Counted from the first letter of the stretch, positions 1-64,000 are shown. The stretch: 64,000 nucleotides of DNA from Aplysia californica (GCF_000002075.1 NW_004797290.1:2322123-2386122), one strand, 5' to 3'. Notes: a model not told the origin generated them from the letters alone. Translations and numbers: made by a program.

Positions 1-531
1 ATAGATTTAAACATGTTTTGGGGTGCTACATGCAGGGGCGAAGGCTGACTTGTTTGACAGGGTAATCAAAGTGAAACGGGACCAGATATAGATCTATATG
101 GCCTGTAGATATCACAGAAGAATCTTACTCGAGGCGGCGACTCTGAGTTGTGAATGAAAACAAATCCGGAATTCATATTGTATGTTCAACCGCCAAAATA
201 ATCGGGAAAGTATCTTATTAAACATCAGTTCCAACTAAAATTAAATTAACTTTAGATGTGAACACATAAACACAAAGCAAAGAAGCAGAGATGTCAGTAC
301 TAAATCTATATGTTATAGACCTACCAGAGAGTCTAACTCTTTGGTAGAACATGACAATTATCATTTTTTAAATTTCACATTTGACTGTTTTTGTTAGCCT
401 TTCGCGGCCAGGAGCTGGTGTCATAATCGAGGTCACGATCTGATTATAGGACAGTAAAAAGTCGAGGAAAAAAAACAAGCACATGCAGCAGTAAAGAGAT
501 TGTTAGGAGTTAGTTCCCCTCACATTTGTGA

Positions 532-785
532 GGTAGACTCGACCAGTGTTCGTTAGCTTACTTAATCAGGGCTTGGGATTGATTATAACTGTGGCCCCAA
601 AGGGGTGAACAGGGTATATGTGGCAATGAAACAGCCATGACTGCTATGCACATGTTCCCTCAACTGTATTGGCATTGGTAGACTCTTCCAGCCTCACTTT
701 AAGCTTACTTAATCAAAGCTTGCGACTGCTTATGGAGTGGCCTGAGAGGGGTGAGGAGGCTATTTGTGTGGCCGTGAAACCGTTT
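532..785 (+). repeat. Diverged tandem duplication, period about 145 bp
   Basis: ggtagactc...agcttacttaatca...gtggcc...aggggtga...tgtggc..tgaaac occurs at about 532-635 and 677-780. Confidence 0.7.
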
Positions 786-1184
786 TGAATGTTAGGCATA
801 CTCATTGTGGATTACGAACCTCTTTTTACTTTTAATTTAAGAGGTTTACGTTTAAGGATGAATTTGACAGTGACAATGTTTCAAAATTAGGAAGGGAAGC
901 AGTGATTATTTGATTATATAGACGCTTCGCCCCTGGCTACATGTACTGATTTATATTCAATGAAAAATTTGAAGGCATAATTGATCATTGATTCAACATA
1001 ACCTTTACTATCTATCAAAATTAGAGGAATGATAACTGTTACTGAAAACAAATACAATTATTTTAAAGATTATTTACTGGTACCCTTAAAAAGAACCATA
1101 AAAATGAAAATGAGTTAGTAGATAAGCAGTTCTTCCCTTTTTATTCAACACACACATAATTAAGAGCAGAGACAATGTCTTTAC

Positions 1185-1600
1185 CTGGAGTCATTCTAAG
1201 CCTTGCCAATCCTGGACTGACTTTGTCATCTACAAATGAAGCAACAGTGCTTATACTGCCCACTCCTGTGTACCTCCAAGGTGGAGGTGTACAAAGGCTA
1301 CTACTGGTGACATCATAATGATTTCCAGAAATAACATTTTCCTCCTTGCCGTTACTGAAAATGCGAGTACTTGTTTTGACGACAACATCAGGAGTTCTTC
1401 GATCTGAGGTACCCGACTGAACCGGCGACCTCCCAGGTCTTGAACTCGACTGAAGTGGGGATTTCCCAAGTCTTGACCGCAGATAGCAGTGAGCAAATCT
1501 TGTTTTTGGTGTTGCCTGGTACACAGGTTCCTGTACACCTGACTGACAACCAACAATCTGGGGCTGCGAATCACTTGTCATCATGTCATGCCCAAAAAAC
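1185..1600 (-). other. Candidate coding exon of an unidentified minus-strand gene
   Basis: Open frame of about 138 codons bounded by tttgtttttcag| and CAG|gtaaag on the minus strand. The peptide is Ser/Pro-rich with no recognised homology. Confidence 0.3.
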
Positions 1601-1644
1601 CTGAAAAACAAACATTTTTATAGTAGTAAGTAATCAGTTATACA

Positions 1645-1942
1645 GTAATGAATAAAGTTCAGACTTTCATCAACAGATGTATGAGGAGTATCCTAAGAAT
1701 TAAGTGGCAGGATAGAATAAGAAATGAAGAGCTGTGGGAAAGGACAGGGCAAAAGGACAGAAAGGATAAAGGAAAGGAAAGGATATATATAAAAGTACAT
1801 ATAGATAGGACTAAGAAAGTGGCGATGGATAGGACACACCTTCAGAAAGCCCAGCAGAAACATCACAAGACAGTCGCTGCAGTGGAACCCACAGGGAGCA
1901 TGAGGCAGGGGTAGGCCACGGGAAACATAGAGGGGATGTGGA
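1645..1942 (+). mobile_element. RTE-clade LINE fragment (C-terminal ORF, degenerate)
   Basis: KVQTFINRCMRSILRIKWQDRIRNEELWERT then, in another frame, [31 protein letters not shown], with stops. Confidence 0.88.
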
Positions 1943-2959
1943 AAAAATTTTCCCACACTATAGACAATACTATAATCAATAAATTATAAGTGGCATATAT
2001 ATTGAACAAGCCTGTCGTCATAAGGGAAAACCAAGAATGGTCACATGCTGGTATTATAAGGCAATTTTTTTAGGAGAGGCAGGAAAAGTCTCTCCCTTAG
2101 AACTCTTCTTTTTTTTAAAATTCTTTTATGCTGTAATGCAGCAGTTATCTGGTTAAGATGCTCATAAATCTTTTTCAAAAGTCTGCACTCTTGAGATTGA
2201 GAAAAAGCAACGTCATCTAGATCTATGCTGGATTCAGACAAAATGTCTTTTTGGCACCAATTTGTTTTATTTCGCTAAAAATTGAAAACCTGGTCAGTTA
2301 GTTACCCTACTAGTGTGAAAAAAATCAAAGTGAAACTGTGACTAGTTTTTTAATAAATCAGAATTCAAATTTGGGAAAAGCACCTTTTTAAAAGCCTCTT
2401 TAAAATCTTAAATATAAAAACTGAGCGTGCTGTGAATGAAAAAAGAAGCGTTTTGTCAGCTTATTTATGGCAGATCTAACATTGGCACTCTCTCTTATAG
2501 AGCGCAGTAACAGGTGAGCCTTGTTATGTTGTATGTGTAAAACTGACGAATGGTGCCGTTTGGCGTTCTCCCTTACACTCATCATAGATTGTTACATCGG
2601 CTTGGGCGATGGTCAGGTTGTAATGTATCATTGACAGTGATGACTGTGTACAGAGTGCTACAAAAATGTATACAAGAAGCAGGTCTTACACAAACTAATG
2701 TCGAAGTATACATGATGAAATTAAGTGTTTGTTTGAAAAATGTTACTTTTTTTTAATCAATGAAATTTTTCCGATAAAATTATTGATTTTATAATTTCCC
2801 CTCTGCATTCATCCACTGTCGTAATTATAAAAATACTGTTTTTGAAAAAAATTTATAAAAATGCAGCTTTAAAAAAAAAATCAACACCAAAACAAAAATA
2901 TAATGTTTATTTCAACAGCAGCCTTATTCCAGACAGTAAGAAATTTTTTTTGTATCTTT

Positions 2960-3360
2960 CTTTTTGTGTGTTCATGGTACATATCTGCCGCAGCCTGATC
3001 TTACAATTTGTAGTGCGGATAGGGGATCATTTATAGAGCTGTTTAATTGTTTTTTATAAAGTTGTAATCATCAATTCTTTATGTTATGATTTGGTTGAAT
3101 TTTTCTGTCTTACACCCTATAGTCTAGTTTCCAGCCTATTAGCAAACAAAGCAGCAACACGCTTTCGATCATGGAATGGTAAAAAAGGGACACAATCTTA
3201 TTATCAACATGAAAACTTCTTAATTTCCTTCAAAAGAACATTACTTTCATAATTCTTTGATTCATGCACAAGAGCAGCATAATATGGGAATGCCAGTCTC
3301 ACTTGTTGATGGTTACTCTAAGATATTTGTAGGAGTTTACAACCTCCACTTCCTCACCTT
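2960..3360 (-). mobile_element. CR1/L2-group LINE fragment (RT C-terminus, degenerate)
   Basis: Minus strand reads EVEVVNSYKYLRVTINK*...RKLRSFHVDNKIVSLFYHSMIESVL. Confidence 0.75.
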
Positions 3361-3619
3361 TAATGAATAGCAGTTACAGTTGGTCTCTTTTAACTCTTAA
3401 AGTCTATAAAATTAATTCCTTTGTCTTTTTTACATTTTTAGGAAAAGGAAATGGTTATAATCACACCAACTTGTAAAAATATATATTTTCAGAGTCCCTA
3501 TATATATTCATTCTCATTCGTTGGTATTTATAGGCCATGGAGAGTAGAATGAATCACCCACAAACTATTGATTTGATGTGTCTGATAATCGAAAGTACAA
3601 TCTTTGGTGTAGAGTGTAA

Positions 3620-4420
3620 AAACAAGACATCAGCAGCAGAAGCTTTTCAATAATCTTAAGTTTCTTTTCCATAACAACACCTCTTGGTTTTGATCTTGCT
3701 GCATTGGTGGGATCATAGTTTTTCATGAGAAAATCGAACATTCAAAGAACGAAGAAAATTTGTCTCAATCCTCGCTCACATACAACTTGAGCAATACCAC
3801 TCAGAACTTTCAGCACCCACTTTTTTCAAGTTTAAGTCATTCATCCGGATGAAAAGTTGAAGAAATCTAGAGCAGTCAATGAAATCAGTTTACAACCAGC
3901 TTTGCTGATAGCAGATTGCGATTTCCACAGTCCATTTAATAAGAAAGAGACTTTTTTTCTGTCTCACTCTAAGCTTTGCCTCAATAGTGGCTTGCATACT
4001 ATCTGCTGATATCGTGAATGAGTCACCTGGTTCGAGGAATTTGATAGTGATAGGCATTTTATGTTAGTTGACCAGATCCCTGAGCGCAGAGTGAGAAAAA
4101 TCTATAGCATCCCATTTTTATTTTGTGAAGCGAAATTGTCTGCTCAGATGGTAGTCTAGACCTAGTTGTTTCTGCATCCCTCTTACTCTTGGTCATGATA
4201 AACTTCTTGTACAAAAGCCAACACTGTGTTCTCATCCTTTCATCCTAAGATTGCCTCATCAAATGAAAGCTGTACTGTGTTTGCTATATTGGAAGAAATG
4301 ACTGCGAATGTTTGCATTGAAACAGAGTTAGATGACTGGTGAATATTGACTTAAAGAAAGGCTGACTAATGTTTTGAGTTTTGAAAGTCAAAAGCTGCTG
4401 AAGCATCCACCTTGTGTAGG
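3620..4420 (-). mobile_element. Decayed Sola1-like DDD transposase (pseudogenised)
   Basis: Ordered minus-strand motifs AFDFQ (about 4400-4383), I*ADNFASQNKN (about 4150-4115), ITIKFLEPGDSFTISADSMQATIEAK (about 4050-3975) and KPRG..EKKLKIIEKLL (about 3690-3640), with stops and frameshifts. Confidence 0.65.
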
Positions 4421-5276
4421 ATTGTCAGGCTCAGAATATATCTCTTGTTATTGTTAAAAAACACAACGCCATTCTCACACACTTCTTTAAAATTAAAAAG
4501 TTCAATATATAGGCATTATTATTATAACATTAATTGTGAATGTCACGAACTGCTTAGTTCACAGTGCTTTTGTAGTTGTAGCCTACTAGGCTACACTAAC
4601 TAGGCTACACTACTTACTCAAGTTCAAGCTTTGCAAATGAAATTCTGTTGAGAGATAATCTTAAGACACAGGAGCATGCTCTTCCACCAGACTTTTTAAC
4701 CTGTTGCTGTCCATAAATTTTACTCTCTAATTCTAAGTCTAGAATCAAATTCATGTCTGCCGCTTGTCTTGTTGTTGTAATAAACTACTTCTGCTAACAA
4801 AATAGTCTAGCCTAGGCTTATGTCAGAACGATTCTTGAATGATGAATGATTGTATGTGTTGTCCGTTAAGTCTCAAATGGCAGGTAGTCTAAGCGAGTGA
4901 ATCAAATGTTAATTACCTCGGAACTAGGGACTGAGTTAGAAAAACTCAGTATTCAAGTTGCTCTTCGGCTTTGGCGATTCTCTGGTGGATGCAGGATTCA
5001 GGCCGACCCACTCCTTGGTCTGTCTCAGGGTCAAGAACGCAATAAATACTATACGATGCACGTATTCCGGGTTTTAAAAGAGACCAAGAATAACAGCAGT
5101 TACTATGCAAAATCTGTTAGCTCTGCTTTTACTAAGCACAGTAATAAAATTTTTAAAAACCACGGAGCTTGCAGTTGAAACTGGCGGGTCTGGCTGGTTA
5201 GCGTGGGCTGTTGCTTTGTTTACTACACGAATCTTGATGAAAACGTGTTCCTTCACAAAAGATTTTCTTCTCTACC

Positions 5277-5409
5277 CACAGAATTCTACCAGAGACACTA
5301 TAATTAAATACTCTCTGATTCTACAATAGAACGGGAACTGTACCACGTGACCTGTGAGGAATTGAAGACCGAAAACAATGGCGTCTTGAGGGCACGATTT
5401 ATCGTTTTC
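5277..5409 (+). mobile_element. Partial copy (left end) of the CACAGAATTCTACACTT-TIR MITE
   Basis: cacagaattctac at 5277. Bases 5325-5408 match 9782-9864. Confidence 0.75.
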
Positions 5410-5428
5410 TCTACAAAAGAGGTTAGCC

Positions 5429-5462
5429 CGCAGAATTCTACACTTAAGTGTAGAATTCTGTG
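5429..5462. mobile_element. TIR-only remnant (17+17 bp), putative excision footprint
   Basis: cgcagaattctacactt|aagtgtagaattctgtg flanked by the 8-bp direct repeat ggttagcc. Confidence 0.85.
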
Positions 5463-6339
5463 GGTTAGCCCGAGGATACCGATTTATTTTGGTAGCCTAT
5501 TAAAAAATTCAGTAGGCTATTATGATTATTGGCCTCTTTGTTCTTCATTGGTATCTTATACGGCAAGTTTGCCTTTCACTATTGGCATATTTTGATGCAG
5601 AGATCGACGCCAATTAATTTCTTAAAAATATTACACAACAGGCGTTGTGACTTTACTGTGGCTACAACGCACGTAGCGAAATCGGCGGGGTAGGAAAATC
5701 TTCTCGCTGTTGGGCCTTTTCGAATTTTTATTCACTAGGCATGCAGTTTGTGATCGAGGGCCTTTAATTGGTGTTTCAAATACAAAGAGTATAATCAAAA
5801 CGAAGATTACAAATGTAAAGAAAAGTATTCGGGACCTGTTCACTATGAGTATGAGCATGTTTTGCANNNNNNNNNNNNNNNNNNNNNNNNNNNNNNNNNN
5901 NNNNNNNNNNNNNNNNNNNNNNNNNNNNNNNNNNNNNNNNNNNNNNNNNNNNNNNNNNNNNNNNNNNNNNNNNNNNNNNNNNNNNNNNNNNNNNNNNNNN
6001 NNNNNNNNNNNNNNNNNNNNNNNNNNNNNNNNNNNNNNNNNNNNNNNNNNNNNNNNNNNNNNNNNNNNNNNNNNNNNNNNNNNNNNNNNNNNNNNNNNNN
6101 NNNNNNNNNNNNNNNNNNNNNNNNNNNNNNNNNNNNNNNNNNNNNNNNNNNNNNNNNNNNNNNNNNNNNNNNNNNNNNNNNNNNNNNNNNNNNNNNNNNN
6201 NNNNNNNNNNNNNNNNNNNNNNNNNNNNNNNNNNNNACACTAACACACGTCCAATTGGTCGCTTTTAAAAACAAGGGAGCTATCTCAAAAATGTTGTTTT
6301 GAGAAAATCGAAGGTAAAGTTTTTAGCCCCTCGTCTTTA

Positions 6340-7900
6340 AAAGACAAGGAGAGTTATCCCTATAACCAAACAAATACACACCAATGAAACCAAAATTCTC
6401 CTAGGTAGAGCGCGCAATGCCCACTTTTGGTGCAGGTCAAGATTTCTGGAAACTTCCTTGTCCTTGTAGAAGCGACCAATTTGAAGCTGGACAAATTCTG
6501 CATCATCTGACCCATTAATAATTTATCTATGTTAAGAGACACTCGAGATGTGCTCACTCAAATCATAACTTGTGCGAAATCAAAGTTCTAAACGTAAATA
6601 AACTGTCTCGTGCGTGTATTAAGGTGCATCAACATCCATGATCAACATATATAGGCCTACTGTTGAAATGGGCATCGCACTGACTATTAAATGAAAAGAA
6701 AATATTAATGACTCCGCAATAAAAGCATCTTCTGGAAAACAGGTAGTCACAAATACTACGCAAACCTGGACTTAACTTTACATGTGCACAATTTCGTTTT
6801 TGTTTAGGAGCTAACAGTTATAGAAGTACTGGCTTGGCGTAGAGCTCGAAACCTTTTTTGCACATGGATTGTGTTAGATTTTTGACATAATCATTTGTCA
6901 GTGAGAATTATAGAGGTCACATAAAGTGCAATAATTTTGGGTGGTCTGAGGTGGAACGGAGATGACTTGTTACTTTTTTGTCTCCGGGTGGAATTAAGAA
7001 AACCGCCCCCGTTTAGTTTACTACATCGCACAAGTGCTGAAACGTCACATCTTAGGCCTACCCTTATTTTCGTCATGGTGTCCTTCAAGTATAGACATCT
7101 CATCCATGCATAGCAAAACACTCTCACTGGGCAAATGCCACGTTCTTGAAAAAACAAATCACATCAACGTTTGAGTGGTTACTTGTAAAAAGATAATAGA
7201 TGATGTCTCAATATGAATCCTGCAGGTGTATGAAGTCCCAAGAAACAGAAACGGAAGAAAAGCGAATTTGTCTCCTATTCAGACCCATTAATTGTAGCTC
7301 TCAGTGACATCTGAGATGGAATGGTAGATAATTACGGTACGTCCAAAATTTAATAGATTCGATGCCCAAATGGTTCGTGCTCTACACAAAACCAATTGCT
7401 CCTTAGCAAAATATAATAATGAGAACATTTAAGGGTCCAAGCTTTGCGTTGCGTATGGGATTGCTCTGTTTTCCAGTCAGTCTGAAACTATCGTTATAAA
7501 ATATTGTTTATTGCAGGGACAAAATTCTCCGTTCATTGGATATGCAAAGTTATAATTCTGTCAATATTGACCTTCCCCAATACACGCGCGAAGACAATTT
7601 TACGTTTATTTGATTTCGCACAATTTTGCCAAGCCCACGGAGTTTACAGTTTGTGGTAAAGGTCCTTGGCCAAGCCTGATTTTTAAGGTCGATTTTGACT
7701 GACCATAATATCTCAGGCGTCTCGTAACATAGATAAATTATTAATGTGTCAAATGATGCAGAATTTATTTAGAATCTAACTTTAAATTGGCATGCTGCAT
7801 GAGTGTGTACTGCAAGGCTTAAACACAATGATTGGGGTGATTACATTTTCAATTAATTTTTTTTTGGGGGGGTGGCGCCATTTTAAGTAGTCTCCGCTTA
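6340..7900. mobile_element. Degenerate long-inverted-repeat (foldback/MITE-like) element, ends approximate
   Basis: aaattctgcatcatctgacccattaataatttatctatgtta (about 6493-6534) is inverted at about 7726-7767, and similarity extends on both sides. Confidence 0.55.
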
Positions 7901-9665
7901 AGAACCCAGTGCTCGGGAGCAAGGAACATGCGAGATCATAGAGGCCAACGGGATCTTAGCTGACGCACAAAGGGAATAATCCAAATAGACCAAGGCGCTA
8001 TATTTACCACCTCGATGGTGACCCATGTTTAGGTCCATAACAGTAAAAATTTTAAGAGTCTCCCTTTACTCTAAAATGAACTTGCGTGACCCCTATTTGA
8101 ATTTGTGTGTTTATTCAGTGTGTTTGTTCAGTTGGCGAGCAAAGAGTGGTCAAAATGAGGCATCATTTTTACTTATTATCCTGTCGTGAGTCTCAAGATC
8201 TACGCTTATTCAGTTGCCCCTCGATCGATCCCCTTCACCTGTCTAAAATTTATATTCTTTCCACCTCTGATCCGTGTTCCCCCACTTTTGTCGTTACGCA
8301 CCATTACAAGGTAACCAAACCAAGTAAGATTCAGTCTGTCTCGCAAATTCGGGAGTAGAGACAAGACTGCCGCAATTAGTGCAATGATCAGGGAAAAGTC
8401 CACAGTTCGATGTGATCCCGCCTGGAGCGAACTTTTAGGTAGCCACCCAGCGAGTGATTAAGTTTAGGTGGAGAGCTGAGGTTGCGAGTGTGGAAAACCA
8501 AGGAGCTTTCTGTAACCTCCTTGGGGGAAAACAAACGCGTCGGTCAGTTCACACCCCAGTGTAATCCTATGGGGCAAACATTGAACCGTTTCATCGAGTT
8601 TTACACCCCCCCCCCCTGTGATGACAGTCACGAGAGTGGCTGACCTTAATTTAGTTTTAGTAAGGTTTTATGGCGCTCTCAACTGCATAAGGTGCGGATG
8701 TCAATCGGCTTACTCTGCTCACCTTTCTAGCCTCAACAACACAAAAACAAGTCGGCAAGGCACTCTGGAAATTATAGTAGTTGTCAGGAGAGTGACAAAC
8801 GTATAAAAGAAGTAGAGGAAAAAGTAGAGGAAAAATGACGATGGTAAGGAAGAGGAAAGAAAAAGTAGCAGTTCCCATTTGTTCTGGCACAGTAGTATGA
8901 GCATGACATTAATGAATCAGCTCATAATTACAATTATTATGAGCATAATAATATTTCATGTTAATACCCCCCCCCCTTCCTATGGGAAAGGCCTAAAGAC
9001 ACTTCAATCAATGGCACTGCTCTGGAGAGGAGCTGATCTTTGACGCGAAGGGGATTTCGAATCAATGATCTCAACTTTTCACTCTTAGTTGATCGGCTGT
9101 GCCCGCCTGGGTTTTTGTTCCGTGAATTATTATCTGAAATGCGTGATTTCAGTCGAATGTAGACCTTCAGGGTGAATCAGACGGGATCTCAGGGGTGACT
9201 TTTTAGAGTAAAAGTTATATTTTCTTAAAACAGTGGGATCGCAAGCGCGGGGATCTTAAGCAGAGCTAGACTACCTGCACTGTAGCCTATATACGAGGGG
9301 GATACCAAAATTTAAAAAAAAAACCTGACCATGAAGAAATAAAGGTAGATAACGCTTACATTTGGGGTGAAAGCCAACAATCATCTTCCTGGAATGCGTG
9401 TAAATTTGGGGGAAATTTCCGAATACATGTACTGGTTTTAACACCAGCGCACTGTACTGTAAGTGAATGGGGTGGCGGCTTGTTGTTCTCCATTTTCATA
9501 AAAATGGAGAAAATTGAGCACAGGGCAGTAATAAAGTTTTTGTTCGAATAAGGCAAGCAACTATACACGATATTTTTACGGAGATGCATGCCATATATGG
9601 AACTGATTGCCCACCCTACGCTGTGATAAAATTTTGGTGTAAAAAATTCAAATGTGGATTCATGG

Positions 9666-9698
9666 CACAGAATTCTACACTTAGTGTAGAATTCTGTG
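9666..9698. mobile_element. TIR-only remnant (17+16 bp), putative excision footprint
   Basis: cacagaattctacactt|agtgtagaattctgtg flanked by a perfect 8-bp repeat attcatgg. Confidence 0.88.
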
Positions 9699-9764
9699 AT
9701 TCATGGACATTGGAGATGACCACTGTGTCACTGGGATGGTCGCCTAGTGACAGTGACAGCAACA

Positions 9765-10093
9765 TCCAGAATTCTACACTTATAGAATGGGAACTGTACC
9801 ACGTGACCTGTGAGGAATTGAAGACCGAAAACAATGGCGTCTTGGGGGCACGATTTATCGTTTTCGGAAGTAACCCTATAGCTTTTAAAGCAAGAGCGGC
9901 GTTTACAAACGAGTGAAAAGTGGAACATACTATCCAGTTTGTAATTTTGAGTTACAGAATTCATTGTGCAACTAGAGATTGGAATCAAGGTTTTAAATTG
10001 TTGTGTTTTTGGGTGCAACAACAGAAAAAGCAGACATAGAGAGTTTATAAATATAAGATCTACAGAACTGTGAAAAAAGTGTAGAATTCTGTG
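9765..10093. mobile_element. 329-bp MITE with 17-bp TIRs and 8-bp TSD (P-element superfamily candidate)
   Basis: tccagaattctacactt...aagtgtagaattctgtg, TSD cagcaaca at 9757-9764 and 10094-10101. Confidence 0.85.
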
Positions 10094-11029
10094 CAGCAAC
10101 ACCAAAAGAGAATGTACGTTGCCTGAAAGGCGGGGGACAGTCGAACGTTTGAGCAAAGAAACTCGGCTTAGCAATGGACCAGTTAAACGAATCTTTGTGA
10201 TATTTCTCCAGCTTTTTTATTTTTACGATGGCGAACGACTCATTTACCCCTTATCCTGAAGATGTAATGAAATTAAAATCGAACACCCAGCCTTCTCGGG
10301 TAAGGGCTAAAAAATCTTGGAGGTCCCGTGTGCAAGTTCCGCACTTAAAAAATCCCTTAATTGGTGGTCCTAAAATCGACATAGGCTTCGGCCGCCGCGG
10401 GACAAAATTCAAAATTAATTCCTAGGGCCTACCAAACATCTAGGCCTACTTCAGTAAGACTTGACCAGAAATCCACGTGAGACTAAGAAACATAAAATAC
10501 TATTCTATATATAGCTGTTTCCGTGGTCGGCTCCGCTTTTTAAAAAACACAGATTTCGATGGTAAAAAACACCGTCGACATTATATACGAGATCGAAGAA
10601 TATACCATTAAAAGGTATTCGACAAAACAATGTTGACCTTTATAAGACTTAAAGGTGTCTTCGAGAGAAGCATGAATTCTCATGGGACTGCAGCTAAGTT
10701 AGTAACCCATGAAAACAGTGAGGACCATTTGAAAGAATAATAGTAGGCCTATTTAACAGCCTCTCCCACTTTTACTGTTAGATAGTATTTATTCATCACA
10801 TCATACCGTCAACATTTTTCTATCTCTCTTTCCCAGGNNNNNNNNNNNNNNNNNNNNNNNNNNNNNNNNNNNNNNNNNNNNNNNNNNNNNNNNNNNNNNN
10901 NNNNNNNNNNNNNNNNNNNNNNNNNNNNNNNNNNNNNNNNNNNNNNNNNNNNNNNNNNNNNNNNNNNNNNNNNNNNNNNNNNNNNNNNNNNNNNNNNNNN
11001 NNNNNNNNNNCAAACGGGGGGGGGCAAGG

Positions 11030-11131
11030 TCTACTGAAAACAAATAATATGTACATCATGCGGGGTGTTTAGGCTAAATGTCTACTGAAAACAAATAATA
11101 TGTACATCATGCCTGCTGTTTAGGCTAAATG
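11030..11131 (+). repeat. Two-copy tandem repeat, unit about 52 bp
   Basis: tctactgaaaacaaataatatgtacatcatgc....tgtttaggctaaatgt twice. Confidence 0.85.
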
Positions 11132-11809
11132 TTACTTTTTGTTAAAGCTGACAAGTATTCTAGTGAATATTTCCTGTATCTGAAAAGTAACATATTATTA
11201 CATTCACACTGTCGAAAGAAGTTAACATTTCGCGCAGGTTCATCTTCAGTAAAATTTATTAAAATCATTACGCAGAAAGCAGCGACAGGGCTTATTAGGG
11301 CCCGCCTGTTGCCCTTCATTTCGTGGCAAAGGGTTTTAGATCTATATATAACAACAACAACAACAACAACAAGGGAGGCTGTGGCCCTGGCAAAGAGCAC
11401 GCTCTTCGGGGCTCCAAACANNNNNNNNNNNNNNNNNNNNNNNNNNNNNNNNNNNNNNNNNNNNNNNNNNNNNNNNNNNNNNNNNNNNNNNNNNNNNNNN
11501 NNNNNNNNNNNNNNNNNNNNNNNNNNNNNNNNNNNNNNNNNNNNNNNNNNNNNNNNNNNNNNNNNNNNNNNNNNNNNNNNNNNNNNNNNNNNNNNNNNNN
11601 NNNNNNNNNNNNNNNNNNNNNNNNNNNNNNNNNNNNNNNNNNNNNNNNNNNNNNNNNNNNNNNNNNNNNNNNNNNNNNNNNNNNNNNNNNNNNNNNNNNN
11701 NNNNNNNNNNNNNNNNNNNNNNNNNNNNNNNNNNNNNNNNNNNNNNNNNNGTTGTGGCGGCCATGACAGTGCGAAAACTAGTAGTACAAGTCTATGGTAT
11801 GTGAATAAA

Positions 11810-11835
11810 ATCACATGACAGACATATCACATGAC
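11810..11835. promoter_or_regulatory. Two tandem ATCACATGAC (GTCATGTGAT) E-boxes, CLEAR/M-box-like, in the putative GALC promoter
   Basis: Exact 10-mer at 11810-11819 and 11826-11835, about 250 bp upstream of a candidate donor aga|gtaagt (12088). Confidence 0.45.
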
Positions 11836-12331
11836 CAAGTTTGCAAGTTCAGACTGAGGAGTTGGGTAGCTGCTTTGCTGCATCATGTCAATCATGAGTA
11901 GCTAAGACAAGTAGCACAGTACTTAGACTTAGATCTACTGCTGCACGATTAAGAAAGCTTAGTGCACTGCTGAGATGAAAGCGGAAGAGGAGCGTTTGAA
12001 ACCCTAACTTGATGACAGATTCTTTGTCCACTTTTAACATCCGAATGTGTTTATTTATTATAAAAGCAACTTTCAGTTTCAATTAGAGTAAGTCTTAATG
12101 ACTGTCGGGTCTGTTTCGATTGTTGATGGTTTAAAATGTAATACTGATGAGTTTTTTTAGTCGTAGGAAGAATTCTGAATTAGAAGGGCTGGACTTCCTT
12201 GAACTTGAAGATTCAAAATGACAATCGCATAGGCCCGATGTTCTATTAATTTTTCGCTGATCTTTTTCATTTTTTATTTGTTTGGTCTCATGTAGCCTCA
12301 ATTTTATTTATACATTTTTATATATATTCAA

Positions 12332-12400
12332 CTAGATCTAGATTTCTAGATCTAAATCTAGATCTAGATTTAGATCTAGATCTATAGTCTATAGTACTAG
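12332..12400. repeat. (TAGATC)n palindromic microsatellite
   Basis: Imperfect run of ctagat units. Confidence 0.9.
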
Positions 12401-12603
12401 ACCAGACCTAAGAGTAAGACAAGTCTAACTTAGTCTAAGTGTAAGACTGCACGTTCAAAGTCAAACCACACCGCACGTCTCACCTCTCATAATATGACAG
12501 GAGGTCCTAGGCTGCAGCCTTTACTATTAATTTTGTTATCATGAGTGTATGAGGGTCCCCTGGGGTAGTTATTTAATTATTATTAATGTACAACAACACT
12601 ATT

Positions 12604-13005
12604 GATGTGAAGCATCGTGGTGAAATCAGATGCTCGTCAAAATACTTATCAAGGATACACCAGCATTTCCTGCTGGTTTTGGCAATTTTGATATATTTTT
12701 TTGGTGCTCAAGTGAAACACCTTTTATGTTCGTTAAAGGACACATTTTTTGTGTGGATTTACTGAAAAACATTGATCAAAGGCACACACATGTATTTTGC
12801 AGTTTCCAAAGACTTTCAAACTACGGAAGGCACCACAAACTTTGGCATCCACTTCCTTGTTAATTTTTTTTACTGATGAAACAAAGCAACCCCCTGATCC
12901 TCTTTCATTCGCAAATATCTCAACTTCTAGGCCTATTCAAGATAGATGGGTATTTTTTTCATTGAAAGATGTTCAAATAAACAAAGATGATTTTATCAAA
13001 TTGTG
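12604..13005. mobile_element. Diverged member of the MITE family seen at 21734-22167
   Basis: tgtgaagcatcgtggtgaaatcagatgctcgtcaaaat, tgtgtggattt..tgaaaa..ttgat.aaaggcaca and ttcgca.atatctcaactt are shared with it. Confidence 0.6.
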
Positions 13006-13253
13006 CCTAAATGGTAGCTTTCTCCCATCCATGAAGAACTACTTTTGGCTGACCTGAAATGTTTCAAATGGGCAAAACTTAACTGCAATGGATATTATTA
13101 GATGGGTAGAAATCTTTTTACAGGTTTTTATTATTTGTTGATTTCCTATGTCTTTATAGAACAGAATATCTTCATACTCTTTGAAGTCCAGTAAAGTTTG
13201 TTTTTTTCTGTTTACAACCCCATTCTTTTTCAGGAAGGTCTAGAGGCTTGAAG

Positions 13254-13415
13254 ATGACAGGTTGTGTTGGGCTTTTGACACTGCTTTGCTTATTACTTGT
13301 GTCAGAGTCTGATTCAAGACGTTTCGATTTTGAGGCAGGAGCCTCGATCTCTTTCGATAACAGGCCTGGACTTGGACGTCTGTTTGATGGAATTGGAGGA
13401 TTAAGTGGTGGAGGG
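13254..13415 (+). CDS. GALC: GALC coding exon 1 (signal peptide, [21 protein letters not shown]...[11 protein letters not shown])
   Basis: ATG at 13254. An acceptor ttttcag ending at 13233 implies an upstream non-coding exon. Donor gtaggc at 13416, phase 0. Confidence 0.92.
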
Positions 13416-16400
13416 GTAGGCATTTTTTTAAACCTCTAAATTATTCCTTTCTTTAATAGATTTTTTTCCTTTTATTTTAGAAAAGTCTTGTTACAGCCAC
13501 TCTTTTGGCTCTGATTTGAAATGAATATTATGTGAAATAAATATGGGTTCAAATTAAACATTTATTAGTTTACTATAGCTACTGCTTAGCAACTAGGGTG
13601 TGTTTTTCATAACGTTTTATTCCTCTATGTATGTGCTTTAACTGTACCTAATATTATATACCTGTGTGTTAATTTATTTTGCCGTAGGCCCTATCAATTT
13701 ACAATGTGCCTTTGATGACTCATCTGTTTTCATGTCCAATATGAAATTCCTCCAGCGAGTTCACATTTCCATGTTTTTATCTAGGCAACATCCAAACTGC
13801 TTGTCAACTACCCAGCTAAGGAGCGCGACCAGATCTTAGACTACCTCTTTAAGGTAGGCTAATTTGTTGAATGTCATCTAGGTTATCATATATTTTGGTA
13901 TTTCGATAGACTGTGATGGTTAGGCCTTACCTTTGTAAGATTATGAAAACAGGGAATCCGTAAGTTGTAGTTAAAAAAAATTAATCAGAAAGTTTGTAAT
14001 CCTATAGATCTAGATCTAGTAGCATTTAAAATTCTCTTACTTCCAAAATTTATGGTTTTTTTGCCAGCAGTTGCATAAAAAACAGGTATTGCTTTTGATG
14101 AAGAAGTAGATCTGTTAGCTCTTATAAAACTTTTTTGTTTCATTTAGCATTTCGTAGTTTGGTGTGCACTTTGACTTATTGAAAGTTTCTTTATGTATTG
14201 CTCTTTCCTGTACTTGTGTATCAGCGGTAGCGTCATTTCTACTCTGATAATCATTAATAGTTGAGTCACTAGAATTAAGGGTCTGGTCATTACAGTCAAC
14301 AAGATTATGACGTCTTGAAAGCGCACAAGGGAAGATTAGTTTGGGAGGGGGAGGGAGGGGGGGGGGGGGTAATACAGAAAGTTTGAGGTATTGTGCCTTT
14401 GTTCTGGATTTCGACGAGAAGAACTTTCCCTTGTGTGTCAGAAATAAAATAAATTCACATTGAACTTGTGAGCTTGTTACTTGTATCTGTGGAAAAGATA
14501 GCCTCAGTTGATATTGCACATTTTGAAAGATGAACCCCAAAATCCTATTACAGTCGAACCTGCCATGACGGCTACCTGTATAATACGGCCACCTGTACAA
14601 ATGGCCACTTTCCATTTCCCCCTGGCGTTTTTCTGTATAATTTAATGGTGTAAAACGGTCACCTGTCCAACTTGGCCGCTGTCACCTTATTTTATCAACC
14701 CACGGTCAAATTTACCTGCCTCAGGTGGCCAGGCATGGTCACTCGTCGCCCAACGCTTTGTCATCAATTTTGAATCGGCCCCTCACGCTGTGGACGGGCC
14801 GTCATAATTCATCCACCTGTCGCTATTGTTAGTCCCGCCAATGAATGACTACCTAAGTTGACCAATGGGTAGGCCTAACGATAATTTTCAACTGCTGGTG
14901 AGGGTAGCGTGATCTGTCATAACCTATAAGCCGCGCCCACAACTCATGCAGCACACAAATCGTGTGTCAGGTGACTGGTCACTGTTTTGTTTACCTAATC
15001 TGTAACAAAGTTACAATGGATGTTGATGTGAACTTGTGATAGTAGTGTCGCTCTTTTACCGAGTGGTGGTGACCCATGTGTTTGTTTTACCATGGTGCTT
15101 GGTCTTCACCGTCTTACTTACATAACATTTCATTTATTTTACCCCTGCACAAAATCAGCAACAAAAAGAAAGCTAACCAAAAAACAAACCAACAAAACTA
15201 CGACAACAAAAACCCTTCTTACACCACCCCCTCCTCTTTTTCAAAAGAAAACAAAACCCCTTTTGAATTAACCTTACAGCAGTCCAAAGATCAGCCCTGG
15301 TTTGGACCTCAGAAGAGAATGGTTTGCTTTCTTCATTTTGATCTGTCCTGCCTAAGACAGCCGCTTTTGCTATACGGCCACTTTTTTCCTTGACAATGGG
15401 TGGCCGTTTTATACAGGTTTGACTGTATATATATGTGCATTTCACACTCTATTGTTGCTCTTTGATGTATTGAAGTAGTTGTGACAAGAAGGAGAACTTA
15501 TGTATATTTTCCCTTACTTATCTGTTAAATTTCTTTAAGAAAAGGAGTAATTAACATACCTTTTTGTTGATTGGCATGCATATTATCTAATTCTGCAGCC
15601 AAATTTTGGAGCTTCCCTGCAGATTCTTAAAGTGGAAATAGGAGGAGATGCCGAAAGCACTGGTAAGTATTTTTAAACTCCTGTTTTTTTATAGTAAAGT
15701 TTACTCATCTAAATGTTGAAGGAAAGTTATAAAAAGTTGTATTTTCCATTATGACATTATTTAAAAATTAATTGCAAAATTTCTGTAGTGATTATGAAAT
15801 TTGAGAAAAAATCTTGTTGAATGGGGAGGGTAATTATTTTATTATTTAAAAAAACAACACTTATATATATCGGTATATGGAATTTGGAAGAAAGTAAGTC
15901 TTTCCTTTGATGAAATTATAGAACATGCTTCTTATTGTTGATCTTAGCTTTTTTTTTGGTGGTAATCTCAGAGACTTGTTTTAAATCAGGTCATGCCTGG
16001 TTGTTGTATTGAGGATAGGCTACTTGGATGCTTCAATCATAACTTTTTTTCGCAAAGCCATTGAAACTTCTCTCACCACTTGATTTTACAAGGCAGAGAG
16101 AATGACTTGTTTGACCAGCATACACTGTAGAATATTGTTTTATAATATGTATTTGCAATATTTCAATGTTTCAGATGGCACCGAAGCCTCTCATATGCAT
16201 AACAGCTGGGATGAAAATTACCAACGAGGTTATGAGTGGTGGCTGATGAAAGAAGCTAAAAAAGTATGTCTGTATGTTATATGATTTCAATATAGGATTG
16301 TTAGTAACCCTACTCCTACCAATACTTTTTATGCAGATCTCATTTAATTCTTATTCAGTTCTGTTTGGTTAAAAACATAGAGCTTCAGAACCCAAAGCCG

Positions 16401-19400
16401 CAGTGCTTTTTTATATCTATGTTCCTGAGTTTACCACAACTGTGCGAAGTTAAAAAAAAAAAATCCCCAATGAAAGATCGTTTATTCAAACTTACAGCCT
16501 CCATCTTTGTGTGCTTTAAACAGATGATGTACTGAAGAAGTTTTCTCAAGTCTTTTTACTCTTTCCTGGAAAATTTAGGATCAAGCAGAAATTGAAAGTA
16601 CTGGTATTTTAAAACTGTATTTTTCACACCCAACGGTCATTAAGATACGTGTAATTCTGGAAAATGAATTAATCTTCTGTTTTACAATTACTCTGTTCTT
16701 TTGGTAATATGATTGCAAGATGCAGCAAAGTGACTTGCATTAAAGGTATTTCTTTTTATGGTATAGACTGTTTTGTGTAAGACTCCGCCGTGTATGCCAT
16801 TTTGAAAAGTGATGTATCACAGAGTCTTACCCTGATCGAGTAGTCATTGATATGCATTAATCTCCTGTGGGGGGTGGGGGGTGGGGGGCTCTTGTGGCGT
16901 AGAGGTTAAAGTGTTCACCTCTCATGCAATAGGTCCCAGGTGGGATCAGGATAGCGTGGGAAATTTTTCTTCTCTAAAACTGTCTCCTTTCACCTGCTTT
17001 CCTGCTCCCGAGCAATGTTCTGTTGTCTGTTTTCGTCTCCACTTTCTGCCCCCACCCCCTCACCTCCTTTGCCCCCTCCTCTCGGCTCCTGACTCTTTCT
17101 GCAGCCTTTCTCAGACTGCTGCTCCTTGGCCCCTTACTGCTGTCTTTCAGCCACACCCCTGATCTTATGGTAGGAAAGATTTACACCTAGCCTACTCGGA
17201 CAAAGGGGAAAAATCTCGGAGGCCCTGTGTGCAAGTTGAGCGCTTTAAAGATCCCTTGGTTGTCCAAAATTGATAACAGTATGCTTCGGCCAACACCCCA
17301 GCAAAATTAAAAATTTCCCACCAAATGAAAATGTTTTATGTATCCTGTGCATTCATATAACCTTATGCAGTTGCTAGCACTGTAAAACAATTACCCATAA
17401 AATTATAAAATCTCTCCTGTTATTTTCCTTGAACAGAGAAATCCAGATATAAAACTGTATGCGTTACCGTGGGGTTTTCCTGGCTGGATTGGACAAGGCC
17501 ATAGATCTCCTTGGACCAATGTCAATGTCACTGCAGATTACATCGTCAGATGGATCAATGGAGCTAAAGTTCACCATGACCTGAATATTGACTTTGTTGG
17601 GGTGAGTGTTGTGGTCACTTCCTTTTTTATTGTCGTTGTTGCTTTTTTGTTGTTGTATTGTTGAGTTTCTTATCTGTTAAGTTAATAAGGGTGCCACTTT
17701 ACCAGTTACTTCAGGAATTCTAAACATTTATGGATGGTTCTCATAAAGTTTTTTTTGGTTCTTTGGGGGGGGGGGGGGGGTGATTCTGTGTCCTGCTTCA
17801 TTAAAAAAAAATAATTTATCATTAAGGCAATCCAGTAAGTGCTGGAATTTTGCTAGGCATTAAAGTGGCTCCCCAAAATGAGCTGTTTCCCTGAGTCAGT
17901 ATTTCATAAGCATAGTTTGCAAATCATGTCTATTTGTTCTTTTTTTCTCAGCAGCTGAATTTTGTGATTTCATTCTAGATCAATTATGGCCAATGTATGG
18001 ATTTATAGGATGAGTTGATTTCTTGTTGTTGAGCTCTGCTGATCCTTTAACAGCGCTTTGGCTATTTCAGAGACAAGATTTGAGTCCCAGTCTTGTGTGC
18101 TTCTGCCTAAGTAGCGGTACCTCTCGTAAATTGTGCCGTCCTGCTCAGTTCATCTGTCGGCCTTTATAGCTTCTCCTGTAGTGTCAGTGGGGTTGGCCAC
18201 ATTTCCTGTCTCAGGGCCCTGTGTCCTGTAATGCTGAAGGATGTGTTCCACTGTTTGGTCCACCTCTCCACATAGGCTCTCTGTTATAGACTATAGTCAC
18301 ACTATTTTTTTTTCTGTTCTAATTCATAAGAGTCATGTTTAATTGAGATGTGAATGAACTTACAAACTGTTTATTGTGTATATTTGTGTAACAAAGATGT
18401 ACATCATCTCTGTAGTGAGAAAAATATAGAACTCTGTTTACCCCTGCTTTACAGGGTGAGACAAAAACTTAGGAGTCGCTCATTTTTCTTGCGACAGCGA
18501 TGGAAAATATAGTCTTTTTCATTTTAAGATGCAACATAAGGCCTATGGATAATGTTAAGTTTGTATAATTTTTCTTTTCTTTGCCTATTCTAGATTTGGA
18601 ATGAACGCATGTACTCTGTGGACTATATAAAGGTACGGTATTTTCTTGTTTGCAAGTTCTGAAAAATTTGTAACATTGGTTTAATACAAGAATTATCAGT
18701 CTTAAGATGTAATGTTTATCGAGTTTTGTTATATATCATCACAATCATTCAAGATTGTAGTATGGTAAATTTTTGAACAAAATGAAAGAAAATCAAGAAT
18801 GTTGTAGAGTTTGATGAGGTGCATTGTTTGGTACTAGTCTCAGTCTTCTTCTTAAAATAGCAATAGCTTAACTTAACATGAATTAAACAATTATGTATTA
18901 ACATACATAAGGTCATGCTTGAAATAAAACAGTTTTCTGCTTCTCTAGATTTTTAAAAATATGACAGTGATGAATGATGGGGATGATATGTAATTTTGAT
19001 TTAAAGGGACTATTGAAAAAATTTGCTTTGCAGGCCTGTGGCCAAAAAATAGTACTTTGATCTCTCAGTTTGTCTTCCTCAAGAGTTTTATACACACTTT
19101 GGTAAATAAGGCATAATTATTTGTTGGTGATGTGTCTTGTCTAAAAGCTTTTTGGTTTTGTTTTGTGAAGTGTTTTACGGCGCTCGCAACTGCATAAGGT
19201 CATATGAACGCGCGGGACAATCCTAATATTTTCGGTTGGTAGGAAATTTTGAATTTTGCCTGGGTGGCGGCCGAAGCCTACTCTTATTGATTTTAAACCA
19301 CCAAGGGATCTTTAACATGCGCATCTTGCACACGGGCCCTCCGAGATTTTTCGCCCTTGTCCGAGAAGGCTAGGTGTAGATCTTTCCTACCAGAAGATCA

Positions 19401-22400
19401 GGGGTGTGGCAGAAAGACAGCAGTAAGGAGGAGCCAAGGAGTAGCAGCAGAAAGGCTGCAGAAAGAGTCAGGAGCTCAGAGGAGGGGGTAAAGGAGGTGA
19501 GGGGTGGGGGCAGAAAGTGGAAATGAAAGCAGACAACAGAACATTGCTAGAGAGCAGGAAAGGAGGTGAAAGGAGACAATTTTAGAGAAGAAAATTTTTC
19601 AGTCGCTACCTGGATTCGAACCCGGGACCTTTGAGTGAGAGGCCAACACCTTAACCTCTAGGCCCCGAGAGCCCCCAAGCTTTTTGGTTTATTGAACTTC
19701 TTGGTTAGACATGGTAAAGAATGACCCTGTTTCTGCGGGGCTTGCAGACTATCACCTAATGTTGCACCTGTGCAAGCAGTTCCAACAACGGCAATAGTAA
19801 TGGAAAATATAGCATGGTAGTCAACATTAGTGGTTGGACTTATAATCGATGATGATCTTGTTTTTCCTCAGAGATTGCGATCTATGTTAGACGAACGTGG
19901 ATATCAGAAGACACTCATCATTGCTGCTGATGTTAAGTGGGAAATTGCAAAGGACATTGAGTCGGATGTCGCCTTGAGGAAAGCTGTACATGCTATAGGG
20001 TACACATAATGTTTGTTAATATTTATTGATATTATTGTTTGCTATACGTCTAGTGACTTGACAAGGACCTCTTCAATTTTACGGTGTTGAGTGTCTTAGA
20101 CTCATAAGGCTTGGAGGTGCATAAGTAGTCAATATGTGGGTTTCATACATACACATTTTATTCTTTCATGTTTGTTTATCTTTTTGACTGTACCTGAAGA
20201 NNNNNNNNNNNNNNNNNNNNNNNNNNNNNNNNNNNNNNNNNNNNNNNNNNNNNNNNNNNNNNNNNNNNNNNNNNNNNNNNNNNNNNNNNNNNNNNNNNNN
20301 NNNNNNNNNNNNNNNNNNNNNNNNNNNNNNNNNNNNNNNNNNNNNNNNNNNNNNNNNNNNNNATAGTCACTGGATGGACATACAAAATAATGTTATTTTT
20401 GCACATTTGACAATGACTAACAGAATATCTCATATATATATATATATATATATAGATGACCGTATCTGGTACATGTTTTCTATTTTCAGATGTCACTATC
20501 CCGGAACGAAGTCCAGTGCCACTGCTGTGTCCTCAGGGAAGCAGCTGTGGTCCTCCGAGGACTATAGCACCTTTAATGATGAAGTTGGTGGTGGCTGCTG
20601 GGCAAGGGTAATAATACCCCGCCGTCCGTCAACCCTGATTGTGTTCTTTGATTTCACATACACTCTAGCAAACACGTAGCAAAATCATTGGGATGCGGAT
20701 ATCTTTTCATGATGTAGACATTTCTTTGTGTACATGTTTTAAATATGAAGAATATGCGTGTTTTAGAAATTTTTTTAGACCTGAATACTTGTTTGCCATG
20801 TATGTGTTTCGCTATGTGTGTGTTTGCTAGGCTGTATATATAAACCAATACCGGTGCCTACAAACCGCTCACCTATGTTTGAATTGACCCATTTTATGAG
20901 AGTTTTGTATGAGTAGGGTCTCCATTAATTAAGTTGTAAGACTGACAGTGGTACTTTTGTGGATTTGATAGTTGGCATAGCCAAGTGAATGGTGTATTCT
21001 TAGGCCAAGTACAGTCGAAATAGTCAAAGACTGCCACCCATTGTTGAGTTTCTTTTAGTGTTTTTCACACTACTGATCCTGAGATGGATGTGGTTCAGTA
21101 CCTTTTCACCTCAGGTGATGCAAGGAAACCCCCCAAAAACGGAGGAGGTCACATGCATACATTGTGGTATGCCGATGGTATCTTGGCAGTTAAATATTGA
21201 AGAACAGCAGGTCTTCCCAGGCTGGCTGCTTGTGTAAAATTCTTTATTCCTTCTCAAAATGGTAAAAACTCTGGTCAGTTTGAATAAGAGTGAGTTTCAC
21301 TACTGGATGAAGAAAGATACTGTTTACTTTTCAAAGATCTATTTGGGGAATGAGGAAGGAGAAGAGAATGAACCTGATGGAAAATGAAAACCTCGCTTAA
21401 AATATTTTATTTTAGACCCTGTGGTGCTTGTAAATCTCAAAAGTGAATTTTTTTGTGGTTATAATTACGATTACAAATGACTTTTTGTCTGCAACTTAGA
21501 CTGTTACATCTTTCTGTTTCAGATCCTAAATCAAAATTACGTGAATGGGCACATGACAGCGTAAGTGTCAGTATAGGTTCATAGGCGTTTTGAACTTTTC
21601 TAGCACGCACATTGGAAAATTGATGTGACCCAAAAATCTTTTGTAAATTACAAAGTTTTCTATGTAGATCTATGTATTTTACATACGAAGAATATCAATG
21701 TACAGGAAAAAGTTCAGGATTTGAAAATCTATTTGTGAGGCCGCACGTTGGAATCAGGCTCTCGTCAAAATAATCAAAGTGAAGAAACTTGAATTTTTCC
21801 GCAGGTTTGTGAATTTTTATCACATTTTTGTTTTTTGGCTCAACACCTTTCAAGCCAATTAAAGAACTCATTTCTGTGTGGATTTTTCTGAAAAGCGTTG
21901 ATTAAAGGCACAAAATGTAAATTTTCAGTAACTATGGACTATTAAGCTAAGGAAATAACTAATCTTTGGAGGCCATTTTCTCACTAATTTTACCTCTGAA
22001 AAAAGGTGACCCCCACTCCTTCTTTCGCATATATCTCAACTTATATTCAAGATAAATGAATATTTTAAAAATCCAAATAAAGACAAGTGAACAAGTTTTA
22101 AGATGACTCCAATAACTCTACATGCCCAAAAATTGACGAGAGCCTGATTCCACCACGCTGCCTCACATTTGCTTTGTGTGTGTTCCTCTTGTATGTGTTT
22201 CACTATGTGCGTGTTTTGAGATGTGTGTGTTCACTTTGTATGTGTTAGATTGCATGTGTTTGCATTCTTGAGGCAGACTCAAACTTAAGTTTGAATTCTT
22301 ATGTAGACACTGCCCACACCTGTCTGAAATACAACCCACATTCTCTCTGCAAGCTTCTAGAAAAGAAACTCTTTTCCACAGCATCGACATCATGTTTACA

Positions 22401-25400
22401 CCCTTTACTGACCCCTGGACTGGTGAAACCTTTCCTGTTTATACTCTTTCACAACAATGACTGCCCATTTTTTCAACTTCCTACGAACAAAGCAACCTTC
22501 TAATGTTCACATTATTGTGTGCCTAATGGAAGTAAAAGTATTTATTAGTAAATTCTGACTTCTTTCTCGGGCTCTTAGAGACTTTCGTTACTAAAATGAA
22601 CACAAGGCAACAGCTTAATGTCTCAGTTGAAGAAATGAAGAAATTTAGAATGAGGAGCAAGATGTATGCCCAGCAGTTTTAGATGGGTTGAATGCTAGCT
22701 CTGCATTAAAATTTTTGGTAGTATTGTTCGGGTTGAACAGGATAGGGTGAAGGTAGACAGGAACTGTCATCAAGCTGGCTTCGGCTGAAAAGAATGAATG
22801 ACATTGCAGCATGAGATAACAACAGCAGCATGTTCTTGGATTTAAAAATATTTAGCTATACTTTGTGTCACTGTAACTGTCGGTGGGATTTGTGAGTTTT
22901 TTTAGAACAAATAGAACGACTTAAATTTTCTGAAACATAGTCAACAATTTGAAGACATTGTAATTTGTCCCTTCAGAAACCTAGTCAACAATTTGAAGAC
23001 ATAGTAGTTTGTCTTTTGAAAAGGCTACTGTTGAGTAACAAGAGTGTCTATTTGGAAATGAATAATTGTTGCCCAGGAAGGATGCCAGTCAGACCGCACC
23101 CTCACCCATGTTTTATCTCCAACCACCAAGGAAAATGACCTTGTCTTGTGCATAGTTGATTTGTTGATTTGTTGGGAGTCCTAATGGTTTTATTCCCAAA
23201 CCTTTCCATTATAAGCAGCGTCAGTAGGCCTGCACCATGAAATTGTCAACTATTATTTCCGACATAGCTGTATTAATTTGTAACTGTAGTAGAATCACTT
23301 TACGTTTGACTCTCAGTCAAAGCATGGGTTATTTCTTAAAGGTGATTTAGTTATCATTAATGTTTCTCACTAATTTAGTTTTAAATAGGTAAGATAAGTA
23401 AGACAAATTAATGTGTCTAACGATGGATGTTTGCTGGGCACTCTGATTTAGTTTCTTTTTAGTCGCACTATTGTCTTGATACTGCTAGTTGCAACATGTT
23501 ATTTGAAAAAATGCTAACTTACCTATAATTACAATTTAACGTGTCCCACTGAAGCCATGAATTTTTCACTCCTGTATCATCTCTGTTTGCAGTACCATAT
23601 CCTGGAATCTGATAGCAAGCTACTACAAGGGTCTGCCATACTATAGGGATGGTTTGATGACTGCTGTGGAGCCCTGGTCTGGACACTACGAGGTGGAAAC
23701 GCCAATCTGGATTTCAGGTTAGTATTCATGGTCAATGGAAACCTGAAGATTCCTCAGTATTGGGAAAAGACAGAAGGTTGTTGAAATGCATTTGAACAAA
23801 TAAAGAAAAGATACTGAGAAAATTGTGGACAGAAAGGGAAATAAATTGGACATCCAGAATGATAATCAGTCAAAAAGAGGTCAGAACTTTTTCTTGGACA
23901 TCTGTTAAATCACAAAAGGTTTAAATCTCACAGCATTGACATGAAAGTTTAAAGAGAGACTAGTAGAAAATTGTGCTATTATTACTGTCATATGTATAAA
24001 CTTTTTAGGTGTACATAAAAAAAGATACATTTTCTTCATTCCAAAGAGATTATATCCCTTCTCAGACTGCTCATTTAGCTGGAATATAAATGCAGGCATA
24101 GAGGGGCTGCTAAATGTGCAACAAATGTAATGGATTTCCTTTTTTTGTTCTCCAAAATTTCGTTATGCAGCCCACACCACCCAGTTTTCCAGCATTGGTT
24201 GGAAGTATCTGAGCCACGGACATGGTGTTGGTCACTTGCCAAAAGGCGGGTCCTATGTCAGCCTGACTGATCCAGCGGTGAAGCAGCTCACTATCGTTAT
24301 AGAGACCATGGTAAGGCAAGAGCCAGAAAAGGTGTATGATTTTCATGTATAAGAATTGTTTTTCAGCTCAAGAACCAATTTTTATTACGAGTGATTTGTT
24401 CTTTATCCCTTGAGCATAAAACCATAAAATGCTTTGTTTTTAGCCAGTTGGGAGGGTAATTAATTGTGTTCTACTCATTTCTTGTTGGTTGGAATTATTT
24501 ATTTTGGGGAAAATTTATGCGTCTGTGATTCTGTATTAGTGTATTTCAGTACTAATTTCAATTTGGTGTGATATTTGTTTCTCCAGACTCATGATCATTC
24601 AAAGTGTATCCGTCCTGCCCTGCCCAAATACAGTGTGGCTCCTCAGAATGTGACTATAGTCTTAGCGGGAAATTTTGTAAGTGAACAAACTGACTCTATG
24701 TAGATCTGGTGTGTTTATTTTATAGTTTTTGTCTATTTTGATATTGCTATGATAATTTTTTGTTCTTTTGTTACGATTTTATTAGGCAGTTAACTGCATA
24801 TCTTTCCTTTTGTTGAGAGAAAACTTCTTTTCCCTCTATTTACTGTCTGCATTTCTAAGTTAATGTGCAAGTCAACTGCATCGACCATATAAAAGCAACC
24901 AGTGCAGATACCATAAATGAGAGATGTCGTGATGACTGTAATCACATGATTATTTGCTTGTTTGTTTACATAGTAAGGTTATATTTTCATACCTTCAGCT
25001 GGTATCAGAAGGCAAACATGATCCAACACCATGTTTAGGTTTTATTGGTGTATTTTAGAAGCTGAAGGAATGTCTTCATTAGCAGTCAAAATGCAAATAC
25101 GTAACTGAAGTAAAGAGATAGGTCAAGACAATTTTTAATCTGTCTGTTTGAGGGTGAGTTTTTCCTGAAGCTAACCATGTTGTGTTGTAGTTGGCTGTTA
25201 ATGCTTTACATCCAAACCGACACTATGTAGATAATTTATTTGTGGTCTGCTTTAACTCTGTCTATGATGGCCTACTTCGGCTGTTGGGGAAACGTCTCTT
25301 TAGAAAGATGGACATATCCAATAAAATTAAAATATGAAATAAAAATAAACTGCGTTTTATTGATCCCGGTGGGGAAAGTTGAATTATAATGGCAAACATA

Positions 25401-28400
25401 CATACATAAATACATAATTTGAAATACATACATAAATACACAACATCACACCAATACAAAACAAGGTCACAAACATACCATTGCTGGTCACCACTGTGCA
25501 GCATCCTGATTTTGAGCTAGGTTTGTCGTGTCTTGCTCAAGGATACACCCCAGTGACCACCCTTCTGAACCGCATGTCACAGACACTTGCTCGACATTAC
25601 TTTTGAGTGTGAACTCACTACTCGCTTAGCCACTGGAGCCCCCACTGCCATAACATTTTTTTGTGGGAGGCGAAGAATCTAACTATTCCCCCTCAGTAGC
25701 AGATGTTAGGGACTTTGCGATCGAGATCATTAATAAAGGATTTAGAAAAAACTGATATTGTGAGATGAAACGGAGAAATATAATTCTTGGCGCTTATGCT
25801 TTCGAAGAACTCATTCTTGGAGCAACAGTCCACTTTTTGATGTCCTTTCATGAAATTCTACCCATCAAAGGCATACAAATCTTACAAATAACATTCACCG
25901 CACTTGCAAAGGTAGCATCAATTCCTCAAATGTACACATTATTGCTGGTCGTTGCACTGCAGCTTCCAGCATTTTTCGTCAGTGAGAGTTAAAATTAGTG
26001 TCTCTTTGACGAAAATACCCATCTCATAGCCATTGTCACTTGCCATTTCCAAACTTTTACATAATAATATAAGGGAATTCATTCACCAGTCTACCATGAC
26101 CGTACGAATCTTTTGGTGCAATTTCAGAACAACATCTCACAAATGAATGTATGGTACAGCAAGCTGAAATTTGACGGTTCAAAAAGCATCATGTTTCAGA
26201 AGCAGAATCCGCTTAAAGTAAGTATGAACCTTGTTGAATATTGTTGTCCTGAATTATGTTCATGCATTGGTTGAACTTATAACTACCTTGAAAGAAGAAA
26301 AGTATTGGCTGAACTTACATTGAGTATTGAGTGAATGGTAACTTGTGTCATCAGTTTGTGGTCAGGCTTCCTGTTTTTTTAGTTTGAGAATAAGATTCAG
26401 ATACTATGGCTTTTCCTGAAATTCACAGCAACTTTTTTTGGTTCAATGGGTTTTTTTTTTCTTGAAATGTGCATTCCCATTCATGAACAAGATGCCGGCA
26501 TTAATTTAACATCTAAGACGAGTTGTAAAGTTCCCCTTCTAACTTGTTTCTCTTTTTTTTTGGGGGGGGGGGGGGGGTGATTCTGTGTCCTGCTTCATTA
26601 AAAAAAAATAATTTATCATTAAGGCAATCCAGTAAGTGCTGGAATTTTGCTAGGCATTAAAGTGGCTCCCCAAAATGAGCTGTTTCCCTGAGTCAGTATT
26701 TCATAAGCATAGTTTGCAAATCATGTCTATTTGTTCTTTTTTTCTCAGCAGCTGAATTTTGTGATTTCATTCTAGATCAATTATGGCCAATGTATGGATT
26801 TATAGGATGAGTTGATTTCTTGTTGTTGAGCTCTGCTGATCCTTTAACAGCGCTTTGGCTATTTCAGAGACAAGATTTGAGTCCCAGTCTTGTGTGCTTC
26901 TGCCTAAGTAGCGGTACCTCTCGTAAATTGTGCCGTCCTGCTCAGTTCATCTGTCGGCCTTTATAGCTTCTCCTGTAGTGTCAGTGGGGTTGGCCACATT
27001 TCCTGTCTCAGGGCCCTGTGTCCTGTAATGCTGAAGGATGTGTTCCACTGTTTGGTCCACCTCTCCACATAGGCTCTCTTTTATAGGCTATAGTCACACT
27101 ATTTTTTTTCTGTTCTAATTCATAAGAGTCATGTTTAATTGAGATGTGAATGAACTTACAAACTGTTTATTGTGTATATTTGTGTAACAAAGATGTACAT
27201 CATCTCTGTAGTGAGAAAAATATAGAACTCTGTTTACCCCTGCTATACAGGGTGAGACAAAAACTTAGGAGTCGCTCATTTTTCTTGCGACAGCTATGGA
27301 AAATATAGTCTTTTTCATTTTAAGATGCAACATAAGGCCTATGGATAATGTTAAGTTTGTATAATTTTTCTTTTCTTTGCCTATTCTAGATTTGGAATGA
27401 ACGCATGTACTCTGTGGACTATATAAAGGTACGGTATTTTCTTGTTTGCAAGTTCTGAAAAATTTGTAACATTGGTTTAATACAAGAATTATCAGTCTTA
27501 AGATGTAATGTTTATCGAGTTTTGTTATATATCATCACAATCATTCAAGATTGTAGTATGGTAAATTTTTGAACAAAATGAAAGAAAATCAAGAATGTTG
27601 TAGAGTTTGATGAGGTGCATTGTTTGGTACTAGTCTCAGTCTTCTTCTTAAAATAGCAATAGCTTAACTTAACATGAATTAAACAATTATGTATTAACAT
27701 ACATAAGGTCATGCTTGAAATAAAACAGTTTTCTGCTTCTCTAGATTTTTAAAAATATGACAGTGATGAATGATGGGGATGATATGTAATTTTGATTTAA
27801 AGGGACTATTGAAAAAATTTGCTTTGCAGGCCTGTGGCCAAAAAATAGTACTTTGATCTCTCAGTCTGTCTTCCTCAAGAGTTTTATACACACTTTGGTA
27901 AATAAAGCATAATTGTTTGTTGGTGATGTGTCTTGTCTAAAAGCTTTTTGGTTTTGTTTTGTGAAGTGTTTTACGGCGCTCGCAACTGCATAAGGTCATA
28001 TGANNNNNNNNNNNNNNNNNNNNNNNNNNNNNNNNNNNNNNNNNNNNNNNNNNNNNNNNNNNNNNNNNNNNNNNNNNNNNNNNNNNNNNNNNNNNNNNNN
28101 NNNCCTTTGTTCTGGATTTCGACGAGAAGAACTTTCCCTTGTGTGTCAGAAATAAAATAAATTCACATTGAACTTGTGAGCTTGTTACTTGTATCTGTGG
28201 AAAAGATAGCCTCAGTTGATATTGCACATTTTGAAAGATGAACCCCAAAATCCTATTACAGTCGAACCTGCCATGACGGCTACCTGTATAATACGGCCAC
28301 CTGTACAAATGGCCACTTTCCATTTCCCCCTGGCGTTTTTTTCTGTATAATTTAATGGTGTAAAACGGTCACCTGTCCAACTTGGCCGCTGTCACCTTAT

Positions 28401-31400
28401 TTTATCAACCCACGGTCAAATTTACCTGCCTCAGGTGGCCAGGCATGGTCACTCGTCGCCCAACGCTTTGTCATCAATTTTGAATCGGCCCCTCACGCTG
28501 TGGACGGGCCGTCATAATTCATCCACCTGTCGCTATTGTTAGTCCCGCCAATGAATGACTACCTAAGTTGACCAATGGGTAGGCCTAACGATAATTTTCA
28601 ACTGCTGGTGAGGGTAGCGTGATCTGTCATAACCTATAAGCCGCGCCCACAACTCATGCAGCACACAAATCGTGTGTTAGGTGACTGGTCACTGTTTTGT
28701 TTACCTAATCTGCAACAAAGTTACAATGGATGTTGATGTGAACTTGTGATAGTAGTGTCGCTCTTTTACCGAGTGGTGGTGACCCATGTGTTTGTTTTAC
28801 CATGGCGCTTGGTCTTCACCGTCTTACTTACATAACATTTCATTTATTTTACCCCTGCACAAAATCAGCAACAAAAAGAAAGCTAACCAAAAAACAAACC
28901 AACAAAACTACGACAACAAAAACCCTTCTTACACCACCCCCTCCTCTTTTTCAAAAGAAAACAAAACCCCTTTTGAATTAACCTTACAGCAGTCCAAAGA
29001 TCAGCCCTGGTTTGGACCTCAGAAGAGAATGGTTTGCTTTCTTCATTTTGATCTGTCCTGCCTAAGACAGCCGCTTTTGCTATACGGCCACTTTTTTCCT
29101 TGACAATGGGTGGCCGTTTTATACAGGTTTGACTGTATATATATGTGCATTTCACACTCTATTGTTGCTCTTTGATGTATTGAAGTAGTTGTGACAAGAA
29201 GGAGAACTTATGTATATTTTCCCTTACTTATCTGTTAAATTTCTTTAAGAAAAGGAGTAATTAACATACCTTTTTGTTGATTGGCATGCATATGATCTAA
29301 TTCTGCAGCCAAATTTTGGAGCTTCCCTGCAGATTCTTAAAGTGGAAATAGGAGGAGATGCCGAAAGCACTGGTAAGTATTTTTAAACTCCTGTTTTTTT
29401 ATAGTAAAGTTTACTCATCTAAATGTTGAAGGAAAGTTATAAAAAGTTGTATTTTCCATTATGACATTATTTAAAAATTAATTGCAAAATTTCTGTAGTG
29501 ATTATGAAATTTGAGAAAAAATCTTGTTGAATGGGGAGGGTAATTATTTTATTATTTAAAAAAACAACACTTATATATATCGGTATATGGAATTTGGAAG
29601 AAAGTAAGTCTTTCCTTTGATGAAATTATAGAACATGCTTCTTATTGTTGATCTTAGCTTTTTTTTTGGTGGTAATCTCAGAGACTTGTTTTAAATCAGG
29701 TCATGCCTGGTTGTTGTATTGAGGATAGGCTACTTGGATGCTTCAATCATAACTTTTTTTCGCAAAGCCATTGAAACTTCTCTCACCACTTGATTTTACA
29801 AGGCAGAGAGAATGACTTGTTTGACCAGCATACACTGTAGAATATTGTTTTATAATATGTATTTGCAATATTTCAATGTTTCAGATGGCACCGAAGCCTC
29901 TCATATGCATAACAGCTGGGATGAAAATTACCAACGAGGTTATGAGTGGTGGCTGATGAAAGAAGCTAAAAAAGTATGTCTGTATGTTATATGATTTCAA
30001 TATAGGATTGTTAGTAACCCTACTCCTACCAATACTTTTTATGCAGATCTCATTTAATTCTTATTCAGTTCTGTTTGGTTAAAAACATAGAGCTTCAGAA
30101 CCCAAAGCCGCAGTGCTTTTTTATATCTATGTTCCTGAGTTTACCACAACTGTGCGAAGTTAAAAAAAAAAAATCCCCAATGAAAGATCGTTTATTCAAA
30201 CTTACAGCCTCCATCTTTGTGTGCTTTAAACAGATGATGTACTGAAGAAGTTTTCTCAAGTCTTTTTACTCTTTCCTGGAAAATTTAGGATCAAGCAGAA
30301 ATTGAAAGTACTGGTATTTTAAAACTGTATTTTTCACACCCAACGGTCATTAAGATACGTGTAATTCTGGAAAATGAATTAATCTTCTGTTTTACAATTA
30401 CTCTGTTCTTTTGGTAATATGATTGCAAGATGCAGCAAAGTGACTTGCATTAAAGGTATTTCTTTTTATGGTATAGACTGTTTTGTGTAAGACTCCGCCG
30501 TGTATGCCATTTTGAAAAGTGATGTATCACAGAGTCTTACCCTGATCGCGTAGTCATTGATATGCATTAATCTCCTGTGGGGGGTGGGGGGTGGGGGGCT
30601 CTTGTGGCGTAGAGGTTAAAGTGTTCACCTCTCATGCAATAGGTCCCAAGTGGGATCAGGATAGTGTGGGAAATTTTTCTTCTCTAAAACTGTCTCCTTT
30701 CACCTGCTTTCCTGCTCCCGAGCAATGTTTTGTTGTCTGTTTTCGTCTCCACTTTCTGCCCCCACCCCCTCACCTCCTTTGCCCCCTCCTCTCGGCTCCT
30801 GACTCTTTCTGCAGCCTTTCTCAGACTGCTGCTCCTTGGCCCCTTACTGCTGTCTTTCAGCCACACCCCTGATCTTATGGTAGGAAAGATTTACACCTAG
30901 CCTACTCGGACAAAGGGGAAAAATCTCGGAGGCCCTGTGTGCAAGTTGAGCGCTTTAAAGATCCCTTGGTTGTCCAAAATTGATAACAGTATGCTTCGGC
31001 CAACACCCCAGCAAAATTGAAAATTTCCCACCAAATGAAAATGTTTTATGTATCCTGTGCATTCATATAACCTTATGCAGTTGCTAGCACTGTAAAACAA
31101 TTACCCATAAAATTATAAAATCTCTCCTGTTATTTTCCTTGAACAGAGAAATCCAGATATAAAACTGTATGCGTTACCGTGGGGTTTTCCTGGCTGGATT
31201 GGACAAGGCCATAGATCTCCTTGGACCAATGTCAGTGTCACTGCAGATTACATCGTCAGATGGATCAATGGAGCTAAAGTTCACCATGACCTGAATATTG
31301 ACTTTGTTGGGGTGAGTGTTGTGGTCACTTCCTTTTTTATTGTTGTTGTTGCTTTTTTGTTGTTGTATTGTTGAGTTTCTTATCTGTTAAGTTAATAAGG

Positions 31401-34400
31401 GTGCCACTTTACCAGTTACTTCAGGAATTCTAAACATTTATGGATGGTTCTCATAAAGTTTTTTTTGGTTCTTTGAGGGGGGGGGGGGGGGGGGGGTGAT
31501 TCTGTGTCCTGCTTCATTAAAAAAAAATAATTTATCATTAAGGCAATCCAGTAAGTGCTGGAATTTTGCTAGGCATTAAAGTGGCTCCCCAAAATGAGCT
31601 GTTTCCCTGAGTCAGTATTTCATAAGCATAGTTTGCAAATCATGTCTATTTGTTCTTTTTTTCTCAGCAGCTGAATTTTGTGATTTCATTCTAGATCAAT
31701 TATGGCCAATGTATGGATTTATAGGATGAGTTGATTTCTTGTTGTTGAGCTCTGCTGATCCTTTAACAGCGCTTTGGCTATTTCAGAGACAAGATTTGAG
31801 TCCCAGTCTTGTGTGCTTCTGCCTAAGTAGCGGTACCTCTCGTAAATTGTGCCGTCCTGCTCAGTTCATCTGTCGGCCTTTATAGCTTCTCCTGTAGTGT
31901 CAGTGGGGTTGGCCACATTTCCTGTCTCAGGGCCCTGTGTCCTGTAATGCTGAAGGATGTGTTCCACTGTTTGGTCCACCTCTCCACATAGGCTCTCTGT
32001 TATAGACTATAGTCACACTATTTTTTTTCTGTTCTAATTCATAAGAGTCATGTTTAATTGAGATGTGAATGAACTTACAAACTGTTTATTGTGTATATTT
32101 GTGTAACAAAGATGTACATCATCTCTGTAGTGAGAAAAATATAGAACTCTGTTTACCCCTGCTTTACAGGGTGAGACAAAAACTTAGGAGTCGCTCATTT
32201 TTCTTGCGACAGCGATGGAAAATATAGTCTTTTTCATTTTAAGATGCAACATAAGGCCTATGGATAATGTTAAGTTTGTATAATTTTTCTTTTCTTTGCC
32301 TATTCTAGATTTGGAATGAACGCATGTACTCTGTGGACTATATAAAGGTACGGTATTTTCTTGTTTGCAAGTTCTGAAAAATTTGTAACATTGGTTTAAT
32401 ACAAGAATTATCAGTCTTAAGATGTAATGTTTATCGAGTTTTGTTATATATCATCACAATCATTCAAGATTGTAGTATGGTAAATTTTTGAACAAAATGA
32501 AAGAAAATCAAGAATGTTGTAGAGTTTGATGAGGTGCATTGTTTGGTACTAGTCTCAGTCTTCTTCTTAAAATAGCAATAGCTTAACTTAACATGAATTA
32601 AACAATTATGTATTAACATACATAAGGTCATGCTTGAAATAAAACAGTTTTCTGCTTCTCTAGATTTTTAAAAATATGACAGTGATGAATGATGGGGATG
32701 ATATGTAATTTTGATTTAAAGGGACTATTGAAAAAATTTGCTTTGCAGGCCTGTGGCCAAAAAATAGTACTTTGATCTCTCAGTCTGTCTTCCTCAAGAG
32801 TTTTATACACACTTTGGTAAATAAAGCATAATTGTTTGTTGGTGATGTGTCTTGTCTAAAAGCTTTTTGGTTTTGTTTTGTGAAGTGTTTTACGGCGCTC
32901 GCAACTGCATAAGGTCATATGAGCGCGCGGGACACTCCTAATATTTTCGGTTGGTAGGAAATTTTGAATTTTGCCTGGGTGGCGGCCGAAGCCTACTCTT
33001 ATTGATTTTAAACCACCAAGGGATCTTCAACGTGCGCAACTTGCACACGGGCCCTCCGAGATTTTTCGCCCTTGTCCGAGAAGGCTAGGTGTAGATCTTT
33101 CCTACCAGTAGATCAGGGGTGTGGCAGAAAGACAGCAGTAAGGAGGAGCCAAGGAGTAGCAGCAGAAAGGCTGCAGAAAGAGTCAGGAGCCCAGAGGAGG
33201 GGGCAAAGGAGGTGAGGGGTGGGGGCAGAAAGTGGAAATGAAAGCAGACAACAGAACATTGCTAGAGAGCAGGAAAGGAGGTGAAAGGAGACAATTTTTG
33301 AAAAGAAAATTTTTCGGTCGCTACCTGGATTCGAACCCGGGACCTTTGAGTGAGAGGCCAACACCTTAACCTCTAGGCCCCGAGAGCCCCCAAGCTTTTT
33401 GGTTTATTGAACTTCTTGGTTAGACATGGTAAAGAATGACCCTGTTTCTGCGGGGCTTGCAGACTATCACCTAATGTTGCACCTGTGCAAGCAGTTCCAA
33501 CAACGGCAATAGTAAAGGAAAATATAGCATGGTAGTCAACATTAGTGGTTGGACTTATAATCGATGATGATCTTGTTTTTCCTCAGAGATTGCGATCTAT
33601 GTTAGACGAACGTGGATATCAGAAGACACTCATCATTGCTGCTGATGTTAAGTGGGAAATTGCAAAGGACATTGAGTCGGATGTCGCCTTGAGGAAAGCT
33701 GTACATGCTATAGGGTACACATAATGTTTGTTAATATTTATTGATATTATTGTTTGCTATACGTCTAGTGACTTGACAAGGACCTCTACAATTTTACGGT
33801 GTTGAGTGTCTTAGACTCATAAGGCTTAGAGGTGCATAAGTAGTCAATATGTGGGTTTCATACATACACATTTTATTCTTTCATGTTTGTTTATCTTTTT
33901 GACTGTACCTGAAGANNNNNNNNNNNNNNNNNNNNNNNNNNNNNNNNNNNNNNNNNNNNNNNNNNNNNNNNNNNNNNNNNNNNNNNNNNNNNNNNNNNNN
34001 NNNNNNNNNNNNNNNNNNNNNNNNNNNNNNNNNNNNNNNNNNNNNNNNNNNNNNNNNNNNNNNNNNNNNNNNNNNNNATAGTCACTGGATGGACATACAA
34101 AATAATGTTATTTTTGCACATTTGACAATGACTAACAGAATATCTCATATATATATATATATATATATATATGACCGTATCTGGTACATGTTTTCTATTT
34201 TCAGATGTCACTATCCCGGAACGAAGTCCAGTGCCACTGCTGTGTCCTCAGGGAAGCAGCTGTGGTCCTCCGAGGACTATAGCACCTTTAATGATGAAGT
34301 TGGTGGTGGCTGCTGGGCAAGGGTAATAATACTCCGCCGTCCGTCAACCCTGATTGTGTTCTTTGATTTCACATACACTCTAGCAAACACGTAGCAAAAT

Positions 34401-37400
34401 CATTGGGATGCGGACATCTTTTCATGATGTAGACATTTCTTTGTGTACATGTTTTAAATATGAAGAATATGCGTGTTTTAGAAATTTTTTTAGACCTGAA
34501 TACTTGTTTGCCATGTATGTGTTTCGCTATGTGTGTGTTTGCTAGGCTGTATATATAAACCAATACCGGTGCCTACAAACCGCTCACCTATGTTTGAATT
34601 GACCCATTTTATGAGAGTTTTGTATGAGTAGGGTCTCCATTAATTAAGTTGTAAGACTGACAGTGGTACTTTTGTGGATTTGATAGTTGGCATAGCCAAG
34701 TGAATGGTGTATTCTTAGGCCAAGTACAGTCGAAATAGTCAAAGACTGCCACCCATTGTTGAGTTTCTTTTAGTGTTTTTCACACTACTGATCCTGAGAT
34801 GGATGTGGTTCAGTACCTTTTCACCTCAGGTGATGCAAGGAAACCCCCCAAAAACGGAGGAGGTCACATGCATACATTGTGGTATGCCGATGGTATCTTG
34901 GCAGTTAAATATTGAAGAACAGCAGGTCTTCCCAGGCTGGCTGCTTGTGTAAAATTCTTTATTCCTTCTCAAAATGGTAAAAACTCTGGTCAGTTTGAAT
35001 AAGAGTGAGTTTCACTACTGGATGAAGAAAGATACTGTTTACTTTTCAAAGATCTATTTGGGGAATGAGGAAGGAGAAGAGAATGAACCTGATGGAAAAT
35101 GAAAACCTCGCTTAAAATCTTTTATTTTAGACCCTGTGGTGCTTGTAAATCTCAAAAGTGAATTTTTGTGTGGTTATAATTACGATTACAAATGACTTTT
35201 TGTCTGCAACTTAGACTGTTACATCTTTCTGTTTCAGATCCTAAATCAAAATTACGTGAATGGGCACATGACAGCGTAAGTGTCAGTATAGGTTCATAGG
35301 CGTTTTGAACTTTTCTAGCACGCACATTGGAAAATTGATGTGACCCAAAAATCTTTTGTAAATTACAAAGTTTTCTATGTAGATCTATGTATTTTACATA
35401 CGAAGAATATCAATGTACAGGAAAAAGTTCAGGATTTGAAAATCTATTTGTGAGGCCGCACGTTGGAATCAGGCTCTCGTCAAAATAATCAAAGTGAAGA
35501 AACTTGAATTTTTCCGCAGGTTTGTGAATTTTTATCAAATTTTTGTTTTTTGGCTCAACACCTTTCAAGCCAATTAAAGAACTCATTTCTGTGTGGATTT
35601 TTCTGAAAAGCGTTGATTAAAGGCACAAAAATGTAAATTTTCAGTAACTATGGACTATTAAGCTAAGGAAATAACATCTTTGGAGGCCATTTTCTCACTA
35701 ATTTTACCTCTGAAAAAAGGTGACCCCCCCTCCTTCTTTCGCATATATCTCAACTTATATTCAAGATAAATGAATATTTTAAAAATCCAAATAAAGACAA
35801 GTGAACAAGTTTTAAGATGACTCCAATAACTCTACATGCCCAAAAATTGACGAGAGCCTGATTCCACCACGCTGCCTCACATTTGCTTTGTGTGTGTTCC
35901 TCTTGTATGTGTTTCACTATGTGCGTGTTTTGAGATGTGTGTGTTCACTTTGTATGTGTTAGATTGCATGTGTTTGCATTCTTGAGGCAGACTCAAACTT
36001 AAGTTTGAATTCTTATGTAGACACTGCCCACACCTGTCTGAAATACAACCCACATTCTCTCTGCAAGCTTCTAGAAAAGAAACTCTTTTCCACAGCATCG
36101 ACATCATGTTTACACCCTTTACTGACCCCTGGACTGGTGAAACCTTTCCTGTTTATACTCTTTCACAACAATGACTGCCCATTTTTTCAAATTCCTATGA
36201 ACAAAGCAACCTTCTAATGTTCACATTATTGTGTGCCTAATGGAAGTAAAAGTATTTATAAGTAAATTCTGACTTCTTTCTCGGGCTCTTAGAGACTTTC
36301 GTTACTAAAATGAACACAAGGCAACAGCTTAATGTCTCAGTTGAAGAAATGAAGAAATTTTGAATGAGGAGCAAGATGTATGCCCAGCAGTTTTAGATGG
36401 GTTGAATGCTAGCTCTGCATTTAAATTTTTGGTAGTATTGTTCGGGTTGAACAGGATAGGGTGAAGGTAGACAGGAACTGTCATCAAGCTGGCTTCGGCT
36501 GAAAAGAATGAATGACATTGCAGCATGAGATAACAACAGCAGCATGTTCTTGGATTTAAAAATATTTAGCTATACTTTGTGTCACTGTAACTGTCGGTGG
36601 GATTTGTGAGTTTTTTTAGAACAAATAGAACGACTTAAATTTTCTGAAACATAGTCAACAATTTGAAGACATTGTAATTTGTCCCTTCAGAAACCTAGTC
36701 ACCAATTTGAAGACATAGTAGTTTGTCTTTTGAAAAGGCTACTGTTGAGTAACAAGAGTGTCTATTTGGAAATGAATAATTGTTGCCCAGGAAGGATGCC
36801 AGTCAGACCGCACCCTCACCCATGTTTTATCTCCAACCACCAAGGAAAATGACCTTGTCTTGTGCATAGTTGATTTGTTGATTTGTTGGGAGTCCTAATG
36901 GTTTTATTCCCAAACCTTTCCATTATAAGCAGCGTCAGTAGGCCTGCACCATGAAATTGTCAACTATTATTTCCGACATAGCTGTATTAATTTGTAACTG
37001 TAGTAGAATCACTTTACGTTTGACTCTCAGTCAAAGCATGGGTTATTTCTTAAAGGTGATTTAGTTATCATTAATGTTTCTCACTAATTTAGTTTTAAAT
37101 AGGTAAGATAAGTAAGACAAATTAATGTGTCTAACGATGGATGTTTGCTGGGCACTCTGATTTAGTTTCTTTTTAGTCGCACTATTGTCTTGATACTGCT
37201 AGTTGCAACATGTTATTTGAAAAAATGCTAACTTACCTATAATTACAATTTAACGTGTCCCACTGAAGCCATGAATTTTTCACTCCTGTATCATCTCTGT
37301 TTGCAGTACCATATCCTGGAATCTGATAGCAAGCTACTACAAGGGTCTGCCATACTATAGGGATGGTTTGATGACTGCTGTGGAGCCCTGGTCTGGATAC

Positions 37401-40400
37401 TACGAGGTGGAAACGCCAATCTGGATTTCAGGTTAATATTCATGGTCAATGGAAACCTGAAGATTCCTCAGTATTGGGAAAAGACAGAAGGTTGTTGAAA
37501 TGCATTTGAACAAATAAAGAAAAGATACTGAGAAAATTGTGGACAGAAAGGGAAATAAATTGGACATCCAGAATGATAATCAGTCAAAAAGAGGTCAGAA
37601 CTTTTTCTTGGACATCTGTTAAATCACAAAAGGTTTAAATCTCACAGCATTGACATGAAAGTTTAAAGAGAGACTAGTAGAAAATTGTGCTATTATTACT
37701 GTCATATGTATAAACTTTTTAGGTGTACATAAAAAAAGATACATTTTCTTCATTCCAAAGAGATTATATCCCTTCTCAGACTGCTCATTTAGCTGGAATA
37801 TAAATGCAGGCATAGAGGGGCTGCTAAATGTGCAACAAATGTAATGGATTTCCTTTTTTTGTTCTCCAAAATTTCGTTATGCAGCCCACACCACCCAGTT
37901 TTCCAGCATTGGTTGGAAGTATCTGAGCCACGGACATGGTGTTGGTCACTTGCCAAAAGGCGGGTCCTATGTCAGCCTGACTGATCCAGCGGTGAAGCAG
38001 CTCACTATCGTTATAGAGACCATGGTAAGGCAAGAGCCAGAAAAGGTTATGATTTTCATGTATAAGAATTGTTTTTCAGCTCAAGAACCAATTTTTATTA
38101 CGAGTGATTTGTTCTTTATCCCTTGAGCATAAAACCATAAAATGCTTTGTTTTTAGCCAGTTGGGAGGGTAATTAATTGTGTTCTACTCATTTCTTGTTG
38201 GTTGGAATTATTTATTTTGGGGAAAATTTATGCGTCTGTGATTCTGTATTAGTGTATTTCAGTACTAATTTCAATTTGGTGTGATATTTGTTTCTCCAGA
38301 CTCATGATCATTCAAAGTGTATCCGTCCTGCCCTGCCCAAATACAGTGTGGCTCCTCAGAATGTGACTATAGTCTTAGCGGGAAATTTTGTAAGTGAACA
38401 AACTGACTCTATGTAGATCTGGTGTGTTTATTTTATAGTTTTTGTCTATTTTGATATTGCTATGATAATTTTTTGTTCTTTTGTTACGATTTTATTAGGC
38501 AGTTAACTGCATATCTTTCCTTTTGTTGAGAGAAAACTTCTTTTCCCTCTATTTACCGTCTGCATTTCTAAGTTAATGTGCAAGTCAACTGCATCGACCA
38601 TATAAAAGCAACCAGTGCAGATACCATAAATGAGAGATGTCGTGATGACTGTAATCACATGATTATTTGCTTGTTTGTTTACATAGTAAGGTTATATTTT
38701 CATACCTTCAGCTGGTATCAGAAGGCAAACATGATCCAACACCATGTTTAGGTTTTATTGGTGTATTTTAGAAGCTGAAGGAATGTCTTCATTAGCAGTC
38801 AAAATGCAAATACGTAACTGAAGTAAAGAGATAGGTCAAGACAATTTTTAATCTGTCTGTTTGAGGGTGAGTTTTTCCTGAAGCTAACCATGTTGTGTTG
38901 TAGTTGGCTGTTAATGCTTTACATCCAAACCGACACTATGTAGATAATTTATTTGTGGTCTGCTTTAACTCTGTCTATGATGGCCTACTTCGGCTGTTGG
39001 GGAAACGTCTCTTTAGAAAGATGGACATATCCAATAAAATTAAAATATGAAATAAAAATAAACTGCGTTTTATTGATCCCGGTGGGGAAAGTTGAATTAT
39101 AATGGCAAACATACATACATAAATACATAATTTGAAATACATACTTAAATACACAACATCACACCAATACAAAACAAGGTCACAAACATACCATTGCTGG
39201 TCACCACTGTGCAGCATCCTGATTTTGAGCTAGGTTTGTCGTGTCTTGCTCAAGGATACACCCCAGTGACCACCCTTCTGAACCGCATGTCACAGACACT
39301 TGCTCGACATTACTTTTGAGTGTGAACTCACTACTCGCTTAGCCACTGGAGCCCCCACTGCCATAACATTTTTTTGTGGGAGGCGAAGAATCTAACTATT
39401 CCCCCTCAGTAGCAGATGTTAGGGACTTTGCGATCGAGATCATTAATAAAGGATTTAGAAAAAACTGATATTGTGAGATGAAACGGAGAAATATAATTCT
39501 TGGCGCTTATGCTTTCGAAGAACTCATTCTTGGAGCAACAGTCCACTTTTTGATGTCCTTTCATGAAATTCTACCCATCAAAGGCATACAAATCTTACAA
39601 ATAACATTCACCGCACTTGCAAAGGTAGCATCAATTCCTCAAATGTACACATTATTGCTGGTCGTTGCACTGCAGCTTCCAGCATTTTTCGTCAGTGAGA
39701 GTTAAAATTAGTGTCTCTTTGACGAAAATACCCATCTCATAGCCATTGTCACTTGCCATTTCCAAACTTTTACATAATAATATAAGGGAATTCATTCACC
39801 AGTCTACCATGACCGTACAAATCTTTTGGTGCAATTTCAGAACAACATCTCACAAATGAATGTATGGTACAGCAAGCTGAAATTTGACGGTTCAAAAAGC
39901 ATCATGTTTCAGAAGCAGAATCCGCTTAAAGTAAGTATGAACCTTGTTGAATATTGTTGTCCTGAATTATGTTCATGCATTGGTTGAACTTATAACTACC
40001 TTGAAAGAAGAAAAGTATTGGCTGAACTTACATTGAGTATTGAGTGAATGGTAACTTGTGTCATCAGTTTGTGGTCAGGCTTCCTGTTTTTTTAGTTTGA
40101 GAATAAGATTCAGATACTATGGCTTTTCCTGAAATTCACAGCAACTTTTTTTGGTTCAATGGGTTTTTTTTTTCTTGAAATGTGCATTCCCATTCATGAA
40201 CAAGATGCCGGCATTAATTTAACATCTTAGACGAGTTGTAAAGTTCCCCTTCTAACTTGTTTCTCTTTTTTTTTTTTGGGGGGGGGGGGGGGGGCAAGAG
40301 GAGAAAGATTAAATTGTTGAGATCTAAAACTCTTTGATTGCGATATATCATTTAATAGAGTGACTTTTTAAAGTCAGAATCACCTAAATATAAACTCTAA

Positions 40401-43400
40401 ACTTTATTACAAGATTGTTTTAATTAAGATGGTGTGAGAGGTGTTTTTATTGTTCTTGTAGCCTGTCTGCTTTGGTGCTGTTTGTTAGTGAACCCCATAA
40501 ACTCATGTAAGTTTGGGAGTTTAAATCTTAGGAAGGATCTGAATTCTTTTGCCCTTCCTTAATTTTAACAATTGATTGCTTTTATTTCACGTGTAATTTA
40601 TCCTCCCACTCAAAGGTGTACTCAATTTGTTCTTTCCTCATGGAGTATTTTTCTTCTTGGTTCAGTGTTCTGATGTCAGACCAAGCATTTTGCGTTCATA
40701 ATAACCTTAGTTGTGTCTAGAAAGTTATTTTATTTCTCTTTAAAAATTCCATCACTACCCAGTCCTCTTTCATCCATCTGCGCGATTATCAATTTTGGCT
40801 GATGGGGTATATAATATAGCTGTATGAGTCTTCTCCACTTATCTGGGTCATGACTTCTGCTTTTTACAAAGAAGGTCCTCAACCTATATAATTCCATGAT
40901 CTCACCTGCAATGTGATAGGGCTGGTCTTCCTGGCATTCCTCTTTCCCTTTCATCAGAATAACGAAATCAAAGAAACCGATATTTTCCAGCCTGTTCAGT
41001 AATTTCTATCGATTTTTCTTTTTCTATCGATTTTTGTTTTGGATCAGCATTTTTTATATACATTTAAAAGCACATTTCTGTATGGATTTTACTTAAAAAA
41101 ACGTTAATCAAAGGCATAAAAAATATAAATTTGCAGTTTCCAAGGACACTCAAACTTAAAAAGTCTCCAGACTTTGGTAGCCATTTTCGTGGTTATTTTA
41201 CATCTGACATCTGGTGGCCCCCACCTTGATCTACAGAAAATATCTGTATGTCTAGTCAAGATAGATGTGTAATGTTTTTCATCAAAATTAAGCAAAAGAA
41301 TCAGATTTAAGATGATACCAATATCTTCATATGCCCAAATATTGACAAATGCCTGATCCAACTGTGGCTTGACATGTATGTGCATGTGTAAATGCATAAG
41401 TATCCGCACATTCATAATATTATTACATTAATGTCAACAGAACATTCAAAGTTAATTTCCGGACTTTATTTTTAGTTCAAAGACGGAAAAGCTCAAGTAA
41501 GTCTTGGCCTGGATGAAGTCATCACCTTGACAACCCTGAGCGCCGGTCAGAAGGGCCAGTACTCTGATCCACCAAAACCTATGCCATTCCCTCTGCCATA
41601 CAAGGATAATTTTGAAAGTGAGTTAGCTTTTGGGTTGTTTTTTTTACACTTTCTGTTTCATCAGTAGATATCTAGAGGGTGGCCCAGTAGACTTTTCACT
41701 GTTTTATTAACTGTTGAGCCTTGTTGGCTGAAAATAAGATGCATCTGACTTACATTTCTTTCCATAATCAGTTCAAATTAGAAACAAAATTATTTCGTAC
41801 ATAAAGAAATACATCCTGCACTTGTGTGAAGGTATTTGTAGGCGTAATATTGTAAAGGAAATATTTCTTTCCCTTTTCTAAAAGATCTTAACTATTTTAA
41901 TGGAAAGTGACATTTGTACCAAATTTTAATTTGTACAGTTTTGTACTCATTTGTCTTTGACATTGGACAGATGGTAGAGTGTTTTCTAGTTGGGATTCTG
42001 CATCTTAATCCTAATATGCTATAAGTATAGATCTATATGAGGTATCCACTTGATAGGAAGGGTGATGGTGATTTATCTGTTCTTTTAAATTTGCATAAAA
42101 ACAAAGGAATTTTGCTGGATTGCATTTATAAAAATTGTTTCTAAACTTGTTATGGTAAAAATAAAAAAAATGATTTCAAAGAGAATTTTTATTTTCCTCA
42201 CAATAATTGCTCTCAGCGTGACTTTTGATCTACCAGGTTGACCCGCTTCGCCTTTTGCCTTTTGCACTGCGGCCAGTCCATGCATTCCAAATATGTTTGC
42301 CAGTGACCCATTAGCGTCAGTAGCATTAATGATAATTCACCCTGACCTTTTTTTACTTTTTGGGCTGGTTCAGATGAATCGAACCACTTACACGTAGGCT
42401 TCGGAGCCACCCATGCAAAATTCAAAATTAGTTCCTACCAAACTAAAATAATGTTTAATGTGTCCCACAGCTCATATATGACCTTATGCAGTTGCGAGCG
42501 CCGTAAAGCACAAGCACTTACCAAAACAAATAAACAACAAACCTCACACATAGTTCAACCACAATGAGAGCAAGTGGTCTCAGCTTTTGCTCGGAGTAGT
42601 TCATTTACAAGTGCCTGATTGCAAAGTGTTTGGAATGTCAAAAATAATTTATGAATGACTAGCTATTGAAGTATTCTATAGAAGGATATACTGAAATGAA
42701 TGGTTGTGGTGTCGAGATCTTGCCTTAAACGGCTTGCACTTTGACTTCTTGATTTTTTTTTCCTTTTGGAATTCAATTTGTTCTATTTTTGTGCTACTTT
42801 CCTTTTTTTGCTTTTCCTTTTGTGCAATTTGTAACATTTATACTTGATTGCAATCCTTGTGAAGATATATTCCTTTAATTCAGTTTTGGTTAACTTCTAA
42901 AAATCTTTCTGACAATAGCTGTATGAATTGTCTACTGGGAACTTGATAAATCTAAAGATGGCAATTATTTGTTGGGTATCTGAGATGAACTGAGTTGTGT
43001 AAAAATCCAACATTTTTTCCTAATGGGCTTTTTTATACCTCACCTTTCACTATCTAATTATTGTCATAATAGTGAGTTTATTGGGGCAGTGCAGCTGCAA
43101 GTGGAATTTCAAAGCCATTGGGAAACGATAAGTGTCATCTTATCTGTTACATACACAAGCACTTTGAACTCTCTCTTTTTTCTTATATTTGAATTAGTGT
43201 GTTCCAAACAAAGTCATTGTTTTCAGTTTGCTTATTTTGAGAACTTTTTAATTTTCCGTAAAAAAAAAAAAAAAGTCACTTTTACCATTTCCTTAATTAT
43301 GGTTCTTTCTCTCGTTCACTTAATGGATTGCTTTTAGGCCCAATGATACCTAATGTCAGTGCCCGAAAAAGTTACATTTATAGGGATGTTTATATATTAT

Positions 43401-46400
43401 TTCTTTTTTGGTAAGAATATAGAGTCTCTCATCCCTTTAAAAAAATTATTTTTTCACTGTGAACCAAAAAATATTGAGAAAAAAACAACAACAAATAAAA
43501 CAAACTGCTTTTAATGTAAAAGATTATCCACCCTCTGCAATGTTTTTGAGATTGTCCTAAGCGTTTCACCTGCATAAACAGTAGCATCATAGGTTTTAGA
43601 AATTTAAATCATTGTAAAGGATATTGACTGTTCAACAAGTGGTGTTACTTAATCTAATGCTCTCGATGGTAGTTTCTCATGGGAAACAAAGTGTAGAACA
43701 TTGTGAGATTTACTGAACCAGAACATTGTGATACAATACTGAACCATCTTCTTTTCTGACATTCAGTATTGATTCAAGATTAGAACAAAATCTCTTTGTA
43801 AATAGATAACACGTTTACCACCTGATTTGAATTTCCTGGCTCTGTTCCAGATCCAGCAATGAAGAATTTGAGAGCCGTATTTACATACAATTCACAAATA
43901 GCTGTCCCACTTATTTTATTTTGTTTTTTGTTTCATAATCTGATGTATTGCATGTAACTGATTTGGTTATATTATGAAAAAGTTGGCAAGCCTGAAATAA
44001 ATATATGGGCTCTTCCACGGTAACTGATGAGACATTTGGACTATACTTTCTTACAATGATAACACTATAATTCATATTCAATTATTTTATTCCAACTTTA
44101 AATGATAAGAACATTTAAAAGACATATGTCCCGTCAGTTACTGAAACTAAACACGTCACAGAATTTGCAAAAAGTACTTTTTTTCAAATGACTGTATTTA
44201 ATATGATACTTAATGTGTCTTTCAAATTTTCTGATCATTTAATGTTGAAATAAATTAATTGATAATGATTTACAGTGTTATCATTGTAAGAAAGTATAGT
44301 CCAAATGTCCGGTCATTTACCGTGGAATAGCCCATACGCAGGTTCCGCCCCACCCTTTGTCCCTTAATGCCCTAATTTTCTCCATCAACCTCTCAGGTTA
44401 CTCATTGTACAAAGAGCCTGCCAATCTTGCCCCTCAAACTGGGACTTACGAAACCTTGATCTCTAATGGCAACCGCTTTGCTAGGCAAATGCAACTTGTT
44501 GAGCCTGTCCGCTGGTGCAAAGCAGATGGAATCGATAAGTCTATCAGCGTCATTGGCAATCAGAGCTGGTAAGGAAAGCTTATCAGGACAGCTATAATCT
44601 CTCTTCGCACATTTTGTTGTGCATCTGATGCTTTGAAAATTTCGCTTCAATTTGTCAGCACATGAGTTTGTTGGACACCTTTGTTTGATGCTGAACTATA
44701 GAAGTACAGAATATGTGTCAACTTGATGAATGATTTAATTTGCTTCCCAGGATTTTGATTCAGAGGAATTTCTTCTGAAAGCTAAAAATACATTTTATTT
44801 AGAATATGGTGACCATAAGAGGATATTCTGTTTTCTAAATGTGAATGTGATTCTCTGACTTCACATTAGATTTTGATCTCACTCCTTCTCTGTTCTGTTT
44901 AATTCTCTGCTATGGGTTTCATTCAGAGGCCAAGTCCTTGCATACAGAATTCAGTTGTTCTTTCATTTCTGTGATGCACAAGGTGTTTTGGTTTGCCTCA
45001 CCAGATATATGTATGGGTTTCAGTTTTCCTTCTCTGCGTTTACATTTGCTGCATTCTGCACCAGTTTTTACTTCGATGTATTTGCATTTATTATCAACAC
45101 CTTGCCTTTTTCTTACTCTCTAACACACAAGCATGTTTACCTGCGCACATACAATTTTGGATAAAATATTCACATTTTGTCAAGTTTGATCCACGAATTT
45201 TGCTCCTGTCTTAAAGAAATTGACTGAAAACCCGAGTAATTAGTAAGTAGTCTATAGTGTTCTCATATTGTTTCCTCTAACTTTATGTGAAAAAGATAGG
45301 GTGTCAAATTTCTATTAAAATCTAAAAAAAATAGATGGTTTTGGCACAGTGCATCACAACTTATACAAGGAATAAGGGCAATGGAGATTGAACATCAATG
45401 TTGTGGTCAGGAAGAGGATGTGGTAATAATCTGTATTATGATGTTATGAGCTCTTGTCGTCAGACGTAGGTGTGGTTGTTGGTACTAAAACATTTGGCGA
45501 AGTGGATAGTAAACATGTGAAGAATTTTTTAGGAGCAAAAATGTTGTGGATTAAGCTTCTTTCTGTGTTGTTTATTTTTTCAAGTATAAACCACACCTTT
45601 TTATTTGTAACGACTCATGTTTTTTGTGCATTTTTTCCTTATAAATTTCACCAACCAAATCCTTTTTTTTTTTGGTAAGTGTTTTACGGCGCTCGCAACT
45701 GCATAAGGTCATATGAGTGCGCGGAACACATAAAACGTTTTCAGTTAGTAGAGGTTTTTCACCCTTGTCCGAGAGGGCTAGGTGTAGATCTTTCCTACTA
45801 GGAGATCAGGGGTGTGTCTGAAAGATAGCAGTAAGAAGGAGCCAAGGAGTAGCAGTAGAAAGGCTACAGAAAGTCAGAAGCCCAGAGGAGGGAGAAAAGG
45901 AGGTGAAGGGATGGGGGCAGAACATGCAGATGACAAAACATTGCTAGAGAGCAGGAAAGAAGGTGAAAGGAGACAAGTTTAGAGAAGAAAATGTTTCCCT
46001 CGCTACCCGGATTCGAACCTGGGACCTTTGAATGAGAGGCAAACACCTTAACCTCTAGGCCAAGAGAGCCCCCAACCAAATCCTTGCTTTTGCAGCCTAA
46101 GACAATATGCACCATACCGCATCAGTGCCATCTGGTGCAAAGTCACTGATTCCTTACTAATCCAAAACAAATAAGCTCTATTATGACAACCCTTAGTTTC
46201 TTGTTTTGAACTCCTGAGCTGCAGTAGTTGGATTGGCAAGATCGGTTTGGTTCGGTTCGGTCGTTGGGGTGAGCCAGATTTTCCTCCACTGAGGGAAGAA
46301 ACGTACTATCGTGGCACACACTGAATGAAACCAACGATGACCTTCAAGAACAAACGTGTCTGTTTTCAAGGCTGCAAGTCGGGCGGTTGGTTTTAGGCAG

Positions 46401-49400
46401 GGGTTTATTTATAGTGTACGCTGACGCCGCCAGAAACCGAACCGATCCTCCAATGGGCACTGCCTATTATATGCAGATCAAAAGGATATCTACAAACTTC
46501 CTTATGACGCGGCTCATGTTGAATTAGTTGCATAAAATGGGACACCAAACTCAATAGAAATTAGTGATCCAAGAAATCAACATACACTTTTTATAGATAA
46601 GATGGACTGGCTGCGGTTTCCGTAGATTTTTTTTATCGGAGTAAATACTGCTCTAAGCAAGCTGAATTGACGTGCCATATACTAAGAGTTGAAGGGGTTG
46701 CACATTGTGGTGATGTATTGTTGTTAAATTGGTGGAAATGGGTCACAGGGATCTAGCCTACCTGTGGACCAAAATTAAGGGTCACCCTTAAATTTGTATT
46801 TTGATAAAACAACTGCGTTGTTTTGCTTTTATGTGAAATAAAAAATGGTAAATTCAAATTGCAATGTATACAAGTAAAGAACAATAATTTTTTTTCTAAG
46901 ACAGGGGTTTGGGTGGGGGGGGGGGGGGGAGGTGGTTAGTGTTTTTCGGCGCTTGCAACTGCATAAGGTCATATGAGCGCGCGGGACACATTAAACATTT
47001 TCAGTTGGTAGGAAATTTTGAATTTTGTGCGGGTGGCGGCCGAAGCCTGCTCTTATTGATTTTAGTCCACCAAGAGAGCTTTAATGTGCGCACCCTTCAC
47101 ACGGGACCTCCGAGATTTTTCGCCCTTGTCCGAGAAGGCTACGTGTAGATCTCTCTTACCAGAAGATCAGGGGTGTGGCTGAAAGACAGCTGTGTAAGAA
47201 GGAGCTAAGGAGTAGCAGTAGAAAGGCTGCAGAAAGAGTCAGGAGCCCAGAGGAGGGGGCAAAGGAGGTGAGGGGGTGGGGGCAGAACTGAGAAAGTGGA
47301 GACGAAAGCAGACGACAGAACATTGCTAGAGAGCAGGAAAGGGTTTGCATCTGGTACACAACATATTATATATCACTCTTAGTTTCACAGTACACATACA
47401 GTTGAATGAAGATGTTTAAAAAATGTTCTCAATTGCTAATACAACTAGATTATGTTCCTTACTCATTTTGTGGGCTGTTTTGACATTCTCACCTAGGGTA
47501 GAGTTGAGACAGGATTTTATCACTCTGCTCACTCTGTTGACATTATGGTCACCAGAAAGCACATTGTAACTCTGGCAATATTGAAACAAGTAGGAAGAAC
47601 AAGCTGAACAAAGTGGCCGCCCTCAGCTAATGCTCATCGCAGTAGTGGAAAATGCTATAAATCCAAAGTTCGAAAGGCATTCTCTAAGCTGAAGGTTTGA
47701 GAAAATGTCTGAAGAAGAAACAATGGTTGTAGAACTGTCAATGCTTTCTGTGTGTCCCCAGCTTACTTGGAGTTTGTGGAGCCAAATATGCTGACTCCTC
47801 AGGTGGGCTCTTTAGAGATAGGGAAATCCCAGAATGTGTCTCATAAGCAGGTTGCTCGCCAGACGGTCCAAGCACCTCCGTTAAAGTGGTGCCCTTTCAC
47901 TCTGAGTGTCCCATTCGCTCTTGTGGGTGACAATAATTGGTAAGCATTCTTTCCAGATTACTGAATTAACTCAGCTTGTGTTTCATATTGATAGCTGCAG
48001 TGATATAGAAGGGTGTGAATTTGGTTACATGTAATCGCATTGGAGTTTGATGTTGAGAATCCAAATGGAGATCTTTCCTGGCACTTGTCTAAATATGAAA
48101 AGAATAGGGTCTAAATATGAAAAGAATAGGAAAAGGACTCTTTGCCTCTCCGCACCTCTCTTACTCCCCCCCCCCCCCCCCCCACCATGATGCCACTTAT
48201 GATTAGAGTAGAGACTTAAAACATTTTATAGTTTTAGAGAAAACACTTGTGCTGGGATAGAAACCACCTACGGTGGGTCGTTGGCGGATGCTCTGGTAGG
48301 ATTTTCTCTTTCTTTCCTATCAAACATCTATCGCCTTTTTTTTCTTTTTTTGTTACTCTTTTGTAACACCTCTATAATCTTCAACACTAAAATGACCTAA
48401 TTGTGTTGCAAGTGCTGTTAAACGCTTACTTATACTAAGACATTAACATAAAACTAAAACACAGGCGAGGAAGCAAATGATAAAGTGGGAAAAAATATAA
48501 TTCAGAAATTATGTTGTTTATTTGCACCTTGCTTTTCAAAGTTAAACTTTAGTCTCACAGAGGGTTGGAGAAAGGGTTTTATAATTTGTAACTAGTTCCA
48601 TGGTTTTATTTACAAAATGAAATGAGAAATCATATTGAATTTTCAGAGTGACACAGTCTTGTTTGAAATCTGTACTATCTCAGATTCTGATCAAGATTGT
48701 TTGATGAAATAGGAAAGGAAACTACAGTACTCAGCAAATATGCTACAGACTATCAGTCTAGACTGAGAAAATCATGAAATTAGTATTCTGATAAATTTAC
48801 CTCACCGCCTCGCTCATGTTGCATTGCTAAGCCTGATGTTTTAGTTGGGAAAATAAATGCTCTACATACCCTTGAAATTACCTACTTTGTGTCTTGTAGT
48901 GTTTTTGTTTTCATGTATGCATGAACATCATATTTCTTTTTGTTTTGAGTGGTTTCAGGGTGCTGCTGGTAGGCTGTATTTCTTTTCTCTCCAGCTATTA
49001 TTTCCTGCTTGTCTGTCTTGTTCATTGCTCATCCTTATTGAATGATAATTTTTTGTGTCTATGTGCTTCTTCTTACCCAAGCTCGAAATTTTGTCATTGA
49101 CATCCATAGTTCTGCATCGCCTTGAATTTCTTTGCATTCTGTTGCAAATGAGTTTATTCTCGAGTTTTTGTACAAATTCATTAGCCGTGGAACTTCAGAT
49201 TATTCCCTTGGAAGTTTTGGGCAATTAATTAATTTTGTCATCTGATGTTTGCCTTGGAAAACTACATTTTTTCTTCAGTAATTGGGCTGATAAAAATACT
49301 GTTCTCATCTCTTTTTCCTTCTTCTCCTCCTCCTCTTTTTTCTTCCATCTTCTTTTTCGGGATCTCAAGTACAAATGACAGAAAGCTCTTCAATCCATAG

Positions 49401-50292
49401 TGCACAAACTTGTATTGGTGTGGCTGTGTTTATGCTTTCCTTGCCTTTCAAGCTGCCTTATATTATTACTATACATTTTTCGAAATTTAATGTATCTACT
49501 GTTGGGCACAGATAATACGAACACGGAAAACTCAAAATCATAGATAGCTTGTTACCCTATTTTCTGGATGTGTGGAACACATTTGACAGTCCCCAACGTG
49601 TTTGAGTTATCCATGCCTAACTGTATTTCAGAGTTCTACAGTTTTTGGGAAGGATTAGTTTAGAATTTGCTTGGGTGACCATGCAAGTCGCAGATGGAAA
49701 TTGTGTGAAATGTACAGTGGAAACCTGATATAACAGGGATGGTGGGAGTAGAGAAAATGCCCTGTTATATCCGATCCCTGTTAAATCAGAAATGCAAGGA
49801 AAGTGAGCATTTGTGGACTAATCTAGCTGTACTTATTCATGGGTAGTTTCCTTAACCACAAGTACCCACGAACAGGGGTTTTGGCACCGACTTTCTCCAT
49901 TGCCTCACATCAGAAGAGCTTGGTCCACAGCATCTGCATCGGGTAGTCTCATCTTCTTTCGATCCAGTGCAAACTTTCCTTTTGAGTATGCTGCCACTAT
50001 CTTCTCTCTATCCTTGATAATGGTGTGAATCGACCCTTGTGGAATGTCGAACTAACGATAAATCTCTGCCAGTGGAGCTTGCTTTTTGTCAACAGCCTGG
50101 ATTATTTCGTATCTTTTGTCAATTGAAAGACATTTTCTCGTGCTCTTGACATCGTTGGTGACACATTACGCGTGTATGTTGCTAGGTTTCGTGCTAGATC
50201 GATGTCTGCAGCACACAGCAGCCCTCTTTCGCTTCACACTCTGCGTGTGCTTGCAGTGGTATGGCTTGCGTGGGCTTGCTCCATCACTGCGT

Positions 50293-50327
<35 letters not shown>

Positions 50328-53300
50328 TCTCTCTCTCTCTCCCTCTCTTACTTTTTACATTGTAACGAGCCTTTTTCCCCTGCTATAACCGGTTGGGCTC
50401 CGATGAGGCCCTGTTATTGCCGATAACTTTTAATAGAGACAAAGAGTAGGAAAAAACGGGGTTTTTAAAAATCCCTGTTATTACCGGATCCCTGTTATTA
50501 CCGGGCCTGTTATATATGGTTTCCACTGTAAATCATTTAGCCTTATTTTTTAAAATATCTCATTAGAAAGAGTACAGCATTTTTCTTTACACATTTATGT
50601 TTTGCATTTTTAGAAAACTTTTGTTTACTCAGCACCTGTGTGTGTAGTTGCAGATACATGCAAAAAAGCATGAGTTTAATTCCTGCTTGGCGAATATATT
50701 CTGCCCGTCTCTTAAATTATCAAAAATTTGTTAAAAGAGATGAAAAGAACATATTATCTAATCATTGCTAAGTCTTTAAAGTGCGTAATTCCTTCCCATG
50801 TAATATTCATCATGTATGATTCAATGAGGAGTTTTCTTCTTTTTTTTTTTCCGTTGAATTACTAAATATTATGCAATCAGTTTTGTTTTCAGTATGGATT
50901 AAAATTTAGTTTTATGTGCACACCATTGTATTCTTGTGTTTTTAGGTAGCACACATTCTAAACTTTGTCTGACTGACTTTGTTCCAGGAAAGACATTTAT
51001 GTGGAAATAGACTTCCAGCTGTCCACTGTCAATGGCTCGAAGGGTGCATTTGTGGCAGCTCGTGTGGATCAGGGAGGATGCGTGGCGTTCCTCGCTCATG
51101 GCATTTTCTTCTTTGCCTTTCCTGATAAATTTATCTTGGCCAATGACCTAGGTGAGCCCTATGAGTTTGAACTGTGGGGAAACTGCTGTTGTCTATCAGG
51201 TTGTTGTGGCTCTGGTGAATTAAGTTGGCTACAGTTTTTTGTTGACCTGAAGAGGTTAAAAGCCAATGCCTATTGCCAGCTAAATTTTTAAAAAATATTT
51301 AATGAGGGTTTTCTGCGTGTCCTTTAACAAAACAGCAAGAGGAATGATGGAGAAGAGATGATAAGTGCCTTTGTTCTTGATTCTTGGGGACCATAGAAGT
51401 TTCCAACAAAATAAAGACGTTCTTTGCCTGATGAATGAGATGACCTACTTTTGAATGTATAGATAAAGTGGTATTCTGTTCTGTGTATTTTGCATTGCTC
51501 TCAGTGATTCTAAAAATTTCTGCCAATAGGGGACTGGCATCTGGGATGTAGTGATTAAGCACTTTGCTGTTGCATACAGGAGACCCATGTTCGATTCCCA
51601 ACAGCGGAGAAAATTTTTATCGAGTATCTCAGTCTTTATGCTGGGTTATTGTATCCCTCGCAGCCCAGGTTGGCCTTGACTGGCTAATTAATCTAACTTG
51701 TGTCAATGTGGGGCGCATAACTCTAAAACACTTACACTCAAATTTAAATTTAAGATGCCCACCACAGAAAATTTAATTAAAGGGTAGGATGTGATAGCTT
51801 CACATGGATGTATAAACCATGCAGAGTTTATGCTTATTGTGTTCAGATTTTGAAAAACGAAGTGTATACAGACCCGGTAACCGGGAACAAAGTCATGAAG
51901 TATACAGACCCGGTAGGGGAACTCTTTTGTGNNNNNNNNNNNNNNNNNNNNNNNNNNNNNNNNNNNNNNNNNNNNNNNNNNNNNNNNNNNNNNNNNNNNN
52001 NNNNNNNNNNNNNNNNNNNNNNNNNNNNNNNNNNNNNNNNNNNNNNNNNNNNNNNNNNNNNNNNNNNNNNNNNNNNNNNNNNNNNNNNNNNNNNNNNNNN
52101 NNNNNNNNNNNNNNNNNNNNNNNNNNNNNNNNNNNNNNNNNNNNNNNNNNNNNNNNNNNNNNNNNNNNNNNNNNNNNNNNNNNNNNNNNNNNNNNNNNNN
52201 NNNNNNNNNNNNNNNNNNNNNNNNNNNNNNNNNNNNNNNNNNNNNNNNNNNNNNNNNNNNNNNNNNNNNNNNNNNNNNNNNNNNNNNNNNNNNNNNNNNN
52301 NNNNNNNNNNNNNNNNNNNNNNNNNNNNNNNNNNNNNNNNNNNNNNNNNNNNNNNNNNNNNNNNNNNNNNNNNNNNNNNNNNNNNNNNNNNNNNNNNNNN
52401 NNNNNNNNNNNNNNNNNNNNNNNNNNNNNNNNNNNNNNNNNNNNNNNNNNNNNNNNNNNNNNNNNNNNNNNNNNNNNNNNNNNNNNNNNNNNNNNNNNNN
52501 NNNNNNNNNNNNNNNNNNNNNNNNNNNNNNNNNNNNNNNNNNNNNNNNNNNNNNNNNNNNNNNNNNNNNNNNNNNNNNNNNNNNNNNNNNNNNNNNNNNN
52601 NNNNNNNNNNNNNNNNNNNNNNNNNNNNNNNNNNNNNNNNNNNNNNNNNNNNNNNNNNNNNNNNNNNNNNNNNNNNNNNNNNNNNNNNNNNNNNNNNNNN
52701 NNNNNNNNNNNNNNNNNNNNNNNNNNNNNNNNNNNNNNNNNNNNNNNNNNNNNNNNNNNNNNNNNNNNNNNNNNNNNNNNNNNNNNNNNNNNNNNNNNNN
52801 NNNNNNNNNNNNNNNNNNNNNNNNNNNNNNNTAGATCTTGATCTAGACGTAGGCCACAGATCTAGAAGAACCTAATCTAGGTCTACCCTGAGCCAAGAGG
52901 GCGCAGACACTCCGAAATCACAAAAGAGTTCCCCTACCGGGGCTGTATACTTTGTGACTTTGTTCCCGGTTACCGGGTCTGTATACACTTCCTTTGAAAA
53001 ATCCTTTTACTTTCTGTAGTGTACTCTGTACTCAACCCTTTTTCTTCTTTCAGTTTGAATTTGGATTTCGTCTGTCAGTTCTAAGCAGTATTAGTATTAC
53101 AAGACTTTATATTGCATTTTATTGCAGCAAGAGTAACTGTACTTAAAGAGGGCCCATTGTCGTTCAAGCTGGGAGAGTGGCATAAACTCTCTTTACTCAT
53201 TCAGGTAAGTAAATTCTAGTGTTTTTTGGGTCAAAGGTTGGACTCCATTTTTGTAAAAGATTGTTATTGCACATAAATTCTTTACCTTTGATAACACAAT

Positions 53301-55405
53301 GTATCAGATATAGTCAGATATTGAAAATAACAGCTATTGCAGATTGTTATTGCAGATAGATTCTCTACTTTTGATTACACAATGTGTCAGATATTGAAAG
53401 TTATAACCATTTTTGATAGTTATTGCGGGATTTTAATTTTCCTCATTTTGTCAGTGCTCTTTACTTTTTAGAATTTATCTATGCCACATACTGTAGTCTC
53501 TTGAATCTTTCTACTGCTACTCCTTGGCTCCTTACTGCTGTCTTTCAGCCACACCCCTGATCTTCTGGTAGAAAGATCTACAACTAGCCTTCTCGGACAA
53601 GGGCGAAAAAATCTCGGAAGTCCCGTGTGCAAGTTGCACATGTTAAAGATCCCTTGGTGGTCCAAAATAGATAACAGTAGGCTTCGGCCGCCACCTGGGC
53701 GAAATTCACAATTTCCTACCAACTAAAAATGTTTGATGTGTCTGCACACTCATATAACTTTATGCAGTTGCGAGCGCCGTAAAACACTTAAACCCCCCCC
53801 CTGAAAAAAAGAAGTCTCTTGAATCCTGTGTGCCACAGGCGTAGGTGAAAAATGTTTGCTTTTTTTTATGATCCTCAAAAGAGGCGAAGGAGAGACTTTT
53901 CATGCTCAGTAAAATTGATGCTGTTTCCTGTGTTTCCAGAATATTATCTCATGAGCTTTATAAAATGGTTTGTTTCATGACAGTAGTAGCCTATAAACTT
54001 GCATTAATCAGTTTCATGTTTTTGTGTCAAGCAAAATTTTGTTATACGGTCCAACCTACTCAACCACCTCTCCAAGATAGTCAATCACCTGTAAAGTAAA
54101 AAAGCCCCCCCCCCCATTTAGTTTTTTTTTTCTTTATTATTATGACACTGTCCAATTAAACCACCCGTCTAAGATGAATGTCTTCTCCTTGACAATGGGT
54201 GGTCATCTTTGTCACGTTTGACTATACGTTGGTCAGTTGAATGTTCTAAGCCTGGAATTTTTTTAATTGCCGTTTCTTTTTCTTCAGTATTGTGTGCATG
54301 TGCTCAAGAAATATTTTTCTGAAATTTAATTTTTAAATTCTAAATACTGAAAATGAAAAAAGCTAGAAAAAATAAACAAGGTAGAGGTATAGTTGTTAGA
54401 GGAATGAAACTTTTCTCTCTCTTGTAAAATTTTGCTTTCTGGCGGGGGGGAAGAACGACTGATTGTATTGTAAGATCTTTTATGCACAGAACCAATTTAT
54501 CTATACATGTATAGAATCTGTCTCCGTCGTTTTATGCAAGAAAAATTCTGAAATTATGCAAACTGGGCCCAAAAATGTGAAATTATGCGATTCTGTTAAT
54601 TTTAACAAAGAATGTTAAAGGAAAATAATCAGAAATTATGCAAAAAATGATCAAATTTTGCTAAATTATTCGGGGTGCATAAAACCACGGGGACAGTAGA
54701 ATGTAAGATCATACTTTGGGTGACAGGCAGCCAGGTGCCTTTTAATTTTCAAACTATCAGGAGTGACTTTCACTCAGTTTTGAGTTGGAATTTATTTTGA
54801 ATTTTGACTTAATTGCCTGCTTTCTTTTATTTTAGAACTGCCAAGCAATCTTTAGAATGAGAAACTTCCACAAGGGACTTTGGAAATTTCGATTTCTTAT
54901 CTGTGAAGACTAGGTGCTAGATTTTACCTATTCTAGGGTCAAAAGGTGTAAAAAACCCGAGAAAAACCCTGACGCTGGTGGGGATCGAATTCCAGACCTC
55001 TGGGTTGACAAGCAAACATCATATCTTTTGAGGCACCGAGCCTTCTTTAGGATTAAGTCAACCATTACATTAACATAAAACAAGTTTTATTCTTTTCGAG
55101 GCATCCCTGTCTTGTTTCTGCTTCCGTACAGTGAATGTTGACAGTTTTTATAGGCTTATATTATAATATGATTTATTTCCTTATATTTCCATACTTCCTA
55201 GAATGGAACCATCACAGGAGCTTTTGATGGCAAGACTGTCTGTACTGTTGGGATGCCCAGACGCCCCGCTAATGGTTTTGCCGCTATAGGAACTGATACT
55301 TTCGGGCTGGCCGATTTCGACAATTTGTATTTAGCCTCTGCAGCTGAGGGCCAGAAGAGGATGTCATATTTCTTTAGAGATTCTGTCTCCATTTCCCATA
55401 ACTGA
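13254..55405 (+). CDS. GALC: Galactocerebrosidase (galactosylceramidase, GH59), whole multi-exon gene model; 18 coding exons, about 691 aa (exon 15a) or 693 aa (exon 15b) when one copy of exons 3-13 is used
   Basis: Hand-spliced GT-AG exons join in frame (sum 2076 nt with 15a). They give GALC hallmark motifs [84 protein letters not shown] and [14 protein letters not shown]. The N-terminus is hydrophobic and signal-peptide-like. Confidence 0.96.
13785..13853 (+). CDS. GALC: GALC exon 2 ([23 protein letters not shown])
   Basis: ctag|GCA...AAG|gtaggc, 69 nt, phase 0/0. Confidence 0.95.
14551..15425. mobile_element. Tc1/mariner (pogo-like) non-autonomous element; copy 2 at 28259-29135
   Basis: TA|cagtcgaacctg...caggtttgactg|TA. 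Confidence 0.85.
15599..15662 (+). CDS. GALC: GALC exon 3, copy 1 ([21 protein letters not shown])
   Basis: gcag|CCA...ACTG|gtaagt, 64 nt. Confidence 0.95.
16175..16263 (+). CDS. GALC: GALC exon 4, copy 1 ([30 protein letters not shown])
   Basis: tcag|AT...AAA|gtatgt, 89 nt. Confidence 0.95.
16884..17389 (+). mobile_element. tRNA-derived SINE, about 500 bp (family A); copy 2 at 30594-31099
   Basis: tRNA-like head, pyrimidine-rich body and the shared tail ccttatgcagttgc..gc.c.gtaaaaca. Confidence 0.88.
17437..17601 (+). CDS. GALC: GALC exon 5, copy 1 ([19 protein letters not shown]...HDLNIDFVG)
   Basis: acag|AGA...GGG|gtgagt, 165 nt. Confidence 0.95.
18090..18285 (-). mobile_element. 3' fragment of an I-group (Nimb/Ingi-like) LINE; also present in the duplicated blocks
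   Basis: Minus strand reads [15 protein letters not shown]...[27 protein letters not shown], a degenerate C-terminal zinc-knuckle region. Confidence 0.6.
18594..18632 (+). CDS. GALC: GALC exon 6, copy 1 ([13 protein letters not shown]; catalytic acid/base Glu)
   Basis: ctag|ATT...AAG|gtacgg, 39 nt, phase 0/0. Confidence 0.95.
19159..19676 (-). mobile_element. Full-length SINE family A with 14-bp TSD; copy 2 at about 32874-33391
   Basis: Pol III A-box-like ggcctagaggttaag and B box GGTTCGAATCC. TSD aagctttttggttt at 19145-19158 and 19677-19690. Confidence 0.93.
19872..19999 (+). CDS. GALC: GALC exon 7, copy 1 ([20 protein letters not shown]...VHAIG)
   Basis: tcag|AGA...AGG|gtacac, 128 nt. 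Confidence 0.93.
20490..20607 (+). CDS. GALC: GALC exon 8, copy 1 (CHYPGT...LWSSEDYST...GGCWAR; nucleophile Glu)
   Basis: tcag|A...AGG|gtaata, 118 nt. Confidence 0.95.
21523..21560 (+). CDS. GALC: GALC exon 9, copy 1 ([13 protein letters not shown])
   Basis: tcag|ATC...GC|gtaagt, 38 nt. Confidence 0.95.
21734..22167. mobile_element. MITE with about 35-bp TIRs; copy 2 at 35449-35881, diverged relative at about 41000-41375
   Basis: tgtgaggccgcacgttggaatcaggctctcgtcaa...ttgacgagagcctgattccaccacgctgcctcaca. Confidence 0.8.
23593..23717 (+). CDS. GALC: GALC exon 10, copy 1 ([11 protein letters not shown]...[16 protein letters not shown])
   Basis: gcag|T...CAG|gttagt, 125 nt. Confidence 0.95.
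24171..24310 (+). CDS. GALC: GALC exon 11, copy 1 ([14 protein letters not shown]...GGSYVSLTD...LTIVIETM)
   Basis: gcag|CC...ATG|gtaagg, 140 nt. Confidence 0.95.
24587..24676 (+). CDS. GALC: GALC exon 12, copy 1 ([30 protein letters not shown])
   Basis: ccag|ACT...TTT|gtaagt, 90 nt. Confidence 0.95.
25330..25642 (-). mobile_element. tRNA-derived SINE with CORE/V-like central motif and L2-like tail; copy 2 at about 39043-39355
   Basis: Minus strand ggctccagtggctaagcg..., gtgtatccttgagcaagacac and tttccccaccgggatcaataaa. Confidence 0.55.
26128..26217 (+). CDS. GALC: GALC exon 13, copy 1 ([30 protein letters not shown])
   Basis: tcag|AAC...AAA|gtaagt, 90 nt. Confidence 0.93.
26562..28003 (+). 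repeat. Third copy of about 17765-19207 (intron 5, exon 6, intron 6)
   Basis: Starts at a shared ttt-poly(G) run and ends in a SINE tail at the 100-N gap (28004-28103). Confidence 0.95.
27390..27428 (+). CDS. GALC: Extra (third) copy of GALC exon 6 within a short duplicated block
   Basis: Identical to 18594-18632 with intact splice sites. It lies in block 26562-28003, which may be an assembly artefact. Confidence 0.6.
29309..29372 (+). CDS. GALC: GALC exon 3, copy 2
   Basis: Same as 15599-15662. Confidence 0.85.
29885..29973 (+). CDS. GALC: GALC exon 4, copy 2
   Basis: Same as 16175-16263. Confidence 0.85.
31147..31311 (+). CDS. GALC: GALC exon 5, copy 2
   Basis: As 17437-17601 but AAT>AGT (N>S) at 31235. 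Confidence 0.85.
32309..32347 (+). CDS. GALC: GALC exon 6, copy 2
   Basis: Same as 18594-18632. Confidence 0.85.
33587..33714 (+). CDS. GALC: GALC exon 7, copy 2
   Basis: Same as 19872-19999. Confidence 0.85.
34205..34322 (+). CDS. GALC: GALC exon 8, copy 2
   Basis: Same as 20490-20607. Confidence 0.85.
35238..35275 (+). CDS. GALC: GALC exon 9, copy 2
   Basis: Same as 21523-21560. Confidence 0.85.
37307..37431 (+). CDS. GALC: GALC exon 10, copy 2
   Basis: As 23593-23717 but CAC>TAC (H>Y) at 37398; donor is gttaat rather than gttagt. Confidence 0.85.
37885..38024 (+). CDS. GALC: GALC exon 11, copy 2
   Basis: Same as 24171-24310. Confidence 0.85.
38300..38389 (+). CDS. GALC: GALC exon 12, copy 2
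   Basis: Same as 24587-24676. Confidence 0.85.
39841..39930 (+). CDS. GALC: GALC exon 13, copy 2
   Basis: Same as 26128-26217. Confidence 0.85.
41476..41617 (+). CDS. GALC: GALC exon 14 ([47 protein letters not shown])
   Basis: ttag|TTC...GAAA|gtgagt, 142 nt, ends phase 1. Confidence 0.94.
44004..44336. mobile_element. Foldback MITE, almost wholly palindromic
   Basis: tatgggctcttccacggtaa.tga...gacatttggactatactttcttacaatgataacact is inverted at about 44270-44336, and the arms continue inward. Confidence 0.88.
44397..44568 (+). CDS. GALC: GALC exon 15a, lectin domain ([19 protein letters not shown]...[30 protein letters not shown])
   Basis: tcag|GT...TG|gtaagg, 172 nt, phase 1/2. Confidence 0.93.
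45665..46073 (-). mobile_element. SINE family A, internally deleted, with TSD
   Basis: Head and tail present. TSD aaccaaatcctt at 45653-45664 and 46074-46085. Confidence 0.88.
46220..46465. mobile_element. Small degenerate MITE
   Basis: gcagt...attgg..gatcggtttggtt versus aaccgaaccgatc..ccaat...actgc. Confidence 0.5.
46938..47341 (-). mobile_element. SINE family A, 5'-truncated
   Basis: Matches 19169-19562 and lacks the tRNA head. Confidence 0.88.
47762..47939 (+). CDS. GALC: GALC exon 15b, paralogous alternative to 15a ([19 protein letters not shown]...[29 protein letters not shown])
   Basis: ccag|CT...TG|gtaagc, 178 nt, phase 1/2, no stops. Aligns end to end with exon 15a. Confidence 0.88.
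49715..50528 (-). mobile_element. Tigger/pogo internally deleted element with CENP-B-type HTH remnant; contains a (CT)n tract at about 50294-50348
   Basis: TA|cagtggaaacc...ggtttccactg|TA. Minus strand reads [18 protein letters not shown]...[18 protein letters not shown]...RKKMR...VDQALL. Confidence 0.88.
50988..51151 (+). CDS. GALC: GALC exon 16 (KDIYVEIDF...[13 protein letters not shown]...GIFFFAF...LANDL)
   Basis: ccag|G...TAG|gtgagc, 164 nt, phase 2/1. Confidence 0.93.
51530..51730 (+). mobile_element. Degenerate tRNA-derived SINE (different family)
   Basis: gggatgtagtgattaagcac...gacccatgttcgattccc is A/B-box-like. It is not an intact cloverleaf. Confidence 0.5.
51858..52992. mobile_element. 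Mutator/MULE-like element, interior N-masked
   Basis: TIRs of at least 73 bp (gaagtgtatacagacccggtaaccgggaacaaagtca...). 9-bp TSD tttgaaaaa at 51849-51857 and 52993-53001. Confidence 0.85.
53128..53204 (+). CDS. GALC: GALC exon 17 ([26 protein letters not shown])
   Basis: gcag|CA...CAG|gtaagt, 77 nt, phase 1/0. Confidence 0.9.
53508..53812 (+). mobile_element. SINE family A, 5'-truncated, with 13-bp TSD
   Basis: TSD agtctcttgaatc at 53495-53507 and 53813-53825. Confidence 0.9.
54046..54224. mobile_element. Short degenerate pogo-like MITE
   Basis: ta|cggtccaacct...gacaatgggtggtc...gtttgacta|ta resembles the ends of 14551-15425. Confidence 0.5.
55202..55405 (+). CDS. GALC: GALC terminal exon 18 ([11 protein letters not shown]...[21 protein letters not shown]...SHN*)
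   Basis: ctag|AAT..., stop TGA at 55403-55405. Confidence 0.93.
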   Translation, partial: NGTITGAFDGKTVCTVGMPRRPANGFAAIGTDTFGLADFDNLYLASAAEGQKRMSYFFRDSVSISHN

Positions 55406-57060
55406 ACACCTGCAGAGATAAGGACCTATGTTGCTACATTATAGTCATGGTATAAGCACATTGTAATAATATTGTCTTTTTTGCCTTTGAAAATACTCAC
55501 CGCACCATGCTAAATTTAATATCAAGATATGGAAACCACTGTTTAGGTCATTTAGAATTAAGAGGCAAGCTTCCATCAAAGCCTGTTTAAGTCAAGTCTG
55601 TCATACTTTAAATTTAATTAATGTAGTTTATGTTTCACGGATTGGTTCCAGCATATACCTGATTGTAAATCAATGCTCTGCCAAATTTTATGCTTGTTTA
55701 TTTTACTGATACATGTAAATTAAATATATTTCATTCAGTTTAAAAGTTTACCATAATTTTTGTGTTTAAGCTGGACTGTAAGAAAAAACATTTTGAAGAT
55801 ATTTTAAGAACTTAAGATTTTTGGAAATATTTCATCCTTCAAGTACAATAGAGTTTTTGTGAATCTATCTGAAAAGTGTACTTTTCAACATTACCAACAA
55901 CAGTTTGTTCGGAGGACTAAACATACTCTTTCAAGTCAGCAAAGTCTTATCGCACAAAAATGGTAGGTTTATTCCATTCCTTATTTTGAACTGTTGGTTC
56001 TCTTCTCTTTATAGGGACATTTGATGCTTGTACCTTGGGTTTTCAATATAATCGCGTTTCTGTCTTTTTATAGTATATAATATATCAGTTTCATATCAAT
56101 CATCTTTTATGATTTTTCCATAGACTCAGATCTGCTCTCGGTTTTTGTTTTAATGCTGATGGGACTTATATTACATTCATGGTCACACTTTCAATACACT
56201 AACTACAAAAACAAGACATTCGTCAACTGTGCCATAAACTTTTACTATCAATGATCAACCCCTTCACTGCTGACCTATATTCCTCACCCTATGATGACCT
56301 TGTTTCCTGGAATAGCACTCAAATGGGTGATCCTTTAAAAGTGCTATCTACTCTGTGGTAATGCATTGAATGCATAACAATGTCTATATCAATTTAAAGG
56401 AAAATGAATGAATCGCTATCATCATCAGCAAAAATTTCTTTGATAGCTTGATACTTTAAGAGCATACATCGTGAGTGATCAGCCATAGCTCGGAGCTTGA
56501 GTGAGACGCTAGAGCTGTGAAAAGAGAGAGACTGTTCAGTGACGCTATAATTCACACTATTTCGGTCATTGTTGGTCTATCTAAGGCAAACTAAAGCTTC
56601 TCTAAGTTATCTCGGGAAGAAAAGAGCTTTCAGGGGAGCCCACTCTCGATACTAAATTGCAGTTACCGGCTGAGTAGAAAACGAAACAAAATAGCGATAT
56701 TGCCGGGCATACACTGTACGTCTACAGCGCTTAGGAGGGCCCAATTTATGGACGTACACCGCACGCCGAGCAGCAGTGAAGCGGTTAAGAATAAGTTCTT
56801 TTATTGAGACCACAAATATGTTAAACTCAGGGTACTGCATCACAGCAGGATATCCAATTAACTGGACAGAATCTCTGATAAGAGAGCGAGTGCACGTGCA
56901 AGTCATAGTGAATCTATTGAATGGTTTGAATGATCTGAATGCCAATCAATGATGCCTTTCTGTAACACCTTTCTTCAGTTTCAGTGTCAGCCTGCATGTA
57001 TTGTAGTGCTAAGTTTGTTGATATCTGTGATGAGTCATCTTTCAATCTAGTGTACTTGTA

Positions 57061-57508
57061 CGGTTGAACCTGCCTTAGTAGTCACCTCTTCGTAGCAATC
57101 ACCTGAGCTATAGGCCATGGCTCCATGACACTTTTGTGTTTTCCTTATTTTTAACCTGTCCATAGTAGTCCCTGTCCAAAGTGGACATAGTTAGTAGTTT
57201 TCGTGTCAAGTCGGCCTTAAGACTGCTCAAAGCGGTCACTTACTACTAAAGTTTTCTGGCAACCAGACCTCAGACTGAATGTTTACATTCAATCAGTGCA
57301 AAGAAACTCTTTCAATAGATGACATTTTTGTCGAGAAATGAAAAGGAAAGATTTAATTATATCAAAATTTCATATTTTAAACCATCTGTTGACATTGTCA
57401 AGCCAAGAAAGTGACCATTACACAGACCCTGTCCCTAGGAGCCACAAAATTGTAATGGTCACTTTTTTCTGTGATCTTGAGTAATCTTTTTACGGACAGG
57501 TTCGACTG
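57061..57508. mobile_element. Tc1/mariner (pogo-like) MITE
   Basis: TA|cggttgaacctg...caggttcgactg|TA. Confidence 0.78.
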
Positions 57509-58439
57509 TACTCTATCTTGTGTGCCTTGAACCCATGCCTCTGTTTTATTCAAACTATCAGCCAGAGCTGACATGCTTCATTTCTCTTCGATAAACATGG
57601 TGTGATAAGAATGCAAAGTGGTGTTTATAATTAAGATAGGAGGTGAATGGTGGAAGGAAAGTGAAAGAGTGCAAATTATGCAAGTTGTGCAAGTTAAGTG
57701 CATGCTAGAATTTTAAAGATGGGTATTCATATTATCTTGACTGTTTGGTTTCTTTCTTTTTAAATACCTTTGTAAATACCTTGGATATATTTCAAGAAAT
57801 TTAAGTAATTCCAGTGTTTCATCCATTTCCACAACTGTTTGTAAAAAATTAATGTGCTCTCACATTTTCAATTTTTCATCTCAAGATAGACTGTTATTGT
57901 CATTTATGAGTTCCTACTTGTACTTGCTCATAACAGTGATTTGATTTCACATTCCACTTCGGTATAGTTATAAGTAAAAGGACACCATGTATGTCATTGG
58001 ACTGTGACCGGTGAAGTCATTAGGGTTGGTGTTAATTGTTGCCAAACTACTTTCTTCTTCAGAACAAAAGTATGGCCTTAAAGGCATATTTCCCTTTACT
58101 TACTGACTGATAACAAGCAGTATGTATCTTAAAAATGAATTGTAAAACGGATGGAAAGCATATATTCAGTTTTGGACAGAACTTATTTCAAATAGGTCTA
58201 GAATTTCCAAGAAACCACAGAAGTGTGAGGACACATGATTTTATAAAGTATGACAATGGATCAAGTATACACACAGAGGTTGATGAAATCTTAGAAATCC
58301 TTGTTGTTCATTTATTGTGGGTTTTTAATATTGTGTCTATTGGGAAACTCTTGCCTTAATAAAAACTTACTTTGAATTTTGAAAATAACTTGTTGATTGT
58401 GTATGATTCGAACACGGTACAATTGATTAAGTGCCGCGA

Positions 58440-59360
58440 TGGAGATGGACACCTGTACAATACGGCCACCTCTACAAATGTCCACTTTCCAACCCCCCCC
58501 CCCCCCCCCNNNNNNNNNNNNNNNNNNNNNNNNNNNNNNNNNNNNNNNNNNNNNNNNNNNNNNNNNNNNNNNNNNNNNNNNNNNNNNNNNNNNNNNNNNN
58601 NNNNNNNNNCCCCCCCCCCCCCCCCCCCTGCATTTTTTTCTCTCTATATAATTTCACTGTGTAAAAAAAGGGTCACATGGGTGGTTGGCGGGTGCTTTGG
58701 TGTGGTTTGTTTCTTCTTTCCTATCAAACATCTATTGTCCTTATCTCCCCTTCTTCTTTTTTATGTTTGTTACTCTCTTGTAACACCTCTAATCTTCTGG
58801 CGCTCATATGACCTTATGCAGTTGCGAGCACCGTAAAACCTCTATTTAAAATATATTTTTTTAAAACGGTCACCTGTCCAATGCGGCCACGGTCACCTTA
58901 CTTTTTCTACCAAAAAGGAAAAAACCTGTCTTGTGCAAATCTCTCATTGCCTGCCGATTTGTCGTAAATGATAAATTTTTATGTATTGACTCCTGACGCT
59001 GTGGACGAGCTGTCATACTCCATTTACCTGTCGTTATTGTTAATCCCTCCAAGGTCCCATCATGTTTGGTAGGTCCCATCCAGTGTTGTTTACCCAAGTT
59101 AACCTCCCGATAACAATAATTTTTCAACAGCTGGTGAAGGATACGAGTGATTTGCCTTAATCTCTAAGCCCAGCCCACAACTCGTACACAAATCGTAAGT
59201 GAGGTAACTGGGCACTGTTTACCCAGTTTTTAACAATGGATTGGATGAACATGAACTTGCGGCAGAAGCGTCACTCGTTCTCCGAGTGGTGGCAACCCAT
59301 TTATTTTACCTTATGTTCCTCGTCTGACGTGTTTTATTTTGTTTTACCCTTGCACACTGT
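58440..59360 (+). mobile_element. Diverged relative of the 14551-15425 element, with a nested SINE fragment (about 58677-58840) and a 100-N gap
   Basis: acctgtacaatacggccacct..acaaatg.ccactttcc and aaacggtcacctgtccaa...ccgagtggtgg match 14575-15075. Confidence 0.7.
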
Positions 59361-59686
59361 CTTCCTCATTTGACACACTTTGCAGAATTTAACACTTATA
59401 CAGCCGTCGCGAAACTTCATCTCTCTGCATAAACAAAAATGTTTCACACATTCAGATAAATCCAGCTGTTGATGACGGCGTCAATGTAGAAAAATGTAAC
59501 CCATTTCCAGAACTTGCCACCAACTCCAGTTGGGAACTCAGAAAAGGGAATGTTTAAAAAGAAAACCCAGCAACCCCTTCCCCTACCCCCCCCCCCCCCC
59601 CCCCCCCCCCCTTCCCCAACCCCTAAAAAATACCCCAGTTAAACCTTATGGCAGTCCTAGAAGCCTATGCATGACCACCTTCGATT

Positions 59687-60167
59687 GGGGTCTAGAGGTT
59701 ATAACATACTGTGTTCACCTCACACTCAGTGCCCTGAGTTCGAAACCTGACAGCGATGGGAACATTTTCTTCTCAAAAAAGTTCTCCTTTCACTACTTTT
59801 CTGCTCTCTTACCATGTTCTGTCGTCTGCTTTCGTCTTCACTTTCTGGTCCCCACCCTCCTCTCGGCTCCTGGCTCTTTCTTCATTCGTTCTACTGTTGC
59901 TGTCTTTCAGCCACACCCCAGATCTTAGGTCTTAGAAAAAGTAAGATCTAACCCCTCTAGCTTCCTCGGATCAGGGCGAAACATCTCGGGGGCTTAAGTT
60001 GCGCACGTTAAAATCGATTGGTGGTCCAAAATCGATATAAAAGAGCGAGTAGGCTTCAGCTGCCATACGGCAACATTCAAAATTCATTTCCCGAACCAAA
60101 CTGAAAAAGTTTTATGATTTCTGTGCCCTCATGATCTTATGTAGTTGCGAGTGCCGTAAAACACTTA
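59687..60167 (+). mobile_element. SINE family A, older diverged copy
   Basis: Head gtgttcacctcacac...gagttcgaaacc is tRNA-Val-like; same body and tail as the family. Confidence 0.85.
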
Positions 60168-60762
60168 ATTATTACTAAAAACACCCCCCCCCCCCCCCAA
60201 AGAAAAAAAAGAAACCCAACAAACAAACAAACACATTAATTTTCATCCTTTTATTGGGGCCACTACGTTCATTTTTCAGCTTCCCAGGTCTCATTTATCT
60301 ATCTGCGTATGGTCCTACTCATGTGATACTTTATTTCATTTTATAAATATCGTTAGTCTATATCTAGGCTTTCTCAGATAGGTCTATATATATATATATA
60401 TATATGTATATATTATATATATCCTTTGGCTTTCACTTTCAGTTTCCATTTCACTTCCCCTTAGAAATTGTAGATACATTACTTCCTTGTTTTTACCAGG
60501 CCTGATGGTTTCAAAATAATGCAGGTTGCTTTTCTTCTTCGTTTTTCAAATTAGATAATATTGCAATCCAACACTATTTTACATGTAGGCGTTGTGTTTG
60601 TAGTAGTATAGCCATATTATGTTGCTTAAAAAATTGTTTTCGTTTTTTCTTCAGCTTCAAATGGCAGCAATGTAAAATAGAACTAGAGAAGCCAAAGGAA
60701 AGCAAAGTTATAAAAAAAAAGTCCACGTCTAGCCTAAGCCTAAAAATTCAGTCATTTCTGGG

Positions 60763-60781
60763 CACAGAATTCTACACTGTG
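60763..60781. mobile_element. 19-bp TIR remnant, putative excision footprint
   Basis: cacagaattctacactgtg flanked by a perfect 8-bp repeat tttctggg. Confidence 0.85.
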
Positions 60782-61566
60782 TTTCTGGGAAAACACTCGC
60801 TGCGTTTCGAGGTTATTGAACTATTCGTGGTGTGACTACCTACGAATATTAGGCTATTGAATACTTTTTAGAGTCGTGTTTTATAATAACTCGTGTCGGC
60901 TCCATTATCACTCTTGCCTTGTAACAATAAAGTACAAAGTACTGTACAATATAAGTTCAATTTCAATTATGTTAAATGCTCCAATTTCACTCTGGTTTAA
61001 GAAAAATGGGACGAAAATCATAATCTGACAAAGAAATTATAAAAAAGGTCGCACGGTATTCGAATGGCTCTGCTACATTTTTTCGGTTGTTCGAATATTG
61101 ATTCTTGACGCCGAATGCCGAAGGCCGAAGGAAAGAAAAAACCTGTGCAGGTGGAGGAAGGCCTACGTCAGGCCTTTTTCCGCGAAAGAGAAGTAGGCCT
61201 AGATCTACGGCTTAATCCGTCTTGGGATCTACATCTACATCTTGATCTGCATGATGTCACTAGACTAGATCTAGATTTTAGTACTTGTAAGACAAGTAGA
61301 TTAGGCGCCTAATGGCTAATGGCTAGCCAGCCACTGCCACTAGAGCCACCAGCCACTGGACTGAACTGAACTCTGAAGAAGGAGCGAGTTGGATTTGGAA
61401 TAGGAATCAACTTGGCCAATAGTAGTTCTAGAAGAATAATTATTCATTGTTTCTGGTGTGAACAGATGAAATGAAGACTTGGGAGTAGATCTAGTTATCA
61501 TCATGTCCTCTACGCCGGTGAGTGGGTGTGTATATAATGTATTTATCTTTCTATGCCAGTGCCAGG

Positions 61567-61665
61567 GTAGATCTAGACTTTTAGATTTTAGAGATCTAGA
61601 CTAGATCTAGATCTAGATCTAGATCTAGAATCTAGAATCTAGATCTAGATCTAGAATCTAGACTA
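61567..61665. repeat. (TAGATC)n palindromic microsatellite
   Basis: Run of tagatc and tagaatc units. Confidence 0.9.
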
Positions 61666-61938
61666 TCCAGTTCACTAGGCCTAAATGTTTATAAAATTTT
61701 AATCATAATAGAATGTCTCAGACTGCGGTAAAACTTGAGTTAATGAACGAGAAAGGTAGGATCAAGTGAAGAAAATGAAAGACAGCGACCTAGACTGAGA
61801 TAAAAACTAAAAGTCTTAGGTCGAGTCTATTTCTCCGAAGGCCACCTCTATTCTCACCCGGAGTGAGAATAGTGCAGGCGAGTCTTGTGGCTATTCTCAC
61901 CAGGTGCGCGTTCACCAAATTTTGCGTTCACCCTAAAC

Positions 61939-61984
61939 CACAGAATTCTACACTGTGATAACAGAAAAATTGTAGAATTCTGTG
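61939..61984. mobile_element. TIR remnant with filler (16+16+14 bp), putative excision footprint
   Basis: cacagaattctacact-gtgataacagaaaaat-tgtagaattctgtg. Flanks ccctaaac and ccgtgaac match at 6 of 8. Confidence 0.75.

Positions 61985-64000: not shown

Follow-up and report, generated by a model that had tools for sequence, protein, structure and literature searches.

An ancient, probably mutually exclusive exon pair in the galactocerebrosidase gene of Aplysia and other molluscs

Galactocerebrosidase (GALC) is the enzyme of Krabbe disease, and the way in which saposin A guides its choice of lipid substrate is under active investigation. Within a 64,000-nucleotide window of the Aplysia californica genome (the whole stretch analysed here, from whose first letter all positions are counted), a GALC gene carries two neighbouring homologous exons between the same two constitutive exons of the gene for XP_012942715.1 (P0125), whose single RefSeq protein uses the first of them only. 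Is the second exon a working alternative, a relic or an artefact? The original prediction took the two for products of a tandem duplication long ago, maintained by selection and spliced in a mutually exclusive manner. Isoforms of other molluscs, gene order, an Aplysia paralog, pN/pS ratios and b-form transcript contigs support this core reading, and we consider it probable that the two exons represent, in Aplysia, an ancient mutually exclusive pair of molluscan galactocerebrosidase (GH59).

Two versions of one lectin-domain exon

The window gene encodes a protein with the three domains of GH59 enzymes, a TIM barrel, a beta-sandwich and a C-terminal lectin domain (PF02057, PF17387 and PF21708), and it aligns with mouse GALC over residues 28–670 (E = 6e-210). 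Its WNER and SSED motifs align with the catalytic glutamate pair (mouse E182, acid/base, and E258, nucleophile). In 118 homologs, E262 never varies, and E187 and W526 vary hardly at all. By this architecture and the catalytic pair, the product is predicted to be a GH59 galactocerebrosidase. The features around the exon pair are as follows; exon numbers are those of the original prediction, and the coordinates are the part that we checked.

41476–41617, + strand: upstream constitutive exon (exon 14), ending GAAA/gtgagt with one base of a split codon left over
44397–44568, + strand: exon 15a, a-type, 172 nt, the first lectin-domain exon and the version present in the RefSeq protein
44569–47761, + strand: intron between 15a and 15b, 3193 nt, with an interspersed repeat present twice (~45673–45923 and ~46933–47288)
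47762–47939, + strand: exon 15b, b-type, 178 nt, with the same phases as 15a
50988–51151, + strand: downstream constitutive exon (exon 16), first base G, read in frame only if 15a or 15b, and not both, precedes it

The predicted coordinates and lengths of both exons proved correct on checking the sequence. Exon 14 encodes residues 440–487 of XP_012942715.1 with a 100% match. Each alternative exon is preceded by a pyrimidine tract and a CAG acceptor, ends in a TG/gtaag donor, and is open in the third frame only. The final A of exon 14 opens a split codon that becomes AGT (Ser) when 15a follows and ACT (Thr) when 15b follows, and the TG at the end of either version joins the G of exon 16 to form TGG (Trp). 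Splice sites, equal phases and a frame preserved by single inclusion alone had all been predicted, and reading the junctions codon by codon bore them out. The spliceosome would thus join exon 14 to either 15a or 15b, and the chosen version to exon 16. In transcripts that include both exons, translation would end 28 codons into 15b, and in those that skip both, 8 codons into exon 16, so that only single-inclusion mRNAs would yield enzyme; the out-of-frame products may be cleared by nonsense-mediated decay. The window gene has just two copies of the lectin-domain exon between exons 14 and 16, and a search of that interval for a third copy or a decayed remnant found none. Just upstream, the window also holds a near-identical tandem duplication with flanking gaps.

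The two exons are homologous at the protein level. Both match the same 45 profile positions (2–46) of Pfam PF21708 (Glyco_hydro_59_C), 15a with E = 7e-6 and 15b with E = 3e-4, and BLASTP aligns them locally at 35% identity over 43 amino acids (E = 7e-7). End to end, 17 of 60 residues are identical (28.3%), which agrees with the roughly 17 in 60 that had been counted by eye. Their DNA aligns no better than shuffled sequence (z = 1.2), and the duplication that separated 15a from 15b is therefore old. A common scaffold runs through both versions (E, Q.G, E, RQ, P..WC, G...W). Around its tryptophan, a-type exons read PV.W-C.A(D/E)..NKS, a polar stretch that often includes a glycosylation sequon, and b-type exons read PPI.W-CP..L.FPI, which is hydrophobic and rich in proline.

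Might one of the two nonetheless be a chance open frame, or an error of assembly or haplotype, with a single real exon behind them? The gap-flanked duplication upstream indicates that assembly errors do exist in the region. Against this, 28% identity between copies whose DNA cannot be aligned is the opposite of what a haplotype copy would look like, the same profile positions are matched by both exons, and other species, like an Aplysia paralog, hold exons closer to the one or to the other. The genomes of Physella and Haliotis contain orthologs of both, with a ahead of b as in the window, which refutes the single-exon reading; we give it a negligible probability, in agreement with the original prediction that a haplotype artefact could not explain the pair.

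The same swap across molluscs

RefSeq models from six other molluscs hold isoform pairs, each from one gene, that are identical on both sides of exactly the swapped exon and carry the a-type or the b-type version inside it. The species are Physella acuta, Haliotis (H. cracherodii and H. rufescens), Pomacea canaliculata, Babylonia areolata, Littorina saxatilis and Crassostrea gigas. Representative pairs are:

Physella acuta: XP_059176870.1 and XP_059176853.1
Haliotis cracherodii: XP_071090483.1 and XP_071090482.1
Pomacea canaliculata: XP_025093998.1 and isoform X2 (P0036)
Crassostrea gigas: XP_034327074.1 and XP_034327075.1

These pairs involve the same exon, the same signatures and the same phases as in Aplysia, and at the loci where order was checked, those of Physella and Haliotis, the genomic sequence runs exon 14, a, b, exon 16, as in the window. 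Exon 15b is 68.5% identical to the b exon of Lymnaea. The systems differ in detail. Both forms are annotated in the other molluscs, whereas the Aplysia window gene is annotated with the a form only; Littorina saxatilis has three versions of the exon rather than two; and the intron between a and b measures 3.2 kb in the window gene, compared with ~0.4 kb in Physella and 2.2 kb in Haliotis.

A tree of the exons places 15a and 15b apart. Exon 15a groups with the a-type exons, in a clade of 31 rows (support 95/91) whose members come from gastropods, bivalves, a cephalopod and a chiton, and 15b lies within a heterobranch b-type clade (support 99/85). The b-type signature is kept from bivalves to heterobranchs. 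The exon pair dates back at least to the divergence of gastropods and bivalves. When 15b was searched with phmmer against cluster representatives, only distant fragments were returned (36–53% identity), the close b-type proteins sitting in clusters represented by other isoforms. A word-index protein search with 15a, restricted to a length window that leaves out full-length proteins, gave no candidate.

Some lineages hold the two versions in separate genes. In Biomphalaria, a and b are divided between neighbouring genes, and one locus has the b exon alone, which demonstrates that a b exon by itself makes a working gene. A 76-kb metagenome contig that resembles genes of sacoglossan sea slugs (L001) has one exon copy only within 10 kb on each side, and the gene there lacks a pair. 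As a possible pair outside molluscs, we considered Lingula isoform X3 and rejected it: it carries a different exon version but reads on into a stop. The original prediction knew of no description of such a pair in GALC. For the literature that we searched this holds, as no paper describing the pair was found; for databases it does not, as the isoform pairs are already in RefSeq.

Selection on 15b and its probable use in Aplysia

We compared the window gene with a paralog on another Aplysia contig. The paralog carries three tandem copies in the order c, a, b, of which c is a third, 190-nt version lying upstream. As in the window gene, a precedes b and the b exon is unannotated; the extra version sets the paralog apart, as does its annotated pair, c and a, which is the sole difference between XP_005089503.1 (isoform X1) and XP_005089504.1 (X2). 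The b exon of either gene is absent from all annotated Aplysia proteins. Nucleotide similarity between the two paralogs ends at the exon edges, and the flanking introns cannot be aligned. Across the exons, in contrast, the a versions share 58% amino-acid identity, with pN (0.279) below pS (0.512; p = 0.008), and the b versions share 69%, with pN (0.197) again below pS (0.521; p = 1.5e-4). These differences show purifying selection on both exon versions, and with the unalignable DNA they uphold the prediction of an old duplication under selection.

Does the window gene still use 15b? It could instead be a relic, in a gene locked on 15a whose second version goes unspliced, has not yet acquired a disabling mutation, and has left the b function to another paralog. 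Three observations fit such a history. RefSeq annotates the 15a form alone; the terminal branch of the window 15b in the exon tree is some three times as long as the one leading to the paralog's b exon (0.37 versus 0.13), and similar to those of the two a exons (0.33 and 0.42); and the family does lose versions after gene duplication, as in the divided Biomphalaria genes and in two tandem Aplysia copies, A and C, that are sister genes of the paralog and keep only the a exon, copy A together with a truncated c remnant. Yet where b has truly been lost, in copies A and C, nothing recognisable is left of it, whereas 15b retains an intact frame with a good pyrimidine tract, CAG acceptor and GTAAG donor. 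The pN/pS of about 0.27–0.38 between the two b exons is below what long drift in one lineage would produce, although the ratio sums the history of two lineages and is compatible with a recent loss of use. The identity of 15b to its Lymnaea counterpart equals that of the constitutive exons (whole proteins, 66%). Finally, in a tree of the constant part of the protein, two intron-free transcript contigs encoding b-type proteins form the sister group of the window gene (SH-aLRT 99); b-form mRNA is thus present in its nearest relatives outside Aplysia, which also speaks against a relic. We regard the relic as an unlikely explanation, and 15b is presumably still spliced into mRNA of the window gene.

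A further alternative grants that both exons are used, with no regulated switch between them: inclusion of 15b, alone or with 15a, would give mainly unproductive transcripts that tune the level of expression. The early stop after double inclusion would suit this, as would the lack of an annotated b-form protein in Aplysia. The purifying selection on the amino-acid sequence of 15b does not, nor do the long conservation of the b-type signature and the existence of whole genes with a constitutive b exon. Because of these three lines of evidence, we favour a translated, functional b form and hold the unproductive-transcript explanation to be very improbable.

Over positions 42100–48099, three poly(A) RNA-seq runs (~13–15 million 101-nt reads each) and the contigs of a fourth run gave zero depth on 15a and 15b alike, the gene itself being unseen in these runs, and the coverage within that interval fell on interspersed repeats only (~45500–46100 and ~46900–47500). 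For both the window gene and its paralog, a b isoform is probably missing from the Aplysia gene models.

The swapped loop and its relation to known systems

The C-terminal lectin domain begins with the part that this exon encodes: three short strands, a loop that reaches into the active site, a short helix and a strand. The pocket loop comprises 14 residues in 15a and 15 in 15b. Its tryptophan, in RWC of 15a and KWC of 15b, aligns with W524 of mouse GALC (ITW); E182 and W135 served as checks on the numbering offset. W524 shapes the GALC substrate pocket (PMC4445328), and the predicted pocket tryptophan is thereby confirmed for both versions. R520 and T523 of mouse GALC hydrogen-bond saposin A, at SapA Q24 (PMC5764952), and all three mouse residues fall in the loop encoded by the homologous exon. 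AlphaFold models of the a form (P0125, pLDDT 91.9) and of a natural b-form ortholog (P0084, pLDDT 92.4) are equally confident and share the same local secondary structure. Choosing between 15a and 15b would therefore exchange a loop that holds the pocket tryptophan and the positions of the saposin A contacts, and the exchange may alter substrate or activator preference.

More broadly, we tentatively propose that this has been a molluscan switch since gastropods and bivalves parted. One GALC gene would make two enzymes through its pocket- and saposin-facing loop, polar in the a form and hydrophobic and rich in proline in the b form. The two would differ in glycolipid substrate or saposin partner, and some lineages would later have fixed them as separate genes. 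If true, the pair is a natural experiment on how the specificity of a lysosomal glycosidase is set. A conserved natural switch that replaces the W524 loop together with saposin-contact residues would mark this surface as one that tunes specificity. It offers two ready-made loop variants for comparison, along with lineages in which the variants exist as separate genes. It also illustrates cleanly that alternative exons and duplicated genes can stand in for one another. As this principle is already known, what the pair contributes is a specific enzyme and loop, not a new mechanism.

Two known systems frame the pair. Vertebrate GALC, as represented by the mouse structures 3ZR5 and 4CCC and the GALC–SapA complex, has in common with the window gene the three-domain GH59 architecture, the glutamate pair and the pocket tryptophan. 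In the segment after that tryptophan, mouse GALC is closer to the a-type than to the b-type. To our knowledge, vertebrate GALC has a single version of the swapped exon. Tandem exon duplication gave rise to the classical mutually exclusive exon clusters, for example in the tropomyosin and voltage-gated channel genes. As in those clusters, the molluscan exons are tandem homologues of similar length and matching phase, one is predicted to be used per transcript, and a defined structural element is exchanged; the molluscan pair differs in that this element is the active-site, activator-facing loop of a lysosomal glycosidase.

Anatomy of the tandem exon pair

The window gene encodes RefSeq XP_012942715.1 (P0125), a 691-aa single isoform that carries 15a. 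This product aligns with mouse GALC across nearly its whole length (E 6e-210), with both catalytic glutamates (in WNER and SSED) conserved. Reading the sequence and its frames bore out the coordinates, lengths and splice sites originally proposed for two lectin-domain exon versions between exons 14 and 16.

Exons at the swap site (window positions)
41476-41617, + strand: exon 14, constitutive; its last base is the first base of a split codon
44397-44568, + strand: exon 15a, 172 nt; pyrimidine tract plus CAG acceptor, TG|gtaag donor; one open frame only
47762-47939, + strand: exon 15b, 178 nt; pyrimidine tract plus CAG acceptor, TG|gtaag donor; one open frame only
50988-51151, + strand: exon 16, constitutive; its first G completes a Trp codon after either 15a or 15b, both of which end in TG

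The codon split at the exon 14 junction becomes Ser (AGT) when 15a follows and Thr (ACT) when 15b does. As predicted, only single inclusion keeps the frame: 15a read into 15b reaches a stop 28 codons into 15b, and exon 14 joined to exon 16 reaches one after 7 codons. The reading frame is the only barrier shown against double or zero inclusion. Both peptides match positions 2-46 of PF21708, the GH59 lectin-domain profile (E 7e-6 for 15a, 3e-4 for 15b), and they match each other (BLASTP E 7e-7) with 17 identities over 60 aligned positions, the same figure as the first count by eye. As DNA, the two exons are no more similar than shuffled sequence. A search for further exon copies between exons 14 and 16 of the window gene found none.

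Upstream of 15a, a foldback element at 44004-44336 stops 60 nt short of the acceptor and has two 124-nt arms with 87% complementarity. Folded as RNA, the element has an energy of -157 kcal/mol (z -17), and the genome holds hundreds of copies of its repeat family. Interspersed repeat copies lie in the 15a-15b intron (45673-45923, 46933-47288), and the same repeat recurs at about 16850-17190, 19300-19550, 53470-53720 and 59730-59950. Within the stretch examined around 15a and 15b, the intronic copies are the only RNA-covered part (both strands, depth around 100-200), with reads originating from numerous divergent repeat copies at other genomic sites. A near-identical tandem duplication of ~12 kb (14396-26577 and 28104-40293, 99.4-99.6% identity) spans the middle GALC exons. 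A 162-N run occupies the equivalent position in each copy (20201-20362, 33916-34077), a 100-N gap (28004-28103) sits at their junction, and 26562-28003 matches 31481-32922. Because the RefSeq protein uses each duplicated exon once, this duplication looks like an assembly artefact.

Distribution and age of the exon versions

Across about 200 GALC proteins, molluscan and other, the exon versions form two signatures, a-type PV.W-C.A(D/E)..NKS and b-type PPI.W-CP..L.FPI. Single genes have RefSeq isoforms that swap one for the other and are identical on both sides of the exon.

RefSeq isoforms swapping the a and b versions
Physella acuta: a/b pair
Haliotis cracherodii, H. rufescens: a/b pair
Pomacea canaliculata: a/b pair
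Babylonia areolata: a/b pair
Littorina saxatilis: a/b isoforms, three versions
Crassostrea gigas: a/b pair

These isoform pairs make the exclusive exon pair at least as old as the gastropod-bivalve common ancestor. The Physella and Haliotis genomes share the window order of exon 14, a, b, exon 16. In an outgroup-rooted exon-peptide tree, whose 60 columns mean that only the main splits count, 15a falls within an a-type clade of 31 rows (support 95/91) that includes gastropods, bivalves, an octopus and a chiton. 15b is nested in a heterobranch b-type clade (99/85), and the b-type rows diverge below the a-type clade. Taken together, the exon pair is real and ancient.

In Biomphalaria glabrata, the locus of protein P0055 (L024) has the b exon alone between exons 14 and 16, and the a-type protein P0073 comes from a second gene on that chromosome-scale record; the two versions appear to be divided between paralogs. 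Stylommatophoran snails have the same split at the protein level.

Four GALC genes lie elsewhere in the Aplysia californica genome (927 Mb, 4332 contigs): a tandem trio, A, B and C, on one contig and a single gene on another. Gene B carries, in order, c (190 nt), a (172 nt) and b (175 nt) versions with common phases and canonical splice sites, and its RefSeq isoforms X1 and X2 differ solely by c versus a. Its a-exon is 58% identical to 15a and its b-exon 69% to 15b, whereas the a and b versions inside either gene are only ~30% alike; by these identities, the a/b duplication predates the gene duplication separating the window gene from gene B. Genes A and C have kept only the a exon, and a search of both for traces of a b exon found none. 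Gene A also holds a truncated c-type remnant (L013:3836-3922, 86% identity over the first 29 codons).

Probable present-day use of 15b

The frame and splice sites of 15b are intact. The selection check originally proposed as dN/dS gave pN 0.197, below pS 0.521, for 15b against the gene B b-exon (Fisher p 1.5e-4), and pN 0.279 and pS 0.512 for 15a against the gene B a-exon (p 0.008); similarity between the two genes stops at exon borders. 15b and the Lymnaea b-exon share 68.5% identity, compared with 66% for the whole proteins. A quick-search protein tree of the constant part, with the swapped exon left out, places the window gene as sister (SH-aLRT 99) to the proteins of two intron-free transcript contigs (Logan, 2638 nt; JGI metatranscriptome, 2359 nt), both of the b form. 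A b-only enzyme is viable, as the Biomphalaria gene with the b exon alone indicates. These observations speak for use of 15b and against its being a recently silenced relic, a reading we consider improbable. It draws on the RefSeq isoforms of the window gene and gene B, which include no b isoform, and on the end branch of 15b in the exon tree (0.37, longer than 0.13 for the gene B b-exon), although that branch is similar to those of the a-exons. Three poly(A) RNA-seq runs, in which the window gene was undetected, had zero depth on 15a and 15b alike. We favor the view that 15b is probably in use in the window gene today.

The swapped loop

The Trp of RW-C in 15a and that of KW-C in 15b both align with mouse W524 (numbering offset checked on E182 and W135), a residue shaping the pocket (PMC4445328), in agreement with the original statement on the pocket Trp of this loop. 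When GALC is bound to saposin A, its active site sits in the middle of the interface, where SapA Q24 hydrogen-bonds GALC R520 and T523, and Q24 mutation blocks binding (PMC5764952). At the positions matching R520 and T523, 15a has E and R, and 15b has P and K. The window a form (P0125, pLDDT 91.9) and a natural b-form ortholog (P0084, pLDDT 92.4) were modelled with AlphaFold, and the two models share one local layout: three strands followed by the Trp loop, then a short helix (528-532) and a further strand. The swap is thus predicted to preserve the fold and change the surface chemistry beside the pocket entrance, and it may alter substrate or saposin preference.

In one sacoglossan GALC paralog (proteins P0105, P0109, P0121, P0153 and P0002; L001:10001-10270, on a 76-kb metagenome contig), Ser (PIE-S-C) takes the place of the pocket Trp, which is nearly invariant elsewhere. 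The same paralog has a Trp two or three residues further on (CPW or CTW), which may be a shifted pocket residue.

A full-text literature search found no paper connecting galactocerebrosidase with mutually exclusive exons in this sense, so the earlier statement that none was known for GALC stands for the papers searched, but RefSeq already holds isoform pairs for several molluscs. Isoforms exchanging exon versions are annotated in relatives and in the paralog, not yet in the window gene. The finding matters for which loop is swapped; by every structural criterion, 15a and 15b form a typical mutually exclusive exon cluster.
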